Virus record (IMG/VR): IMGVR_UViG_3300046451_001045
Coordinates: 1-59,234 of that record
Length of the DNA: 59,234 nt
Strand: one strand, 5' to 3'
From: a virus
Lineage: Duplodnaviria > Caudoviricetes
Shown here piece by piece: positions 1-59,234 of this stretch; position 1 is the stretch's first letter; each line of letters opens with the position of its first letter. The notes under the pieces were generated by a model. It made no database searches. It saw only the letters and a list, made by a program, of their open reading frames with translations, and was not told the origin of the DNA. The translations under genes were made by a program, and so were the position numbers.

Positions 1-144
1 GTCATGGAATGTGCAGATGCAACAGCACATGTTACAGAACAGTTGGTTCAGGAAATTGAAGTTACATCTGAAGATGCTTTAAAAACGATGAACGAATATA
101 GAGGATTCTATCCCGATTTATTCAAACCAGCTGCTCAGGATTAA
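1..144 (+). CDS. 3' end of a CDS truncated by the window edge (hypothetical)
   Basis: Frame 1 is open from base 1 to TAA at 142-144; the next gene starts 5 nt later. Confidence 0.6.
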   Translation, partial: VMECADATAHVTEQLVQEIEVTSEDALKTMNEYRGFYPDLFKPAAQD

Positions 145-149
145 AATTC

Positions 150-821
150 ATGGAAATCTGTGTTATAGATTCTCCTATAAAAATCGAAAAACTGCCTTTA
201 GATAAAATATATGTTTTAGATAATTGGTTAGCTCATCCTATTCATAAAAAAGTAGACGAATCTTTAAAAGGAGCTCGGTGGGGTAAAAGTAATGAAGTAA
301 GGGGAGGTGACCCTACTGGTTTACCAATGCATCAGTTTTGGGGAGCTTCTATGTATTATGATGATAATTGGTCTGACGAAGTGGATAATGGAATAATACT
401 TTGGAGTAAATACCTAAATGAAAGAGTGGGAGAAGACTTTGGGTTTGAATGGGAGGATTTTCAGTATATGGGAGGAAACTCTCAAACACAAGGACTTTAT
501 GGAACTATTCATACTGATTGCCCTCTTGATGAAGACCAAAACTTATCCTTTTTATACTACACAAATACACATTGGGAAGACCATTGGGGTGGAGTTTTGA
601 GATTATATGAAACTCCTGAAGATGGTATAGAAACAATACAAGGTTTTGATTTAAGGGAAAACGGAATTCAAATCGCAGAAGTGGAATTCAAACCCAATAG
701 ATTGATTATGTTTGATGGAAGAATACCACATGGTGCAGATGCACCAAATCCTTCTGCAAGATATATGGACAGAAGGTCTATAGTAATTCGAGGTGACAAA
801 GTTAAGTTATGCCAACAATAA
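150..821 (+). CDS. 2OG-Fe(II) oxygenase (prolyl-4-hydroxylase-like)
   Basis: HTD (HxD), WEDHWGG-x-L, PNRLIMFDGRIPH and distal R (RRSIV) motifs. Confidence 0.85.
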   Translation: MEICVIDSPIKIEKLPLDKIYVLDNWLAHPIHKKVDESLKGARWGKSNEVRGGDPTGLPMHQFWGASMYYDDNWSDEVDNGIILWSKYLNERVGEDFGFEWEDFQYMGGNSQTQGLYGTIHTDCPLDEDQNLSFLYYTNTHWEDHWGGVLRLYETPEDGIETIQGFDLRENGIQIAEVEFKPNRLIMFDGRIPHGADAPNPSARYMDRRSIVIRGDKVKLCQQ

Positions 822-1660
822 AATTCAACACATACCATAAAAACGCATTCGACACAACTAAACCAATTCTTACAAAATCGTATAAACCCGATTGGTGGAA
901 AAAAATTCCAGTAAATGATATTGTTCGGGGGAATGTAATTGAGGGAACTATAAAAACTTGTCCTGCTATGCATGACTGGTTGAATATGGGATGGTTGATA
1001 GTCGCCAATCGGGATATAACAGTAAAACATGGAAAAGTTAATGGATACTGTGCGGCCGTAGAAGACCTCAAACAAGGAAAAATGCATTCTACACTACCAT
1101 CACACCCTAAAGAGCAAGTTGGTGAGGGGACAGATTATCAGTTTAATTACCACACTCAGAATGAAGAGGTATATGATGCATTTAAAGTAAGAGTTGAGTG
1201 GAGTATAAAATTACCAAAAGGTTACAGTATGATGTACCTAGACCCATTCCTATGGCAAAATAAAGACTTTAAAGCATGGAACGGTGTTATAGATTCGGAT
1301 AAGGGGTTCAATCACGGACACGACAATAGTAATATTATCATGTATCCTAAACATGGTGATGACTTTGTTATCAAGAAAGGAACACCATTAGTACAGGTAA
1401 TACCATTCAAGAGAGAGGAGTGGGAATCTGAGTATCATTTACAAACATCATGGAATCATTATGAAGACCGCAGTAGTTTACTGCATCCTGATGGGTCACT
1501 TTCAAATGCAGAATTGCTCGAGAGAAACAAGGGTTCTTATAAAAAAGATTTTTGGACTCCGAAAACAAAATTATTTAAAGATGCAAAGGGTGGATGCCCT
1601 TTTGACCACGATACACCTGAGACTAAAAACGAAGTTCAGATGGAGTTTGATTTTAAATGA
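809..1660 (+). CDS. Conserved phage protein, DUF6065-like beta-clip (dUTPase-like) fold
   Basis: TIKTCPAM, GVIDSD and KGTPLVQVIPFKR motifs, typical of genes found beside 2OG oxygenases in marine phages. Confidence 0.6.
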   Translation: MPTIKFNTYHKNAFDTTKPILTKSYKPDWWKKIPVNDIVRGNVIEGTIKTCPAMHDWLNMGWLIVANRDITVKHGKVNGYCAAVEDLKQGKMHSTLPSHPKEQVGEGTDYQFNYHTQNEEVYDAFKVRVEWSIKLPKGYSMMYLDPFLWQNKDFKAWNGVIDSDKGFNHGHDNSNIIMYPKHGDDFVIKKGTPLVQVIPFKREEWESEYHLQTSWNHYEDRSSLLHPDGSLSNAELLERNKGSYKKDFWTPKTKLFKDAKGGCPFDHDTPETKNEVQMEFDFK

Positions 1661-2337
1661 GTGTGTCACTATTATTTCCAACTCCTATTTTCTCAAGAAA
1701 TTTTCTTGACCCAAATTTGGCTGCAAATCAGGGTTATAACGAAGATTACGCAGAGATGTTGAAGAACGAAATAGATACAATGAGAAGGAAAGACCCCGAA
1801 GGTAGAAGAATCTCAAATGCATACACTGGATGGCAATCAAATGATGGAGTTGATGGAAACCCCCTTTTTCAGAAATGTATGAATAGAATTGCAACCTTTT
1901 TTCATGAAGAGGTCACTCCATACTTTGGTGTTTCTTCAAAAATTCGTATGGGTAACTCATGGGCAAATATAAATGATAAGGGTGCATGGAATCAACCACA
2001 TCTTCATAATGGATGTTGGTTTAGTGGTGTTCTATACATAAGTGCAGGAGGGGATGAGGGTGATATTCAGTTTATAGACCCAATGCCAAAGGTAGTAGGA
2101 AATATGCCTCATGGAAGACGTAGTAACCCCACTCACAGGATTGCACCATCTACAGGAAACTGTGTATTATTTCCTAGTGGTGCGATGCATATGGTAGAAC
2201 CAAACTTCTCAAAATCTAATCGATATAGTATATCCTTTAATGTGGACTTGGTTGACTACCACAATAAACCGTTGCCTTGGAATGAAAATGAATATACTTT
2301 CGAATTAGATGAGAAAGGTGACCCCATACTGTCATAG
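1657..2337 (+). CDS. Putative 2OG-Fe(II) oxygenase (TIGR02466-like)
   Basis: LFPTPI start, WANIN, PHLH, SGVLY, LFPS..HMVEPN, RYSISFN. Confidence 0.85.
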   Translation: MSVSLLFPTPIFSRNFLDPNLAANQGYNEDYAEMLKNEIDTMRRKDPEGRRISNAYTGWQSNDGVDGNPLFQKCMNRIATFFHEEVTPYFGVSSKIRMGNSWANINDKGAWNQPHLHNGCWFSGVLYISAGGDEGDIQFIDPMPKVVGNMPHGRRSNPTHRIAPSTGNCVLFPSGAMHMVEPNFSKSNRYSISFNVDLVDYHNKPLPWNENEYTFELDEKGDPILS

Positions 2338-2354
2338 ATTTCCTAAATATCCGT

Positions 2355-2615
2355 ATGGAATTAGTAATCGACCCAAACATGATTTGGAATCTCTTCCTTA
2401 CACTAGTCATAGCACCAGTTGGATTAATTGTAAGAAACGTGATGTCTGAACAAAAACGAATAGATATCCTTCTCAATAAAACAAGAGAGGAGATAGCTAG
2501 AGACTATTTAACGCGTGACCAAATAGAAAAAGACTTCCAAAGGTTGTTTGACACTATGAACAGAATGGACGAAAAGTTGGATAGACTTCAATCTAAAACA
2601 TACTTCCAAGAATAG
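2355..2615 (+). CDS. Small membrane-anchored coiled-coil protein
   Basis: N-terminal hydrophobic helix then coiled coil; TAAATA late element 5 nt before ATG. Confidence 0.7.
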   Translation: MELVIDPNMIWNLFLTLVIAPVGLIVRNVMSEQKRIDILLNKTREEIARDYLTRDQIEKDFQRLFDTMNRMDEKLDRLQSKTYFQE

Positions 2616-2627
2616 GGTATCAAAGTG

Positions 2628-2635
2628 TATAAATA
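2628..2635 (+). promoter_or_regulatory. T4-type late promoter
   Basis: TATAAATA upstream of gp13. Confidence 0.8.
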
Positions 2636-2669
2636 GTAGTAAGATAACTATTACTACTGGATTAAACAC

Positions 2670-3485
2670 ATGGCAGAACCAAATTCAAAAGCATCACTAA
2701 AAGAGTATATCAAGAGAAAACTTGGAGCTCCTGTATTGGAAATCAATATAGATGACGACCAATTAGATGACAGAGTTGATGAAGCACTCCAATATTTCCG
2801 TGAGTATCATTACGATGGTTCTATTAAGTGTTATCTAAAACACCAAATCACTCAAGCAGAACTCGATTCCTTCAAGACAAATTCAAGTGTGACAGCTGCA
2901 ACGACTGGAACTCAAGCAATTGCAAACCAAACTTATGGTGAACAACAAAACTATGTTACACTACCCGAACATGTGTTAAGTGTAATTAATATATTCCCGT
3001 TTAGTAATGGTGTGTCCAATAATATGTTTGATATGAGATATCAACTTAGATTGAATGACTTGTGGGATTTAACATCTACAAGTGTTATGTATTATTCTCA
3101 AGTTCAACAACATCTCTCACTTATGGACGACATGTTAGTGGGTAGAACACCTATAAGATACAATACACATAGTAACAGACTATACATGGATATGGACTGG
3201 AACGGTGTGAATGTGGGTGAGTACATTCTTATTGAGTGTTATAGAAAGTTAGACCCAACAGACATGACTGATATCTATAATGATATGTGGTTAAAGAGAT
3301 ATGCAACTTCACTAGTTAAGTATCAATGGGGTGAAAACCTTTCTAAGTTCTCAGGTATGACTTTGCCAGGCGGAGTTACACTAGATGCAGAAAACATGAA
3401 AACAGAAGCCAAAGAAGAGATTACAAAATTAGAAGAAGAGTCTAGACTGAACTATGAAATGCCAGTCATGGACATGATGGGATAA
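2670..3485 (+). CDS. gp13: Neck protein gp13
   Basis: LKEYIKRKLGAPVLEIN, QWGENLSKF..LPGGV motifs; synteny. Confidence 0.95.
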   Translation: MAEPNSKASLKEYIKRKLGAPVLEINIDDDQLDDRVDEALQYFREYHYDGSIKCYLKHQITQAELDSFKTNSSVTAATTGTQAIANQTYGEQQNYVTLPEHVLSVINIFPFSNGVSNNMFDMRYQLRLNDLWDLTSTSVMYYSQVQQHLSLMDDMLVGRTPIRYNTHSNRLYMDMDWNGVNVGEYILIECYRKLDPTDMTDIYNDMWLKRYATSLVKYQWGENLSKFSGMTLPGGVTLDAENMKTEAKEEITKLEEESRLNYEMPVMDMMG

Positions 3486-3489
3486 AAAT

Positions 3490-4347
3490 ATGCCTACAAA
3501 TGTATTTTTTAACCATGCAGTATCAACTGAACAACATCTTTATGAGGATATAGTTGTTGAGTCGTTGAGAATGTATGGACATGAGTGTTTCTATCTACCT
3601 AGAGAGGTAGTGGAAGAAGATACTATACTCAATGAAGATGTGCAGTCTGCCTTTGGTGATGCATATGCAGTTGAGATGTATATTGAAAATACTGATGGTT
3701 TTGAAGGTGAGGGTGACCTCATGTCTAAATTTGGACTGTCAATTCGTGATACTGCAACATTTGTTATATCATTAAGAAGTTGGGAAAGATTTATATCATT
3801 AGATTCAAACCTTGCAACATCACTCAGACCAAACGAAGGAGATTTAATTCACTTCCCTATGAGTGGTTCACTGTTCGAAATTAAGTTTGTAGAACACGAA
3901 AATCCATTCTATCAAGTTGGAAAATTATTTACATTTAAAATGCAGTGTGAACTGTTTGAATATAGTGGTGAAGACTTTGATACTGATGTTGCAGGTATAG
4001 ATAAAATTGAAGATGAGGATGCATATAACATAGAGATGACCATGGTAGCTGGTGGTAGTGGTGACTACAATGTTGGGGAAAACCTTACTAAGAGTAGTGT
4101 TGTGGTCGGTGAAGTCTTATCTTGGGTTGGTGGAAATACTAGAACACTTAAAGTTAAAGATGTTACCACTACACTTGTAGTTGGTGACGTGTTGGTTGGT
4201 GCAGTAACTACTGCACAGTACACTGTGAATTCAATAACAGATGTATTAACAATGTCGAACGATGCACTTGCACAGAATTTAGAATTTGAAGCAACCGACT
4301 CCACATATCTTGACTTCAGTGAAACCAATCCGTTTGGAGAACCTTAA
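3490..4347 (+). CDS. gp14: Neck (head completion) protein gp14
   Basis: YLPRE, RPNEGDLI, FEIKFVEHENPFYQ, C-terminal DFSETNPFG. Confidence 0.95.
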   Translation: MPTNVFFNHAVSTEQHLYEDIVVESLRMYGHECFYLPREVVEEDTILNEDVQSAFGDAYAVEMYIENTDGFEGEGDLMSKFGLSIRDTATFVISLRSWERFISLDSNLATSLRPNEGDLIHFPMSGSLFEIKFVEHENPFYQVGKLFTFKMQCELFEYSGEDFDTDVAGIDKIEDEDAYNIEMTMVAGGSGDYNVGENLTKSSVVVGEVLSWVGGNTRTLKVKDVTTTLVVGDVLVGAVTTAQYTVNSITDVLTMSNDALAQNLEFEATDSTYLDFSETNPFGEP

Positions 4348-5393
4348 TGTTTGGAACACATTTTTATAACGAAACTATTAAAAGAAGTGTATCCATTTTT
4401 GGTACACTCTTTAATAATATTACGGTAAAGAAGGTAAAATCAGATAATACTGTATTAACTTCTCAAATTGTACCGATATCATACGGCCCTAAACAAAAAT
4501 GGTTGTCGAGACTTAATGATGAACCTAATCTATCCGATGGAATGAGAAGTTCAATCAGTCTTCCTAGAATAGCATTTGAAATCTCAGGATTTGAATATGA
4601 TGCAACTAGACAGCAAAACAAACTTATTCGTGCATCTAAGACCACACTTGACACCGATAATACCAAAAGGTCATTTCAATATGCACCTGCACCATACAAC
4701 ATAAATTTTACTTTGTCAATACTTGCAAAGAATGCTAATGATGCATTACAAATATTAGAACAAATTCTTCCGTATTTTCAACCCGAATACACTGTATCAA
4801 TGAAAATGGTAGATTCAATGACGGAGGTTAGAGATGTTCCCATCTCATTGAATTCAGTTACCATGAATGATGAGTACGAGGGTACTTTTGAAGAAAGACG
4901 TGTAATAGAGTATACACTAGATTTTACTATGAAGTTATACTTCTTCGGCCCTGTTTATACTGGTAAGATTATTAAGAATGTTATAGAAAGAACATATCTA
5001 ACTAATGAAAACGGACAGTTCACTTCATCTCAAATCGATGAATCAGGACTTATTAAAGAGGTTAAACACTATGAACCTGCGTTTGCAGAAACATCAAATG
5101 CAGTTGCCGCATCCACAACAGTGTCCTTTGCAACTGCAATAAATAGTTCTATAAGTGTGAATGATGAGGTGTTTGGGACAAACCTAACAACTAATCCAAC
5201 AGTTTCGAGTATTGCATCTGATAAACTAAGTGTAGTGTTATCAAGTGCAATTACAATAAGTGCAAATACGAGTCTTAAATTTGTGGGTTCAGTAGACCCT
5301 GAAGATACATTCGTAGTTGCTGAATCAGTAGATTTTTATGATGACGGTACTTCCCGAGATTTCACAGATGATAAGGTTACCGATGCGAGTTAA
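4347..5393 (+). CDS. gp15: Tail sheath stabiliser/terminator gp15
   Basis: FGTLFN, VPISYGPKQK, LPRIAFE, EQILPYFQP. Confidence 0.95.
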   Translation: MFGTHFYNETIKRSVSIFGTLFNNITVKKVKSDNTVLTSQIVPISYGPKQKWLSRLNDEPNLSDGMRSSISLPRIAFEISGFEYDATRQQNKLIRASKTTLDTDNTKRSFQYAPAPYNINFTLSILAKNANDALQILEQILPYFQPEYTVSMKMVDSMTEVRDVPISLNSVTMNDEYEGTFEERRVIEYTLDFTMKLYFFGPVYTGKIIKNVIERTYLTNENGQFTSSQIDESGLIKEVKHYEPAFAETSNAVAASTTVSFATAINSSISVNDEVFGTNLTTNPTVSSIASDKLSVVLSSAITISANTSLKFVGSVDPEDTFVVAESVDFYDDGTSRDFTDDKVTDAS

Positions 5394-5395
5394 AT

Positions 5396-5806
5396 ATGAC
5401 AAAAGATATAGATTCTAAACTAGATGGTGTTTTAGATATCTCTACAGAAATTACTAAAGAGATTAAAAGAGAGACCAAAATAGTTAAATTACCCAGTCGT
5501 TCAGAGAGTATGGACAACGACTATAAGTATGGTCGTGAGACCCTCTACGGACTCGTAGAGAGGGGACAAGATGCAATCGATGGAATCCTAGACCTATGTA
5601 AGGAAACCGAACACCCGAGGGCGTATGAGGTTGCAGGACAGCTCATAAAGACCGTTGGTGATACTGCAGAGAAACTACTAGACTTGCAGAAAAAAATCAA
5701 AGAATTAGAGAAAGAAGACGAACAAAAGATAGGACAACAACATAATCATTTATATGTTGGTAGCACATCCGAACTACAGAAGTTTCTTAAAAAGAATAAA
5801 GAGTAA
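5396..5806 (+). CDS. gp16: Terminase small subunit gp16
   Basis: HPRAYEV and VGSTSELQKFL motifs; precedes gp17. Confidence 0.93.
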   Translation: MTKDIDSKLDGVLDISTEITKEIKRETKIVKLPSRSESMDNDYKYGRETLYGLVERGQDAIDGILDLCKETEHPRAYEVAGQLIKTVGDTAEKLLDLQKKIKELEKEDEQKIGQQHNHLYVGSTSELQKFLKKNKE

Positions 5807-7404
5807 TGACTGATTCGAAAAATGAAGGTTATCTAGGTAATACTCTAATTAAGAAAGCTGGTGTAGAAGTAAAATACACCAAAAAACAATTAGGTGAGTA
5901 TGTCAAATGTTCAAGTGACCCTTGTTATTTCATAGAAAACTATACAAAAATTATATCCCTAGATGAAGGACTTGTACCCTTTATACTTCGGGGATACCAA
6001 GACAAGTTAATAAACCACTATAATGACGAAAGATTTAGTGTTGTTCTTGCGTCAAGACAGAGTGGTAAATCAATCACATCATGTGCATACCTACTATGGT
6101 ATCTCCTCTTTACACCCGAAGTTACTGTAGCGGTTCTTGCAAACAAAGGTGCAATTGCAAGAGAGATGATTGCTCGTATGGTAACCATGTTAGAGTCCGT
6201 TCCATTCTATTTACAGCCTGGCGTTAAGATTCTAAACAAAGGTTCAATAGAGTTTGCAAACGATAGTAAAGTAGTTGCAGCTGCAACATCTTCGAGTTCT
6301 ATTCGTGGATTGTCTATAAACCTCTTGTATCTTGATGAGTTTGCGTTCGTAGAAAATGCAGAGGAATTCTATACTGCAACATATCCAGTGGTAACATCGG
6401 GTAAAAATTCAAAGGTTATTATCACATCTACTGCAAACGGTGTTGGTAACATGTACCACAAAATTTACGAAAGTGCAGTTAGGGGTGAGAGTGAGTACAA
6501 AAACTTCACTATTAACTGGTATGATGTGCCTGGCAGAGATGAAGAGTGGAAGAAACAGACCATTGCAAACACCTCGGAAATCCAGTTCCAACAAGAGTAT
6601 GGTAATAGTTTCCTAGGAACAGGTAATACACTTATTAATAGTGCAACACTTCTAGGTATGAGGTCAATAGACCCAACATGGTATAAAGATAACTTCAGTA
6701 TGTACCAAAAACCCATGCTTGACCACACCTACATATGTACAGTAGATGTTGCAAAGGGAAGGGGTATCGACTACTCCACCTTTACGATATTTGATATAAG
6801 TGTTCAACCATTTAAACAGGCTGCAACATATAGAGACAATATGATATCTCCGATGCTCTTTCCTGATATTATAAATAAGTATGCAAAAGCATACAACGAT
6901 GCCTTGGTTATTATTGAGAATAATGCAGAAGGTAGTATGGTTGCAACACAATTACATTATGATATAGAATACGAGAATGTATTTGTTCAGGGATTGATGA
7001 AAGCCGAAGATATCGGTGTGACAATGAACAGAAAGATTAAAAGAATCGGTTGTTCAACAATGAAAGAACTGCTTGAGGAAAATAGATTGGAACTAGTTGA
7101 TAGATATGCAATCACTGAACTCATGACTTTCATAAATAAAGGTATGTCTTTCGAGGCAGATAAAGGTTACCATGATGATATGGTTATGAATATAGTATTG
7201 TTTTCTTGGTTTGTAACCACTCAACACTTTACTTACATGACTAATCATGCAGTAAAAGACCTATTATATGCCGAACAACAAAAAATGATAGAAGACGATA
7301 TGTTACCAGCTGGGGTGTTCGACACTGGTAGTACAACCAATGGACAAGAATCCTTCGTAGAAGGAGGAGATAGGTGGTTTATAACCCAAGAAGAAATTTC
7401 TTAG
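5806..7404 (+). CDS. gp17: Terminase large subunit gp17
   Basis: Walker A SRQSGKS, Walker B LYLDEFAF, nuclease DVAKG..DYS and HDDMVM. Confidence 0.97.
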   Translation: MTDSKNEGYLGNTLIKKAGVEVKYTKKQLGEYVKCSSDPCYFIENYTKIISLDEGLVPFILRGYQDKLINHYNDERFSVVLASRQSGKSITSCAYLLWYLLFTPEVTVAVLANKGAIAREMIARMVTMLESVPFYLQPGVKILNKGSIEFANDSKVVAAATSSSSIRGLSINLLYLDEFAFVENAEEFYTATYPVVTSGKNSKVIITSTANGVGNMYHKIYESAVRGESEYKNFTINWYDVPGRDEEWKKQTIANTSEIQFQQEYGNSFLGTGNTLINSATLLGMRSIDPTWYKDNFSMYQKPMLDHTYICTVDVAKGRGIDYSTFTIFDISVQPFKQAATYRDNMISPMLFPDIINKYAKAYNDALVIIENNAEGSMVATQLHYDIEYENVFVQGLMKAEDIGVTMNRKIKRIGCSTMKELLEENRLELVDRYAITELMTFINKGMSFEADKGYHDDMVMNIVLFSWFVTTQHFTYMTNHAVKDLLYAEQQKMIEDDMLPAGVFDTGSTTNGQESFVEGGDRWFITQEEIS

Positions 7405-7416
7405 GGTAAAAAAAGT

Positions 7417-7424
7417 TATAAATA
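7417..7424 (+). promoter_or_regulatory. T4-type late promoter
   Basis: TATAAATA upstream of gp18, followed by an AGGAG SD. Confidence 0.8.
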
Positions 7425-7463
7425 AACTAGTAAACAACTCTTTTCATAAACAGGAGAAAAAGT

Positions 7464-9467
7464 ATGACATTTCAAGTTTCACCAGGCGTTCAGGTCAAAG
7501 AGATAGACCTAACAAATGTTGTTCCTGCAGTATCAAGTACAACAGGTGCTTTTGCAGGTTCATTTCAATGGGGCCCTGTTGATGAAGTAGTAACAGTTAG
7601 CGGTTCATCAAAATTAGAACAGACATTCGGTAAACCTTCAAACACAGATATAGGTGCCGAAGACTGGTACACTGCAGAAGGATTTTTAAGATATGGTTCT
7701 TCACTAAGAGTGGTAAGACCTTCGTCTACATCACTTAGTTCTGCAAACGCTGCCGCACACGCATCATCAATCATCAAAAATGGTTCAGAATATGTATCTA
7801 CTTACAGAGACGGTTCACAAAACGGAACAGTTGGTAAGTGGACATCAAAATATGCAGGTGCATTAGGTAATTCACTTAAAGTATCAGTATGTGGTTCTGC
7901 AGATGCCTACTACAAAGATAATCAGGGTAATACAAGTGGAGATTTATCAGCTGGTTCAACATCCATTACGGGTGTTACGAATGCATCTACACTATTTTTA
8001 GTTAGAGATATTATCACATTTGACGGACACAACACACAATATAGAGTTACTGCAGCTGCGGGAACTACACTTACAATTGAAGCACTAGGACAACCTGCTG
8101 GTACTGGTCTTACGACTCCAGTAGATGGTTCAGGAAGTGCAGTTAACATTAACAGATATTGGGAATTCCATTCCTACTTTGACAAAAAACCTGAAACATC
8201 AGCAGTTGCAACTGCAGCTGGAACAACAAATGATGAAATTCATGTTGTTGTGGTAGATGAAGACGGACTTTTCAGTGGTGTTGCAAACACAGTGTTAGAA
8301 ACATATGGTTTCGTATCACTTGCTTCAGATGGAAAAGGTGCTGATGGTACAAGTAACTATTACAGAAATGTAATTGAATCTAAATCTGAGTATGTATACT
8401 GGTCAGGTCATGCAACTACAATGTTGACAACTGCATCAGAACACAGAACACTTGCTGTTTCAATCGGTACTGCATTTGGAAGACCTTCTCTACCTGAGAA
8501 TAGTTCACTAAGTGGTGGAAACAATGGTAACCACACAACTGCAGCTCAAAAGACAGCTGCATGGACAACATTCTTTGCAGATTCAGAAACAGTAGACATT
8601 TCATTCCTAATCGTAGGTTCTTCAAGAACTGATAACGGTAGTGGAGTGATTCAAGACCTTCTTACAGACTGGACAACTTTAACCAATCAAGCGATTCTAC
8701 TTACAGAAAGTAGAAAAGACTGTATTGCATACATTTCACCTAGACGTGCAGATGTTGTTGGTGTTACTTCAGAGTCAACACAATCATCTAATGTTAAAAC
8801 AACTGCAGATACAGCTACTTCATCTTCGTATGCAGTAATTGATTCGGGTTGGGTATACATTTATGACAGACACAACGACAAATATTGTTGGGTGCCTGCT
8901 AACGGTCACACTGCTGGTTTATCTGCTAGGTCAGATGTTCTTAGAGATGCATGGTATTCACCTGCAGGATTCTCTAGAGGACAGTATCTAGGAGTAACTA
9001 AACTTGCATTCAATCCGTCACAATCATCTAGAGATGACCTATATCGTGCAAGAGTTAACCCAGTGGTTACATTTGCAGGTCAAGGAACAGTGTTATTTGG
9101 AGATAAAACTGCATTAACATCACCTTCTGCATTCGATAGAATCAATGTAAGAAGATTATTCATCGTCTTAGAAAAAGCAATCGCAACTGCAGCTAAAGCT
9201 CAGTTATTTGAATTCAACGATGCTTTTACTCGTGCTCAATTCAGAAGTTCAGTAGAACCATTCTTGAGAGATGTAAAGAATAGAAACGGTGTTATTGATT
9301 ACTCAGTGGTATGTGATGAAACAAACAATACTGATACAGTTATTGACAGAAACGAATTTGTATGTTCAATATTCGTTAAACCTGCTCGTTCAATTAATTA
9401 TATTACTTTAAACTTTGTTGCTGCTAGAAGCGGTGTTCAGTTTGAAGAAATTTACGGTGCAATTTAA
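7464..9467 (+). CDS. gp18: Tail sheath protein gp18
   Basis: SPGVQVKEIDLT, WGP, SPAG..RG, FDRINVRRLF. Confidence 0.97.
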   Translation: MTFQVSPGVQVKEIDLTNVVPAVSSTTGAFAGSFQWGPVDEVVTVSGSSKLEQTFGKPSNTDIGAEDWYTAEGFLRYGSSLRVVRPSSTSLSSANAAAHASSIIKNGSEYVSTYRDGSQNGTVGKWTSKYAGALGNSLKVSVCGSADAYYKDNQGNTSGDLSAGSTSITGVTNASTLFLVRDIITFDGHNTQYRVTAAAGTTLTIEALGQPAGTGLTTPVDGSGSAVNINRYWEFHSYFDKKPETSAVATAAGTTNDEIHVVVVDEDGLFSGVANTVLETYGFVSLASDGKGADGTSNYYRNVIESKSEYVYWSGHATTMLTTASEHRTLAVSIGTAFGRPSLPENSSLSGGNNGNHTTAAQKTAAWTTFFADSETVDISFLIVGSSRTDNGSGVIQDLLTDWTTLTNQAILLTESRKDCIAYISPRRADVVGVTSESTQSSNVKTTADTATSSSYAVIDSGWVYIYDRHNDKYCWVPANGHTAGLSARSDVLRDAWYSPAGFSRGQYLGVTKLAFNPSQSSRDDLYRARVNPVVTFAGQGTVLFGDKTALTSPSAFDRINVRRLFIVLEKAIATAAKAQLFEFNDAFTRAQFRSSVEPFLRDVKNRNGVIDYSVVCDETNNTDTVIDRNEFVCSIFVKPARSINYITLNFVAARSGVQFEEIYGAI

Positions 9468-9479
9468 CAGGAGTAATAA

Positions 9480-9977
9480 ATGGCAACAATAGACCAATTT
9501 AAAGCACAATTAGTCGGAGGCGGCCCTCGTGCCAACCGATTTAGAGTATACTTACCTCGTGCTGGTGAGAAAATAGAATTTCTGTGTAATGCAGCTCAAA
9601 TTCCTGCTGGAACACTAGGTGTGATTACACAACCTTTTAGAGGTCATAACCTCAAACTTGCAGGAGATAGAAGTTTTGCACCTTGGACAGTATCTATTCT
9701 CAATGACGTAGAATTCTCTGCTAGAAACGCCTTAGAAGCGTGGCAAGAAGAGATTCAACAACTAGACAGTGGAGTCGGTTCAACAACTACTGATTACCTA
9801 TTGTCTCGTGCGTTTGTAGAACAATTACACAAAGATGACTCAGTCCTAGCGAGATACGAATTCTTCAACATGTTTCCTTCAGAAATTGGTTCAATTGCAT
9901 TGGACTATGGTACTGAAAACGAACTAGAAAAGTTCGATGTTACGTTTGAATTCTCTCACTGGGAAAGAGTGATTTAA
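9480..9977 (+). CDS. gp19: Tail tube protein gp19
   Basis: GGGPRANRF, LAGDRSF..W, FPSEI motifs; synteny. Confidence 0.93.
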   Translation: MATIDQFKAQLVGGGPRANRFRVYLPRAGEKIEFLCNAAQIPAGTLGVITQPFRGHNLKLAGDRSFAPWTVSILNDVEFSARNALEAWQEEIQQLDSGVGSTTTDYLLSRAFVEQLHKDDSVLARYEFFNMFPSEIGSIALDYGTENELEKFDVTFEFSHWERVI

Positions 9978-10024
9978 GACTCTAAAGTGAAAAATACCAC
10001 CAGCAAGGTGTTATAAATATAGTT

Positions 10025-11587
10025 ATGGAAATATTCGGATTTGAAATATCCCGTAAAAAGGATGAACTAAGACAAACAGATGCGTTACTTGCTAACAAAT
10101 CTTTTGTACCACCAGTTGAGGATGACGGTACCCCCGTCATCCAAACACAACAGGGTGGATTTATCTCGGGTGGAGCTTATGGTTCCTATGTAGATATGGA
10201 AGGTGGTATCAAGAATGAGTCCACCCTCATATCAAGATATCGTGAGATATCACTTATACCTGAGTGTGACTCTGCTATCGAAGATATAGTTAATGAATGT
10301 ATCACAGCGGATAGTTCAGATAAGATAGTGTCACTCGACCTTAGAGATGTAAAACTCTCTAGTGGAATCAAAAAGAAGATGGGTGACGAGTTTTACCACA
10401 TCTTATCTATGATGAAGTTCAATCAGAACTCTCATGAATTATTCAGAAAATGGTACGTTGATGGAAGGATTTACTTCCATAAAGTCGTGGACGGAAAACG
10501 ACCAAAATTAGGTATTGTGGATTTAAGAAATGTTGACCCTCTTAGAATTAAAAAAATAAGAAATGTTGACAAGAAAAAAGACCCAAAAACTAATATAGAT
10601 GTCATTACTAAGGTAGAAGAGTTCTTCCTATTTAATGATAAAGGATTTCAAGATGGTGGTGCCGCAGAAGGTAACACTGTCAGAATAGCACCCGAAGCTG
10701 TTACTTATACAACTTCAGGACTATTAGACTACACTAAGAATGTAGTTATAGGATACTTGCATAAAGCATTAAAGACTTCTAACCAGTTGTCAATGATGGA
10801 AGATGCACTTGTTATTTACAGAATATCAAGAGCTCCTGAAAGAAGAATATTTTATATTGACGTAGGTAATCTACCAAAAGCGAAAGCTGAACAGTACCTT
10901 GCAGATGTAATGAATAAGTATAAAAATAAACTTATTTACAATGCAGATACAGGTGAGATTAAAGATGATAGAAAACATATGTCAATGTTGGAAGATTTTT
11001 GGTTACCTAGAAGAGAGGGTGGCCGAGGAACAGAGATTGAAACTCTGCCCGGCGGACAAAATCTTTCAGAGATAGACGATATAGAATACTTTAAGAAGAA
11101 ACTATATCAGTCTCTTAATGTACCAGCCTCTAGGATGGAATCAGATAATGGTTTCAACATGGGTAGGTCTTCAGAGATTAATAGAGATGAACTTAAGTTT
11201 AATAAGTTCACTAACAGACTTCAGAAGAAGTTTGCTAGGGTCTTTACAGACATTCTGAGAACACAATTAGTCCTTAAGGAGATTGTTTCTGCAGAAGAGT
11301 TCGATGGAATTAAAGATTTTATACAGTATGACTTTGCAACGGACAACCACTTTACAGAGTTGAAAGACCAAGAAATACTGAAAGAGAGATTAGATACATT
11401 ACAGACTGCATCAGAGTATGTTGGTCAGTACTTCAGTAAAGAGTATGTTAGAAAATATATACTAAGACAGACTGAAGATGAAATTGCACAAATGGATGCT
11501 CAAATAAAAGCAGACAATGATGCAGGTGAAAACGATGATAGTGGAGATGGTTTCTACGATTCAAATGATAATGGAGAGAACAAATAA
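10025..11587 (+). CDS. gp20: Portal protein gp20
   Basis: WYVDGR, YRISRAPERRIFYIDVGN, EDFWLPRREGGRGTEI. Confidence 0.97.
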   Translation: MEIFGFEISRKKDELRQTDALLANKSFVPPVEDDGTPVIQTQQGGFISGGAYGSYVDMEGGIKNESTLISRYREISLIPECDSAIEDIVNECITADSSDKIVSLDLRDVKLSSGIKKKMGDEFYHILSMMKFNQNSHELFRKWYVDGRIYFHKVVDGKRPKLGIVDLRNVDPLRIKKIRNVDKKKDPKTNIDVITKVEEFFLFNDKGFQDGGAAEGNTVRIAPEAVTYTTSGLLDYTKNVVIGYLHKALKTSNQLSMMEDALVIYRISRAPERRIFYIDVGNLPKAKAEQYLADVMNKYKNKLIYNADTGEIKDDRKHMSMLEDFWLPRREGGRGTEIETLPGGQNLSEIDDIEYFKKKLYQSLNVPASRMESDNGFNMGRSSEINRDELKFNKFTNRLQKKFARVFTDILRTQLVLKEIVSAEEFDGIKDFIQYDFATDNHFTELKDQEILKERLDTLQTASEYVGQYFSKEYVRKYILRQTEDEIAQMDAQIKADNDAGENDDSGDGFYDSNDNGENK

Positions 11588-11763
11588 TGGTAAGTGAAAT
11601 ATCAAAAGATATAGTTAATAGTATTGAAGATGGAAAATTGGATGTTGCAAAACAACAAATCTTTGATGGTGTTAAAGAGAAAGCTGCAGAAGTAGTAGAC
11701 ATGAAAAGAGTAGAACTGCAAGTGGATTGGATGTCCAATCCTGAAGAACACACTGGAGTGTAA
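11587..11763 (+). CDS. Small prohead core protein (gp67-like), 58 aa, not in the ORF track
   Basis: ATG overlaps the gp20 stop (TAATG); MVSEISKDIVNSIEDGKLDVAKQQIF...; occupies the gp67 position. Confidence 0.7.
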   Translation: MVSEISKDIVNSIEDGKLDVAKQQIFDGVKEKAAEVVDMKRVELQVDWMSNPEEHTGV

Positions 11764-12075
11764 ATGAAAAGTTTTAAGGTAATGCAAAAAGAACTTAGAG
11801 AAGCTAAATCTTTTAAGTTACCTAGTGGGTCTAAAGAACTCAAGACCGACAAGATTAAAGTTGGTAGTCGTAATGCAGATTTAGTATATGCACAGAATAA
11901 AAAAGGTAAGGTTGATGTGTATATAGATGGTAATTTGTTCAGTGGAGACGAACCTTACAAAGATTTAAAGAGTGCAGAAAAGGAGATGAAAGACATTAGA
12001 ACTTTAATGTCATCTTCAGATATGCAAGAAGTAACAATCGAGGAAATTATCAATGAAATTAATAGCAGAGTTTAA
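11764..12075 (+). CDS. Putative prohead core/internal protein (gp68 position)
   Basis: Between portal and protease; N-terminus MKSFK...LREA resembles a capsid-targeting leader. Confidence 0.6.
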   Translation: MKSFKVMQKELREAKSFKLPSGSKELKTDKIKVGSRNADLVYAQNKKGKVDVYIDGNLFSGDEPYKDLKSAEKEMKDIRTLMSSSDMQEVTIEEIINEINSRV

Positions 12076-12706
12076 CGAAAATATAACACCTATAATTACC
12101 GAGGCTAAAGAGGACGGTAAGAAGGACTACTTTATTGAAGGTATCTTCATGCAAGCGGACATTAAAAACCGTAATGGTAGAGTCTATCCAAAAGAAATTA
12201 TGGAGAAAGAAGTAGGTCGTTACGTCAAAGAGTTCGTTGAAAAACAACGCGCATTTGGTGAGTTGGGACACCCTGAAGGGCCAACCATCAATCTCGATAA
12301 AGTATCACATCTTATCCAATCATTGACTCTAGAAGGGTCAAACTATGTTGGTAAAGCAAAAATTTTAAGTACCCCCAACGGTCAGATTGTAAGAAATCTA
12401 ATCGATGATGGTGCGAAATTGGGTGTATCATCTAGAGGTCTAGGTTCACTAGAACAAAAAGGTAATGCACAATATGTCAAAGACGATTTTCAACTTGCCA
12501 CCGCAGGTGACATCGTTGCAGACCCATCAGCTCCTGAAGCATTTGTCGAAGGAATAATGGAAGGGGTTGAGTGGATTATGGGTAAAAATGGAGTGTTAAC
12601 TGCTATACAAGCAGAAGACTTCCAAAAAACCCTAAAGTCTGCACGACTAAATAACTTAGAAGAAACTAAGTTAAATCTATGGAAAAGGTTCGTTGAAAAC
12701 CTTTAA
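12053..12706 (+). CDS. gp21: Prohead protease gp21
   Basis: NRNGRVY, GELGHP, GVSSRGLGS, DIVADPSAP. Confidence 0.96.
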   Translation: MKLIAEFNENITPIITEAKEDGKKDYFIEGIFMQADIKNRNGRVYPKEIMEKEVGRYVKEFVEKQRAFGELGHPEGPTINLDKVSHLIQSLTLEGSNYVGKAKILSTPNGQIVRNLIDDGAKLGVSSRGLGSLEQKGNAQYVKDDFQLATAGDIVADPSAPEAFVEGIMEGVEWIMGKNGVLTAIQAEDFQKTLKSARLNNLEETKLNLWKRFVENL

Positions 12707-12744
12707 TATATAAATAAATAAGTAAACTCAAACAGGAGAAAAAC

Positions 12745-14115
12745 ATGACAGAGTTAGAAAATAACCTAAACACAACTGAAGAAGTTGTTGAGACTATGGA
12801 AGAGGGTGTTCAACCTGATTCTAAGTCAGAAAAAGGTGACGCAAAACCCGTCAAACAAGGTTCATCAGATGCTGAGACTATTGGTCAAGGTAATGTTGAA
12901 GTCGTCAAACCTGAAGAAAATCCTGTTGACAAAGCAGTTGCAGCTCAAAAGAAAGCAGAAAGTGTCCCAGCCGTAAAGGGTGATGCACAACAAAAGAATG
13001 CTGGAAAAGGTGATGCTCAACCAAAACTGAAGAAAGTTTCAGAAGATGAATCAGAGTCTAAAAAAGACGAAGTAAAATCTTCAAAAATGGAATCTATCAA
13101 AGCTATCGTCAACAATATGAAGGAAATGACTAAGGAAGAAATCTCAACTGTACTGGGAACAGTATCAGAAGAAGAGGTTGACGAAAGTTTGACTAAAGCA
13201 GAAGTTGCTAGAAAAGTGGTAGAATCATTAAAATCAATGTCTGAAGAAGATGTTGCAGAAGCCTATGCTAAAATGAAAGGTAAAGAAGATAAAGAGGAAG
13301 AAGTTAAGTCAGAGTCCGTTGAGGAAGAGTTAACTGCAGACCTAGAGTCTTCTCTTGTTGAAATTGAAATAGATGACGACCTATCAGCAATCTCAGAAGC
13401 ATTAGACCTATCAGATGAAAATGCCGAAAAAGCCAAAACAATATTCAAAGCTGCAGTAACTTCTAAAGTTGCTGAAGTTAAAGAATCTCTTGATGCTCAG
13501 TATCAAGAAGAACTAAAGTCCACTGTTGCGACTGTTAAGGGTGACCTTGCAGAAGCCGTAGACAAGTACTTATCTTACACCGCTGAAGAGTGGGTCAAAG
13601 AGAATGAACTTGCAATCGAAAGAGGATTGAGGTCAGAAATGACTGAAAATTTCATTGAAGGATTGAAAACATTGTTCGTAGAACATTATGTTGACGTTCC
13701 TGAAGATAAGTATTCAGTGATTGATGAACTCGCAAATCGTCTCGATGAGATGGAAGTAAAACTTGACAGTGAAGTCTCTAGAAATATGGACATTGCAGAA
13801 GAGTTGGAAACCCTCAAGAGAGAGAACGTGATATCAGAAGCGTCGAAAGACTTGACTGATTCACAAAAAGAGAAACTATCTTCACTTGCAGAAGGTGTTG
13901 AGTACAAAACTGAAGAGGACTTCGCTGAGAAGATTTCTGAAGTTAAGAATGCGTACTTCCCTACTGAAGGTGGAAAAATAGTTGAAGAAACTTTGATACA
14001 AGAAGGAACAGGAGAATTCGAAGTAGAGAAATCTGCAGAAGAAGTTCTTGCTAAAACTGACCCTTCTATGTCAAAGTATTCACAAGCAATAAGTAAGTTA
14101 AAACCACTAGGTTAA
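12745..14115 (+). CDS. gp22: Prohead scaffold protein gp22
   Basis: Acidic coiled coil, KAKTIFKAAV, YL.Y..EEW..EN..AIERG. Confidence 0.93.
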   Translation: MTELENNLNTTEEVVETMEEGVQPDSKSEKGDAKPVKQGSSDAETIGQGNVEVVKPEENPVDKAVAAQKKAESVPAVKGDAQQKNAGKGDAQPKLKKVSEDESESKKDEVKSSKMESIKAIVNNMKEMTKEEISTVLGTVSEEEVDESLTKAEVARKVVESLKSMSEEDVAEAYAKMKGKEDKEEEVKSESVEEELTADLESSLVEIEIDDDLSAISEALDLSDENAEKAKTIFKAAVTSKVAEVKESLDAQYQEELKSTVATVKGDLAEAVDKYLSYTAEEWVKENELAIERGLRSEMTENFIEGLKTLFVEHYVDVPEDKYSVIDELANRLDEMEVKLDSEVSRNMDIAEELETLKRENVISEASKDLTDSQKEKLSSLAEGVEYKTEEDFAEKISEVKNAYFPTEGGKIVEETLIQEGTGEFEVEKSAEEVLAKTDPSMSKYSQAISKLKPLG

Positions 14116-14140
14116 TACTTACTAAATTAAAGGAAAAAAT

Positions 14141-15448
14141 ATGTTTTTATCAGAAAACTTACAAGAGAAGTGGCAGCCGATTCTAGAACACTCCGATTTA
14201 CCAAAAATCGAAGACAACTACAAACGTGCCGTTACTGCTGTTATTCTTGAGAACCAAGAAAAAGCTCTTCAAGAGCAAAACTTGCAAGAAGCAGCACCTT
14301 TAAATGCTACTGGAACAGGTGTTTCTAACTGGGATCCGATTTTGATTTCACTAGTTAGACGTGCTATGCCAAATCTCGTTGCATACGACATTTGCGGAGT
14401 TCAACCAATGACTGGCCCAACAGGATTAATCTTTGCTATGAAAGCAAGATATAACGATTATCCTTCAGGAACAAGATTGACAAAATCAGAAGCAATGGGA
14501 ATTGACGAAGTTAGAACTGGATACTCTTCAGCTGCTAACCCAACTGCTGACGGTGTCGGAACTAACGACATCTCAGACCCATTCGATACTTCTTCACCTT
14601 CATATGCAGACACTACTGGTAACGGTATGTCTACAGCTTCAGCAGAAGCATTAGGTGATGTAGAAGCTTCAAACGGTTTTGCTCAAATGGGTTTCTCAAT
14701 TGAGAAAGCTACTGTTACTGCCAAGTCAAGAGCATTAAAAGCAGAATACACATTAGAACTTGCACAAGACCTCAAAGCAATCCACGGTCTTGACGCAGAA
14801 TCAGAACTTGCAAATATTCTTTCATCAGAAATTCTTGCAGAGATTAACCGTGAAGTTGTCAGAAGTGTCAACATTCAAGCAAAAACTGGTGCAGCTGATA
14901 CAGCTTCAGCAGGTACTTTCAACTTAGATGTTGATGCTAACGGAAGATGGTCTGTTGAGAAATTCAAAGGATTATTGTTTCAAATCGAAAGAGAGTCAAA
15001 CAAGATTGCTAAAGAAACAAGAAGAGGAAAAGGTAACTTTATCTTATGTTCTTCAGATGTTGCTTCAGCACTATCAATGGCTGGTGTATTAGATTACGCT
15101 CCTGCTCTTTCAACTAACCTAAACGTAGACGACACTGGTAATACATTTGCCGGTATTCTAAACGGAAGAGTTAAAGTTTACATCGACCCATATGCTGGTG
15201 TTGATTACTTGACTGTAGGTTATAGAGGAACTAATCCGTATGATGCTGGTATCTTCTACTGCCCATACGTTCCATTACAAATGGTTCGTGCAGTTGGTGA
15301 GAACACATTCCAACCAAAAATCGGTTTCAAAACTAGATATGGTATGGTTGCAAATCCATTTGTCGGAACTAATCCGTCAGATACTTTGTCTGCTACTGCA
15401 GGTGTTAACCAGTACTACAGAAAATTTGTTGTTTCAAACATTCTGTAA
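14141..15448 (+). CDS. gp23: Major capsid protein gp23
   Basis: LVRRAMP, GVQPMTGPTGLIFA, ELAQDLKAIHGLDAE, YCPYVPLQM, FQPKIGFKTRYG. Confidence 0.98.
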   Translation: MFLSENLQEKWQPILEHSDLPKIEDNYKRAVTAVILENQEKALQEQNLQEAAPLNATGTGVSNWDPILISLVRRAMPNLVAYDICGVQPMTGPTGLIFAMKARYNDYPSGTRLTKSEAMGIDEVRTGYSSAANPTADGVGTNDISDPFDTSSPSYADTTGNGMSTASAEALGDVEASNGFAQMGFSIEKATVTAKSRALKAEYTLELAQDLKAIHGLDAESELANILSSEILAEINREVVRSVNIQAKTGAADTASAGTFNLDVDANGRWSVEKFKGLLFQIERESNKIAKETRRGKGNFILCSSDVASALSMAGVLDYAPALSTNLNVDDTGNTFAGILNGRVKVYIDPYAGVDYLTVGYRGTNPYDAGIFYCPYVPLQMVRAVGENTFQPKIGFKTRYGMVANPFVGTNPSDTLSATAGVNQYYRKFVVSNIL

Positions 15449-15479
15449 GAACTACGGTTCATTACCTTCGGGTAATACT

Positions 15480-15509
15480 AAAAACCCCTCTTTCGAGGGG
15501 TTTTTTTTT
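15480..15509. terminator. Intrinsic, probably bidirectional, terminator after gp23
   Basis: AAAACCCCTC-TTTC-GAGGGG-T9 between convergent genes. Confidence 0.9.
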
Positions 15510-15534
15510 GGTCTTGCAGAAACACGTTGCAGTA

Positions 15535-15990
15535 TCAGAAATCTCCCTCAGCAACTTGAACTACTGTAGTACCTCTGTCTCTCCACATTTGAACAACTTG
15601 ATTTCTGTCATCAAAGACAATATCAATCTTACCACCCAATGATTCAAACTTGTCTGCAAGTTCCCCTTTAAATACATCATCCTTCCTAAAATCACCATCG
15701 GGTCTCAAGAACAACCCTTTATGGTCATCCCCAATCCATTCAGAAATCTGTTGTTCTGTAATGTCCCTTTCAGATTCGTTTCTTGCAGAGAAGAATGCAA
15801 CATCATCACCAAGTGCAATGTGTCTTTTTGCAATATCACAAACCCATTGAACAGGAGTGTCGAATTTAGTCTGTTCTCTGAATGATTTCCAGTCTTTCCA
15901 GCTATCTGTTCCATCCACAAAATGTCGTCTATGTTCACAGTCTGCAATGGTTCCATCTACATCAAAAATTATTGTTTGTTTTTTCATCAT
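15535..15990 (-). CDS. HAD-family phosphatase (3'-phosphatase domain of T4 PseT/Pnkp type)
   Basis: FDVDGT motif I, FSAR, K, VFDDRNQVV.MWR..G...QVAEGDF. Start placed at ATG 15990, 6 nt after a TATACT box. Confidence 0.88.
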   Translation of the reverse strand: MMKKQTIIFDVDGTIADCEHRRHFVDGTDSWKDWKSFREQTKFDTPVQWVCDIAKRHIALGDDVAFFSARNESERDITEQQISEWIGDDHKGLFLRPDGDFRKDDVFKGELADKFESLGGKIDIVFDDRNQVVQMWRDRGTTVVQVAEGDF

Positions 15991-15996
15991 GTATAT

Positions 15997-16026
15997 AGTA
16001 TACCACTTTATAGGGGACACTGTCAA
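15997..16026 (-). promoter_or_regulatory. Sigma70-type early promoter
   Basis: TTGACA-N18-TATACT on the minus strand. Confidence 0.8.
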
Positions 16027-16085
16027 GTGGTATAAATACTAGTGTAAGGAATAATCCTTACATGACACACACACAGGAGAATGAT

Positions 16086-16301
16086 ATGTCAGAGAATAAA
16101 TCAGGGTTCGAAATTAGAGCCGACTTACTAAACCAAGCACAAGGACTTTTGGAGAACAACTACCAAAGGCAGGTTGACGGAATATTTTTACACAATGAAA
16201 ATAATCCAAATGACTTACAAAGTCTACCACTAAGAGAAATTACTGGTGAAGAGGTTATTGTTGTTGCAAGACAACTAAATGAGTTTGTCACTGAAAAGTA
16301 A
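16086..16301 (+). CDS. Conserved hypothetical phage protein
   Basis: Late promoter at 16031, AGGAG SD; KSGFEIRADLL...A..LNEFV. Confidence 0.7.
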   Translation: MSENKSGFEIRADLLNQAQGLLENNYQRQVDGIFLHNENNPNDLQSLPLREITGEEVIVVARQLNEFVTEK

Positions 16302-16343
16302 CAACTCGTGGGGGGAAACCCCCACTATGTTATAAATAGTATT

Positions 16344-16577
16344 ATGGAAAAGATTATGCAAGAATTTGAAAAACAAGTAAATGTCCAAGAAGGGCCTTGG
16401 GAACAACAAACATTCCCATCAGGGTCGGAGACTACGAAGGGTATTATATCACGAAAAACTGTAACCCTCTACGAACAAGATGGTTACTTATGTGAAAACA
16501 CAGTAACAAGAGAGTATCGGTCTAATGACTATTTCGATACATCAAGTACAAAAAGGATAGCAAAGATAAATGGCTGA
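16344..16577 (+). CDS. Hypothetical protein
   Basis: TATAAATA at 16331 is 5 nt before ATG 16344; overlaps the gp3 start. Confidence 0.65.
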   Translation: MEKIMQEFEKQVNVQEGPWEQQTFPSGSETTKGIISRKTVTLYEQDGYLCENTVTREYRSNDYFDTSSTKRIAKING

Positions 16578-17115
16578 AACGACAATCAATAAATCTATAC
16601 TCAATAAGAATAATTTTAGACTTCTTATTGATAAGGTTCCTACAGTTGAATACTATGTGAAGAGTGTAAACATTCCCTCAATCACATTTGCAGAAGCAAC
16701 CATGCAAGCTGGTGTGGGTATTGATGCATATTTTCCTGGCGACAAGATTGAGTTTGGTACACTAGATGTATCTTTCCTAGTTGATGAAGATTTACAAAAC
16801 TTCAAGGAACTATATGATTGGATGGATGCAATTGTCCCATTCAGAGACCCTAGTAAATACAAAACCTACACTTCATCGTCTTCAACAGACCCATATGAAA
16901 AGTCCAGTAATACAGGTAATGACCTATTAACAACCTCTATGGTAACACTTGTTGTAAATACCAACAAGAACATACCTAATAAATACATACGATTCCATGA
17001 TGCATTCCCTATATCATTAGGTGGATTATCGTTTGAATCGGGTGCTGAGTCAGAAACAATCTCAGTTGATGCATCGTTTAGATTTGCATATTACGAGATA
17101 GAAAGCACTAGTTAA
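16570..17115 (+). CDS. gp3: Tail tube terminator/completion protein gp3
   Basis: VNIPSI, PGDKIEF, FLVDEDL.N..E.YDW, F.DAFP.SL. Confidence 0.9.
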   Translation: MAETTINKSILNKNNFRLLIDKVPTVEYYVKSVNIPSITFAEATMQAGVGIDAYFPGDKIEFGTLDVSFLVDEDLQNFKELYDWMDAIVPFRDPSKYKTYTSSSSTDPYEKSSNTGNDLLTTSMVTLVVNTNKNIPNKYIRFHDAFPISLGGLSFESGAESETISVDASFRFAYYEIESTS

Positions 17116-17165
17116 ACCCCTATAAATATGTTATACTAGTAGTTAATACTAGTAGGTGATTAATT

Positions 17166-17609
17166 ATGAACTTAGAACAAATAAAAGAACAGTGGTCTAA
17201 AGACTGTGAGATAGATGATATCGAATTAGATAGTGCATCTCTTGAAGTACCAAAACTACACGCAAAATACCAAGACTTACTAACCAGTAAGATACTTGTA
17301 TCCAAACAATACGAAGCCAAATATAACATCCTACTTAAAGATAAGTGGTTGTGGTATAATGGTAAACTTGATGCAGATAAGATTAGTGCATATGGATGGG
17401 AACACGACCCATTTGATGGTCTCAAAGTAATGAAGACCGATATGTCATATTTCTTCAATGCAGACCCCGACTTACAAGAGATGAGTGCAAAGAGAGAATA
17501 TCTTCAAGTGACTATTAACTATATCAAAGAGTGTATGACTAACATCACTTGGAGACACCAAACAATCCGTAACACGATTGATTGGAGAAAATTTATGGCA
17601 GGTCAATAA
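17166..17609 (+). CDS. uvsY: Recombination mediator UvsY
   Basis: W.KD..ID, PKLHAKY, I.N.IDW.KF.AG. Confidence 0.92.
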   Translation: MNLEQIKEQWSKDCEIDDIELDSASLEVPKLHAKYQDLLTSKILVSKQYEAKYNILLKDKWLWYNGKLDADKISAYGWEHDPFDGLKVMKTDMSYFFNADPDLQEMSAKREYLQVTINYIKECMTNITWRHQTIRNTIDWRKFMAGQ

Positions 17610-17610
17610 T

Positions 17611-18294
17611 ATGCAACTAGAGAATTATCTATGGGCATCAAAAGGATTCTTCACACCCGAAGAGGTGAAGGAGATTCATTTACATGCATCTATGATACCA
17701 ATAGAAGAGGGTTCAACAGGGTTTGTTCCAACCGACCCCGACAGTCCCGAAGCACATCAACCACCATCCCCTTCAGAAGAAATTAGAAGTTCTAAAATAA
17801 AGTGGTTTAATCCCAATATTGGATTCGGACTGCCAGAACCTATAGTAACGAGAATTTGGGATGCGTTTATGGAAGCCAATGTGACATCAAACTGGAATCA
17901 TAAACTTGAATTTCTAGAAAATATGCAATACACCATCTATGAACACACTCCATCTAAAAGTAGAAGTGATTTCTATACATGGCACACAGACCATGGTGGA
18001 AAAACAAACCCCGATGGAATGCATAGAAAATTATCTATGTCTATTCAGTTGTCAGAACCCGATGAGTATGAGGGTGGACTATTTCAATGGTTGGAACCAA
18101 ACCATCAGTTTGATAGAATCAAAAAAGGAGAACCATTCTCGTATGATGAGGCGATTAGAACTGTTCCCGAAAGTATCAAAACTTCAGGTTCGGTAATCGT
18201 TTTTCCATCCTTTGTTCATCACCAAGTTACACCTGTAGTGCATGGTACTAGAATATCTATGGTCGTTTGGGCAAATGGATATCCTTATGTCTAA
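17611..18294 (+). CDS. 2OG-Fe(II) oxygenase (PKHD-type hydroxylase-like)
   Basis: QYTIY, YTWHTD, RKLSMSIQLS..DEYEGG, FPSFVHHQVTPV..GTR. Confidence 0.9.
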   Translation: MQLENYLWASKGFFTPEEVKEIHLHASMIPIEEGSTGFVPTDPDSPEAHQPPSPSEEIRSSKIKWFNPNIGFGLPEPIVTRIWDAFMEANVTSNWNHKLEFLENMQYTIYEHTPSKSRSDFYTWHTDHGGKTNPDGMHRKLSMSIQLSEPDEYEGGLFQWLEPNHQFDRIKKGEPFSYDEAIRTVPESIKTSGSVIVFPSFVHHQVTPVVHGTRISMVVWANGYPYV

Positions 18295-19708
18295 ACCAAT
18301 AGTCACCGTCTCTAAAGTAGATGAGTGTTTCCTAAAGGTTGAATGTCCTGATGATGGCCTTGCAAAAGACCTTCATGAATTCTTCTCATACAAAGTTCCA
18401 AATGCAAAATTCATGCCTTCCTATAGAAACAAGTGGTGGGATGGTAAGGTATATCTATTTTCAATTAAAACAAGAAAGATATACATAGGATTACTTCCAT
18501 ACATCGATGAGTTCTGTAGAGAACGTGGATATGAGTTTGAAGGTGTTCAAGAGGTTCTAGGACATAAACATAAAAAAGACATAACCAAGAATGGTGAGTT
18601 GAAGAGTTGGGGACTACCCTTTGAACCTAGAGACTACCAGTTGGAAGCCTTTAATACTGCAATACAGTACGGTAGACAGTTGTTATTATCACCCACTGCA
18701 AGTGGTAAGTCTCTCATCATATACATGTTAGCAAGGTACTACGACACCAAGACGGTCATCATTGTACCTACCACGTCACTGGTCGAACAGATGACAAAAG
18801 ATTTTCAAGATTACGGTTATACAGAACCTATCTGCAAAATATATCACGGACAAGAAGTGTTTGATGCACCAATCACAATTACAACATGGCAGTCGTTTGC
18901 AAAAGCACCCAAGGAAGTCTTAGAAAGTTTCGATATGGTTGTTGGGGATGAAGCACACCTATTCAAAGCAAATGTTTTGAAGGGTATATTAGAGAAGATG
19001 AAAAAGACTGCATTACGATTCGGTTGTACTGGTACACTGGACGGAACCGAGGTACATAGACTACAACTGGAAGGTTTGTTCGGCCCTGTTAAGAAGGTTA
19101 TTACTACTGCACAACTTATGGAAGAGGGGACAATTGCAAATCTATCCATAGACATATTAGTTCTGAAACATCAAAAAAGAAAGTTTGAAAACTACCAAGA
19201 AGAGATGGACTACATCGTAGGAAATGATAGTCGCAACGAATTCATCTGCAACCTTGTGTACAGTTTGAAGGGAAATACACTTGTATTATTTCAATATGTC
19301 GAAAAACATGGAGTTATTCTACACACCAAGATGAGAGAAAGACTGAAAGACAAATTACATTATGTGTATGGTGGTACAGATGTAACGGATAGGGAAGAGG
19401 TGAGAACCCTTGTAGAGAAAGCTAGTGACAATGTTATACTTGCATCATATGGAACATTCTCTACTGGAGTCAATATCAAGAAGATTGATAATATTGTTTT
19501 CGCATCACCATCTAAATCTAGAATTCGCAATCTACAATCTATCGGAAGAGGGTTGAGAAAGGGTGAGGGTAAGGACTCTATGAGGTTGTTTGATATTGCA
19601 GACAGTATTGGTGGAAACAACTACACACTAAATCATCTAAAGGAACGTATAAATATATACAATGAAGAAGGTTTTGTTTATGAAATTAAGGAGTTCAATT
19701 TAAAATGA
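18287..19708 (+). CDS. uvsW: DNA/RNA helicase UvsW
   Basis: PRDYQ, SPTASGKS, DEAH, QSIGRGLR. Confidence 0.96.
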   Translation: MSKPIVTVSKVDECFLKVECPDDGLAKDLHEFFSYKVPNAKFMPSYRNKWWDGKVYLFSIKTRKIYIGLLPYIDEFCRERGYEFEGVQEVLGHKHKKDITKNGELKSWGLPFEPRDYQLEAFNTAIQYGRQLLLSPTASGKSLIIYMLARYYDTKTVIIVPTTSLVEQMTKDFQDYGYTEPICKIYHGQEVFDAPITITTWQSFAKAPKEVLESFDMVVGDEAHLFKANVLKGILEKMKKTALRFGCTGTLDGTEVHRLQLEGLFGPVKKVITTAQLMEEGTIANLSIDILVLKHQKRKFENYQEEMDYIVGNDSRNEFICNLVYSLKGNTLVLFQYVEKHGVILHTKMRERLKDKLHYVYGGTDVTDREEVRTLVEKASDNVILASYGTFSTGVNIKKIDNIVFASPSKSRIRNLQSIGRGLRKGEGKDSMRLFDIADSIGGNNYTLNHLKERINIYNEEGFVYEIKEFNLK

Positions 19709-20346
19709 TTATAGTAGATGATTTTTTAAATGATGAGAACTTTGCAAATATCAGTACTCACCCCCTATGGGTTAATAAGTCATCTCTTGATGTAACTACA
19801 AATGATAATGTAGGTACACGTCAAAAATTTCATTGGAAGAATAAAGAAGACCCAGCTGTAAATATTTTCGAAACCCTAATACATGAAGTGGTAGATAATT
19901 TATTACAGTTTACAAACCCACATCAAGGTTATGAATATTGGTTAAACACCACCATTATTGGTGAGGGTATGCCTGTACATTTTGATAAAGATGAAATACA
20001 CATGTTGAATACTCAAGAATTGAGGACACCTATGTTGGGGATGATATACTACGCACATACAGAGATTCCTGAAGGTGGAGAATTAATCATTCATGCATAT
20101 GAAAATAAACATGAAAAAATATTACCAGTACCTAATAGGTTGGTAGTCTTTAATTCTTCTCAACGTCATGAAGTAACTAGGGTTTTGAGTGGACTTAGAC
20201 GAAGTGTTGCAATAAATATATGGGACAGACCTCCTCTTACAAATGAATACCTTACTGAAGGTGGAAGAGATGGAAAGGTCACGATAACTGAAAAACCAAG
20301 GAACTTTAATGACATCACCAAAGGACTTAATACCGATGAAGTATGA
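19705..20346 (+). CDS. 2OG-Fe(II) oxygenase
   Basis: HFDKDE, EGGEL, PNRLVVF, HEV, RRSVAIN.W. Confidence 0.85.
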   Translation: MIIVDDFLNDENFANISTHPLWVNKSSLDVTTNDNVGTRQKFHWKNKEDPAVNIFETLIHEVVDNLLQFTNPHQGYEYWLNTTIIGEGMPVHFDKDEIHMLNTQELRTPMLGMIYYAHTEIPEGGELIIHAYENKHEKILPVPNRLVVFNSSQRHEVTRVLSGLRRSVAINIWDRPPLTNEYLTEGGRDGKVTITEKPRNFNDITKGLNTDEV

Positions 20347-20803
20347 AGTCATCAAATTAAAAACAGGACATGAGTTCTGTGGTATGGTTAGGGATAGTGG
20401 GGACAGTGAGGTTCAAGTGACACTTCCTATGATATGTCAACTTACTAAAAATATGGGGAACAATGAAACTCAAGCAACATTCATTCCATATGCTCCATTA
20501 AGTTCAGACCCAATTGTACGAATTGAAATAGATTCCATTATGCATCGTAATCCTTTAAACATACAGTTTGTTCCTTTTTATGATGAAGCTGCAGGTAGAT
20601 GGTTAGGTATGGTTGAGGGTGGAAACATTCCTCTTACTAATACTGTAAGTAATGTCCCAATTGACCCAAGAGAATACCTTAATAATGCAATGCAACATGT
20701 TCTAGAAACCATGTCTGATGAAGAGTTAGACCAGTGGGAAGATGATATGAATGCACAAGATTTTGAAAACGAATTACCAACAGATAAGACTAAAATACAT
20801 TAG
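20309..20803 (+). CDS. Conserved hypothetical T4-like protein (Sm-like N-terminus)
   Basis: VIKLKTGHEF.G N-terminus, acidic tail ending K.IH; usual position between uvsW and gp55. Confidence 0.65.
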   Translation: MTSPKDLIPMKYEVIKLKTGHEFCGMVRDSGDSEVQVTLPMICQLTKNMGNNETQATFIPYAPLSSDPIVRIEIDSIMHRNPLNIQFVPFYDEAAGRWLGMVEGGNIPLTNTVSNVPIDPREYLNNAMQHVLETMSDEELDQWEDDMNAQDFENELPTDKTKIH

Positions 20804-20889
20804 GTTTTTAGTTTGTCTAAATAAGTGCGTATAACACGGACTTATACCCAATTATACAACATACTTATACTTTTACTTACGGGAAAACC

Positions 20890-21057
20890 ATGACCACAGC
20901 AACTTTTGCAAAGAGCATGGTACGAAAAGCTAGAGAAATCCAAGACTTGAGAGACAATCGAATTGTCTGCAAAGTTTGTGATGCTATCGAATTTCTAGTG
21001 CTGATGACTCTTCCATTCTTTTTACCTTTTGGTATTATATTCTTATCGGGAATATAA
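20890..21057 (+). CDS. Small membrane protein, 55 aa
   Basis: Own translation MTTATFAKSMVRKAREIQ...IEFLVLMTLPFFLPFGIIFLSGI; C-terminal TM helix. Confidence 0.6.
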   Translation: MTTATFAKSMVRKAREIQDLRDNRIVCKVCDAIEFLVLMTLPFFLPFGIIFLSGI

Positions 21058-21155
21058 TGTCTAAGGAAAGAATAACACAACTTAGAAACAGAATGGAGAC
21101 TCTTTGTCTCTGTTCTATTTTTGCATTCTCAATTTGGGGGTTACTACCTTCATGA
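21057..21155 (+). CDS. Small membrane peptide, 32 aa
   Basis: TAATG-coupled; MSKERITQLRNRMETLCLCSIFAFSIWGLLPS. Confidence 0.5.
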   Translation: MSKERITQLRNRMETLCLCSIFAFSIWGLLPS

Positions 21156-21328
21156 AAGAAGAGAAACTATTACAGATTGTAAACCTTTCACCTTCGGAAG
21201 AATGGATGGAACGTATAGTAGAAATACATCCTATGAGACAAATCTTTTGGGCTACCATAGTGCAAGTCTCTGTTTTTGGATTTATGATGAGTGCTTTTGC
21301 ACTTATAAACGTGTATCTAGAATTATGA
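21152..21328 (+). CDS. Small membrane protein, 58 aa
   Basis: ATGA-coupled; MKEEKLLQIVNLSP...hydrophobic C-terminus. Confidence 0.6.
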   Translation: MKEEKLLQIVNLSPSEEWMERIVEIHPMRQIFWATIVQVSVFGFMMSAFALINVYLEL

Positions 21329-21408
21329 AAGACGTTTTCTTTTTGGTCGGTGCATTAGGAATACAATCACTCATTCTGATTTGTCTCTTTTTATGGAACC
21401 CTAAATAA
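21325..21408 (+). CDS. Small membrane peptide, 27 aa
   Basis: ATGA-coupled; MKDVFFLVGALGIQSLILICLFLWNPK. Confidence 0.45.
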   Translation: MKDVFFLVGALGIQSLILICLFLWNPK

Positions 21409-21465
21409 AAGAGAAAGAGATAAGGTGTAACCCTTATTATAGTATATCCCCAGTGGGACATATTA

Positions 21466-21494
21466 ATTTTATCATGACATTTCTAATCCGTCAA
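21466..21494 (-). promoter_or_regulatory. Antisense sigma70-type promoter
   Basis: Minus strand TTGACG-N17-TAAAAT with extended -10 TG. Confidence 0.65.
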
Positions 21495-21574
21495 TAGAGT
21501 TTTTAAAATAAATTAAATTAAATTATATCTAAAAACCCCTTCCATCAACACCTATTTCACTGTATAATACAGGT

Positions 21575-22162
21575 ATGAAAACAGAAAAGAAAAAACCCGA
21601 ACACTACGTTAATAACAAAGAATTCACAGCTGCAGTTGTTGCTCATAATATTTCTGTAAAAGAAGCAAAAGCAGTAGGTGAAGTCCCTCCTAGAATGACC
21701 GAGTACATAGGATTATGCATCTATAAGATTGCAACAAGACTATCTACCCGACCAAACTTTATCAATTACACCTACCGTGATGAAATGATATGTGACGCAA
21801 TCGAGAATTGTCTCCAGTATATCAACAACTTCAACACGGAAAAATCAAGTAATGCATTTGCATACGTTACTCAGATTTGTTATTATGCCTTCTTAAGGAG
21901 AATTCAGAAGGAAAAGAAACAGGTCTTTATCAAACAAAAATCAATCATGGAATCATCCATTACAATGGATAGTTTCACCACTATTGATGGTTCATATGAC
22001 CCGACCTATGTTAATACAAATGTCGAATGGTTACAAGAACACATGAATCATGTGGACTATTCACCAAGAAAGAACAAAAAGAAAAGTGAAGTAGTTGAAT
22101 CTAAAGGTGTAGAAGTCTTTTCGGATTCAGATAATATAGGAGTAGAAACAGATGATGAATAA
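21575..22162 (+). CDS. gp55: Late-transcription sigma factor gp55
   Basis: HYVNNKEF, PNFINYTYRDEMI.D, AFAYVTQI.YYAFLRRI.KEKKQ. Confidence 0.96.
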   Translation: MKTEKKKPEHYVNNKEFTAAVVAHNISVKEAKAVGEVPPRMTEYIGLCIYKIATRLSTRPNFINYTYRDEMICDAIENCLQYINNFNTEKSSNAFAYVTQICYYAFLRRIQKEKKQVFIKQKSIMESSITMDSFTTIDGSYDPTYVNTNVEWLQEHMNHVDYSPRKNKKKSEVVESKGVEVFSDSDNIGVETDDE

Positions 22163-22180
22163 TGGAAAAGGTATTCTCGT

Positions 22181-23248
22181 TTGAAGATAGCCATTCTCAA
22201 TGACACTCATTGTGGTGTCCGTTCCGATATGCCTGCGATGGCAGACTATCAAGGAAGATTTTACAACGAAGTCTTCTTCCCATACCTTGATGAACATAAC
22301 ATAAAACAAATTGTTCACTTGGGTGATTACTTTGATAGACGAAAATATGTAAACTTTGCATCATTACATGCAAACAAAGAACACTTTATTAAACCCATGT
22401 TGGAGAGAGACATCCACATGGATTTGATTTTGGGTAACCATGATACATATTATAAAAACACAAATGATGTAAACTCCCCCGAACTCCTTCTATTTGGTGA
22501 TAATAATATAAATGTTATCTCCGAACCAGTTATTAAAGAGTATGATGGATGTCCTGTTGCATTGGTACCATGGATTAATCCCGAAAACTATGCAGATACA
22601 GTAGACTTTTTACACACTGCATCTGCTCAATATTGTTGGGGTCATTTTGAGATTGAGGGTGCATTGATGCAGCCAGGAATGAACTGTCCACACGGACTAG
22701 ACCACACATATTTAAAGAGATTCGAACAAGTTTTCAGTGGACACTTCCATCATAAATCAGAAGTTGGTAACATTCGTTACTTAGGTTCTCAGATGCAATT
22801 TACATGGATTGACTATGGTGACAATAAGTACTTCCACATTTTTGATACGGAAACGAGAGAGACAACACCAGTACTAAACCCAATAGAAATGTTTAAAAAG
22901 GTCTTCTATGATGACACTAACAAGACATTTGAAGATATTGCTAATGATGATTACTCTGATGTTACTGGTAAATTTATAAAAATTATCGTAGTTAACAAAG
23001 ATAATCCTTATTGGTTTGATACCTTCTTGGATAAAGTTCATCAACAAAACCCAGTACACTTACAGGTCGTTGATGATAACAAACACATGGACTTCTTTGA
23101 TGACAGTGAAGTTGATGATATCGAAGACACATTGACCATCATGAAAAAGTATGTGGATGGGTTAGAGATACAGGGAAAGAAAAAAGACCTAGACAAATTA
23201 ATGACTTCATTGTATTATGAAGCACTTGAAGAACATAACTTTTTATGA
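22181..23248 (+). CDS. gp47: Recombination endonuclease gp47 (Mre11/SbcD-like)
   Basis: DTH.G, LGD.FD.R, GNHD, SGHFH; TTG start. Confidence 0.95.
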   Translation: MKIAILNDTHCGVRSDMPAMADYQGRFYNEVFFPYLDEHNIKQIVHLGDYFDRRKYVNFASLHANKEHFIKPMLERDIHMDLILGNHDTYYKNTNDVNSPELLLFGDNNINVISEPVIKEYDGCPVALVPWINPENYADTVDFLHTASAQYCWGHFEIEGALMQPGMNCPHGLDHTYLKRFEQVFSGHFHHKSEVGNIRYLGSQMQFTWIDYGDNKYFHIFDTETRETTPVLNPIEMFKKVFYDDTNKTFEDIANDDYSDVTGKFIKIIVVNKDNPYWFDTFLDKVHQQNPVHLQVVDDNKHMDFFDDSEVDDIEDTLTIMKKYVDGLEIQGKKKDLDKLMTSLYYEALEEHNFL

Positions 23249-24960
23249 TAAATTTTACAGTTGTACGATGGAAGAACTTACTTTCATCGGGAAATACCTT
23301 TACTGAACTTGCATTGAATGAACATCAGACCACATTGGTCTTAGGTGAGAATGGTGCAGGGAAATCCACCCTACTAGACGCATTGTGTTTTGGATTATAT
23401 GGTCGTGGATTTAGGAATCTGAAGAAAGAACTTCTTATTAATAGTGTAAACGAAAAGGCCTTGTTAGTAGAAGTTGAATTTGATATCGGTAAAAAACACT
23501 ACAAAATTATTCGTGGTATGAAACCAAATTTATTTGAAATCTATGTCGATGATGTGTTCATCAACCAAGATGCAACAGTCAGAGATTATCAAGAACAATT
23601 AGAGAAACAGATTCTAAAGATGAACTATCGTTCATTTACACAAGTTTGTATTTTAGGTTCAGCAAACTTTGTTCCCTTTATGCAATTAAAGTCTAAAGAC
23701 CGAAGAAACCTTGTAGAGGACTTACTAGACATTAGTATATTTTCCACCATGGGTGATATCCTAAGAACAAGAGTTCAGAACCATGTTATAGAGGTTCGTG
23801 AAACCACCCATCAGATAAATATAATGGAAGAGAGACTTAATGGACTGTCACAACAGTTAGTAGTTTTGCAAGAGAACCGAGATGAGAAAATTGGTAAATT
23901 TGAGGATACTATTTCGGAGACTCAAACCAATATCGATTCCTTATTTGCAAAAGTTACTATAAAAACCGATTCAGTTGCAGAACTGGATAAGTCAATTAAT
24001 GACAGAGACCCACAAGGTGACCGACTTAAACAAGCCACCAGTCACTTGAGTAAACTTGAAGAGAATAAACGTAAACTTGAAAAGGAAATAACCTTCTATG
24101 AAAGTAATGATAATTGTCCAATATGTGAGCAGGGTATAGATGAAGAACACAAAACGAGCCATGTTACAAAGAAACAGGTCAAGAAGAAGGAGTTGGTTCA
24201 CGCAATCGGAGAACTTACCCGAATCATTGCAGACTCCAGTAAAAGAATGGAAGAAATTCGTGTCATCAGTGAGTCCATCACTGGAATCCAAAAAACTATC
24301 GGAGTAATCCAAACGGAAATTGTTTCTAATCAAAAATATATAAAGAAACTGCAATCCGAAATTGAAGACCTAAGAACAGAATCTACAGGTAAAAAGGACA
24401 CCCAGTCTAAAATAGATGATGGTGAAGAACAGTTAAATGTTCTTCATGCAAAGAAAGAGACTCTAACTGAACAAGGTCATTACTATGACATTGCGTCTAC
24501 TTTATTAAAAGACCAAGGTGTTCGTCAGAAGATTATCAAACAGTATGTACCAATCATGAACAACATGATTAACAAGTACCTTGCATCATTAGAGTTCTTT
24601 GTTGGTTTTGAATTGGATGAGTCCTTTGAAGAAACCATCAAGTCACGATTCAGAGATGTATTCAAGTATGATAACTTCTCTCAAGGTGAGAAGATGAGAA
24701 TCGACCTTGCATTACTATTCACATGGAGAGCTATTGCAAGAATGAAGAACAGTGTAAATACCAATTTACTTGTTCTTGATGAGGTTTTCGACTCTTCATT
24801 AGATGTTGCAGGGACGGATGACTTCTTAAAACTACTGAATACACTTACAGAAAAGACTAATGTTTTTATTATTAGTCATAAGGGTGAAGCATTATATGAT
24901 AAATTTAACAATGTTTTACGATTTGAGAAGTATAAAAACTTTTCACGACTTGCAGAATAG
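23245..24960 (+). CDS. gp46: Recombination ATPase gp46 (Rad50/SbcC-like)
   Basis: GENGAGKS, CPIC zinc hook, FSQGEKMR, LDEVFD, ISH. Confidence 0.97.
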   Translation: MINFTVVRWKNLLSSGNTFTELALNEHQTTLVLGENGAGKSTLLDALCFGLYGRGFRNLKKELLINSVNEKALLVEVEFDIGKKHYKIIRGMKPNLFEIYVDDVFINQDATVRDYQEQLEKQILKMNYRSFTQVCILGSANFVPFMQLKSKDRRNLVEDLLDISIFSTMGDILRTRVQNHVIEVRETTHQINIMEERLNGLSQQLVVLQENRDEKIGKFEDTISETQTNIDSLFAKVTIKTDSVAELDKSINDRDPQGDRLKQATSHLSKLEENKRKLEKEITFYESNDNCPICEQGIDEEHKTSHVTKKQVKKKELVHAIGELTRIIADSSKRMEEIRVISESITGIQKTIGVIQTEIVSNQKYIKKLQSEIEDLRTESTGKKDTQSKIDDGEEQLNVLHAKKETLTEQGHYYDIASTLLKDQGVRQKIIKQYVPIMNNMINKYLASLEFFVGFELDESFEETIKSRFRDVFKYDNFSQGEKMRIDLALLFTWRAIARMKNSVNTNLLVLDEVFDSSLDVAGTDDFLKLLNTLTEKTNVFIISHKGEALYDKFNNVLRFEKYKNFSRLAE

Positions 24961-24972
24961 ATAAATAGTACT

Positions 24973-26448
24973 ATGGGAATAATTACAGAAAAAGTTAATC
25001 GTCACATTCTTATGGAAGCAGATACATCGTCTGCAACTAATACAGAAATGGCCATTTGTTACCACTATAATCTTCAGAGAAGTGCAGATGGTGATGAAGA
25101 AAAGGCAAAGAAAATCTCGGGAATCGATGATAAGAACTTTGCAAAACTAACCCCCGACCTATTAGAGATAGGTGATAAAGTTGCACGAGATATGGGTAAC
25201 AGAGGCCCTATGTTAATTCATAGTGGTGCCGCAACTGCATCAAATAACTTTTATGCTGGTGCATCAGACAAGACACCTAAAGCCGATTTCTTTGGAAACA
25301 GCAATAATAGAATCTCTCTCAAAAAACAAGGTGATGGTGGAAGTGGTGCTCAACTTATGAGTGCAAAGTCTGCCGAAGCAGCTGGAGTGTTTACATCTTC
25401 CATTGCACACTTAGAAGCAAATGAAAGTCAGAGTTTATCAAATAGTAAAGAGTTTAAATCTGCATTAGATATTTTAGAAAAGAAGATGTTAGACTCTGCA
25501 AGAAATGGTATGGTTGTCCAAGCAGGTAAATCAAAAGCATCATTTACAGAATGGTATCTCACTAAAAGTAGTAGATTCCAAGAGTTAAGTAAAAAACATC
25601 CTGCAAAACAGGTTACAGACCATCTAAGAGCAGAGTTGATGTTACTAGGTGTTGCTAGAATGAGTAAAAAATCTTCAGAAAAGGTAATTGCAGGTGTTTC
25701 TTTGATGGACACTAAAGGTTTAACAAAATACCAAGATGAATACCAAGATAATTCAGATGTAAGTATTGGTGATGTTCAAGTAAGTGCAAAACACTTAAAG
25801 AATGTTACTGCAGATAAGTTAACTGCAGATGCAGTAAAGGCCCAAGTTATAGATGTCGTTCAACAGTCCGTAAATGGAACTGCATGGAAAATGGAACTTC
25901 AGAAGTTTTTTGATAATAACGATGCACTTAAGAAGTGGGTAGTGTATGAAGCTGGTTCGGGACTGTTCAAGTTCACTGGTCAAACTGCAACTAAGGGTGA
26001 TTACAATGGTAGTGAAGAATCGGTTGCAAATAAAATCCTAGTGTTTAACGATAGTGGAATTGCAAAAGAATATAGGTTGTTTGATTATGCAATGAGTAAT
26101 CCACAACTTTGTGATGATATAGGTGTGACCTTTAAAGCAAATGGTAGAGATTCTTACCTTGCATTTAGAATACAATCACATGTTGAACATGATATGCCTA
26201 TGTTACAAGAAGAACTAAATAATATCGAATCTGAACTACTACAAGAAGGTTTCTTCGGTGATGTTGCTAAGAAACTTAAATCATTTGTAGAGAAAGCAAA
26301 AAAGGCAATTTGGAAGTTTATAAGTAATATCATAAGTAAAGTTATTGGTAATATAAGAGTCCTTGCAAACAAAGGTATTATTGCATTTAATGAAGCTATG
26401 GGTATAGATATGAATGGAACTGTTAAAATAAAAACCCCAAACTGGTAA
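24973..26448 (+). CDS. Hypothetical late protein, possible PD-(D/E)xK nuclease
   Basis: TPKADF...RISLKK motif; late element 5 nt upstream; amphipathic C-terminal helix. Confidence 0.5.
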   Translation: MGIITEKVNRHILMEADTSSATNTEMAICYHYNLQRSADGDEEKAKKISGIDDKNFAKLTPDLLEIGDKVARDMGNRGPMLIHSGAATASNNFYAGASDKTPKADFFGNSNNRISLKKQGDGGSGAQLMSAKSAEAAGVFTSSIAHLEANESQSLSNSKEFKSALDILEKKMLDSARNGMVVQAGKSKASFTEWYLTKSSRFQELSKKHPAKQVTDHLRAELMLLGVARMSKKSSEKVIAGVSLMDTKGLTKYQDEYQDNSDVSIGDVQVSAKHLKNVTADKLTADAVKAQVIDVVQQSVNGTAWKMELQKFFDNNDALKKWVVYEAGSGLFKFTGQTATKGDYNGSEESVANKILVFNDSGIAKEYRLFDYAMSNPQLCDDIGVTFKANGRDSYLAFRIQSHVEHDMPMLQEELNNIESELLQEGFFGDVAKKLKSFVEKAKKAIWKFISNIISKVIGNIRVLANKGIIAFNEAMGIDMNGTVKIKTPNW

Positions 26449-26454
26449 TAAATT

Positions 26455-27090
26455 ATGTATGAATTGGTAGAAGAAGCATCAAAAGTTTTAAGATTCCCTA
26501 CAGAAAAATATGATTTTTCTGCAAAGGATGCTGTAAAGAATGCAAAGGAGTTGGAAGAGAAACTCATAGAATGTATGGAAACAAATAGAGGTATGGGTTT
26601 AAGTGCAAACCAAGTTGGTGTTAATGCACAAGTATTTGTCATGGGTACTCAAGATAAAGGTTCCGTTGGATTTTTCAATCCTGAAATAATAAGAGCATCA
26701 GTAGAAGCAGACAACATGAAAGAAGGGTGTTTATCCTTCCCCGACATGTATGTGATGATTAAACGGTCTAAAGTAGTAGAATTAAAATACCAAGATAGTG
26801 ATGGAGAGGAACACACTCTTACACTTGAAGGAATGGCATCACGATGTGTACAACACGAATGTGACCACCTTAATGGTATTATTTTCTTACAACGTGCATC
26901 AAGACTAAAAATTGAAAGAGCATTAAAAGTTCGTCCCAAAGAACGAACTAAAAGGATAGAATATGAAAAACGAATGGCATACGCTAGAGCCATCCAAGAA
27001 CTTCAATCTAAAGAGAGTTCCACAGATGGTATCGGAAGAGGAGATGAGGTTTCTAATAAACTTCTTCAAGACTCACCCACACCTGCATAA
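26455..27090 (+). CDS. def: Peptide deformylase
   Basis: GMGLSANQ, EGCLS, QHECDHL.G motifs. Confidence 0.96.
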   Translation: MYELVEEASKVLRFPTEKYDFSAKDAVKNAKELEEKLIECMETNRGMGLSANQVGVNAQVFVMGTQDKGSVGFFNPEIIRASVEADNMKEGCLSFPDMYVMIKRSKVVELKYQDSDGEEHTLTLEGMASRCVQHECDHLNGIIFLQRASRLKIERALKVRPKERTKRIEYEKRMAYARAIQELQSKESSTDGIGRGDEVSNKLLQDSPTPA

Positions 27091-27640
27091 CGGAGTAACT
27101 CCTTGGAATAAACCTTATCGGAAAGATGAGGTAGATGGTTATGCTCGAATGAGTATTAAACACATCCAAAACGAAGAGTTCAATAGAATCATCAAGAGAA
27201 TTGAAGTTCAGGCTGGTCAACACATTTTTGCTGAGTTTGGGGTACACTGTTATCCTGAAAGAACACAGATGAATGCATGGTCACCACTGAAACTTCAACA
27301 CCCACACGATGATGCATATACAGGAAATGACACGGCTCTAGACCCCGAGGGTTATAGAAACAAAAAACCCCACAGGTTCTATACTTGTATGACTTATCTA
27401 AATGACGGATATGAGGGTGGAGAATTATACTTCCCCCCACAACCAAAATGTCTTGCAGGACTGGACATAAAAGCAGTAGCTGGTGAGTCTGTAATCTTTC
27501 AAGGGATAGACCAAATCCATGGTGTCCGAAAAACAAGGAGAGACTACAGATGGACAATAGCAACATGGTTCACTGTAGCAGAAGAAAAGATGACACTTCA
27601 TAATAAACTTCACGCTGACGATGACAGTTTCGAAACATAA
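26963..27640 (+). CDS. 2OG-Fe(II) oxygenase (P4H-like); start uncertain
   Basis: HDD, YLNDGYEGGEL.F, HGV, RWT..TWF. Confidence 0.85.
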   Translation: MKNEWHTLEPSKNFNLKRVPQMVSEEEMRFLINFFKTHPHLHNGVTPWNKPYRKDEVDGYARMSIKHIQNEEFNRIIKRIEVQAGQHIFAEFGVHCYPERTQMNAWSPLKLQHPHDDAYTGNDTALDPEGYRNKKPHRFYTCMTYLNDGYEGGELYFPPQPKCLAGLDIKAVAGESVIFQGIDQIHGVRKTRRDYRWTIATWFTVAEEKMTLHNKLHADDDSFET

Positions 27641-27685
27641 AGCTTGACAATGACCCCTAAAAAATGATAGTAAAAATGTAAAATG

Positions 27686-27706
27686 AACCCCCGAAAGGGG
27701 GTTTTT
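27686..27706 (+). terminator. Intrinsic terminator
   Basis: AACCCCC-GAAA-GGGGG-TTTTT. Confidence 0.85.
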
Positions 27707-27733
27707 AAGGCCTAAAATAAGGTGAAAATAAAT

Positions 27734-27763
27734 TTGACAATGACCCTCACTTTTTGTTATACT
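27734..27763 (+). promoter_or_regulatory. Early promoter
   Basis: TTGACA-N18-TATACT. Confidence 0.85.
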
Positions 27764-27790
27764 ATGTATATAATGAAAAAAGGAGATATC

Positions 27791-27991
27791 ATGACCAACC
27801 TAAAAAGAACCAAAGACCTAATCTTAAATGATGTGCAACTACTTGCAGAAGGTGACATATGGAATGTCATATTTGCAATCGAGTCAGAATTCGGTATTGC
27901 AAAAGTACCAAGTCCTACTGGTGGTGAAGTAGGTTTCATCAATAGATTAGTAGATTTAAGATTCAAACAAGCAGTAGAGGTAATAGCATAA
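27791..27991 (+). CDS. Hypothetical early protein
   Basis: AGGAG SD at 27781; follows an early promoter. Confidence 0.65.
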   Translation: MTNLKRTKDLILNDVQLLAEGDIWNVIFAIESEFGIAKVPSPTGGEVGFINRLVDLRFKQAVEVIA

Positions 27992-28275
27992 TGAGAATAG
28001 CAGATGTAAAAGATTTAGTAGGACAAGATGACGGCATCAAGTTCACAACTAGTGGTATGACATTCGAAGGATATGTTAAAGAAGTCAACGATACCGATAT
28101 ACTAGTAAGAGCATATAATATATGTAAAGAGGTTGCTTACGAGACTTATATCTTACCTTATAAAACATTTAAAGGTATTAATATAGAGTGGTTTTTCGAA
28201 GGACAAGGTTGTGATAATTCTGCAATCGGATGTTCAGGCTACTGGGTTAACGATTTACAAAAGGTAATAATATAA
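27991..28275 (+). CDS. Hypothetical early protein
   Basis: GAGG SD, TAATG-coupled. Confidence 0.65.
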   Translation: MRIADVKDLVGQDDGIKFTTSGMTFEGYVKEVNDTDILVRAYNICKEVAYETYILPYKTFKGINIEWFFEGQGCDNSAIGCSGYWVNDLQKVII

Positions 28276-28472
28276 TGGAACTAACTTACTTAAAAGAAAT
28301 TACAGATTGGTCTGAATCAAAATGTTCAATACCAAATCACACTTACATTGTAAACAAACAATTACAACTCGTAGGATATATCAAGACTGGAACTAAAGAT
28401 GAGATAATCTTCAAGTCTCCAATGAAACAGTTCTCAAAATCAAGGAGAAAATTCATAACCCTAAAAAGATAA
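28275..28472 (+). CDS. Conserved hypothetical phage protein
   Basis: KEITDW...PNHTY...FSKSRRKF; TAATG-coupled. Confidence 0.7.
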   Translation: MELTYLKEITDWSESKCSIPNHTYIVNKQLQLVGYIKTGTKDEIIFKSPMKQFSKSRRKFITLKR

Positions 28473-28474
28473 AC

Positions 28475-28504
28475 TTGACAATGGGTACCACTTTTTGGTA
28501 TACT
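28475..28504 (+). promoter_or_regulatory. Early promoter
   Basis: TTGACA-N18-TATACT. Confidence 0.85.
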
Positions 28505-28532
28505 ATAGTCTGAATCGGGAAATACTTAAAAT

Positions 28533-30899
28533 ATGACAAATCAAATCAGAAATCAAAAAGACCAACTTGCCAAACTAATGGCGACTGAAGACTTAACCAT
28601 CGTACATAAGAAGGTGCCTACTGCATACTTCGATATGAAGAATAGAATACTATGTTGTCCTATTCTTAAAGACGATATCTCAAACGAGTTATACGACTTG
28701 TTCATGGGTCACGAGGTTGGTCATGCATTACACACTCCATATGAAGGTGTGCATAGTGCATTAACAGAAAACAGAACACTTAAAGGATATCTTAATGTTG
28801 TCGAAGACGTTAGGATTGAAAGAAAAATCAGAGAGAAATATCAAGGTCTTAGAAAATCATTCTACACAGCTTATAATGAGTTGATGGAAATTGACTTCTT
28901 TGGTATTTCAAAAAGAAACTTACAGGAACTTTCATTGATTGACAAAATCAATCTTATCACTAAGGTTGGTTCAAGAGTTGCAATCAAGTTAACTAAAGTC
29001 GAACAAGAATTCCTTGACTGGTCAATGAGATGTGAGACTTGGGATGAGGTTGTAGAATGTGCAACTGCAATTTACGAGTATTCTAAAGAGAACGAAACTA
29101 GAACTGAAGACGATGAAAAACTAGTTCCTCAGACACTTGACCTTGGTGATGAAGAAGACTCAGACGATGGTGAAGACTATGGTGACGAAGAAGACGAAGA
29201 CGGTGAAGACGATGGTGACTCACAATGGGAAGACTCAGACGAAGACAACCTTCCCGACCTAGAAGAGAACGAAGGTTCTACTGATGGTCAAGGTGAAGAA
29301 CAAGACATCGAAGAAGAGTCAGAGAACCAAGTAAAGAATACTGGTAAAGATGGTGGTGAAGGTGAGTCTTCAGACTATGATGATGAAAAAGGTGCCAGAG
29401 AGTCTATCACTGAACATGCAGCTCATAACAATGAAGAACAATTTATTTCTGAGGACAATGCAATTGTGACATTGATTGACCTTAAATCAAAATTTGATAA
29501 GAATAAGAACTACTCAGAAATGGTAATTGGTTACAAACAAGTTATCCAAGATTGGGATACAGAACTTTGGAATAAAGAATGTGAAGGGTCTTGGGAAACT
29601 GAAAGACTTGCAAAAATGGTTAAAAGAGGAAAAATCACTGCAAAGAAATTGACCGATAAGAACTCTAAACTTGTTCAACATATGGCGAAAGAATTTGAAA
29701 TGAAACAAACTGCAATGCAAGCTTCTAAAGCAACGACTGGTAAAACTGGAAAGTTGGATATGAACAAACTTGCAAAGTATAAGATTGTTGATGATGTATT
29801 CAAGAAGGTTACAATGATTCCCGATGGACAAAACCATGGTGTCAATGTTTTACTTGATTGGAGTGGTTCAATCAACAACCAGTGTTGTGACCTTTTAGAA
29901 CAAACAATCATCCTAGTGCAATTCTGTAGAAAAGTTGGGATACCTCACAGAGTATATCTCTTCTCAGACACTTACATTTCTGAAGGTGATTACTGGTCAA
30001 GAGGTGAGTCATCTAGTCTTATTGAGATTTTCTCTAACGAGATGTCTTCAAGAGATTACACTACAAACTTAATCAATGTTTCAAGTTTGTGGAACAATTT
30101 CTTTTCAAACAGAAGTTCTTACAGACACTTTGAGAAGTTCCTAGTAAAATGGAATACATGGTTTGATGGTATTGATGTAGTTGATGGAGAAGAGTCAAGA
30201 TGGATTAACTTAGAGTCATGTGCAGCTCCTCAGAAATATAGACTTGGTGGTACTCCACTGGACAATTCATTACTTGCAATGAGAACTGAACTGGTTAAGT
30301 TTAACAAAAAGTACAATGTTGAGAAGTCAATCCTTACTGTAATTACAGATGGGTTTTCTCACCAGTCGGATGCATTTGAGAAATCTTCTGAAGAGACTTT
30401 AGACCAAGACGACCAAGAAAAGAATATTGACAGTGGTGATTATGGGTGGAGAAGAACAAGACAGACTAGAAAGTTTCAAGACCCATTCTCTAAAAAGTTA
30501 TACACTTACTCAGACCAAACTGGATATTCCTCAAATGGTTTCGTACAAACTCAGAACTTACTGGACTGGATTTCAAAAGAGACTGGTGTGATTGTTACTG
30601 GATACTTTGTCTTCGAGACAAAAAGAGAGATTTATTCAATCAGTGGTACGGTTGACTTGGGTGACGTTGATGCCACTTGGAGACAAATGAGAAAAGAAGG
30701 TGTTGCAATCAAGTGTCATGGATATAACAAATTATTCTTGACTTCTGCCTCAACACTTGCGACAGATGGTGATGATGAACTTGATGAGAAGTTTGTTGGT
30801 GCCAAGAAAGCATCAATATTAGCTGCATTCAAAAGAAACCAAAGAACCAAATCGACATCAAGATTTTTAACAAACGAATTTATAAAGGAGATTGCATAA
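28533..30899 (+). CDS. CobT-like protein: zincin-like HExxH domain, acidic linker, vWA domain
   Basis: HEVGH, NVVEDVRIE, D/E-rich linker, MIDAS DWSGS, GGTPL, ITDG. Confidence 0.88.
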   Translation: MTNQIRNQKDQLAKLMATEDLTIVHKKVPTAYFDMKNRILCCPILKDDISNELYDLFMGHEVGHALHTPYEGVHSALTENRTLKGYLNVVEDVRIERKIREKYQGLRKSFYTAYNELMEIDFFGISKRNLQELSLIDKINLITKVGSRVAIKLTKVEQEFLDWSMRCETWDEVVECATAIYEYSKENETRTEDDEKLVPQTLDLGDEEDSDDGEDYGDEEDEDGEDDGDSQWEDSDEDNLPDLEENEGSTDGQGEEQDIEEESENQVKNTGKDGGEGESSDYDDEKGARESITEHAAHNNEEQFISEDNAIVTLIDLKSKFDKNKNYSEMVIGYKQVIQDWDTELWNKECEGSWETERLAKMVKRGKITAKKLTDKNSKLVQHMAKEFEMKQTAMQASKATTGKTGKLDMNKLAKYKIVDDVFKKVTMIPDGQNHGVNVLLDWSGSINNQCCDLLEQTIILVQFCRKVGIPHRVYLFSDTYISEGDYWSRGESSSLIEIFSNEMSSRDYTTNLINVSSLWNNFFSNRSSYRHFEKFLVKWNTWFDGIDVVDGEESRWINLESCAAPQKYRLGGTPLDNSLLAMRTELVKFNKKYNVEKSILTVITDGFSHQSDAFEKSSEETLDQDDQEKNIDSGDYGWRRTRQTRKFQDPFSKKLYTYSDQTGYSSNGFVQTQNLLDWISKETGVIVTGYFVFETKREIYSISGTVDLGDVDATWRQMRKEGVAIKCHGYNKLFLTSASTLATDGDDELDEKFVGAKKASILAAFKRNQRTKSTSRFLTNEFIKEIA

Positions 30900-31111
30900 T
30901 GCAAATAGAAAGTAAAGATATGATGAATGAAACATTCATATTAGATAGAAATCAATATAACGATTTCACATATAGGGTTAACCTATTAAAAGACACCAAA
31001 GGTGTTGAAGCACCTTATCTTGTAGAACACGACTTTGTGCTAGACACATTTGAAGTGACACTACTTCACAAGTCATATGACTTAAACTTTGTTATGGGAG
31101 AATTAGTATGA
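30899..31111 (+). CDS. Hypothetical protein
   Basis: AGGAG SD, coupled start. Confidence 0.6.
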   Translation: MQIESKDMMNETFILDRNQYNDFTYRVNLLKDTKGVEAPYLVEHDFVLDTFEVTLLHKSYDLNFVMGELV

Positions 31112-31374
31112 GAGATACATTAAGAGTAGACGAGTCATATTACATAAACCACAATACAGATTACAGTGCATTTGCAGATGCCGTCATGGATGTCGGCCCT
31201 GCACCCTGTACACAATTTGATTGTCCTAGACAAAAACAATGTGCTATTGAAGCCGTAGAATGTAAAGCCTTTAGGTTTTGGACTAACAACGGTGGATTTG
31301 AGACATATAGAAAGAACAAGGGTATGGTATCAATCGAAGACCAAGTCGGAAAGTTGTTACAACCTTGCAAATAA
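31108..31374 (+). CDS. Hypothetical Cys-rich, possibly metal-binding protein
   Basis: PCTQFDC..QKQC.....EC; GGAG SD. Confidence 0.6.
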   Translation: MRDTLRVDESYYINHNTDYSAFADAVMDVGPAPCTQFDCPRQKQCAIEAVECKAFRFWTNNGGFETYRKNKGMVSIEDQVGKLLQPCK

Positions 31375-31376
31375 AC

Positions 31377-31406
31377 TTGACAGTGACTACCACTTTTTGG
31401 TATACT
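31377..31406 (+). promoter_or_regulatory. Early promoter
   Basis: TTGACA-N18-TATACT. Confidence 0.85.
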
Positions 31407-31446
31407 ATACAAGATGAGAAAATAAATGATTTTAACGGAGACAAAT

Positions 31447-32679
31447 ATGAAAAATCAAAGAACCTATAATAGAAGTGAGTCCATCGTGATTGATGGTAAG
31501 GACTTCCATTTTACACCCGATAGGAAAGAGTTCCTAAAGACCCTTACGGAGTCTTTTCCGAAACAACTATCGTTCACTAAAGAGGACTTTAAATCAATTG
31601 GTGGACTGCCATATTGGGTTAAGTCTGCTAGATACAACTTCAAACAAGGAAGTGTGTTCAATCTTACTGCAGTAGTCAGTGGATACAATGGTGGTTACTC
31701 GGAGAATGTAACACCAATTACACCTAGTGTAGTATCTGCACCAATTCCTGCACAATCGATGTCACAAAACATGCCTGTTGCAGCTCAGACTCAACAAGTA
31801 AATGTTACGTCTGATATCAAAATCATTCCCGAAAAAATGAGTAACTATGTTCCTTTTGGACACTTTAAAGATGTTAAGAACATCATCAAGTCGAAGTTAT
31901 TCTTCCCAATCTTTGTGACTGGGTTAAGTGGTAATGGTAAAACATTAATGATTGAACAAGTTTGTGCTCAGTTGAAGAGAGAGTGTTACAGAGTTAACAT
32001 TACTATTGAGACTGATGAAGACGACCTAATGGGTGGTCACACTTTAGTCGGTGGTGACATAACTTTCAGAGAAGGCCCTGTCATCAAAGCGATGAGAAAA
32101 GGTGCCGTCTTACTTCTTGACGAAGTGGACTTAGGTTCTAACAAGTTGATGTGTCTACAATCAGTTCTAGAAGGTAAAGGATACTTTATCAAAAAGACTG
32201 GTGAGTGGGTTTCACCTAAAGAAGGTTTCACAGTTCTTGCAACTGCAAACACAAAAGGTCAAGGTTCTGATGATGGAAAATTCATCGGTACTCAGATTAT
32301 GAATGAAGCGATGTTGGAAAGGTTTGCAATTACGATGCAACAAGAATATCCACCAGTGACTACTGAAAGGTCTATCCTTAAGAAGGAAATGGAACTTACA
32401 GGAACCGTTGATAACGAATTCTGTGAGAAACTAGTAGACTGGGCGGACATAATCAGAAAGTCATACTATGAAGGTGCGATTGATGATGTTGTTACGACTA
32501 GAAGGTTGGTTCACATAGTGAATGCATTCAGAATGTTTGGTGACAAACTTAAGTCAATCACAATGTGCATTTCAAGGTTCGATGAAGAGACTAGGAATTC
32601 AATCCTTGACCTTTACACCAAGATAGATGCGGGGGTTGATTTAAATGCAGAAAACCCTATTGACGAAATGGAAGACTAG
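31447..32679 (+). CDS. cobS: CobS-like/MoxR-type AAA+ ATPase
   Basis: GLSGNGKT, LLLDEVD, ATANTKGQGS, LERF, TRRLV. Confidence 0.92.
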   Translation: MKNQRTYNRSESIVIDGKDFHFTPDRKEFLKTLTESFPKQLSFTKEDFKSIGGLPYWVKSARYNFKQGSVFNLTAVVSGYNGGYSENVTPITPSVVSAPIPAQSMSQNMPVAAQTQQVNVTSDIKIIPEKMSNYVPFGHFKDVKNIIKSKLFFPIFVTGLSGNGKTLMIEQVCAQLKRECYRVNITIETDEDDLMGGHTLVGGDITFREGPVIKAMRKGAVLLLDEVDLGSNKLMCLQSVLEGKGYFIKKTGEWVSPKEGFTVLATANTKGQGSDDGKFIGTQIMNEAMLERFAITMQQEYPPVTTERSILKKEMELTGTVDNEFCEKLVDWADIIRKSYYEGAIDDVVTTRRLVHIVNAFRMFGDKLKSITMCISRFDEETRNSILDLYTKIDAGVDLNAENPIDEMED

Positions 32680-32693
32680 GAGTATACTAAGGT

Positions 32694-33014
32694 ATGTTCG
32701 GTAAAAAACCAAAACAAATAGACTACAAATACAACGAGGGAGAACTCTTAAAGGAGTTTTCCCAGTATGTAGACTCAACCTATGACCAGCATTACAGTCT
32801 GAACAAGTACCAAGCTACTGAGTTCATTATGGATGCAGGACATGGAGAAGGATTTACCATTGGGAATATTATGAAGTATTCTCAGAGGTATGGAAAGAAG
32901 GGTGGGAAGAATCGTGCCGACCTTTTGAAAGTTATCCATTACGGATTTCTTGCTTTAAATAACCACGATAAAACCCAACTTGCAGAAGCAGGTTACAAAA
33001 AGGAGACTAACTAG
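32694..33014 (+). CDS. Conserved T4-like protein (DUF3310-like)
   Basis: TY.QHY, GF..GN..KY.QRYGKK.G, DL.KV.HY. Confidence 0.8.
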   Translation: MFGKKPKQIDYKYNEGELLKEFSQYVDSTYDQHYSLNKYQATEFIMDAGHGEGFTIGNIMKYSQRYGKKGGKNRADLLKVIHYGFLALNNHDKTQLAEAGYKKETN

Positions 33015-33682
33015 TGATGAAAATTAGTGATAATACAAGAGACGTTCTAAAAAACTTCTCAACCATAAATTCGGGTATACGAGTTAAAACAGGTAACAAG
33101 TTAGAGACCATTTCTAACATGAAAAACATTCTTGCAGTTGCAACTGTGTCTGAGGATTTCCCTCAAGACTTCAGTATCTACAACTTGCCAGAATTCTTAG
33201 GTGCAACATCCTTAATGGAGAACCCCGAATTCAATTTCGGTAGTGCATCATTAAGTATTAACGATGCATATTCAACAATGGATTACCATTATGCCAGTGA
33301 GGGTATGGTAACTGCACCCGAAAAAATTATAACAATGCCTGATACTGAGATTAACTTCGATGTAACAAGTGAATTGTTAGTAGACTTACAGAAAGCCTCA
33401 AGTGTATTAGGTGTGAATGACCTAGTATTGGAAAGTGATGGTACTACTGTATCCTTGACAGTCAAGGACAAGAAGAATGCATCTTCAAACACATTCTCAC
33501 GAGTGGTAGGTGAAGGTGATGGAGTTTCGTATTCAATGAACTTCAAGATAGAGAACCTTAAGATACTTGCAGGAAATTATTCTGTAACAGTATCTTCTAA
33601 AGGTATTTCAAACTTTAAGAACTCTGATATTGATTTAGAGTACTTTATTGCACTAGAACCCGATTCAAAATACGGGTCTTAG
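33014..33682 (+). CDS. gp45: Sliding clamp gp45
   Basis: LKNFSTIN, IY.L.EFL, ENLK...G.Y, YFIALE. Confidence 0.95.
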   Translation: MMKISDNTRDVLKNFSTINSGIRVKTGNKLETISNMKNILAVATVSEDFPQDFSIYNLPEFLGATSLMENPEFNFGSASLSINDAYSTMDYHYASEGMVTAPEKIITMPDTEINFDVTSELLVDLQKASSVLGVNDLVLESDGTTVSLTVKDKKNASSNTFSRVVGEGDGVSYSMNFKIENLKILAGNYSVTVSSKGISNFKNSDIDLEYFIALEPDSKYGS

Positions 33683-33696
33683 GTCTAAATAGTTTT

Positions 33697-33810
33697 ATGG
33701 GTTATTCATGTCTCTGAAAACCCATGGGAGTTACACCTTCTCATCATTCTACTGGGTGTGTAACATAAAGAATTCGGAGGGGTTTTCTTTCTTTTTATTA
33801 TGATGGAGTC
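33697..33810 (+). promoter_or_regulatory. Structured RNA leader (three hairpins) upstream of gp44
   Basis: Stems ATGGGTT/AACCCAT, GTTACAC/GTGTAAC, AAAGAA/TTCTTT; begins 5 nt after TAAATA at 33686. Confidence 0.6.
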
Positions 33811-33813
33811 AAA

Positions 33814-34761
33814 ATGACAGAAGAGTTTTTATATGTGGAAAAGTATCGTCCACAGAATATCGAAGATACAATCCTACCTAGACAGTACAAAGACCAATTC
33901 AAAGAATTTGTAAAACAAGGAGAGATACCAAATCTCTTACTTAGTGGTTCTGCTGGATGTGGTAAGACAACCATAGCTAAAGCACTCTGTAACGAGCTAG
34001 GTGCAGACTTTATCGTAATCAATGGTAGTGATGAGGGTAGACTCATAGACACCCTTAGAACGAAGATAAAGAACTTTGCGTCCACTATGTCACTACAGGG
34101 TGGGACTAAGGTCGTTATCCTAGATGAAGCCGATTATATGTCTGCAGATTCCGTTCAACCTGCATTAAGAGGATTTATAGAAGAGTTCTCAAGTAACTGT
34201 AGGTTCATATTCACTTGTAACTACAAGAATAGAATTATACCTGCATTACACTCAAGAACAACTGTAATTGATTTCAAGATATCCCCGACAGAGAAACCTA
34301 AACTTGCCATGCAATTCATGAAAAGAGTTAAGACTATCTTGGATATTGAAGGGATTACCTATGATGATAAGGTAGTTGCAGAACTTATTACAAGATTCTT
34401 TCCCGATTTTAGACGTGTATTAAATGAACTTCAGAGATATAGTGTCAGTGGTACAATCGATTCGGGTCTTCTATCATCTTTAACCGAAGAAAAGTTTACT
34501 CCTTTAATAAATATGTTACAGGAAAAGAACTGGGGTGCAATGAGAAAGTGGGTCGGTCAGAATAGTGACCAAGACTTCACATCGTTATATCGTAAAGTGT
34601 TCAATGCACTTGAAGTGCGATTAGAACCACAATCAATACCAGCTGCAGTGTTAGTCATTGCAGACTATCAATACAAATCTGCATTTGCAATGGACTCGGA
34701 GATTAACTTTACTGCATGTCTAACAGAGATTATGAGTGAGTGTAAATTCAAAAATGTTTAA
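33814..34761 (+). CDS. gp44: Clamp loader large subunit gp44
   Basis: EKYRP, GSAGCGKTT, ILDEAD, CN, LHSR, PDFRR. Confidence 0.96.
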   Translation: MTEEFLYVEKYRPQNIEDTILPRQYKDQFKEFVKQGEIPNLLLSGSAGCGKTTIAKALCNELGADFIVINGSDEGRLIDTLRTKIKNFASTMSLQGGTKVVILDEADYMSADSVQPALRGFIEEFSSNCRFIFTCNYKNRIIPALHSRTTVIDFKISPTEKPKLAMQFMKRVKTILDIEGITYDDKVVAELITRFFPDFRRVLNELQRYSVSGTIDSGLLSSLTEEKFTPLINMLQEKNWGAMRKWVGQNSDQDFTSLYRKVFNALEVRLEPQSIPAAVLVIADYQYKSAFAMDSEINFTACLTEIMSECKFKNV

Positions 34762-34858
34762 GTTACAAGAAATGATTGGAAACGCGATTAGTAAATTCTT
34801 TGAGTGGAGTTTCCAAAGAAATGCAAACAAACAGTTTGCCAAGAGGAAAAAGAAATGA
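34754..34858 (+). CDS. Small basic peptide, 34 aa
   Basis: MFKLQEMIGNAISKFFEWSFQRNANKQFAKRKKK; overlaps both neighbours' start/stop. Confidence 0.4.
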   Translation: MFKLQEMIGNAISKFFEWSFQRNANKQFAKRKKK

Positions 34859-35121
34859 GTGAACATGACAAAGTAGTAGATAGACAAAGGAGATTACTCT
34901 CTGCAGAAAAATGGGCAAGGGGTGTTAAGACACTTCATGCACATTCATTAACATCATTATGGTATGATGACAGAGGCAACGATGGTTCGGTAATGGATAC
35001 TGAATACAATGATGGTCTTGTCATGAGAGAGATTAGAGAGACAGGTGAAATTGTTTACTTTGGTAAATCTCTTGAAGGTGATGAACTACTACAACACTTC
35101 GGACAACATACAGGAAAGTAG
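34855..35121 (+). CDS. Hypothetical protein
   Basis: GAGG SD, ATG at 34855, abuts gp62. Confidence 0.65.
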   Translation: MSEHDKVVDRQRRLLSAEKWARGVKTLHAHSLTSLWYDDRGNDGSVMDTEYNDGLVMREIRETGEIVYFGKSLEGDELLQHFGQHTGK

Positions 35122-35514
35122 ATGTCTAAAAGAAATCCATTTGATTTTGTCAAGTCGGTCTCCTATGATAAAAAAGATATCATGGTCGATGCTGTTGAAG
35201 AGAATGCATATGCACCATTCCTAATTAACAAATCATTATCCTACCACCAAGATTCCCTTTTCATGACTAATGAGATGAATAATCGAAGCCACCTCGATAA
35301 TCGTCTCCAATATGTCTTTTTACTAAATACCCTTAGAAAAAGACAAAGGTTTTCCAAATGGGAAAAACCATATCTTAGTAAAAAATTAGAAACGATTAAA
35401 TCCTATTATAAGATATCAACACTTAAAGCAAAAGAATATATGGAAGTGTTATCAGATAAACAGGTTCGTGAATTGAAAAACAGAATGAAAACTGGTGGAC
35501 ATGACAATGAATGA
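35122..35514 (+). CDS. gp62: Clamp loader small subunit gp62
   Basis: PFDFV, Y.PF.IN..LS, NEMN, RKR.RFSKW. Confidence 0.93.
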   Translation: MSKRNPFDFVKSVSYDKKDIMVDAVEENAYAPFLINKSLSYHQDSLFMTNEMNNRSHLDNRLQYVFLLNTLRKRQRFSKWEKPYLSKKLETIKSYYKISTLKAKEYMEVLSDKQVRELKNRMKTGGHDNE

Positions 35515-35920
35515 AAATGAAGACCTTATTAAGGATTTGGTTGAGATAACCTTCCCCGAAAAAGACGACTTTTTAAAAATTAGAGAAACCCTATCTAGGA
35601 TAGGTGTTGCATCGCGTAAAGAGAAAGAACTCTTCCAATCGTGCCATATACTGCACAAACGTGGTAAATACTACATTACTCACTTCAAAGAACTATTCAA
35701 ATTAGATGGTAAACCATCAAGTTTGGAAGAAGGTGACATTGGTAGAAGAAACACTATAGTAACCTTACTTGCACAATGGAAATTAGTTTCCGTAGTCAAC
35801 CCCAATCAAATTAAGGAGCCTACTGCTCCACTATCACAAATTAAAATCATTCCCTTCAAAGAGAAAATAGAGTGGAAATTAACCACTAAATACTCCATCG
35901 GGGGAACGAAGGAATCATAA
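35507..35920 (+). CDS. regA: Translational repressor RegA
   Basis: DDFLKIRETLSRIG, QSCHILHKRG.YYI.HFKELF.LDG. Confidence 0.96.
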   Translation: MNENEDLIKDLVEITFPEKDDFLKIRETLSRIGVASRKEKELFQSCHILHKRGKYYITHFKELFKLDGKPSSLEEGDIGRRNTIVTLLAQWKLVSVVNPNQIKEPTAPLSQIKIIPFKEKIEWKLTTKYSIGGTKES

Positions 35921-35952
35921 ATACTTCTAGTTAACTAAAACAGGAGAAATTT

Positions 35953-36126
35953 ATGTTAGAATTTATTCAGTGGGTTATAGGATGGGTACAAGTGATTCCT
36001 TGGTTAGTAATGGGTGCATCTTTGATTGCAGCTCTTACTCCAACACCAGTCGATGATGGATTGGTGAAACAGGTCTACAAATTGTTGGATTGGGTTGCCT
36101 TAAATATTGGTAAAGCAAAACAATAA
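35953..36126 (+). CDS. Small membrane protein, holin-like, 57 aa; not in the ORF track
   Basis: AGGAG SD; MLEFIQWVIGWVQVIPWLVMGASLIAALTPTPVDD...LDWVALNIGKAKQ. Confidence 0.7.
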   Translation: MLEFIQWVIGWVQVIPWLVMGASLIAALTPTPVDDGLVKQVYKLLDWVALNIGKAKQ

Positions 36127-36160
36127 ATAGTAGTAATTAGTAATAATAACGAGGTATATT

Positions 36161-36421
36161 ATGGAATATATTATAGGATTGATTGTCCTTGCAGCTTTAG
36201 GTTTTCACTTCTTCGGTTCGAAGAATGAGACTACAGTGGCTAAACCAGTGTCAAAATCTACCCCTAAGAAGGTAACTCCACAACCGAAGACTCCTTCAGT
36301 TGCAGAATTAAAGAAATTGACCAAGGTTCAACTACTAGAACTTGCAGATAAAAACAACATTACAGTTAAAAGAAGTGGTTCTAAAGCTGAAGTTGTTAAG
36401 ACAATCTCACAATCTAAATAA
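36161..36421 (+). CDS. Membrane-anchored protein with Rho-N/HeH-like domain
   Basis: N-terminal TM, K/P linker, ELKKLTKVQLLELA.......SKAEVV. Confidence 0.7.
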   Translation: MEYIIGLIVLAALGFHFFGSKNETTVAKPVSKSTPKKVTPQPKTPSVAELKKLTKVQLLELADKNNITVKRSGSKAEVVKTISQSK

Positions 36422-36444
36422 TTAAACAGTACTCAGTATTGTAT

Positions 36445-36471
36445 AAAGAGTGTTTCGGCACTCTTTTTTTT
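36445..36471 (+). terminator. Intrinsic terminator
   Basis: AAAGAGTGT-TTCG-GCACTC-T-run. Confidence 0.85.
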
Positions 36472-36506
36472 AGCCCGTTGCTTAGTGGATTTGCATAAAT
36501 AAACGT

Positions 36507-36803
36507 ATGGAAGAGATATTTGGTTTAATAGGTGAAGTCGGAGCCCCAATTGCAGGGTCAATCGTTATGGGATTTTTTATCTTCATAGTCATTAAGCAGA
36601 TACTTGAGGGTGTTGTTGACAGTATTGGTACACTAACCATGTTCTGTAAATCACTTGAGAATCGTGCTAGAACGATGTCGAACGAGATGATTAAGATTGA
36701 CTTACTAGTGTCAAGTGCATTAGAACTCAGACCCGACATCGATAGGATTGCAAGAGCCGAGAACTTCATCGAAGACGATAAACTCGATGTAAGAAGGGAT
36801 TAA
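36507..36803 (+). CDS. Single-TM coiled-coil protein heading the curli operon
   Basis: VGAPIAG TM helix; late element 5 nt before ATG. Confidence 0.75.
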   Translation: MEEIFGLIGEVGAPIAGSIVMGFFIFIVIKQILEGVVDSIGTLTMFCKSLENRARTMSNEMIKIDLLVSSALELRPDIDRIARAENFIEDDKLDVRRD

Positions 36804-37084
36804 TGGATATTGCATCTCTAATATCCGAATACGGATTTCCAATAGTCATGTCAGTCGGACTTGGCTACTTCATATATTACATATGGTGGTTTGTGGGTGA
36901 GAAACTAGAACCCCAAATTGAGAAGATGCATTTTGCACTAATAAAAGTAATAGACCAAACAAGAATGTTAGACCAAGATTTAATTCGTTTACAACAAAAA
37001 GTAAACGTAGTTCTCGAAATGAAGGAGAACTTAAAAAAAAGAGAGAATGAAAGAAATGCAAAAGATAACAACAGTAATAATTAG
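36803..37084 (+). CDS. Single-TM coiled-coil protein similar to the preceding gene
   Basis: YGFPIV TM helix; DQTRMLDQDLIRL parallels NRARTMSNEMIKI. Confidence 0.75.
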   Translation: MDIASLISEYGFPIVMSVGLGYFIYYIWWFVGEKLEPQIEKMHFALIKVIDQTRMLDQDLIRLQQKVNVVLEMKENLKKRENERNAKDNNSNN

Positions 37085-37517
37085 TGTTTGTTTTGCACTT
37101 AGTGTAAGTGCAGATGAAATAACATTCAAATTTAAGAGTCCTGCTTTTAGTGGGATAGGACAATCTGCACATTACTTGACAGTAGAGAATCAAGAGAAGT
37201 CAAGACGTGATAAGATTAGTCAAGACATAGAAGACAAGATTAAACAAGCAGAGAGAGAAGCAGAGAATACAACGCTTGCAAAATTCCTCAGAAATGTGGA
37301 AAGTAGAATTTATGCTCAGATAGCAAAACAGTTAGTAGAGAATATGTTCTCTAATGGAACTGCATCCGATTACGGAACATTCGCAATCGAAGGTAATACA
37401 GTTACTTATGAGAGAATGGTTGGAGAGGATGGAGTAGACTTCATTCGTTTAACAATCGTTTCTAGTGATGGTACAACAACAACTTTAGATATACCGATAG
37501 GTACAGGAAGTTTCTAA
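37047..37517 (+). CDS. csgF: Curli assembly protein CsgF
   Basis: Signal peptide then ITFKFKSPAFSG, matching the CsgF N-terminal F.F.NP.F.G pattern; ESRIYAQIAKQL; directly upstream of csgG. Confidence 0.85.
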   Translation: MKEMQKITTVIISVCFALSVSADEITFKFKSPAFSGIGQSAHYLTVENQEKSRRDKISQDIEDKIKQAEREAENTTLAKFLRNVESRIYAQIAKQLVENMFSNGTASDYGTFAIEGNTVTYERMVGEDGVDFIRLTIVSSDGTTTTLDIPIGTGSF

Positions 37518-38426
37518 ATGAGAAATTGGGGAATAGTCGGACTTATCGTCTTGCTCACCAGTGGGTGCGCAGCCATTCCATCTATGACCGACAGTTGTGA
37601 AGCTTTTGTTATGTCAAAAGTAGGTGAGTGTATTGAGAAGGCAGAAGTAGTTAAGATACCAACGTATCAAGAACTTGCAAATCTACCACCAGCAAAAGAC
37701 ATGCCAGTGGTTGCAGTATATGCTTTCATGGACAAGACAGGACAACGTAAGAGTAAAGATGGAATTGCATCTTTCTCCACTGCAGTAACACAAGGTGCAG
37801 AATCATTTCTGATTGATGCACTTAAGACTGCAGCGAATGGTAAATGGTTTAGAGTAGTAGAGAGAACAAGTTTGGATGCACTCGTAAGAGAGAGACAGAT
37901 TATTCGTTCTACTAGAGAAGATTTTGCAAATCAGAAAGGTAATGAAGACGCCCCAACGGGTATTCAACCTCTCTTATTTGCAGGCATCCTCTTAGAGGGT
38001 GGGATTATTGGTTATGACAGTAACATTGAAAGTGGCGGTAGAGGTGCAAGATATCTAGGAATAGGTACTTCTGTTTCTTACCGAAGAGATGTTATCACCG
38101 TCTCGTTGAGAGGAATCTCAACTTTAACAGGTGAAATATTATTGAATGTACAGACAACTAAAACAGTTCTCAGTACAGGCGGTGGATACGATGTGTTCAA
38201 ATTTGTGGACATGGATACGAAACTGGTGGAGATGGAAGACGGTAAGGCAGAGAATGAAGGAGTTACGAAAGCAACTCGTTCTGCAATTGAACTTGCAGTC
38301 TTAGAAATGATATACCAAGGACACGATAGAGGTTTTTGGGTAATTACAGATGGACATCGTCACCCTCATGGACAACATGGAAGGAACGAAGGTCATCTAA
38401 ACGGAGAAGAACATGACGAAGAATAA
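37518..38426 (+). CDS. csgG: Curli secretion channel CsgG (lipoprotein)
   Basis: Lipobox TSGC; VAVY.F.DKTGQ.K, FSTAVTQG, WFRVVER..LD.LVRERQIIR, EGGIIGYDSN..SGG.GARYLGIG. Confidence 0.95.
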   Translation: MRNWGIVGLIVLLTSGCAAIPSMTDSCEAFVMSKVGECIEKAEVVKIPTYQELANLPPAKDMPVVAVYAFMDKTGQRKSKDGIASFSTAVTQGAESFLIDALKTAANGKWFRVVERTSLDALVRERQIIRSTREDFANQKGNEDAPTGIQPLLFAGILLEGGIIGYDSNIESGGRGARYLGIGTSVSYRRDVITVSLRGISTLTGEILLNVQTTKTVLSTGGGYDVFKFVDMDTKLVEMEDGKAENEGVTKATRSAIELAVLEMIYQGHDRGFWVITDGHRHPHGQHGRNEGHLNGEEHDEE

Positions 38427-39147
38427 ATTATTACTCATTATGTTAACATTAGGAGTGACCAGTACTTATATGTTTGCAGCTGCAGACGACAATGAAATTT
38501 GGTTACAACAAAGTGGTACTGCATTAACATTGAACATAACTCAAAAAGGTTATGGAAACAAAGTTGGTGGAGATGACTTTAGTGGTTCATCAATCGATAT
38601 GATATTGACTGGTGCTACTAATAGTTTGACATTACTACAATATGGTGATGCCAATAAACTATACGGCCCTTTCATCGCAGATTTGTCTACAGTAAATTTA
38701 TCTTTTACTGGAAACTCAAATGTAATGGATTGGAATGTTGGTTATCAAGGAAGTGCAGATAGTTTAAATATGTTGGGTGTCATCACTGGTGACTCAAACA
38801 CATTTGATATAGACATCGGTTACGATGCATCTGCTGAATACTTAAACTGGGACTTGTCATTGACTGGTTCAAGTAACGTATTCACTACTAAAATTGATTC
38901 CGACAATGCTAAATGGGACTGGACTGTAACAGGTTCGTCAAATGACATCAATACACTTATGGCAGATGCTTCAGATAATTCATTAACTGCAGTTCTAACT
39001 GGTTCTTCAAATGATATCGACATCATTCAGAAGAGTGGTTCAGACACAGGTTGTCCAAGTGGTCAATCATGTAGTGGAATTATTGACGTATCCTTTGTGA
39101 CCTCTAATGCAAATATTGACATCGTTCAAAAAGACGATAACGATTAG
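38413..39147 (+). CDS. Secreted curlin-repeat (CsgA/CsgB-like) beta-solenoid protein
   Basis: Signal peptide; QxGxxN and TGxSN repeats with about 11/22-residue periodicity; C-terminal Cys pair. Confidence 0.75.
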   Translation: MTKNKLLLIMLTLGVTSTYMFAAADDNEIWLQQSGTALTLNITQKGYGNKVGGDDFSGSSIDMILTGATNSLTLLQYGDANKLYGPFIADLSTVNLSFTGNSNVMDWNVGYQGSADSLNMLGVITGDSNTFDIDIGYDASAEYLNWDLSLTGSSNVFTTKIDSDNAKWDWTVTGSSNDINTLMADASDNSLTAVLTGSSNDIDIIQKSGSDTGCPSGQSCSGIIDVSFVTSNANIDIVQKDDND

Positions 39148-40249
39148 TTTTGTACTTATTGGTTTAGTTACGGTAGCAGTAGCCGAACCAATAGGGACAA
39201 TCTCAGAACAAAAAGGTTTTGCTGGATTGCAGAGAGACGGAGAAACGTCTGTTATTTCTGCATCCGAATTTCCTGAAGTGTTGATGTACGACACTGCAAG
39301 AACGGAAAATGGACGAATGAAAATTCAGTTCACTGGTGATGAACAACTTGATTTAACCGAACACTCACTAGTGTTCATTGACGAGGTCTATTACGACCCC
39401 GACCCATCCCTATCTAAAATGTCAATCCGAATGGCACAAGGGACTGCAAGATTCGCTTCAGGATTTGGTGGAAAAATAAAGAAAAGTAACATAAATATAA
39501 CCACACCTACTGCACAGATTGCTGTTCAAGGAACAGACTTCACAACTAGTATTGATGAAATCGGAAGGTCACTGGTAATTTTACTTCCTGATAGATGGGG
39601 AGCTCCTTCAGGAAAAATTACAGTTAGTAATGCTGGTGGAATGGTTATACTGGATGAAGCGTATCAAGCAACGATGGTTTCAACGTATGACGACTCACCA
39701 ACGAAACCTGTAGTGGTTAATGGGATAACACCCAACCTAATTGACAATCTATTCATTGTCAGTCCCCCTGAAGAGGTAAATGAACAGGTTGCAGAAGAAC
39801 AGAGTAAGAATGAGAACGATTCAAACAATGTTCTTGATGTAGATTTCTTAGAGTTTAACGACTTGGAAGATGACTACTTTGAGGATGATGAATTAGAATA
39901 CACGGAACTCGACAGAGATTTACTTGATGTCGATTTTCTACAGGATTTATTAGATGTAGTGTTAGAGATTGACCGAAAGGTTGGTATCGATGCACAACAG
40001 AACACAGCCTTTGGAGTTGTCCGAATTGATGGAACACTTCCAGGCTTTGACAAGGACACCCAATACAATACTATTGTGGACAAGGGTGTAGGTCAGATAT
40101 GGTTCTACAGGGAAGTTAATGGTATTATTTCCATTAAATTACCAATGTTTGCACAAGCAAGTATCAGAACCATAACAGACGAGAAGGAATCACTAATTAA
40201 AGTGGGTGATGGTTCGTCTATAAATATAACCATCACACAACAAAACTAG
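39107..40249 (+). CDS. Exported FecR-domain protein with acidic linker
   Basis: Signal peptide; D..RTE.GR..I.F, G..RF.SG, ITTPTAQIAVQGTDF. Confidence 0.85.
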   Translation: MQILTSFKKTITISFVLIGLVTVAVAEPIGTISEQKGFAGLQRDGETSVISASEFPEVLMYDTARTENGRMKIQFTGDEQLDLTEHSLVFIDEVYYDPDPSLSKMSIRMAQGTARFASGFGGKIKKSNINITTPTAQIAVQGTDFTTSIDEIGRSLVILLPDRWGAPSGKITVSNAGGMVILDEAYQATMVSTYDDSPTKPVVVNGITPNLIDNLFIVSPPEEVNEQVAEEQSKNENDSNNVLDVDFLEFNDLEDDYFEDDELEYTELDRDLLDVDFLQDLLDVVLEIDRKVGIDAQQNTAFGVVRIDGTLPGFDKDTQYNTIVDKGVGQIWFYREVNGIISIKLPMFAQASIRTITDEKESLIKVGDGSSINITITQQN

Positions 40250-40259
40250 GAGATACTAT

Positions 40260-40409
40260 ATGAGTATTTGGAATAAATTCCGAGAATGGCATGAAGGACA
40301 AGTCTATGGATTTCAAAAAGCCTGCCGACTTGACGATTATGAGATGTTTATGATTGCATTTGGTGAAGGAATAGTTATGACATTATTATTTTTATGGTTG
40401 ATATTTTAA
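40260..40409 (+). CDS. Small membrane protein, 49 aa
   Basis: Late promoter at 40219, AGGAG SD; MSIWNKFREWHEGQ...LLFLWLIF. Confidence 0.6.
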   Translation: MSIWNKFREWHEGQVYGFQKACRLDDYEMFMIAFGEGIVMTLLFLWLIF

Positions 40410-40410
40410 A

Positions 40411-41079
40411 ATGAAAGATACTACACAGTTCGGTGGATTCTTATTTTTACTTTCCCTTATAGGATTGTGCTGGACTAGTGTAGCCTTTGCAGACGATAAC
40501 CATGTTCATGTAGAACAGGTTGATAGCGGAGAGGTAGACCTTAACATAACTCAAAAGGGTTACGACAACAAGGTTGATTTCTCATTTGCACACACTGGTA
40601 ATGAATTTAACTTCCTTCAAACAGGAAATGGAAACACTATTACTTGGGTCTCATTTTGGGGTTCAGGAAAAGGTTGGGGTGGTGATGTAGATGGTTCAAA
40701 CAACACCGAGAATGTATCACAAACAGGTGGTGCAACATATGGAAGACATATACTTGGTAACAGTAACACTGTAGACATATATCAAAGCGGAACTCATACA
40801 CATAACTTAGATATACATGTGAATTCTGTTGACCATGACTTACACCAATCGGGTAGTGGAACTCACTATAACCAAACATATTTCTATGGTTCTTCAGATG
40901 GGTCGAATACAAACATAATGCAAAAAGGTTCGGGAAACATGACTTCTCAAATAACATTAACAGGTTCTTATGCTACAACACTTAACTTGTTGCAAGATAG
41001 TTCCACCAATCAATCGTATACACTTACACAAAACTGCGTAACAGCAGGTGGATGTACAGTTTCAATGACACAAGAATGA
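40411..41079 (+). CDS. Secreted curlin-repeat (CsgA/CsgB-like) protein
   Basis: Signal peptide AFA|DDN; QKGYDN, QTGNGN, QSG, QKGSGN repeats; C-terminal CxxxxxC. Confidence 0.8.
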   Translation: MKDTTQFGGFLFLLSLIGLCWTSVAFADDNHVHVEQVDSGEVDLNITQKGYDNKVDFSFAHTGNEFNFLQTGNGNTITWVSFWGSGKGWGGDVDGSNNTENVSQTGGATYGRHILGNSNTVDIYQSGTHTHNLDIHVNSVDHDLHQSGSGTHYNQTYFYGSSDGSNTNIMQKGSGNMTSQITLTGSYATTLNLLQDSSTNQSYTLTQNCVTAGGCTVSMTQE

Positions 41080-41225
41080 ACGACCACTTAAAAACAATAG
41101 ACATGGGATATTTCAAACATCTATTTCATGCATGGACAATGGCATTTGCATTGTTAATACACGGAGTCTTTCCATCAGTATTAACTGATTATGCAAGTGA
41201 TAAGATGTGTGACCACAATGACTGA
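41076..41225 (+). CDS. Small protein, DUF6356-like, 49 aa
   Basis: HL....MGYFKHL..A......LIHGVFP.V....AS pattern; ATGA-coupled. Confidence 0.6.
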   Translation: MNDHLKTIDMGYFKHLFHAWTMAFALLIHGVFPSVLTDYASDKMCDHND

Positions 41226-41376
41226 AGAAAGAGAAAGAGTACTACAACTGGTAATTGATTACCGTAAGAAAAAACGACAACAGAAATGGAGTGCTATTTG
41301 GTCGGGAATCTTAGGAGTGTCTTTAATTCTAGTTGTTCTGTATATATTTTTCTTTGCCTGGCCAACAGTAGTTTAA
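41218..41376 (+). CDS. Small membrane protein
   Basis: Basic N-terminus then one TM helix. Confidence 0.55.
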   Translation: MTEERERVLQLVIDYRKKKRQQKWSAIWSGILGVSLILVVLYIFFFAWPTVV

Positions 41377-41394
41377 AATGACCTAAATAGTAGT

Positions 41395-41877
41395 ATGGCA
41401 TATTCTAAAGAAGTAGTACAAAGATTTGAGGCGGTCTTAGCAGACCCTAAAAAACATTCAGTCGGTTCACTCGACAGAAAGAACCCCAAGGTTGCAACAG
41501 GACTCGCAGGAGCTCCTGCATGTGGTGATGTGATGCAACTTCAACTATTACTCGATGACAACGAAAAGATTATTGACGTTAAGTTTAAGACTTACGGATG
41601 TGGAAGTGCAATTGCATCTTCTTCATTGTTTGTAGACATGATGATGGGTAAGACGATTGCAGAAGCAAAACTAATCAAAGACAAAGACATTGCAGAAGTA
41701 CTTCAACTTCCACCAATCAAATTACATTGTAGTGTACTAGCAGAAGACGCTATCAAACAAGCGATGGTAGACTATGAAACAAAACAGACAGATAACTATA
41801 GTCATCCAATCTTAGACCATTCCTTAATCGGTCATAATAATCCACCACCTCTATCAAAAGAAGATTTCATTGAGTAA
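41395..41877 (+). CDS. iscU: Fe-S cluster scaffold IscU
   Basis: GAPACGDVM, FKTYGCGSAIASSS, LPPIKLHCSVLAEDAI. Confidence 0.96.
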   Translation: MAYSKEVVQRFEAVLADPKKHSVGSLDRKNPKVATGLAGAPACGDVMQLQLLLDDNEKIIDVKFKTYGCGSAIASSSLFVDMMMGKTIAEAKLIKDKDIAEVLQLPPIKLHCSVLAEDAIKQAMVDYETKQTDNYSHPILDHSLIGHNNPPPLSKEDFIE

Positions 41878-41949
41878 TGAACTACAGTAGATACATTAAA
41901 AGAAGATACGGATTTCGTGAGATATACTTAGGACGAACTATAGATATCT

Positions 41950-43845
41950 ATGTATAGTTGGAAATCCGTTTTAGTAACTATTGTGTTACTATTTGGACTT
42001 AAAGTGTGGTCTCCATACATCGTAGAAAACATTCAGTGGTCATACTTTGACACACTCCACCAGTCTCAAGAAAAGGTGTTAGTAGATAACATCATATTAG
42101 TTGATATAGATGAAAAGAGTTTAGATGCATTCGGACAATACCCAATCAAACGTGGAATTTATCGTGACCTGTTACTTAACACTCATTTTAGTAATACCCA
42201 CGTCTTTACTTTTCTCTTTAGTCAACCCGATAGAGACCCGACCCAAGACGAGATACTTGCAGAAGGTTTGGTCAATCGTTTAACCATTCTTGCAGCTGCA
42301 CCAACAATTCAAAAAGATACTGGTTCTGCACCATTCGTAGGTAACTCTACATTTGGGGGTGGAAATCCTCAAGACCATTTGTGGAACTTCTCAGGGATTG
42401 CATCTCCAATCAGGATACTTCAGGACAATACATATGGTGTTGGGGTCACTGTTGCAACACCTAGTGTTACAGGAACACCTAACTTTGACGGGACAACAAG
42501 GTCTATACCCCTTTTAGTTACTGCAAACAATCAAGTATACCCGTCACTTGCACTAGAAACACTTCGTGCATTAAGAGACCAACCTTCGTATCAAACAAAA
42601 ATTACTCCTGAACTTGGAGTGGAATGGGTCAGGATGGGTAGAGACAAACCTATCTCCACCACCCCGACCAGTGATGTAATGATATCCTACTGGAATGAGT
42701 TCCAAAGGATTAGTGCAGTAGACCTACAGGATTCTAATGTTGAAGGTAAGATTCTTGTATGGGGTCTAACTGCGGAGGGTCTGAATAATCCAGTTTCAAC
42801 CCCAGTGGGTGTAATGTATCCTCACGAAGTGCAAGCACACCATATCCAAACCGTCTTGTCAGGAGTTCAAATACAGAAATCCTACTTTCTTGGATTAATT
42901 GGATTTGCTGTTCTTTTGTCAGTAATGATAATGATACTGGTGATGGTCTACAAGCTTCCCACAGCTCTTTCGGGGATAATGAGTCTATTACTCGTAGGAT
43001 TTCAGGTGGGTGGGAGTTATTATATTTGGACTTCAGAGCTCGTTCTTTTCGATACTTTCTATTCATCGTTAGCCTCCTTGTTGGTTTTTGGTCATGCATC
43101 CTTTAACAAATACTATGTAACTTTCCAAGAAAAGCAACAAATAAAGAAGCAGTTCCAAAAGTATTTATCCCCCGATATGATTGAAGAACTACAAAAACAC
43201 CCCGAAAAATTGAAACTTGGTGGAGATAGAAAGGAACTTTCATTCCTCTTCGCAGACATAGTAGGATTTACCCCCATAAGCGAGGCATACATGAAAAACG
43301 ATGACCCCGAGGGATTGGTCTTACTCATCAACAGATTCCTAGATGGAATGTCAAAGATAGTTTTAAAGAATGGTGGTACGATTGATAAGTTCATGGGCGA
43401 CTGTTTAATGGCATGGTGGGGTGCTCCTTTGGATTGTCCGAATCATGCTGAGATGGCAGTTAAATCTGCAATGGAAATAGAAATACTTACAGAACAGATG
43501 AATAGGGACATCAAGGAAGAAGGATTAGACCTTCCACCAGTAGTTATAGGTACTGGGATTAACACAGGTCAATGCATAGTGGGTAATATGGGTTCAGAAG
43601 ATAGGTTTGACTATTCAGTAGTCGGAGATGCAGTTAACCTTGCAGCCAGACTTGAGGTTCAGACTCGAACCTTTGATACACCTATTCTACTATCGGAGTT
43701 CACTTACATGCAACTCGATGAGACTGCATGTTCATTGGTTGATGAGATAACAGTAAAGGGTAAAGAAATACCAGTCAAGGTCTATGCACCATTGTTTGAT
43801 AACGGAAAACGAAAAGAAGTACGAAAACTTCATAAAACCCCTTGA
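41950..43845 (+). CDS. CHASE2-domain membrane class III adenylate cyclase
   Basis: IILVDIDEKSL...GQYP (CHASE2), three TMs, FADIVGFT, IDKFMGD, GINTG...VGNMGS..RFDYSVVGDAVNLAARLE, VKGK. Confidence 0.93.
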   Translation: MYSWKSVLVTIVLLFGLKVWSPYIVENIQWSYFDTLHQSQEKVLVDNIILVDIDEKSLDAFGQYPIKRGIYRDLLLNTHFSNTHVFTFLFSQPDRDPTQDEILAEGLVNRLTILAAAPTIQKDTGSAPFVGNSTFGGGNPQDHLWNFSGIASPIRILQDNTYGVGVTVATPSVTGTPNFDGTTRSIPLLVTANNQVYPSLALETLRALRDQPSYQTKITPELGVEWVRMGRDKPISTTPTSDVMISYWNEFQRISAVDLQDSNVEGKILVWGLTAEGLNNPVSTPVGVMYPHEVQAHHIQTVLSGVQIQKSYFLGLIGFAVLLSVMIMILVMVYKLPTALSGIMSLLLVGFQVGGSYYIWTSELVLFDTFYSSLASLLVFGHASFNKYYVTFQEKQQIKKQFQKYLSPDMIEELQKHPEKLKLGGDRKELSFLFADIVGFTPISEAYMKNDDPEGLVLLINRFLDGMSKIVLKNGGTIDKFMGDCLMAWWGAPLDCPNHAEMAVKSAMEIEILTEQMNRDIKEEGLDLPPVVIGTGINTGQCIVGNMGSEDRFDYSVVGDAVNLAARLEVQTRTFDTPILLSEFTYMQLDETACSLVDEITVKGKEIPVKVYAPLFDNGKRKEVRKLHKTP

Positions 43846-43868
43846 AATTTTAGAAAAAGTCTATATAA
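43841..43868 (+). promoter_or_regulatory. RpoH (sigma32)-like promoter for hsp20
   Basis: CTTGAAA followed about 14 nt later by CTATAT. Confidence 0.55.
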
Positions 43869-43875
43869 TAGTACT

Positions 43876-43951
43876 ATGGTGTTATAAATACCATTGTAAT
43901 GCTCATTAGAGGTTACATAACATAACTTGCTTAATAAAGGAGAAAACTATG
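43876..43951 (+). promoter_or_regulatory. ROSE-like RNA thermometer in the hsp20 5' UTR
   Basis: Two upstream hairpins, then CTTGCT (43926-31) pairing with SD AGGAG (43938-42) with a bulged G. Confidence 0.65.
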
Positions 43952-44386
43952 ACAAGCAGACAGCTCGGAGACTTCGATGTCTTCAATTTCGGGAAATCAT
44001 TCCCATTCGCAATCGGGTTCGACAGAACTCTTCAACTATTAGAACGTGCCAATCAGTCACCGACTAATACAAACTATCCACCTTACAATATTGTAAAACA
44101 CGATGCAGAGAACTTCAGTATCGAACTTGCATTAGCTGGATTTGATAAGAAAGACATCACAATCTCAAAAGAGAAAGAGGTTCTTAATATCGAAGGTAAA
44201 CAGAAGGAAGGGGAAAACCTTGAGTATGTCCATAGAGGACTTGCATCTCGTTCATTCAAAAGAACATTCACACTTGCAGACGATATAATCGTTAAAGGTG
44301 CAGATATGAAGAATGGTATTTTGAGTGTATCTTTGGAAAGGATTGTACCCGAAGAAGATAAACCCCAAGAAATCAAAATTTCTTAA
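43949..44386 (+). CDS. hsp20: Small heat shock protein Hsp20 (IbpA-like)
   Basis: IGFD, NYPPYNI, IELALAGF, HRGLA.RSF.R.F.L, NGIL...L....PEE.KP. Confidence 0.96.
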   Translation: MTSRQLGDFDVFNFGKSFPFAIGFDRTLQLLERANQSPTNTNYPPYNIVKHDAENFSIELALAGFDKKDITISKEKEVLNIEGKQKEGENLEYVHRGLASRSFKRTFTLADDIIVKGADMKNGILSVSLERIVPEEDKPQEIKIS

Positions 44387-44429
44387 AAAACCCCTATTCA
44401 GACATGCTTCATTGTTGTATAATAGAAGC

Positions 44430-45851
44430 ATGTCTGAACTCTATGAAATAATTAAACAAAGTGCAAATCACGATGGCTTACCTATTATTACAGGTAAACA
44501 GTTTGAAGACCTTACTGAAAAATATGGTCGGGAAGAATTCCGTGAACAAGTTGCAAAATACATTGAACAGGAAAGACCACCTTTCCCATTAAAACCCATT
44601 TCCTATGGTAAGATGAAAGATACTTTCATTAGACTTCTAGAGGACGATGTGTGGAGATTCGTAAAACCTAACGAACAGTTAGAACAGGAAGTCGTAGAAA
44701 AATACGATAATTACAAATACCCATACTCAGAATTTGGATTAGGAATGGTCAATGCACCCCCTTCATTTAATGATGCAAGTGATTACTTTATGCAAGACTT
44801 AAGATTGTCTTGTGATTCATATGGTCATAAAGCACCATTGAATGCATTCCGAGATTCAAATGCAAAACAATTGAAATCGGCTCTTGGTGCAATATGGAGA
44901 GGTGTCAATGACATTACTAAAGAAATATCTACAGACGTAGATGGTAATGAAGTTATAAAACTTGTCGGTGGTAAACTAGATGAAGATGCATATAGAACTG
45001 CATTCAGACTTGGTGCCTATATTGCAACACAGTTCAAACCAGTAGTTGCAAAATGTTTCTATGAAATGACTGATGCAAAAACTGTATTAGATACTTCATG
45101 TGGATGGGGAGATAGACTTTGTGGTTTCTATGCAAGTAAGAGAACAACTCATTACATAGGTACAGACCCAAATCCGAACACATTTGTAAACTATAAGAAA
45201 CAATGTATATCTTATGAAACAATTCTTACAGGTAATGCACCAGTAATTACTGAATCAGAAAACTACTTTAAATCCGTTGGTTCAAAGATTGTTGAAATAC
45301 ATAGATGTGGTGCAGAAGATTTAGACTATGATTCACTACCACCAATTGACTGTGCATTCACTTCACCACCTTATTTCTCGACAGAGATATATAACAAGGG
45401 TGGAGAACACGAGGAAGACCAATCATGGTTCAAGTTCAATGAGTATGAGAAGTGGAGAGATGATTTCTTCCTTCCAGTAAGTCAGAAGACTTTTGATTCA
45501 TTATCTGATACAGGTCATATGTTATTAAACATTATGAACCCAACAATTAAAGGTAAAACATACCCTTCATGTGATGAAGTGTGTGACTTACTAAGACCCC
45601 ATTTTAAAGGTCAACTGGGAATGAGAATTATGCAAAGACCACAATCATCTACTAAGTTTCTAGACAAGTGGACAGACGTAAAAGGTGATAGTGATGACAA
45701 TCAAGTGTCAGACAAGGAAGGTATTGATAGAACAGCTATGCAGGATTTCATGAAGAAGTATTACATGGAAAATGTTTGGTACTTTGCAAAAGAAGACAAA
45801 GACCTATTCTTAAAAGTAAGACAAGGACAACTAGATGAGTTTTTCGTATGA
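44430..45851 (+). CDS. DNA amino-methyltransferase (N4C/N6A type)
   Basis: SAM motif LDTSCGWGDRL and catalytic FTSPPYF; start at ATG 44430. Confidence 0.85.
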   Translation: MSELYEIIKQSANHDGLPIITGKQFEDLTEKYGREEFREQVAKYIEQERPPFPLKPISYGKMKDTFIRLLEDDVWRFVKPNEQLEQEVVEKYDNYKYPYSEFGLGMVNAPPSFNDASDYFMQDLRLSCDSYGHKAPLNAFRDSNAKQLKSALGAIWRGVNDITKEISTDVDGNEVIKLVGGKLDEDAYRTAFRLGAYIATQFKPVVAKCFYEMTDAKTVLDTSCGWGDRLCGFYASKRTTHYIGTDPNPNTFVNYKKQCISYETILTGNAPVITESENYFKSVGSKIVEIHRCGAEDLDYDSLPPIDCAFTSPPYFSTEIYNKGGEHEEDQSWFKFNEYEKWRDDFFLPVSQKTFDSLSDTGHMLLNIMNPTIKGKTYPSCDEVCDLLRPHFKGQLGMRIMQRPQSSTKFLDKWTDVKGDSDDNQVSDKEGIDRTAMQDFMKKYYMENVWYFAKEDKDLFLKVRQGQLDEFFV

Positions 45852-46159
45852 CAGAATTATTTGAGAACAAAGTGTACAGAGTAGTTGAGAATCCTCATGA
45901 TGAAAATGCAGGGATTGAGTTAACTGGTGGAGAATGGGACGGACTGGTTTATCAATATGGAAAGGTTCAATTCAAAGATGGTACACCCGAAATTAATTTC
46001 AAAAGAACCATAAGAAGATTCCCAAAAGGGATGGAGAACAGTGAAATCAACTTTGAAGAATTACTAAATAACAGTGAGTTAAATACATTAATGGGTGACA
46101 TTCTAGTAGAAGTCATGCAAGAACAAATAAGGAAAGAGAATGAACAAAGAGATACTTAA
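45848..46159 (+). CDS. Conserved hypothetical T4-like protein
   Basis: G....YQYGKV.F...GDIL motifs. Confidence 0.7.
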   Translation: MTELFENKVYRVVENPHDENAGIELTGGEWDGLVYQYGKVQFKDGTPEINFKRTIRRFPKGMENSEINFEELLNNSELNTLMGDILVEVMQEQIRKENEQRDT

Positions 46160-46598
46160 AGAACAAATCAAACGTCACGAAGGTGAAGTACTAGAAGTCT
46201 ATGCAGATTCACTAGGATACTTAACACTAGGTGTTGGACATCTTATCAAAGAAGGTGATGCAGAACACGGACAACCCGCTGGAACTCCAGTGAGTCAAGA
46301 AACTGTAGATGCATACTATGAAGATGACTTCGACAAACATGTCGATGAAGCAATTCATGTATTCGAATCAAAAGGTGGAGAGAATTTCTATGACCTTCCC
46401 GAAGACATTCAACACGTTCTAGTCAACATGACATTCAACTTAGGTGGAGGTCGTTTCGGTAAATTTAACAACATGTGGAAAGGTGTTGTATCTGCAGACT
46501 GGGAAAAGGTTGCAGTAGAAATGGAAGACTCTAAGTGGTTCGGACAAGTTGGTAGACGTTCAGTAGAACTACAAGAACAGGTACGAAACTGTGCCTAG
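46140..46598 (+). CDS. Lysozyme, GH24 (T4 lysozyme-like)
   Basis: HEG....Y.D.LGY.T.GVGHL, NM.FNLG, DSKW..QV.RR. Confidence 0.93.
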   Translation: MNKEILKEQIKRHEGEVLEVYADSLGYLTLGVGHLIKEGDAEHGQPAGTPVSQETVDAYYEDDFDKHVDEAIHVFESKGGENFYDLPEDIQHVLVNMTFNLGGGRFGKFNNMWKGVVSADWEKVAVEMEDSKWFGQVGRRSVELQEQVRNCA

Positions 46599-46863
46599 TG
46601 AAATCAAAGCTGTAAAGTTACTTGGTGGGGAAGTTATCTTAGGAAAGGTTACTTCTTCTACTTTATCAAACTCTATTAGTATTGAAGAAGCTCAACTTTG
46701 TGTTGTCATGGTTGATGACGGAAAAATGGAAGTTAACCTTGCACCATGGTTACCATATGCAAGAGAATATAATTTTGTGATACCTAAATCTCAGATAATT
46801 ACAACCTTTAAGGTTAGACCCAATCTAGAGACAAATTACAAGATTGCAACAGGAAATAAATAA
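46591..46863 (+). CDS. Conserved hypothetical protein (Sm-like)
   Basis: KLLGGE.ILG, LAPWLPYA. Confidence 0.65.
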   Translation: MPSEIKAVKLLGGEVILGKVTSSTLSNSISIEEAQLCVVMVDDGKMEVNLAPWLPYAREYNFVIPKSQIITTFKVRPNLETNYKIATGNK

Positions 46864-47084
46864 TGGCAGATATATTAGGTGCATTAGTAAAGAAATACGA
46901 AGGTGACATTGCAGTACACACTGCAAACATCTCAGTTTATCAATCAAACCCAGCAGGTATAGGAGAACATCCCGATGTTGTCTCTGCAGTAGATGAACTA
47001 GTTGGTCAACTTGCAGATGCACAAGACAAACTCAAATCAGTAAAAGAATTACGACATCCCTCAAGAAAAACACTTGTAGAATAA
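46863..47084 (+). CDS. Conserved hypothetical phage protein
   Basis: NPAGIGEHPDV motif. Confidence 0.75.
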   Translation: MADILGALVKKYEGDIAVHTANISVYQSNPAGIGEHPDVVSAVDELVGQLADAQDKLKSVKELRHPSRKTLVE

Positions 47085-47108
47085 GACCAACTGTAGTATA
47101 ATAACTAC

Positions 47109-49622
47109 ATGGATTTCTATACAAACGTATGTCGAACTAGAGACAAAATTCTAGTAAAAGGTTACCAAGGTAAGAAACAGGTGAAGTTATCTGTTGCTTA
47201 TCGTCCTAACCACTTCGTAACCTCTAAGAAAAAGGATTCTCCTTATCGTTCTTTAGATGGTAAACCACTTGATGTTGTTAATCTTGACACCATGGGTGGT
47301 GCAAGAAAGTTCCGAGAACAATACAGTCAAGTAGATAACTTTGAGATTCACGGTTATGATAAGTATGTTTATACTTACATAGCTGATAAGTTTCAGGGTG
47401 AAATCAAATACGACCCAATGAAAATCAAGGTTGCAACACTTGACATCGAGTGTGAGTCGGAGAACGGATTCCCCGAACCTACACTTGCAGAAGAGAAAGT
47501 AAATGCAATCACCATCAAACCATTCAGACATATGGCACATACCTTTGGTATCGGCCCTTGGGATGCACCTGCAAATGTTCATTATTATGAATGTGTTGAT
47601 GAAGCACAACTACTAACTGAGTTCATTAAGTACTGGAGAAAGGAATCTTTTGACATTGTTACAGGATGGAATGTTGATGCATTTGACATGACGTATCTTT
47701 GTAATCGTGTAGATAAACTATTCGGTGAAGGACACCATAAGAAGTTCTCACCTTGGAATATGTCTGATGTAAGAGACTACACAAATAACTATGGTCAAAA
47801 GGTCATGGTGTTTAATCTCTATGGTATCAATATTCTTGACTATATGGAACTGTACAAGAAACATACATTCGTAAACCAAGAATCATACTCACTTAATCAC
47901 ATTGCACATGTTGAATTAGATAAAGCAAAGATTGATTATTCACAATATGGTTCATTACATACCCTTTACAAAGAGAACTATCCACTATTCTTAGAATACA
48001 ATGTCAAAGATGTGACACTTGTAGAAGACTTAGAAGATAAGATGGGGTTACTAGAACTCACATACTCAATGGCTTACAATGCAAAGTGTAACTTTGCAGA
48101 TACCTTTGGTATGGTTAAGTACTGGGAAACAATCATCTACAACTTCCTCAAAGAACAGAACATACAAACACCACCTCAGAAGTTGGATAGAAGTAAACAA
48201 CATTCTATTGTTGGTGCATATGTCAAAGAACCATTAGTAGGTAGACACAACTGGGTTATGTCATTTGACTTGAACTCACTCTATCCCCATATCATTATGC
48301 AACACAATATCTCACCCGAGAAAATGATTAAGGGTGGTCAGAGAATGGATGTTAATGTTCAGAAGATGTTGGATGGTGACGTAGACCTTTCATCACTCAA
48401 ACAATCAAACAGAACTGTAACACCTAACGGAGTAATGTTCACAAGAGACAAACAAGGATTCCTTCCCGAACTCATGGAGACTTTCTATGAGGAAAGAAAA
48501 CTGTGGAAGAAGAAGATGATTGAGTATCAGATTGAGAAAGAATCATGTGATGACCCAAAACGTAATAGGGAACTTGATACACTTATCAAACGTGCATATA
48601 ACAATCAACAGGTTCGTAAGATTGCACTTAACTCTGCATATGGAGCTCTTGCAAATCAATACTTTGCATTCTTTGACCCTAACCTTGCAGAAGCAATTAC
48701 TATGTCGGGTCAGTTGATTATTAAGACTGCAGAGAAATCTATCAACACATGGATGAATAAAGTCCTTTCAACAGAAGACAAAGACTATGTGATTGCAATG
48801 GATACCGATTCAGTCTACATCACTTTTGATGACCTAGTGTCAAAAGTGTTTCCCGAAGATACACCACGAGGAAAAATTTGTGACTTCTTAAATACTATTG
48901 CAATTGATAAAGTCGAAGGTGTTCTTGCAAAGGGATATGATGAACTTGCAGATTACACTAATGCATTCCAACAGAAGATGGAGATGGGTAGAGAGATTAT
49001 TGCAGACCGTGGAATATGGACTGCAAAGAAAAGATACATCCTAAATGTCTTGGACAACGAGGGAGTTCGATATGCAAAACCTAAGTTGAAGATGATGGGT
49101 ATTGAGACTGCAAAGTCCAGTACACCTCAGTGGGTCAGAAAGAAGCTTACAGAAGTGTTCGATGTAGTTATGAATGGAACAGAACAAGAACTTTGGGATT
49201 TCGTGGAATACACAAGAAAGGACTTCCGTAGACTTGCAGTTGAAGATATGTCGTCTCCAAGGGGTTGTAACAACCTCCACAATTACAGGGATGCATCTAG
49301 TATCTATGGAAAGGGTACACCAATCCATGTCAGAGGTGCATTACTTTACAACCATGAACTTAAAAAGAAGAATCTTGATAAGAGATATGAGGTCATTAAA
49401 AACAGTGATAAGATTCACTTCACATACTTGACTGTTCCAAATCCTATCAATGAGAATGTTATATCATTTGCAAATGTATTACCAAGAGAGTTTGACCTTC
49501 ATAGATTTGTGGACTATGATATGCAATTCAACAAGTCATTCATCGAACCTCTTAGAAAAGTCATCGATTTAATAGGGTGGAATACTGAACAAGTTGCATC
49601 ATTGGACTCCTTTTTCTCCTAA
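47109..49622 (+). CDS. gp43: Family B DNA polymerase gp43
   Basis: DIE exonuclease, SFDLNSLYP, K..LNS.YG, DTDS, KKRY. Confidence 0.98.
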   Translation: MDFYTNVCRTRDKILVKGYQGKKQVKLSVAYRPNHFVTSKKKDSPYRSLDGKPLDVVNLDTMGGARKFREQYSQVDNFEIHGYDKYVYTYIADKFQGEIKYDPMKIKVATLDIECESENGFPEPTLAEEKVNAITIKPFRHMAHTFGIGPWDAPANVHYYECVDEAQLLTEFIKYWRKESFDIVTGWNVDAFDMTYLCNRVDKLFGEGHHKKFSPWNMSDVRDYTNNYGQKVMVFNLYGINILDYMELYKKHTFVNQESYSLNHIAHVELDKAKIDYSQYGSLHTLYKENYPLFLEYNVKDVTLVEDLEDKMGLLELTYSMAYNAKCNFADTFGMVKYWETIIYNFLKEQNIQTPPQKLDRSKQHSIVGAYVKEPLVGRHNWVMSFDLNSLYPHIIMQHNISPEKMIKGGQRMDVNVQKMLDGDVDLSSLKQSNRTVTPNGVMFTRDKQGFLPELMETFYEERKLWKKKMIEYQIEKESCDDPKRNRELDTLIKRAYNNQQVRKIALNSAYGALANQYFAFFDPNLAEAITMSGQLIIKTAEKSINTWMNKVLSTEDKDYVIAMDTDSVYITFDDLVSKVFPEDTPRGKICDFLNTIAIDKVEGVLAKGYDELADYTNAFQQKMEMGREIIADRGIWTAKKRYILNVLDNEGVRYAKPKLKMMGIETAKSSTPQWVRKKLTEVFDVVMNGTEQELWDFVEYTRKDFRRLAVEDMSSPRGCNNLHNYRDASSIYGKGTPIHVRGALLYNHELKKKNLDKRYEVIKNSDKIHFTYLTVPNPINENVISFANVLPREFDLHRFVDYDMQFNKSFIEPLRKVIDLIGWNTEQVASLDSFFS

Positions 49623-49630
49623 ATAACCTT

Positions 49631-50119
49631 ATGACTAAATCATTTAATCAAAGTGAATTCCATGTAACTGTGACCAAAGTAGTAGACGGTGATACTATTG
49701 ACGTTGATATTGACCTAGGATTTTCAACAGTCCTTAAAAAACAAAGAGTTAGACTAATGGGGATTGATACGCCAGAGTCTAGAACAAGAGACCTAGTGGA
49801 GAAAATCTTTGGAAAAGCAGCTAAAGCAAATCTTAAGAAGTTACTTTCAGAAGGTGATGTTACACTCGTTAGCCATGACAAAGGAAAGTTCGGACGCATA
49901 CTTGGAGAACTTTTTGTCACAAAACACGACAACGAAGGACACCCAGTGTTCGAAACAGAAACAAGAGTCTCAGTAAATCAACAAATGATTGACCAACACC
50001 ATGCAGTACTGTACACTGGTGAGAACAAAGACACTACAGAAGCAAGACACTTAGAACATCGTAAACTCTTATTAGAAAACGGGACTGTCACCCAAGAACA
50101 GATAGACGAGGTTCTCTAA
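49631..50119 (+). CDS. Thermonuclease (SNase-like)
   Basis: VVDGDT, RVRL.GIDTPE, GKFGRILG. Confidence 0.93.
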   Translation: MTKSFNQSEFHVTVTKVVDGDTIDVDIDLGFSTVLKKQRVRLMGIDTPESRTRDLVEKIFGKAAKANLKKLLSEGDVTLVSHDKGKFGRILGELFVTKHDNEGHPVFETETRVSVNQQMIDQHHAVLYTGENKDTTEARHLEHRKLLLENGTVTQEQIDEVL

Positions 50120-50301
50120 TGATAATTTCCCTAATAGATTTATTCTATATTGGGATGATAATTATGATATTTTCCATGATGGCATATATGGAAGTTCAAA
50201 TACATACCCTCAAGACCATGATGGAAGAACATGTCAAAGTTGACGAGAAAATGTGTCAGATTGCTGAAAGATTAATCAAAGAAAAAACCAAAACTCTCTA
50301 G
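50119..50301 (+). CDS. Small membrane protein
   Basis: GAGG SD, N-terminal TM. Confidence 0.6.
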   Translation: MIISLIDLFYIGMIIMIFSMMAYMEVQIHTLKTMMEEHVKVDEKMCQIAERLIKEKTKTL

Positions 50302-50334
50302 ACAACGACCCCCTTTTTATTGTATAATACAATA

Positions 50335-51612
50335 ATGAGAAAACTAAACAAAGCTTGTACCTTACTACTAACTGCACTATTCCTTGCCTCTTGTGGAGGA
50401 GGGAGTTCCAATAACTGGACACCTGTAGAGACTGCCTCTACACCACCACCTCCACCACCTAGTGGTTGCACATCCAATTGTGGTAATGATACTACTTATT
50501 ATGGGGACTACAGTGATGCAGTCGAGTACATCATGCAAGATGGGTTCTATACACAGGCATTAGTAATATATAAGGATGGTGAACTCTTAAGAGAGGACTA
50601 CCGAGATATAACAGGGAACGAAGCAACTGCAGTAATTACAAAACAAACAGCACTTACTGAACAACAAATACAGGACTATTATGCCTATAATGACGAGTAT
50701 GACAAAACAGGTACTTGGTCAGTAACTAAGTCCTTTATGAGTATTTTAGTAGGTATTGCAATAGACAACGGATTCATACAATCATTAGAACAGAGGTCAG
50801 ATGATTTTATAACCGAATGGTATGGTAGAAGTCAAGGTCAGATGGTTACTATTGGACACTTGCTAGACCATAGAAGTGGTCTACAGGTTATGTGTTCTAA
50901 TAATTATTCTTCTTATGAATTCTTTGAATGCCAAGAAAATCCCGATGGTGGGACAATAACCTATCTTCATGACCAATTGTTCTCATGTATAAACCGAAGT
51001 TTGTATCCAAACGCATCCCCCCCACCATTTTGGAATTACGATAGAGATGGTTCATGGAAACAACAATCTCATATCTATAGTAATTGTGACAGCCAGATAT
51101 TGGGTGAAATTCTTACTCGTGCAACAGGAATGGATGTATCTGAATTTGCAGATAGATATCTATTTTCCCAATTGGGAATACAGGATGTCTTTTGGTGGAA
51201 AGATATGGCCGGCAACACATTATCGTATTGTTGTGTAGAGATTTCCGCAAAAGACCAAGCAAAAATAGGTCAGATGATATTAGATAACGATGGAAGTATC
51301 GTGAGTAGGGAATTCATTGATGGTATAGATACTTCAACAAGATATTCAAGAAGTTTTAGAAATACTGAGGGGTGGATAACGATGAATGGGTTTGACCTCA
51401 ACTTCATTCTGATGCATAAGGAAAAGAATATGGTCATTGTGAGGAGTTCATTATATGCAAGTGTTACAGAATATGATGGAACTCGTACAATAAATTATCA
51501 ACTTGGTACACCCGAATGGGATTCAAATTTTCCAGCATCACTACCAATGGGTATAGCAATGGAAGGAGTTGATGTAGACATGATGGGTGAATTAATATCA
51601 AAAATCGACTAG
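50335..51612 (+). CDS. Lipoprotein serine hydrolase, beta-lactamase/AmpC family
   Basis: Lipobox LASC, Pro linker, SVTK (SxxK), LL.HRSGL, YSN, LF..LGI. Confidence 0.85.
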   Translation: MRKLNKACTLLLTALFLASCGGGSSNNWTPVETASTPPPPPPSGCTSNCGNDTTYYGDYSDAVEYIMQDGFYTQALVIYKDGELLREDYRDITGNEATAVITKQTALTEQQIQDYYAYNDEYDKTGTWSVTKSFMSILVGIAIDNGFIQSLEQRSDDFITEWYGRSQGQMVTIGHLLDHRSGLQVMCSNNYSSYEFFECQENPDGGTITYLHDQLFSCINRSLYPNASPPPFWNYDRDGSWKQQSHIYSNCDSQILGEILTRATGMDVSEFADRYLFSQLGIQDVFWWKDMAGNTLSYCCVEISAKDQAKIGQMILDNDGSIVSREFIDGIDTSTRYSRSFRNTEGWITMNGFDLNFILMHKEKNMVIVRSSLYASVTEYDGTRTINYQLGTPEWDSNFPASLPMGIAMEGVDVDMMGELISKID

Positions 51613-51663
51613 ACAGAGTGACAATATAGTAGTATAATAGAACTTACAAACAGAGGATTAATT

Positions 51664-52725
51664 ATGAGTTTTTTAAAAGACCTAGTAAAGGCAAGTGGTA
51701 ATGAGTATGCAAGTATCGTCAATGATGGTGTTGCAGCTGGAGACGTTGATTCGTTTATAGATACTGGTTCACATATTTTCAATGCACTATTGAGTGGTTC
51801 ATTATATGGAGGATTACCATCAAACAAGATTACCGCAATTGCAGGTGAGTCTGCAACAGGTAAGACCTTCTTTGCACTAGGAATGGTAAAACAGTTTCTA
51901 GATGACAACAAAGATGCAGCCGTAATCTACTTCGAATCTGAATCTGCAATATCAAGAGATATGATTGAATCTAGGGGAATTGACTCTAAGAGAGTTGTTA
52001 TAGTTCCTGTAGTTACAGTGCAAGAGTTCAGAAATCAAGCAATTAGTATACTGGATAAGTATGCAGAAACCCCCCAAGCCAAACGTCCACCTATGATGTT
52101 CTGTTTAGATTCACTTGGTATGTTATCAACAACCAAAGAAATCGAAGACACTGCAGAAGGTAAAGAGACTAAAGATATGACTCGTGCTCAAATCACCAAA
52201 GGTGCATTCAGAGTATTGACATTGAAATTAGGTAGAGTCGGTGTTCCCATGATAGTCACGAACCACACATATGATGTGATTGGTTCTATGTTCCCTCAGA
52301 AAGAAATGGGTGGTGGTAGTGGACTCAAGTACGCTGCATCATCAATCATATTCTTATCTAAGAAGAAAGAAAAGGAAGGAACAGAAGTAGTTGGTAATAT
52401 CATTCATTGTAAGAATGCAAAGTCAAGATTGACTGTGGAAAACAGAATGGTTGATGTAAGGTTATCATATGAAAAAGGACTGGATAGGTACTATGGTCTA
52501 TTAGACATGGCACTTGCATTTGGAGTATTTCAGAAATCAAGTACAAGAGTTCTATTACCAAACGGTAAATCTGAATTTGGTAAAACAATTAACAACAATC
52601 CTGAAAAATACTTCACACCCGATGTGATGGAAAAATTAGAGAAAGTTGCAAATGAATATTTCCGATATGGTAGTAATATTGATGAAGGAATTTCAGAAGT
52701 AGATGATACCGATAACGATAGTTGA
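51664..52725 (+). CDS. uvsX: RecA-like recombinase UvsX
   Basis: [34 protein letters not shown]. Confidence 0.96.
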
Positions 52726-53356
52726 TAACTTTTTAGATGAACCCCATCAAATGGTGGAGTTCTCTAAACAATTAATTTTCACCCCCGAACCCGATGGTAG
52801 ATGGGCTGGTATTAGGTCACCCGAACTGCGTGACATAGACCCTTTCCTATATGACAACATAAACAAAAAGGTGATTGCACTATTCCATGACATGGAAAGT
52901 ATCGACCACACAGATGTAGATGTATCAATGACATTTCAAAAGATACCATCAACCCTCCATCATGGATGGGTGCATAACGATAATTGTTTCATGACTGGTA
53001 TTTTATATTTAAATGAAAACCCACTAGTAAATAGTGGAACTTCATTGTATACTAGTAAAGAAGGAACACTAATCAACCTAGACCATACAGAACAAAAGAG
53101 AGCGTCTAACCTTAGAGGTTCCATATCAGAAATTGAAATGGAAGTTCAAGAGGAACATAATAACCAGTTTGAGAAGACTGTTGATGTTAAAGGTAAATAC
53201 AATAGGTTAACTCTATTTCACGGTAATGTCCACCATAGTGCAAACAACCTTGGACTGGACAATGGTGAAGATAGATTAACTTTGGTAATGTTTTTTCATA
53301 GGGTGATTGGTAGAGAAATGCCAATTGATAGAATGAGAACAGTGAGAAAATTATGA
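52703..53356 (+). CDS. 2OG-Fe(II) oxygenase-like protein (DUF6445-like)
   Basis: IVDNF...P, W.G.RS, GWVHND, YLN...SGT, YNRL.LF...H, RLT.V.F. Confidence 0.8.
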
Positions 53357-54747
53357 CAGAACAGAGACGAATAGAGACAACCATATTAAAGAATTTAGTG
53401 CAGAGTGAAGAGTTTGCACGAAAGACTATTCCATTTGTAAAGGACGAATACTTTACTGAACCCGATGAAAGAATCATCTTTCAAGAAGTTAAAGCATACT
53501 TTGAAAAGTATACTAACATCCCAACTGCAGAAGCCTTACTGATTAATTTAGATAACAATTCGAAGATACCCGAAACGGTTCTGAAAAATGCAAAGACAGT
53601 TTGTTCAAACATTCAAAAAGACAAAGAAGAGACACCTCAGAAATGGTTGATAGACGAAACAGAACAATGGTGCAAAGATAGAGCAATCTATATTGCAGTC
53701 ATGGAGAGTATCGAAGTTATTGATAAGACCTCAAAAAGGTCTACAGGGGAAATACCCGAATTACTTAAAGATGCACTTGCAATATCATTTGACACACACA
53801 TTGGTCATGATGTATTAGAAGATGCAGATGCTCGATGGGAGTTCTATAATACTGAAGAAGAGAAGATTCCATTCGACTTGGAATACTTCAACAAAGTTAC
53901 TAAGGGTGGTTTACCGAATAAAACCTTGAATATCTGCCTTGCAGGAACAGGTGTCGGTAAATCCCTTTTCATGTGTCACATGGCATCTAGTCACTTGATG
54001 ATGAACAAGAATGTGTTATACATTACACTTGAAATGTCAGAAGAGAAGATTGCAGAGAGAATTGATGCAAATATTCTTAATGTTCCTATCCAAGATTTAG
54101 CAGGATTGAACAAGTCAATGTATGGTAAGAAGGTAGAGAAACTTAAAGGTAAGACTACTGGTAAACTTATCATCAAAGAATACCCAACTGCAGCTGCTCA
54201 TGTTGGACACTTCAGACATCTATTACAAGAGTTGGAAATTAAGAAAGACTTTAAACCCGACATGATATTCATCGATTACCTTAACATATGTGCATCTCAC
54301 AGGATTAAGCCTGGTGCTGGTGCAAACAGTTATACACTAGTTAAGAGTATTGCAGAGGAGTTGAGAGGACTTGCAGTGGAGTTTGATGTACCAATCATGA
54401 GTGCAACACAGACAACTCGTAGTGGTTTTGGTTCAACAGATGTAGAACTTACAGATACCTCAGAGTCATTCGGATTACCTGCAACTGCAGACTTTATGTT
54501 TGCACTGATTACATCTGAAGAGTTAGACGAGTTAGACCAGTTAGTGGTTAAACAGTTGAAGAACAGATACAATGACCCCACCGTATTCAAAAGGTTCGTC
54601 ATAGGTGTCGATAGAAGTCGTATGAAGTTGTACGATTGTGAACAAGAAGCTCAAGAAGAGTTAATTGAAAATACTAATTCATACGATGACTCCATCCCTG
54701 TTGCAGACAGAGGAAGAAGTTCAAAGTTTGGTGATTTTAAAATATAG
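53353..54747 (+). CDS. gp41: Replicative helicase gp41 (DnaB-like)
   Basis: AGTGVGKS, LEM.EE, IDYLNIC, ATQTTR, SESFGLP, KNRY. Confidence 0.97.
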   Translation: MTEQRRIETTILKNLVQSEEFARKTIPFVKDEYFTEPDERIIFQEVKAYFEKYTNIPTAEALLINLDNNSKIPETVLKNAKTVCSNIQKDKEETPQKWLIDETEQWCKDRAIYIAVMESIEVIDKTSKRSTGEIPELLKDALAISFDTHIGHDVLEDADARWEFYNTEEEKIPFDLEYFNKVTKGGLPNKTLNICLAGTGVGKSLFMCHMASSHLMMNKNVLYITLEMSEEKIAERIDANILNVPIQDLAGLNKSMYGKKVEKLKGKTTGKLIIKEYPTAAAHVGHFRHLLQELEIKKDFKPDMIFIDYLNICASHRIKPGAGANSYTLVKSIAEELRGLAVEFDVPIMSATQTTRSGFGSTDVELTDTSESFGLPATADFMFALITSEELDELDQLVVKQLKNRYNDPTVFKRFVIGVDRSRMKLYDCEQEAQEELIENTNSYDDSIPVADRGRSSKFGDFKI

Positions 54748-54756
54748 GAGAAAGAA

Positions 54757-55329
54757 ATGACAAATAGAGAAATTTTATTAGCAGATGGATGGACTCCATT
54801 AACCCAAAAAGGGTTTGGTGACCATGCAGAAATTGATTCAAGATTAGAGAAAGGTGTATCATGGGATGATGCAGGACAGAATGTAGGAAAACTAGACCAA
54901 GAGATGGAACCTGCATTCTATGTATGGACAAATCTAAATTGGCAGTTTCCCGATGATGTAGGATTTTCGGGTTGGAAAGTTATTGACAAACATCTTTCAT
55001 GGGCGAATGAAATAAGTTGGTGGCATTCTACACAATTACAAGCACCTTACACTCATTGTGGAGGCCCTTTCAGAGCTGCATGTGCAGATTATGCTATGGG
55101 TGGATGTGCATTATTTCAACAACAAAAATTCTGTCCCACAACAAAGTTAGAAATAACTTATGAGGGTGCAATTAAAGTTGGAGAAGTTCTTGAAACACTA
55201 CAGACAAGTGTAAAGGTAATAGACGAAGGTCGTACATTGGTGCAAGAAGGTATCCAAAGAATCTATGGAACAGACACTATTATTGGACATTTTACAAGTA
55301 CCCATTATATACCTAAACCTAAAAGTTAA
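54757..55329 (+). CDS. Putative hotdog-fold (PaaI/thioesterase-like) protein
   Basis: HCGG....ADYAMG, T.KLEITY, EGRTLV pattern. Confidence 0.55.
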   Translation: MTNREILLADGWTPLTQKGFGDHAEIDSRLEKGVSWDDAGQNVGKLDQEMEPAFYVWTNLNWQFPDDVGFSGWKVIDKHLSWANEISWWHSTQLQAPYTHCGGPFRAACADYAMGGCALFQQQKFCPTTKLEITYEGAIKVGEVLETLQTSVKVIDEGRTLVQEGIQRIYGTDTIIGHFTSTHYIPKPKS

Positions 55330-55366
55330 TAAGATAAATGACCTAAATAGTATTAGGTTAAACATT

Positions 55367-55543
55367 ATGAGTAAATTTTTGAATCAAACAGACGTTATTG
55401 ACATTCTATCAAGGAAGATAGAAGTCAAAACTATGTTACGCGATGCAAAAAAAACTAAAGATGTATGCAAAATCACAAGTCTAACTACAGAATTGCATGA
55501 TATCGAGTTAAAACTCAAGTCCACGCCCTTATCAAAAACATAA
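55367..55543 (+). CDS. Hypothetical protein
   Basis: Late element upstream; ATG at 55367. Confidence 0.5.
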   Translation: MSKFLNQTDVIDILSRKIEVKTMLRDAKKTKDVCKITSLTTELHDIELKLKSTPLSKT

Positions 55544-55574
55544 ATAGTAGGTAACTTAACAGGAACCTACTTTA

Positions 55575-56774
55575 ATGGCAGTCACAAACGTACATTTAGA
55601 ACACCTAGAAGACGAAATCATCAACAATGGTATTGCAGGTGGTCGTGCATCTATCAACTTCCTGAGAGAACTTAGGGACATGTTAAAAGGACATGCAACA
55701 GGTAGAGTCAAGATGACTGTTAAATGGGATGGTGCTCCTGCTATATTCTGCGGGCCACATCCCGAGACTAAAGAATTCTTTGTTGCAAAGAAATCCCTAT
55801 TCAATAAAGAACCATTATTCTACACATCCGAACAACAAATCAAAGATGCACCCGAACTTAAGGGTAGTTTAGAAGAGAAGTTTTTAACATCATTTAAATA
55901 CCTATCCAAGATGGGAATGAAAGAAATCCTACAGGGTGATTTGATGTACACTAACGACAAGTCTAGTGAGACGATAGATGATAAGAAGTATCTCACATTT
56001 CACCCCAATACAATCTTATATGCAGTTCTTGAAGGTTCGAAACTTTATAATGAAATCAACTCAACGAAAATGGGTATCGTCTTCCACACAACTTATTCAG
56101 GGTCTACTATAGAATCACTAAGTGCATCGTTTGGTGCAAATGCACCCAAGTCTACATCAGATGTTTGGACTGATGATGCAACATACAAGGATGTGACTGG
56201 TTACGGAAACATGACTGCAAAGGAAACACTTCAGTTAACCAATGCACTTACTTCGACTGGTAAAAATTTCCATGGTATAACAAACAAAGACCTTAAGAAG
56301 TTTAATGATGTTCAAAATGTTCTCAACAGTAAAGGAGCTGCAGGTGCATCATACAAGACATACACTAATACACTTGTCCGTGCAGGTAAGTGGAACCCTA
56401 ACGGAAAGGACTACCTCACCCATGTAGAGAAATACTGGAAAGATAAGATAGTTGCAAAAGTTAAGATGCAGAAGACTAAAGACATCAAGATACAGATTGG
56501 TAAGGATGTTATGAGAGACTTAAACTCCATCAAAGTGATGATTGATAACCTTGCAAAATTCCAAGGTGGGTTGATAGAGTCAAAATCCCTTATTGTTACA
56601 GCACTAAATAGAGTAAAGAGTATTGGAACCTTCGTGAAGGTAGATAACGGATTTAAAGTAGTTAATCCTGAAGGATATGTTGCAATCGACTCAGACGGAA
56701 GTGCAGTTAAATTAGTTGACAGGATGGAATTCTCTATGAATAACTTCAACGCTGCAAAAGCATGGGACAAGTAA
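55575..56774 (+). CDS. Conserved T4-like protein (DUF6267-like) with ligase-type nucleotidyltransferase motifs
   Basis: HLEHLED, TVKWDGAPA, QGDLMY, PEGYV, VKLVDR.EFS..NF. Confidence 0.75.
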   Translation: MAVTNVHLEHLEDEIINNGIAGGRASINFLRELRDMLKGHATGRVKMTVKWDGAPAIFCGPHPETKEFFVAKKSLFNKEPLFYTSEQQIKDAPELKGSLEEKFLTSFKYLSKMGMKEILQGDLMYTNDKSSETIDDKKYLTFHPNTILYAVLEGSKLYNEINSTKMGIVFHTTYSGSTIESLSASFGANAPKSTSDVWTDDATYKDVTGYGNMTAKETLQLTNALTSTGKNFHGITNKDLKKFNDVQNVLNSKGAAGASYKTYTNTLVRAGKWNPNGKDYLTHVEKYWKDKIVAKVKMQKTKDIKIQIGKDVMRDLNSIKVMIDNLAKFQGGLIESKSLIVTALNRVKSIGTFVKVDNGFKVVNPEGYVAIDSDGSAVKLVDRMEFSMNNFNAAKAWDK

Positions 56775-58057
56775 TGAAAAGTTTTAAATCCATATTCGAA
56801 GCAAAAGAAAAGAGTGCAGTGTTTACTTTTGGTAGATTCAATCCACCTACAGTTGGACATGCAAAATTAATAGAAAAGTTAAAAAACTCTACCAGTGGTG
56901 GTTTTGAACCTCTAGTGTTCATGTCACACTCACAAGACTCCAAGAAGAATCCATTAGATTATAAAACTAAATGGAACTTTATGAATAAATTCTTCGGTAA
57001 GAAGGTGGGTATTGTGAACACTAAAGCACGACAAGTGTTTGAAATTGCAACTGCACTACAAGACCAAGGTTACAGTAAGGTTAGAATGGTGGTTGGTTCA
57101 GACAGAATTAAAGAATTTGAGATGTTACTCAACAAATACAATGGTGTGAAAGGAAAACATGGTTACTATAAGTTTGATTCAATTAATATTATATCTGCAG
57201 GGGAAAGAGACCCCGACTCCGATGACGTAAGTGGAATGTCTGCATCTAAAATGAGACAAGCTGCATCAGATGGGGATTATGATTCCTTTGAATCGGGTGT
57301 CCCCGATAAAAAACATGCAAAGACACTTTGGAAGGCAGTAAAAAAGGGAATGAACATCTCAGAGAGTACACTACCATCTTACATGCAAGAGGACTTACTT
57401 AATGAAGGAGTCTATGACCAAGGTATATTTAAAGCAGTCTTTCTAATGGGAGGCCCAGGCAGTGGTAAATCAGAAGTGGTTGATGGTCTTTCCCTTAAAT
57501 CATTGGGACTTAAATTAGTTAATACAGATAATGCATTTGAGAAAGGTCTTAAGAAAGCAGGATTATCATTAGACCTATCTAAGAACGACCCTAAAGACTA
57601 TGACCCTATCCGTGCAAGAGCAAAGGCGACCACTAAAATAGGTATGGACTTGTATATCGGTAACAGACTGGGACTTATCTTTGACACTACTAGTGCAAAC
57701 GACAGTAAGATTAAAGCATATAAGAAACATTTAGATGCACTTGGATATGAATCTAAGATGATTTATGTTCAAACATCACTAGCAAATGCACAAAAACGAA
57801 ATCAAATGAGACCTCGTAAAGTTCCACCCGAAATTGTTACTGGAGATTGGAACAAATCAAATGCAAATGCAATCAAATTGCAAAAGTTGTTTGGTAGAGA
57901 CTTCACTAAGATAGAGAATGATGATACACTTGCATCACTTAAACAGAAGACAAATGGTCTTTATGGTAAACTCATGTCATGGACTACCATATTCCCTTCA
58001 AACAAACCTGCTCTCTCTTGGAAACAACGAGAGTTACATCTCAAAAAGACTAAATAG
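56774..58057 (+). CDS. Fusion: HxGH nucleotidyltransferase (cytidyltransferase-like) plus P-loop kinase (zeta-toxin/AAA_33-like)
   Basis: FGRFNPPTVGH, VGSDR, MSASKMR; then GGPGSGKS, IFDTT, RN..R.R.VP. Confidence 0.85.
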   Translation: MKSFKSIFEAKEKSAVFTFGRFNPPTVGHAKLIEKLKNSTSGGFEPLVFMSHSQDSKKNPLDYKTKWNFMNKFFGKKVGIVNTKARQVFEIATALQDQGYSKVRMVVGSDRIKEFEMLLNKYNGVKGKHGYYKFDSINIISAGERDPDSDDVSGMSASKMRQAASDGDYDSFESGVPDKKHAKTLWKAVKKGMNISESTLPSYMQEDLLNEGVYDQGIFKAVFLMGGPGSGKSEVVDGLSLKSLGLKLVNTDNAFEKGLKKAGLSLDLSKNDPKDYDPIRARAKATTKIGMDLYIGNRLGLIFDTTSANDSKIKAYKKHLDALGYESKMIYVQTSLANAQKRNQMRPRKVPPEIVTGDWNKSNANAIKLQKLFGRDFTKIENDDTLASLKQKTNGLYGKLMSWTTIFPSNKPALSWKQRELHLKKTK

Positions 58058-58061
58058 TATT

Positions 58062-59195
58062 ATGGATTTATTAAACGATATATTAAAAGTACAGAAACTT
58101 GCACGAGAGGATAAAATTCAGTCTTTTCAATCAATGTTTACGGAAGAACCCGTCGCAGTCAAAGCTGCTCATGCAAAAGCACAACAGGTTCAAGAGTTGG
58201 AAGACCTTAAAGTTAAACAAGAAAAGGAACTTGAATCGTTAAAAGATAGACATGAGAGAGAGAATTCTAAACTTGGATTAGAGAAAGAGAAAGAGACCGA
58301 GAATGTTGCAATTCAAAAGAAAAGAGATGCAACAAGAAAGGCAAACGAGTCAGTTGAATTAGAAGAATCAAAGGTGACTTGTCCCGAATGTGGTGGAAAA
58401 GGTTGTGACCATTGTGACGATACTGGTTATCACATAAAGGAAGGTAAGTTAGTAACTTCAGCTGTAGATATCATTAAATTGATTACTAAAAAAGTTGCAG
58501 CCAGATTAGAAAAAGAGTATAGTAGTAATCCCGAGAAAGGTCTTGGTATGATTAACACTATCGGTGCAATGGTTGGACATAAAGTTACAGACCAAAAACA
58601 AGATAAAGGTAAGTTATTCCTTAAGTTCGGTGAAGAGTTAGAAGAAGGTAAGATGCAGGATGCAATTAAAAAAATGAAAGGTCTATCTAAGAAACAGATG
58701 GAATTCCTGATGACAATACCTCAACAACAACTTACAGTAATTGCACAACAATTAGCTGGTTTGACAATGGGTGAAGAACTGGAAGAACGACATGCAGATG
58801 TAATGAGAAAGAGAAATCAGTCTCAACAAAAAGCACATCAAAAAGCAATGATGAAGTCTGCAAAAAAGTCTATCAAAGACTATGATGCAAAGAATAAGAA
58901 CAAGAACGAGGAGTCTGAAGTAGAAGAAGACAGAGACTACAAAAAGGAATATGAGTCATATCATAAAGACCCCGAACAAATTAAAAGACGTGCAAAGAGA
59001 AACGAAGCACGAAGAAGTTTAAAAAATCAGAAGAAACTTACTGCTGATAAAGACGTACATCATAAGGATAACAATCCTATGAACAACGACAAATCTAATC
59101 TGAGTATCGTTACTCAAAATTATAACAGAAAAGAACCTCGTATGAGGAACAAACTAAAGGAAAAGGGGTGCTTACCAAATGCCAAACGGAAATAA
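58062..59195 (+). CDS. Late multi-segment protein with zinc-finger and C-terminal HNH motif
   Basis: CPECGGKGCDHC; RDYKKEY...DVHHKDNNPMNNDKSNL; TAAATA 5 nt before ATG 58062. Confidence 0.7.
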   Translation: MDLLNDILKVQKLAREDKIQSFQSMFTEEPVAVKAAHAKAQQVQELEDLKVKQEKELESLKDRHERENSKLGLEKEKETENVAIQKKRDATRKANESVELEESKVTCPECGGKGCDHCDDTGYHIKEGKLVTSAVDIIKLITKKVAARLEKEYSSNPEKGLGMINTIGAMVGHKVTDQKQDKGKLFLKFGEELEEGKMQDAIKKMKGLSKKQMEFLMTIPQQQLTVIAQQLAGLTMGEELEERHADVMRKRNQSQQKAHQKAMMKSAKKSIKDYDAKNKNKNEESEVEEDRDYKKEYESYHKDPEQIKRRAKRNEARRSLKNQKKLTADKDVHHKDNNPMNNDKSNLSIVTQNYNRKEPRMRNKLKEKGCLPNAKRK

Positions 59196-59234
59196 AACAG
59201 ATAACGGAGTTCTAGAAATAGGAACAGATGAGAT
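59179..59234 (+). CDS. 5' end of a CDS running off the window
   Basis: MPNGNKTDNGVLEIGTDE..., preceded by AGGGG. Confidence 0.45.
   Translation, partial: MPNGNKTDNGVLEIGTDE

Follow-up and report, generated by a model that had tools for sequence, protein, structure and literature searches.

We have studied a curli-type gene block carried by an uncultured marine T4-like myophage, within a stretch of DNA of 59,234 nucleotides (the window). The block has regA on one side and the DNA polymerase gene on the other; it is real and tightly conserved, yet it has been described previously in SAR11 and OM43 phages. It is probably a further instance of the 'viral type VIII secretion (curli)' cassette already published for marine pelagiphage-type phages, with a putative late-expressed curli pore, cargo fibres and a sensing arm made of a FecR-domain protein and a cyclase. 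Its features are as follows.

36445..36471, plus strand: intrinsic-terminator-like hairpin and T-run (9-bp stem, 4-nt loop), closing the upstream gene at 36161-36421
36494..36501, plus strand: T4-type late promoter motif CATAAATA, separated by 5 nt from the ATG at 36507
36507..36803, plus strand: TM1, 98 aa, a single hydrophobic helix at the N-terminus and a charged tail that is probably coiled-coil (phrog_18771, E 8.4e-24)
36803..37084, plus strand: TM2, 93 aa, TM1 paralogue with one hydrophobic N-terminal stretch (phrog_18771, E 2.5e-26)
37047..37517, plus strand: csgF homologue, 156 aa, signal-peptide-like N-terminus (Pfam CsgF, phrog_35372)
37518..38426, plus strand: csgG homologue, 302 aa, lipoprotein with an L-T-S-G-C lipobox and His-rich C-terminal tail
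38413..39147, plus strand: RepA, 244 aa, exported curlin-like repeat protein (degenerate curlin, from motifs and AF2), RepB paralogue
39107..40249, plus strand: FecR-domain protein, 380 aa (Pfam FecR 35.5 bits, cut-off 24; phrog_37870, E 1.2e-64)
40260..40409, plus strand: 49-aa ORF, C-terminus hydrophobic, conservation limited to closer relatives (ORF list, locus mapping)
40411..41079, plus strand: RepB, 222 aa, exported curlin-like repeat protein, more canonical than RepA; contains invariant histidines
41052-41225, plus strand: DUF6356 gene, inserted in the sub-clade (Pfam/NCBIfam)
41191-41376, plus strand: small membrane ORF, inserted in the sub-clade
41395-41877, plus strand: NifU/IscU gene, inserted in the sub-clade
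41950..43845, plus strand: CHASE2-sensor class III adenylate/guanylate cyclase, 631 aa; conserved, and last in the cassette

The genes are co-oriented and mostly overlapping (1 nt shared between TM1 and TM2, 38 nt between TM2 and csgF, 14 nt between csgG and RepA, and 41 nt between RepA and FecR), with the terminator and late motif preceding them. An initial annotation had described an operon of mostly abutting or overlapping genes, and the ORF list and a motif search confirm this observation, with every gene that it named and the late element found at the coordinates given above. It had closed the operon at 41079; Pfam and locus mapping carry the unit on to the cyclase. Pfam calls were judged by the curated cut-offs, and CsgG, CsgF, FecR, CHASE2 and Guanylate_cyc all lie above them.

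The hairpin together with its T-run was located at 36445-36466. Metatranscriptome contigs coming from the upstream side stop at 36421, 36447 and 36471. The window contains 26 copies of ATAAATA (19.8 ± 4.3 expected), and the late motif by itself is weak evidence. It is meaningful because its position is fixed across related loci. Of 80 related loci, 64 have ATAAATA in the 60 nt that precede the TM1 start, with a spacing of exactly 12 nt in 63 of these and 13 nt in one, and CTAAATA occupies this position in two further loci. The window also contains a gp55-type late sigma gene (21575-22162). Contigs in RNA libraries (four metatranscriptome runs, three studies) cover csgF-csgG-RepA, FecR and RepB-NifU; they indicate presence only, since the libraries may carry DNA and contigs cannot prove transcription.

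The csgF product matches Pfam CsgF at 49.5 bits (cut-off 25.8, E 5.9e-13) over profile positions 4-132 of 132 and, like E. coli CsgF, has a TF.F motif after its signal peptide. The csgG product matches Pfam CsgG at 165 bits (cut-off 20.8, E 1.8e-48) and is 39% identical to CsgG of E. coli K-12 (E 8e-54), the lipobox Cys of the two proteins lying in register; its tail contains HRHPH, which is found in 41 of 60 distinct homologues. Just one of the three residues that we take to form the constriction of the E. coli CsgG channel is conserved in the phage protein. A six-frame search of the 59-kb record with profiles for CsgE and CsgC gave no match, so that neither a CsgE-like gate nor a CsgC/H-type chaperone was found, and Pfam gave no CsgD-like match among the cassette ORFs. 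The initial annotation had likewise recognised none of these three.

The missing CsgE-type gate would suit an idea raised in PMC7029224 and PMC9599517, that an ungated CsgG pore admits cofactors, iron chelates or larger nutrients to the infected cell. The FecR domain and the NifU/IscU gene inside the block point the same way, and the His-rich tail of CsgG and the invariant His residues of RepB might bind metal. Yet the name FecR denotes a fold only, and the position of NifU shifts between clades, lying upstream of TM1 in others and missing from several. Import would moreover leave CsgF and the two curlin-like proteins without a role, and we regard it as very improbable.

The small membrane proteins bear on a second alternative. 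TM1 has no Pfam family match, and no His is conserved among its 52 distinct homologues. These proteins are named histidine kinases in PMC9599517, but TM1 and TM2 show neither a kinase domain nor a conserved His. TM2 gives a weak holin phrog match (E 0.0087), and the named protein-atlas clusters nearest to it, YvrJ and Holin_BhlA (0.84-0.88), serve as leads only. According to Buchholz et al. 2022 (PMC9004378), the pore may be repurposed to help time or carry out lysis: CsgG/CsgF would be a gated outer-membrane or a pinholin/secretin-like channel, TM1/TM2 would be holin/antiholin-like and the repeat proteins accessory. The late motif in front of the cassette is consistent with this, as are the size and architecture of TM1 and TM2 (~95 aa, one TM helix, coiled-coil tail), the holin-related matches of TM2 and a phage lysozyme gene 2.3 kb downstream at 46140-46598. 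The poor conservation of the presumed constriction residues can be read similarly. Clumping of Melnitz-infected cells was not seen in culture (PMC9004378), and this favours lysis timing and counts against a fibre. However, the holin-like signals fall under any reliable threshold, and holins act in the inner membrane whereas the CsgG channel is in the outer membrane. Nor would it account for the retention, in every locus, of CsgF and of both exported curlin-family proteins. We think a role in lysis timing unlikely.

The cargo of a curli pore would be provided by RepA and RepB, which are divergent relatives of the curlin-repeat family. The two are paralogous (BLASTP 7e-9; hhalign 97.7%), and each has a Sec-type, cleavable-signal-peptide-like N-terminus, ~195-220 mature residues, irregular 21-26-residue repeats and a C-terminal Cys-x5-Cys pair. 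The profile searches suggested with the initial annotation succeeded for CsgG and CsgF. For the curlin repeat they failed with the two proteins themselves, RepA having no Pfam Curlin_rpt match and RepB scoring 14.5 bits (E 0.034), under the 20.7 cut-off. However, among the homologues a Curlin_rpt match at E<=0.01 is seen for RepB in 11 of 29 and for RepA in 5 of 27. A RepB profile search collected 484 representatives at E<=1e-3; of 41 distant relatives scanned, 24 match Curlin_rpt at E<=1e-3 and 23 are at or above the Pfam cut-off. Alignment of the repeat proteins to E. coli CsgA by hhalign gave E 2.1e-4 and 2.5e-4, in register on the Q-x-G-x-G-N repeat, and the NCBIfam CsgA/CsgB models gave weak matches (22 bits against an equivalog cut-off of 160, both proteins lying far below).

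Kernel and turn motifs are enriched relative to shuffled sequences. RepA has six G-x-[GS]-N turns (reached by 0 of 2000 shuffles) and three N-x-h-x-h-x-Q kernels (2 of 2000), and has lost most of its Gln ladder; RepB has seven kernel-like heptads (0 of 2000). The repeat lag is 21 for RepB (z 4.4) and 26 for RepA (z 3.6). AF2 models, another check proposed earlier, are all-beta and strand-turn-strand for both proteins, with two long strands per ~22 residues, at a middling confidence (pLDDT 74.4 for RepA and 76.8 for RepB) from shallow alignments. The best VIA structural match of RepA is CsgA (8c50_A, Z 16.0), tied with 1vh4 (Z 15.8). For RepB the same CsgA structure is third (Z 14.5), and 8enq_A has Z 10.1. 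Solved CsgA has the highest sequence identity in both match lists, tied in structural score with SufD-type and other, unrelated beta-helices, at an rmsd of ~9 Å. Neither protein had a match at E<=1 when profiles were run against PDB sequences, and Foldseek with the models gave none at E<=1e-3; beta-solenoids are common among non-fibre proteins (PMC10192328). We assign the two to the curlin family because distant relatives pass the Pfam cut-off, the kernel motif is enriched and the models are all-beta with a CsgA match.

Since beta-helix folds are common in tail spikes and occur among the structural matches, RepA and RepB might instead be virion structural (fibre or decoration) proteins with an incidental link to csgG, and the late expression signal would agree. 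We find this scarcely credible. Both have cleavable-signal-peptide-like N-termini and are encoded away from the structural module (2.6-17 kb); podophages whose virions are unrelated carry homologues (PMC9599517); and in the loci examined they are never apart from csgG. Counted only over related loci with enough DNA to reach each gene, linkage to csgG is found for CsgF, TM2 and TM1 (78/78 each), RepA (70/70), FecR (56/56), RepB (49/49) and the cyclase (35/35).

The FecR protein consists of a signal-peptide-like N-terminus, the FecR domain (residues 62-153), an acidic linker and a conserved C-terminal domain that in alignment closes with a conserved curlin-kernel-like strand, I-x-I-x-Q. The cyclase matches Pfam CHASE2 (E 1.4e-29), Guanylate_cyc (E 2.5e-18) and phrog_35576 (E 3.8e-163). 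Exported FecR-domain proteins encoded with a membrane protein bearing a periplasmic CHASE2 sensor are known in bacteria. The Burkholderia 'BiofilmReg' operon, linked to biofilm control, places one beside a CHASE2 sensor (PMC5192318); in S. meliloti the FecR-domain protein SMc02177 is a target of the cAMP regulator Clr, which responds to cAMP from cyclases including the CHASE2 cyclase CyaD1 (PMC5498481). The Burkholderia output is a histidine kinase and its FecR protein also has LysM, whereas the phage output is a class III cyclase, and the phage has curlin genes between the FecR and cyclase genes. The whole cassette might be a trans-envelope sensor, in which curlin-like proteins, exposed at the surface or secreted, and the periplasmic FecR-domain protein pass an outside signal (e.g., a second phage, cell contact or metal) to the cyclase, the main output being a cyclic nucleotide that re-programs the infected cell. 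The bacterial pairs, the unbroken linkage of FecR and cyclase and the kernel-like strand argue for it. We nevertheless judge it doubtful: nothing indicates that its parts make contact, a sensor needs neither CsgF nor two multi-repeat solenoid proteins, and podophage versions often lack the cyclase and the second curlin gene, according to PMC9599517.

Among the closest known systems are the curli loci of Pelagibacter phage HTVC008M (KC465899) and Methylophilales phage Melnitz (MZ577097). Profile mapping gives both the same eight-gene synteny as the window (TM, TM, CsgF, CsgG, curlin-like, FecR, curlin-like, cyclase). GenBank labels a 'curlin-associated protein, curlin minor subunit CsgB' in HTVC008M and, in Melnitz, a 'curlin associated repeat protein' gene on either side of the FecR gene, and names the FecR domain protein and cyclase too. 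They are distant: CsgG is 47% identical and lacks the HRHPH tail, DNA matches cover 12% of the query at 67% identity, the locus follows an ssDNA-binding protein gene and not regA, and ATAAATA was not found at the fixed position, given the start assignments used here. Wittmers et al. 2022 (mSystems 7:e01522-21; PMC9599517) report CsgA/B-type fibre genes, FecR, a second CsgA/B and adenylate cyclase in marine podo- and myo-pelagiphages, detected in metatranscriptomes. The order is shared, with one or two small upstream proteins first, and CsgC, CsgD and CsgE are absent there as here; the sub-clade of the window adds the 49-aa ORF before RepB, and DUF6356, the small TM ORF and NifU before the cyclase. 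The E. coli K-12 csgBAC/csgDEFG system (NC_000913.3) shares the CsgG lipoprotein channel, CsgF and, in its subunits, the N/S-x-h-x-h-x-Q strands and G-x-G-N turns. In contrast, the phage lacks CsgE, CsgC and CsgD; its subunits are longer, with irregular repeats, a Cys-x5-Cys pair and, in RepB, invariant histidines; and its genes form one co-directional late operon with the FecR protein and cyclase.

The interpretation in the initial annotation is partly supported. Its anatomy is right, and pore plus cargo stands as the best-supported reading, on the Sec-type N-termini, the curlin-repeat relationship and the csgG linkage. Its premise of novelty is outdated because the GenBank labels and PMC9599517 already cover the fibre genes. 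Its statement that phage curlin subunits had not been found agrees with the earlier PMC7029224 and PMC9004378, which state that csgA/csgB are missing, and is contradicted by PMC9599517 and the HTVC008M and Melnitz records.

For the curli-fibre reading, we suggest that the phage late sigma factor would transcribe the block late in infection from CATAAATA, directly 5′ of the first gene. CsgG would form an outer-membrane channel into which CsgF plugs from outside. RepA and RepB, as Sec-exported Asn/Gln/Gly-laddered beta-solenoids, would cross CsgG in an unfolded state and then stack to give curli-like fibres at the surface of infected cells. A linked sensing arm, composed of the FecR-domain protein in the periplasm and the CHASE2 receptor cyclase, would make cyclic nucleotide.

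To the published work we add the late motif fixed 12 nt 5′ of the first start codon, the extension of the block to the CHASE2 cyclase ending at 43845, and two upstream proteins without kinase features where PMC9599517 has "histidine kinases". A phage fibre on infected cells may act in aggregation, receptor masking or defence against grazing.

The window is an entire IMG/VR virus record of 59,234 bases, the completeness of which is estimated at about 33%. Its G+C content is even (0.35-0.40), the + strand carries almost all of the genes, and no tRNA genes were found within it. Judged by PHROG and Pfam scans its source is a T4-like myophage, with the following features.

2.6-17 kb: neck and tail proteins, terminase, sheath, tube, portal, prohead protease, scaffold and major head protein
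After the structural genes, up to the clamp: UvsY, helicase, gp47/46-type nuclease and CobS-like ATPase
21575-22162: gp55-type late sigma factor
33014-33682: clamp
33814-35514: clamp loader
35495-35920: RegA
36445-36466: terminator-like hairpin and T-run, closing the gene upstream of the cassette
36494-36501: late motif CATAAATA; the first ATG of the cassette is at 36507
36507-41079: cassette of overlapping or abutting genes, in the order TM1 (small membrane protein), TM2 (its paralogue), CsgF, CsgG, RepA (244-aa repeat protein), FecR-domain protein, 49-aa ORF, RepB (222-aa repeat protein)
41052-41877: DUF6356 protein, small membrane ORF and NifU/IscU, three small genes inserted in the gap between RepB and the cyclase
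41950-43845: CHASE2 adenylate/guanylate cyclase (Pfam)
46140-46598: lysozyme, downstream of the curli block
47109-49622: DNA polymerase, followed by UvsX and the replicative helicase

The curli block is located between regA and the polymerase gene, and thus lies within the replication module. Every item that the initial annotation had listed for the cassette is present in the sequence by ORF calling, Pfam and PHROG. The extent that it gave to the operon was correct in gene content but not in its end at 41079, since the unit runs on to the cyclase. It had also noted that csgE and csgC could not be recognized, and profiles for CsgE and CsgC indeed gave no match in any frame of the whole record. 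A scan of 35900-44500 against Rfam gave no match at E<=0.1.

Immediately 3′ of the cyclase there is an Hsp20/alpha-crystallin gene (43949-44386, Pfam E 2.7e-18), preceded by a near-consensus sigma-70-like site (43842-43869, 11/12) and an ATAAATA at 43884. In two metatranscriptome runs, no other part of the stretch reached the summed contig depth of this gene.

The CsgG protein matches its Pfam family (PF03783) with 165 bits against a cut-off of 20.8, over profile positions 5-206 of 210, and shares 39% of its residues with E. coli CsgG (E 8e-54). In the BLASTP alignment residues 13-17, L-T-S-G-C, fall on the L-L-S-G-C lipobox of the E. coli protein, and the phage CsgG is a predicted lipoprotein with a lipobox cysteine. 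In the 2014 CsgG structure paper the residues of the E. coli constriction loop are reportedly Tyr, Asn and Phe. The same alignment gives K..SF for the phage protein against Y..NF in E. coli, i.e., Tyr is replaced by Lys and Asn by Ser, while Phe is kept. CsgF (PF10614) scores 49.5 bits (cut-off 25.8) over profile positions 4-132 of 132, and has a T-F-x-F motif after the signal peptide in the same place as E. coli CsgF.

The phage CsgG closes with a His-rich tail (G-H-R-H-P-H..., residues 277-302, 38346-38423). A tail of this HRHPH type is found in 41 of 60 distinct CsgG homologues, that of the window included, in contrast to the CsgG proteins of the cultured Pelagibacter phage HTVC008M and Methylophilales phage Melnitz, which are without it. 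A further relative of CsgG, with 43% identity to that of the window, was found in OR851715.1, an unannotated 1,499-bp sequence filed as Salmonella phage S.Kent 1-2-1; it probably represents part of the csgG gene of the host.

The arrangement of these genes is not peculiar to this record. HTVC008M and Melnitz have the same eight genes in the same order as the window. The order also agrees with that of the viral T8SS in Wittmers et al. (PMC9599517), comprising small protein(s), CsgF, CsgG, a CsgA/B-like protein, FecR, a second CsgA/B-like protein and the cyclase. We are in little doubt that the block is the published pelagiphage curli cassette. In two earlier papers, Zaragoza-Solas et al. (2020; PMC7029224) and Buchholz et al. 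(2022; PMC9004378), csgA and csgB were stated to be missing, and ‘sibling capture’, uptake or lysis timing were proposed as functions. Wittmers et al. (2022) recognized genes of CsgA/B type, together with FecR and the cyclase, in podophages as well as myophages, reported that the phage curli genes occur at each of the 65 GOV2.0 stations and also in metatranscriptomes, and discussed superinfection defence, aggregation and import. The novelty claimed for fibre genes next to the pore genes is therefore withdrawn, as these, FecR and the cyclase were already in that paper, and the curlin-repeat, FecR and cyclase genes of the two cultured phages are named as such in GenBank. Among the matches listed in a literature search there was no experimental work on phage curli since 2022, although such work may exist.

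The constancy of the cassette was examined by scanning IMG/VR with the window CsgG. This gave 124 matched stretches, of which 123 were confirmed as relatives, and the best 80 (59-100% identity) were kept. Several are near-duplicates, and the 80 are therefore a sample of relatives rather than an unbiased survey. With the window proteins mapped onto all frames, a single gene order was seen across all of these best 80 of 123. Where a locus had enough DNA, each gene was found without exception (TM1, TM2 and CsgF each 78/78, RepA 70/70, FecR 56/56, RepB 49/49 and cyclase 35/35). The insertion of DUF6356, the membrane ORF and NifU/IscU before the cyclase is a feature of the sub-clade of the window; in other clades NifU is directly upstream of TM1 (12 loci) or absent.

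A search of 185,579 species genomes with a RepB alignment gave 58 pattern matches, only two of which were confirmed as loci, and at that sensitivity these genomes gave no bacterial origin for the RepB family. Both loci contain the full cassette, one (L084) in NHBP01000091.1, a Planctomycetaceae MAG, and the other (L085) in JAAXIF010000105.1, a Sphingobacteriales MAG, and look like myophage DNA that was binned with bacteria. L085 has gp62 and RegA besides the cassette, and in L084 RepA and the cyclase are broken across several frames.

Are the two repeat proteins curlins? Direct profile matches are below threshold. RepB scores 14.5 bits (E 0.034) against Curlin_rpt (PF07012), below the gathering score of 20.7, and RepA has no Curlin_rpt match in Pfam at E<=0.1. 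The NCBIfam equivalog models for CsgA and CsgB give 16-22 bits on the two proteins, against cut-offs of 160-165. On these scores RepA and RepB are filed as divergent curlin-like relatives, and not as CsgA or CsgB. Of the profile searches proposed in the initial annotation, those for CsgG and CsgF gave scores above cut-off, and that for the curlin repeat in RepA and RepB themselves did not.

Wider sequence evidence nevertheless places both proteins as divergent members of the curlin-repeat family. They are paralogues, with 32% identity over 204 residues (BLASTP E 7e-9) and an hhalign probability of 97.7%, and have many metagenomic relatives, in 703 and 364 clusters at E<=1e-3. Among selected homologues, Curlin_rpt is matched at E<=0.01 in 11 of 29 for RepB and 5 of 27 for RepA. 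With a RepB profile, a search of 1.84 billion representatives gave 484 proteins at E<=1e-3, and of 41 distant relatives chosen from among these, 24 have Curlin_rpt at E<=1e-3, 23 of them at or above the cut-off. Alignment with E. coli K-12 CsgA by hhalign matched the L-x-I-x-Q-x-G-x-G-N region with E about 2e-4, at a probability of only 43-46%. A PA14 domain occurs in 5 of the 41 distant relatives; in P0332, P0366, P0370, P0376 and P0383 (430-455 aa) it is N-terminal, ahead of the curlin-like part.

The repeats themselves were compared with the curlin kernel N/S-x-h-x-h-x-Q, as defined by Sleutel et al. (2023; PMC10192328). RepB contains seven kernel-like heptads, a number reached by none of 2000 shuffled sequences; by the same pattern E. 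coli CsgA has 10 and CsgB 7. RepA contains three strict kernels (2/2000 shuffles) together with six G-x-[GS]-N turns (0/2000 shuffles), and Gln is missing from most of its repeats. The repeat lag is 21 residues in RepB (z 4.4) and 26 in RepA (z 3.6). Invariant columns in both families are mostly Asn, Gln and Gly, and both end with a Cys-x5-Cys pair. The RepB family has in addition several invariant His residues, which is unusual for curlins; these and the His tail of CsgG might bind metal.

AlphaFold2 models of RepA and RepB are of middling confidence (pLDDT 74.4 and 76.8, respectively; pTM 0.71). Both are all-beta, each repeat forming two long paired strands. In VIA-align the top rank for RepA was Pontibacter korlensis CsgA (8c50_A; Z 16.0, 195 residues aligned, 17% identity, rmsd 9.1 Å). 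For RepB the same structure was third (Z 14.5), and E. coli CsgA (8enq_A) had Z 10.1. These CsgA matches are tied with SufD-type and other beta-helices, so that the predicted fold is consistent with curlin but not specific to it. Foldseek against the PDB found nothing for either protein at E<=1e-3, giving only weak pectate-lyase and SufD rows, and the RepA and RepB profiles had no match at E<=1 among PDB sequences.

The proteins TM1 and TM2 that precede csgF (36507-37084) are 98 and 93 aa in length, respectively, each with a single N-terminal hydrophobic stretch as a TM helix and a probable coiled-coil tail, and both belong to phrog_18771. In Wittmers et al. (PMC9599517) the small upstream proteins are labeled histidine kinases. 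The sequences of TM1 and TM2 do not bear this label out, with fewer than 100 aa, no kinase domain and no conserved phospho-acceptor His. No HisKA or HATPase_c domain was found in Pfam at E<=0.1, nor was there an NCBIfam match. Among 52 distinct TM1 sequences no column exceeds 2% His, and TM2 has a single column with 72% His, a residue that is missing in HTVC008M and Melnitz. The named proteins that they most resemble, YvrJ and BhlA-type holins, score too low to be relied upon; a protein atlas returned just the proteins' own viral clusters besides YvrJ and BhlA-holin clusters at <0.9.

The cassette is preceded by a T4-type late motif (like TATAAATA) at 36494-36501, and a gene for a gp55-type sigma factor is also present in the window. 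Counted over the whole window, the heptamer ATAAATA is no commoner than by chance (26 occurrences, 19.8 ± 4.3 expected). Its position before TM1 is fixed in most loci, however. ATAAATA lies ahead of TM1 in 64 of the 80 loci with upstream DNA, at a distance of exactly 12 nt from the assigned start in 63 of them and of 13 nt in the other; another two loci carry CTAAATA in this position, and in several others NifU abuts TM1 in place of the late motif. T4 late promoters start transcription 6-7 nt past the motif. Taken with the 12-nt spacing, this would give a leaderless or near-leaderless late mRNA, and the putative late-promoter arrangement of TM1 is probably both fixed and leaderless. The same spacing is found at the portal gene (10013-10025) and at an ORF starting at 24973 (24961-24973). 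The FecR gene contains another ATAAATA (40220-40226) in its 3′ end, 40 nt upstream of the 49-aa ORF that leads into RepB. This copy could be an internal late promoter or a chance occurrence.

Sequences of the block are present in RNA libraries. Between 20 and 51% of the sampled words of 36400-44000 were found in 14 metatranscriptome runs from seven studies, and contigs of four runs (three studies) span csgF-csgG-RepA, FecR and RepB-NifU. On the upstream side contigs end at 36421, 36447 and 36471, and one begins exactly at 36507. Since contigs from RNA libraries show presence only, this last is suggestive of a start but does not map one; likewise the gaps in contig cover of these runs at 36472-36506 and over most of 42.6-43.8 kb prove nothing.

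The FecR domain (PF04773, residues 62-153) scores 35.5 bits against a cut-off of 24. It is flanked by a signal-peptide-like start, an acidic linker and a conserved C-terminal domain. As the protein begins in this way and is without the anti-sigma N-terminal domain, it is not a FecR-type anti-sigma factor. Its last strand, I-x-I-x-Q (N-I-T-I-T-Q-Q, residues 373-379, 40223-40243), fits the curlin kernel. A single occurrence of this kind is not above chance (173/2000 shuffles); the columns are invariant in 17 homologues. The protein might dock on a fibre end or share the same export route.

The cyclase, a class III nucleotide cyclase with a CHASE2 receptor part, has CHASE2 (residues 10-324, 103.8 bits) and Guanylate_cyc (residues 429-606, 66.8 bits) domains, both above cut-off, with hydrophobic stretches at about 312-385 as read from the sequence. 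In bacteria, exported FecR-domain proteins are paired with CHASE2 sensors according to two studies (PMC5192318; PMC5498481). Co-folding of CHASE2 (residues 22-312) with a FecR piece (27-222), using 17-row alignments, gave a score of 0.00 without controls and is uninformative either way.

What might the cassette do? We somewhat favor a model in which curli-like fibres would be displayed late in infection through the CsgG/CsgF pore. Fibre display would be coupled in some way to the arm formed by FecR and the CHASE2 cyclase. The functional interpretation offered in the initial annotation is plausible. A more far-reaching proposal is that the cassette does more than make fibres and is a late trans-envelope signaling machine, with fibre display, cyclic-nucleotide signaling and lysis timing as one coupled system; this we consider improbable. 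Here the CHASE2 cyclase may be informed of a metal or of some event outside the cell by the curlin-like proteins displayed by CsgG/CsgF together with the FecR protein, the conserved last strand of which resembles a curlin half-repeat, and TM1 and TM2 may be small holin-like membrane proteins made from the leaderless late transcript.

Hosts such as SAR11 and OM43 are not known to encode curli themselves. Should the fibres of the favored model be formed, cells that are among the most abundant on Earth would acquire a new, sticky surface upon infection, and aggregation, superinfection and carbon export could be affected. The ecological case was already in print in 2020-2022, and the window is one more member of a phage-borne group of curli systems that is widespread in the ocean, according to PMC9599517. 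The present analysis makes a modest addition to this: independent evidence for placing the two repeat proteins in the curlin family, correction of the ‘histidine kinase’ label, a fixed and probably leaderless late-promoter layout, and a pointer to the FecR/CHASE2 pairs of bacteria.

Follow-up and report, generated by a model that had tools for sequence, protein, structure and literature searches.

Several described systems resemble parts of the locus analysed here. The closest is a T8SS (curli) cluster of pelagiphages that includes FecR and an adenylate cyclase (mSystems 2022, PMC9599517), of which partial descriptions had appeared earlier (PMC7029224, PMC9004378). Its carriers are marine myophages related to HTVC008M and Melnitz, and its genes are reported in metatranscriptomes (PMC9599517). 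The main text of that paper reads FecR as an iron regulator and does not use the word CHASE2. According to the published descriptions of phage curli clusters, the hosts have no curli genes. In bacteria, a Burkholderia operon encodes an RR, a LysM-FecR protein, a CHASE2 histidine kinase and a DUF4136 protein (PMC5192318). The inner-membrane CHASE2 adenylate cyclases of Sinorhizobium meliloti, CyaD1, CyaD2 and CyaK, depend on NsrA, a protein of the outer membrane, for their activation by an external protein (PMC13001267, PMC7529298). FecA-FecR-FecI and PupB-PupR are systems of cell-surface signalling, and the title of PDB entry 6ovk has the periplasmic domain of PupR in contact with its outer-membrane transducer.

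The window, by which we mean the whole 59,234-nucleotide stretch of viral DNA that was analysed, carries on its + strand small upstream ORFs, CsgF, CsgG, a curlin-like protein (RptA), an exported FecR-domain protein, a second curlin-like protein (RptB) and a CHASE2 class III cyclase, in the same order as the pelagiphage cluster (PMC9599517):

36445..36466, +, terminator-like hairpin and T run (consensus scan only), a possible upstream boundary of the transcription unit
36507..36803, +, S1, 98 aa, N-terminal hydrophobic segment at residues 11-29; phrog_18771 (unknown function), E 8.4e-24
36803..37084, +, S2, 93 aa, paralogue of S1; phrog_18771, E 2.5e-26
37047..37517, +, CsgF homologue with a signal-like hydrophobic N-terminus; Pfam CsgF, E 5.9e-13, residues 9-150
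37518..38426, +, CsgG outer-membrane lipoprotein channel homologue; Pfam CsgG, E 1.8e-48
38413..39147, +, RptA, conserved curlin-like repeat protein, by hhalign to the RptB family; Curlin_rpt, E 0.13
39107..40249, +, exported FecR-domain protein; Pfam FecR, E 1.4e-8, residues 62-153
40411..41079, +, RptB, hypervariable curlin homologue, by family profile against PDB; Curlin_rpt, E 0.034
41191..41376, +, variable insert, an ORF of 61 aa whose hydrophobic segment is C-terminal
41395..41877, +, IscU/NifU-type Fe-S scaffold gene, variable insert; NifU_N, E 2.7e-38; TIGR01999 iscU, E 9.3e-49
41950..43845, +, CHASE2 class III nucleotide cyclase; Pfam CHASE2, E 1.4e-29; Guanylate_cyc, E 2.5e-18

All the named ORFs of the block are intact and on the + strand, bearing out the sequence-only reading, which had placed the FecR gene between two curlin genes and the cyclase about 0.9 kb after the second; RptB ends 870 nt before the cyclase starts (41079 to 41950). 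All five secreted proteins begin with a hydrophobic signal-like segment. Apart from the hairpin at 36445..36466, the consensus scan gave one terminator-like site on the + strand ahead of the cyclase stop codon, a weak stem of 5 pairs within the FecR ORF (39235-39250). The block of pore, curlins, FecR and CHASE2 cyclase is a real module, and its arrangement is far from chance because it is found again in dozens of diverged phage contigs. It is also already published: the same reading's proposal of an undescribed system does not hold, the pelagiphage cluster with FecR and adenylate cyclase having been printed in 2022 (PMC9599517). What the present analysis contributes is the co-divergence of FecR with CHASE2, the fold match and the bacterial adjacency described below, which partly support a relay mechanism.

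The window differs from the pelagiphage cluster in having the 61-aa ORF and IscU between the second curlin and the cyclase. In addition, the upstream ORF(s) are called histidine kinases in PMC9599517, whereas Pfam detected no kinase domain in S1 or S2, which are presumed to be the equivalent ORFs. S1 matched no Pfam family; it is related to S2 by BLASTP (E 9e-9). Of 134 loci, 129 have both paralogues immediately 5' of CsgF and 4 have a single one there; they are absent solely from L084, a Caulobacteraceae MAG locus with bacterial flanks.

Compared with CsgBAC-CsgDEFG of E. coli, the phage-borne module shares CsgG and CsgF homologues and two curlin-repeat proteins that profile searches relate to CsgA, but CsgE was not found in the window, and a FecR-domain protein and a CHASE2 cyclase are added. 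The CsgG homologue matches the NCBIfam CsgG model at E 1.9e-50, far below the model's equivalog cut-off, and has near its N-terminus the motif LTSGC, which we take to be a lipobox. Both curlin-like proteins of the window miss the Pfam Curlin_rpt cut-off, which is passed by homologues in HTVC008M, Melnitz and a bacterial MAG. The RptB family profile matches solved curlins among PDB sequences (8c50_A, 1.2e-8; CsgA 8enq_A, 9.2e-6), and the RptB model is all-beta (pLDDT 82, pTM 0.75). RptA has no match among PDB sequences; its family is homologous to that of RptB (hhalign probability 99.6, E 2.9e-24). RptB is highly divergent, with a mean pairwise distance of 0.56 and distances uncorrelated with those of all other parts, and RptA shows partial correlations of 0.26 with CsgF and 0.33 with the FecR C-domain. 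By position and co-divergence with CsgF, RptA may be the CsgB-like protein, and RptB is the candidate CsgA-like one.

Co-occurrence of these genes, which the sequence-only reading had offered as a check, proved strong without being universal. Where a viral cyclase locus has 5.5 kb or more of upstream sequence, CsgF, CsgG, RptA, FecR and RptB are all present on the cyclase strand in 52 of 53 cases; where a CsgG locus has 6.5 kb or more of downstream sequence, the cyclase is found there in 32 of 33. The phage loci form a single related group, and several of those in the two scans share contigs. Cyclases of the phage loci are 54 to 100% identical to that of the window. In HTVC008M and Melnitz the six genes are contiguous, with cyclases 40% and 34% identical to the window's. 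The exceptions are L080, which has RptB and a cyclase but no FecR and, in its whole 25 kb record, no CsgG, and L186, where the T8SS and FecR genes are present and the cyclase is absent within about 10 kb. Podophage clusters are also reported with FecR and without a cyclase (PMC9599517). These cases show that linkage of the cyclase to the curli and FecR genes is not obligatory.

The FecR-domain protein consists of the signal-like segment, a beta N-domain (about residues 28-210), an acidic disordered linker (236-303) and a small beta C-domain (304-380); the FecR domain is its sole Pfam match. Its AlphaFold model has a mean pLDDT of 69, with 80-90 in the two domains. The N-domain resembles the C-terminal cell-surface signalling domain of PupR (6ovk_R; E 9.7e-4, probability 1.00, rmsd 3.0, 156 columns). 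It is thus predicted to have a fold like the periplasmic signalling domain of PupR, which favours a FecR-to-CHASE2 relay. Unlike the proteins of FecA-FecR-FecI and PupB-PupR, the phage protein lacks a cytoplasmic anti-sigma domain and a membrane anchor.

The cyclase is laid out as an N-terminal TM, a periplasmic CHASE2 domain (about 22-312), a hydrophobic block from 313 and a cytoplasmic catalytic domain (about 396-612), the last aligning with CyaB 3r5g (7.6e-33) and the Cya2-derived 6fht and 2w01. The motifs IDKFMGD, RFDYS and VNLAAR, noticed earlier from the DNA, are present in the translation and align with catalytic positions of solved class III cyclases. D436, K480, D484, R567 and E569 are invariant among 14 phage cyclases, and the alignments show the catalytic residues, including the Lys/Asp pair, to be intact.

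Distances between parts of the module were compared across 73 distinct phage loci. Those of CHASE2 correlate with those of the FecR N-domain at a Spearman rho of 0.70, with CsgF, CsgG, RptA and the FecR C-domain at 0.50-0.54, with RptB at 0.11 and with its own catalytic domain at 0.59. The partial Mantel r for CHASE2 and the FecR N-domain is 0.47 (0/499 permutations) and for the other parts -0.08 to 0.08, values to be read with the caution that mirror-tree distance signals can come from shared recombination history or rates and that the Mantel test is liberal when sequences are related. The correlation holds when the loci are thinned to 49, 34 and 24, with r 0.41-0.45 (0/299 permutations each). 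In a partial-correlation network CHASE2 has only two links, one to the FecR N-domain (0.44) and one to the catalytic domain of the same protein (0.45). Within the T8SS block, then, FecR alone appears to co-diverge specifically with the CHASE2 domain, which again favours the relay.

The sequence-only reading had stated that CHASE2 cyclases often adjoin FecR-domain genes in bacteria, and a FecR-like ORF accompanies 36 of the 80 nearest CHASE2 cyclases of bacteria. The FecR-like ORF is directly upstream on the same strand in 28 of the 36, with a gap of at most 107 nt or an overlap, adjacent on the opposite strand in 6 and 1.3-3.1 kb away in 2; the FecR-neighbour label needs 9 changes on the cyclase tree. 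Burkholderia-type pairs likewise encode an exported FecR-domain protein directly before a CHASE2 membrane sensor (PMC5192318), but the phage output is a cyclase, not a kinase, LysM is missing, and the pair is embedded in a phage T8SS cluster. The S. meliloti cyclases (PMC13001267, PMC7529298) follow the same trans-envelope logic as the earlier proposal for this locus, although there NsrA, a beta-barrel, takes the outer-membrane place given here to CsgG, and the receptor is Clr. Observations on bacteria also run counter to a FecR-to-CHASE2 relay. SMc02177, a FecR-domain protein and cyclase neighbour in S. meliloti, is dispensable for plant signal perception (PMC5498481), and a phage-derived HMM found no FecR-like neighbour at 44 of the 80 bacterial loci, 6 of these 44 having no upstream flank; nine neighbouring ORFs from seven of the FecR-negative loci included no FecR protein by Pfam, and three belonged to no family. 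A further bacterial CHASE2-cyclase clade is paired with a DUF481 gene (10/10 tested).

Could FecR be the link between the fibre apparatus and the cyclase? We lean towards a pelagiphage-type T8SS module in which it is. A T4-like marine myophage would express this set of envelope proteins while infecting a host without a curli system of its own; CsgG and CsgF would build an outer-membrane secretion channel, through which conserved RptA and hypervariable RptB would pass to form a surface fibre. FecR, both of whose domains go with the CsgF/CsgG/RptA block, would be the bridge, its N-domain, with the PupR/FecR-type periplasmic signalling fold, partnering the periplasmic CHASE2 domain of the inner-membrane cyclase, which would then set cytoplasmic cAMP by the state of the secretion apparatus or something arriving at it. 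The physical binding, direction of signalling, cue, in vivo product and cAMP reader of this relay are what we infer. It is less probable that FecR serves the T8SS alone, as an adaptor or chaperone in the periplasm in place of CsgE/CsgC, and that the cyclase is an independent neighbouring host-takeover gene. The lack of CsgE in the window would fit such a role, as would the co-divergence of both FecR domains with CsgF, CsgG and RptA (partial r 0.22-0.33), the retention of FecR without a cyclase in L186 and the podophages (PMC9599517), and that of the cyclase without FecR in L080. However, the strongest partial correlation of the FecR N-domain is with CHASE2 (0.44-0.47), though the FecR C-domain and RptB intervene on the DNA; 35 of the 36 FecR-positive bacterial loci have no T8SS genes nearby; and the cyclase remains adjacent across 34-100% sequence identity.

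The idea put forward in PMC9599517, modelled on the way cAMP and CsgD control curli in Gammaproteobacteria, places the cyclase upstream: cAMP made on a periplasmic cue would switch on or tune the curli genes, and FecR would be a regulator linked to iron. The sequence TATAAATA, 190 nt 5' of RptB, resembles a T4 late promoter, but this order of events seems unlikely: the phage FecR cannot act like E. coli FecR because it has a signal-like start and no room for a cytoplasmic anti-sigma domain, and its family name alone ties it to iron. Nor was a cNMP-binding domain (PF00027) matched in the window or in 5 records of related phages, of which two are complete genomes; this is a counterpoint to the FecR-to-CHASE2 relay as well. 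Equally doubtful is the reading, after a proposal for Melnitz, that CsgG/CsgF has been repurposed as a pinholin- or secretin-like pore for lysis timing or uptake, with no fibre and an incidental cyclase. It was argued from structure models and synteny, infected cells not being clumped (PMC9004378), and an endolysin-like gene lies 2.3 kb 3' of the cyclase; against it, the module keeps two curlin homologues with signal-like N-termini, and PMC9004378 states that csgA and csgB are absent, which is contradicted both by the annotation 'curlin associated repeat protein' in its own GenBank record and by the two Melnitz curlin proteins exceeding the Pfam cut-off. A very improbable origin is a bacterial surface-triggered cyclic-nucleotide defence, from which the module would descend or like which it would work. 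The product may then gate a membrane effector, not a transcription factor, because a membrane effector of Pycsar type comes after the sole bacterial copy: in L084 the genes for CsgF, CsgG, both curlins, FecR and the CHASE2 cyclase are present, and about 440 nt past the cyclase is one for a PycTM protein (Pfam E 8.8e-25; PADLOC PycTM E 9.6e-18). PycC models hit the catalytic domains of the cyclases (1.6e-22 and 9e-29), but they hit any class III cyclase, and L084 is one locus; PycTM was not found in 161 other loci, the window or the 5 phage records, and FecR of the L084 type occurs in 1/401 and 1/301 sampled genomes, each time L084's own.

The genes between RptB and the cyclase vary. Among the 70 loci where RptB was seen, the 61-aa ORF stands there by itself in 26 and together with IscU in 2. 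IscU is found between the two in only 14 of the 70, with other positions in others, and is probably an auxiliary gene unrelated to the module. The linkage of RptB to the cyclase is unbroken despite gain and loss of both inserts.

Every gene between 36.5 and 43.9 kb of the window lies on the + strand, and Pfam searches of the window confirm the ORFs named by the sequence-only reading, along with their order and strand. The 0.9 kb that it placed between the second curlin gene and the cyclase is there as well, occupied by a 61-aa membrane ORF and an IscU gene.

Genes of the curli-FecR-cyclase module and the two ORFs that follow it
36507-37084, + strand: S1 and S2, two small paralogues of ~95 aa with hydrophobic N-termini (phrog_18771)
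37047-37517, + strand: CsgF (Pfam E 5.9e-13)
37518-38426, + strand: CsgG (Pfam E 1.8e-48)
38413-39147, + strand: RptA, first repeat protein
39107-40249, + strand: FecR-domain protein (Pfam E 1.4e-8)
40411-41079, + strand: RptB, second repeat protein
41191-41376, + strand: 61-aa membrane ORF
41395-41877, + strand: IscU, Fe-S scaffold type (Pfam E 2.7e-38)
41950-43845, + strand: CHASE2 plus class III cyclase, 631 aa (Pfam CHASE2 E 1.4e-29; cyclase domain E 2.5e-18)
43949-44386, after the cyclase: Hsp20 gene (E 2.7e-18)
44325-45851, next after Hsp20: 508-aa ORF with a weak N6_N4 DNA methylase match (E 3.9e-5, below cut-off)

CsgF, CsgG, RptA, the FecR protein and RptB all have a signal-like hydrophobic start. 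The neighbours of the module are T4-type replication genes (the sliding clamp, both clamp-loader subunits, the RegA translation repressor and DNA polymerase), and an endolysin-like gene is also near. The closest named phages are the Pelagibacter phage HTVC008M and the Methylophilales phage Melnitz, whose cyclases are 40% and 34% identical to that of the window. For S1, S2 and the 61-aa ORF, Pfam and PADLOC return nothing above noise, and S1 meets only viral hypothetical clusters in an Atlas search. In most related loci, too, an Hsp20 gene comes after the cyclase.

The pore of the curli secretion system (T8SS) is represented by the CsgG channel, which scores 165 bits against a Pfam cut-off of 20.8 and carries near its N-terminus the sequence LTSGC, which we take to be a lipobox, and by the accessory protein CsgF (49.5 bits, cut-off 25.8). 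The window is a 59 kb virus fragment, about one third complete, and holds no match to the CsgE gate/adaptor (PF10627) at E up to 1; CsgE is reported absent from alphaproteobacterial curli loci (PMC9599517). The repeat proteins themselves score below the Pfam Curlin_rpt cut-off (E 0.13 for RptA and 0.034 for RptB), which is passed by homologues in HTVC008M, Melnitz and one bacterial MAG. A profile of 35 RptB family sequences matches the solved curlin-repeat protein 8c50_A (1.2e-8) and CsgA (8enq_A, 9.2e-6), hhalign shows the RptA and RptB families to be homologous (probability 99.6), and the RptB model is confidently all-beta (pLDDT 82, pTM 0.75). Together, these results identify RptA and RptB as curlin homologues, which are predicted to be the secreted curlin-repeat subunits of the T8SS. 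A Foldseek search of the RptB model against the PDB gave no match at E <=0.001, its weak rows being beta-helix proteins, and the RptA profile had no match among PDB sequences. Tandem Repeats Finder reports no repeats at positions 38300-41200; in their DNA the repeats of the curlins have diverged too far. RptB is hypervariable, the most variable part of the module (mean pairwise distance 0.56), and resembles an exchangeable cassette; its counterpart in HTVC008M has 441 aa and an added PA14 domain (E 2.7e-6).

The FecR protein (35.5 bits, cut-off 24) shares the periplasmic FecR domain with the FecR/PupR regulators but lacks both their cytoplasmic anti-sigma domain and their membrane anchor. Its lone hydrophobic segment, at 11-29, runs into a beta domain that begins at ~28-30, leaving no space for an anti-sigma domain in the cytoplasm; FecR is its only Pfam match, and the protein is predicted to be wholly exported. 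The partners of FecR/PupR, an ECF sigma factor and a TonB-dependent transducer, are not found among the module's genes by ORF and Pfam analysis. A model built on a 31-row alignment (mean pLDDT 69) has three parts: a well predicted beta N-domain (~28-210), a disordered acidic linker (236-303) and a small beta C-domain (304-380). The sole significant structural match of this model is the C-terminal cell-surface signalling domain of PupR (6ovk_R, E 9.7e-4, probability 1.00). The family profile, run against PDB sequences, returns only an antifreeze protein (2.6e-6, residues 26-97), to which no meaning is attached. PMC9599517 treats FecR as an iron-dependent regulator, a role inferred from the family name and rejected here.

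The cyclase matches Pfam CHASE2 over residues 10-324 (103.8 bits). Its hydrophobic stretches, a segment at 7-25 and a block starting at 313, place CHASE2 on the non-cytoplasmic side and the catalytic domain in the cytoplasm, so that the predicted architecture is that of a CHASE2 sensor, with an N-terminal TM, a periplasmic CHASE2 domain, a C-terminal TM block and a cytoplasmic output. Among the solved cyclases that align with the catalytic domain is CyaB of Pseudomonas aeruginosa (7.6e-33), and the motifs quoted in the sequence-only reading fall on catalytic positions in the alignment, which bears out both metal-binding Asp residues, the ATP-specifying Lys and Asp, and the Asn/Arg pair. D436 and D484 are the metal-binding Asp pair, and N563 and R567 the transition-state Asn and Arg. 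Adenine specificity in class III cyclases is set by a Lys and an Asp, and the window's cyclase has both, as K480 and D554; K480, the Lys of IDKFMGD, lines up with a Lys in the adenylate-cyclase variant 6fht, which is Glu in the guanylate-cyclase parent Cya2 (2w01). Among 14 phage homologues D436, K480, D484 and R567 are invariant, and D554 and N563 are Ser in two, those of Melnitz and of the distant phage contig L080, which have the Ser-for-Asp and Ser-for-Asn substitutions in common. Catalytic sequence types of the phage cyclases (A1 alignment, columns 400-600) do not track their CHASE2 types, the window pairing with locus L008 in the catalytic part and with L014 in the CHASE2 part; this discordance suggests that the two gene halves have recombined.

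The module is real and strongly conserved. CsgF, CsgG, curlin, FecR, curlin and cyclase are contiguous in both HTVC008M and Melnitz, where the cyclase abuts the second curlin. Scanning viral contigs with the cyclase gave 80 loci at 54-100% identity to the window, and scanning the other way, from an alignment of CsgG, hit at least 589 stretches, of which the best 80 loci were analysed. All five upstream genes lie on the same strand in 52 of the 53 cyclase loci with at least 5.5 kb upstream, and among the best 80 CsgG loci 33 have at least 6.5 kb downstream, of which 32 carry the cyclase there, counts that are not independent, since the two scans share contigs and sample one related phage group. 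The CsgG exception is L186; the cyclase exception is L080, which has just an RptB-like gene before the cyclase and no CsgG in the whole 25 kb record. In this more distant contig, the RptB-like curlin and the CHASE2 cyclase (54% identical) stand alone at L080:5187-7951, and the opposite strand upstream holds unrelated genes, thymidylate-synthase-like and deaminase-like as judged from translations only.

The space between RptB and the cyclase varies among the 70 loci in which RptB was seen: 30 have neither insert, 26 the 61-aa ORF, 12 IscU and two both, and the 0.9 kb gap of the window is thus a lineage-specific insertion. IscU, in the gap in 14 of these 70 loci, is found elsewhere in related phages, ~9-11 kb downstream of the cyclase. 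Upstream of CsgF, 129 of 134 loci have both S1 and S2 and four more have one of the two, with absence only in a bacterial locus, L084; they are part of the phage module. They may be what PMC9599517 calls a 'histidine kinase', and no kinase domain is detectable in either.

Bacterial relatives were sought with the cyclase alignment in one genome per species, keeping the best 80 loci and searching their neighbourhoods with HMMs made from the phage proteins. That FecR genes often adjoin CHASE2 cyclases in bacteria, as the sequence-only reading states, is borne out: a FecR-like ORF is near the cyclase in 36 of these 80 nearest loci. In 28 it is directly upstream on the same strand, overlapping or with a gap of <=107 nt; six others are adjacent on the opposite strand and two lie at 1.3-3.1 kb. 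These loci come from Rhizobiaceae (where FecR reaches 1200-1400 aa), Ruegeria, Palleronia, Rhodospirillales, Elusimicrobia and others, and the FecR-neighbour label requires nine changes on the cyclase tree. The 44 loci in which no FecR-like ORF was found include six that lack an upstream flank and some clades with other neighbours. One such clade, of SAR86 and other gammaproteobacterial MAGs (L089-L119, e.g. L092:12078-12869), has no FecR neighbour to its CHASE2 cyclase, and a DUF481 gene overlaps the 3' end of the cyclase in 10 of 10 tested loci.

The whole module, with CsgF, CsgG, two curlins, FecR and cyclase, occurs in a single bacterial locus among the best 80, L084, which belongs to a Caulobacteraceae MAG. 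Bacterial genes flank it (glycosyltransferases, an S9 peptidase, a TonB-dependent receptor). GC is 52-55% in the cluster and in the 8 kb of bacterial genes after it, versus 63-67% in the left flank, and in a FastTree phylogeny its cyclase and the phage cyclases share a clade whose local support is 100%. Among 401 sampled genomes of the class and 301 of the order, only its own genome held a full-length match to its FecR. Such a copy is rare and may have been transferred itself. PMC9599517 states that bacterial T8SS operons do not include FecR and the cyclase, a statement that this locus qualifies.

Pairwise distance matrices of the domains were compared across 73 distinct phage loci with all six genes (84 before duplicates were removed), leaving out HTVC008M, Melnitz and the bacterial loci. 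CHASE2 distances correlate best with those of FecR_N, the N-domain of the FecR protein (Spearman 0.70), against 0.50-0.54 for CsgF, CsgG, RptA and FecR_C (its C-domain), 0.11 for RptB, which lies between FecR and CHASE2 on the DNA, and 0.59 for the cyclase's own catalytic domain. In bootstraps over loci, the lead of FecR_N over CsgF, CsgG, RptA and FecR_C was never reversed, and its lead over the catalytic domain was reversed in 1% of 500 draws. A partial Mantel test of FecR_N against CHASE2, with the other parts controlled, gave r 0.47 (0/499 permutations), compared with -0.08 to 0.08 for CsgG, CsgF, RptA and FecR_C, and r stayed at 0.41-0.45 in thinned sets of 49, 34 and 24 representatives (0/299 permutations each), figures to be read knowing that Mantel tests are liberal and that shared recombination blocks or rates can mimic the signal. 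In the partial-correlation table the ties of CHASE2 are confined to FecR_N (0.44) and the catalytic domain of the same protein (0.45); CsgF, CsgG and RptA are tied both to FecR_N (0.22-0.28) and to FecR_C (0.29-0.33). RptB has no ties there and is uncorrelated with all neighbouring genes. Such a network, obtained by an indirect method, is what a FecR bridge from the secretion block to the sensor would be expected to leave, and it fits RptA as a conserved nucleator and RptB as a subunit that is exposed and exchangeable.

Does the FecR protein, then, serve the pore, the cyclase or both? The phage would install a curli secretion apparatus, which the FecR-domain protein would couple to the CHASE2 adenylate cyclase, and on balance this coupling is the probable state of affairs. 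The mechanism proposed in the sequence-only reading gains indirect support from the bacterial FecR-CHASE2 adjacency, the PupR-like fold and the co-divergence. Complex prediction for CHASE2 (22-318) with FecR (27-380) scored 0.00, which is no answer and counts neither for nor against binding. An unlikely competitor makes FecR purely a T8SS accessory beside an unrelated cyclase; the ties of FecR_C to the secretion genes would suit it, and the FecR_N-CHASE2 signal and the bacterial pairs that adjoin outside any curli locus would not. It is improbable that the cyclase acts upstream and regulates the curli genes: no cNMP-binding domain (PF00027) was found in the window or in five related phage records, of which two are complete genomes, nor anything usable in the literature on cAMP receptors in SAR11.

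There is a similarly small chance that the pore is fibre-less and serves lysis or uptake. The CsgGF pore of Melnitz has been discussed as a possible lysis-timing device in a 2022 paper whose main text mentions neither FecR nor the cyclase (PMC9004378), and the two curlin homologues speak for a fibre. Least credible is a Pycsar-like effector logic. The window's cyclase does match PycC models (1.6e-22), and the PycTM effector (PF18967) was not found in the window or in five related phage records; Pycsar pairs a cyclase with a PycTM or PycTIR effector, and a PycTM is seen in L084 alone. There, a PycTM gene (L084:12464-13057; Pfam E 8.8e-25, PADLOC E 9.6e-18) follows ~440 nt after the cyclase; none was found in the other 161 loci, and this single instance is a lead only.

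The coupling by FecR can be carried into a wider and more tentative reading, which we hold as possible rather than probable: FecR-domain proteins would be general periplasmic input partners of CHASE2 sensors, here wiring pore and fibre to the cyclase as a trans-envelope surface- or secretion-to-cAMP sensor. Such a sensor may time lysis or answer superinfection, and hypervariable RptB would be its exchangeable, exposed input element. To our knowledge, no ligand of a CHASE2 sensor has ever been identified; a true FecR-CHASE2 relay would give a first handle on what these domains sense, and would mean that a phage equips its host with an entire sensory device that spans the envelope. The hosts of relatives of this phage, SAR11 and OM43, rank with the sea's most abundant bacteria.

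The sequence-only reading knew of no characterised phage system like this and held it the best candidate for an undescribed one; the gene cluster has been in print since 2022 (PMC9599517) and is not a new system, though an uncharacterised one. That paper (mSystems) describes the cluster, with FecR, a 'histidine kinase' and an adenylate cyclase, in podo- and myo-pelagiphages, so the observation itself is already published. It reports the cluster genes at all 65 ocean stations examined, gives evidence of expression and presents phylogenies that point to Alphaproteobacteria. The mechanism of the sequence-only reading goes further than this published interpretation. The word 'CHASE2' does not occur in the paper's main text, and no paper linking CHASE2 to the phage curli cluster was found among the main texts of open-access papers and bioRxiv preprints. 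The present analysis adds the assignment of CHASE2, counts of FecR-CHASE2 adjacency in bacteria, one bacterial copy of the whole module and the specific FecR_N-CHASE2 co-divergence signal.

Metatranscriptome contigs from four runs in four studies cover parts of every module gene at >=95% identity, including cyclase pieces at 42055-42237, 43173-43535 and 43215-43460. Such contigs cannot show a transcript and uncovered stretches carry no meaning; since the libraries may hold DNA, the cover is used only as agreeing with the expression that PMC9599517 reports. A terminator-like hairpin lies upstream of S1, and from there until past the cyclase the + strand has a single weak site of this kind, within the FecR ORF. 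TATAAATA motifs precede RptB and the downstream Hsp20 gene, the latter together with a sigma-70-like promoter match (11/12). This T4 late-promoter-like motif occurs 11 times in the window, always on the + strand, against 4.7 expected, and none of 100 shuffles reached 11.
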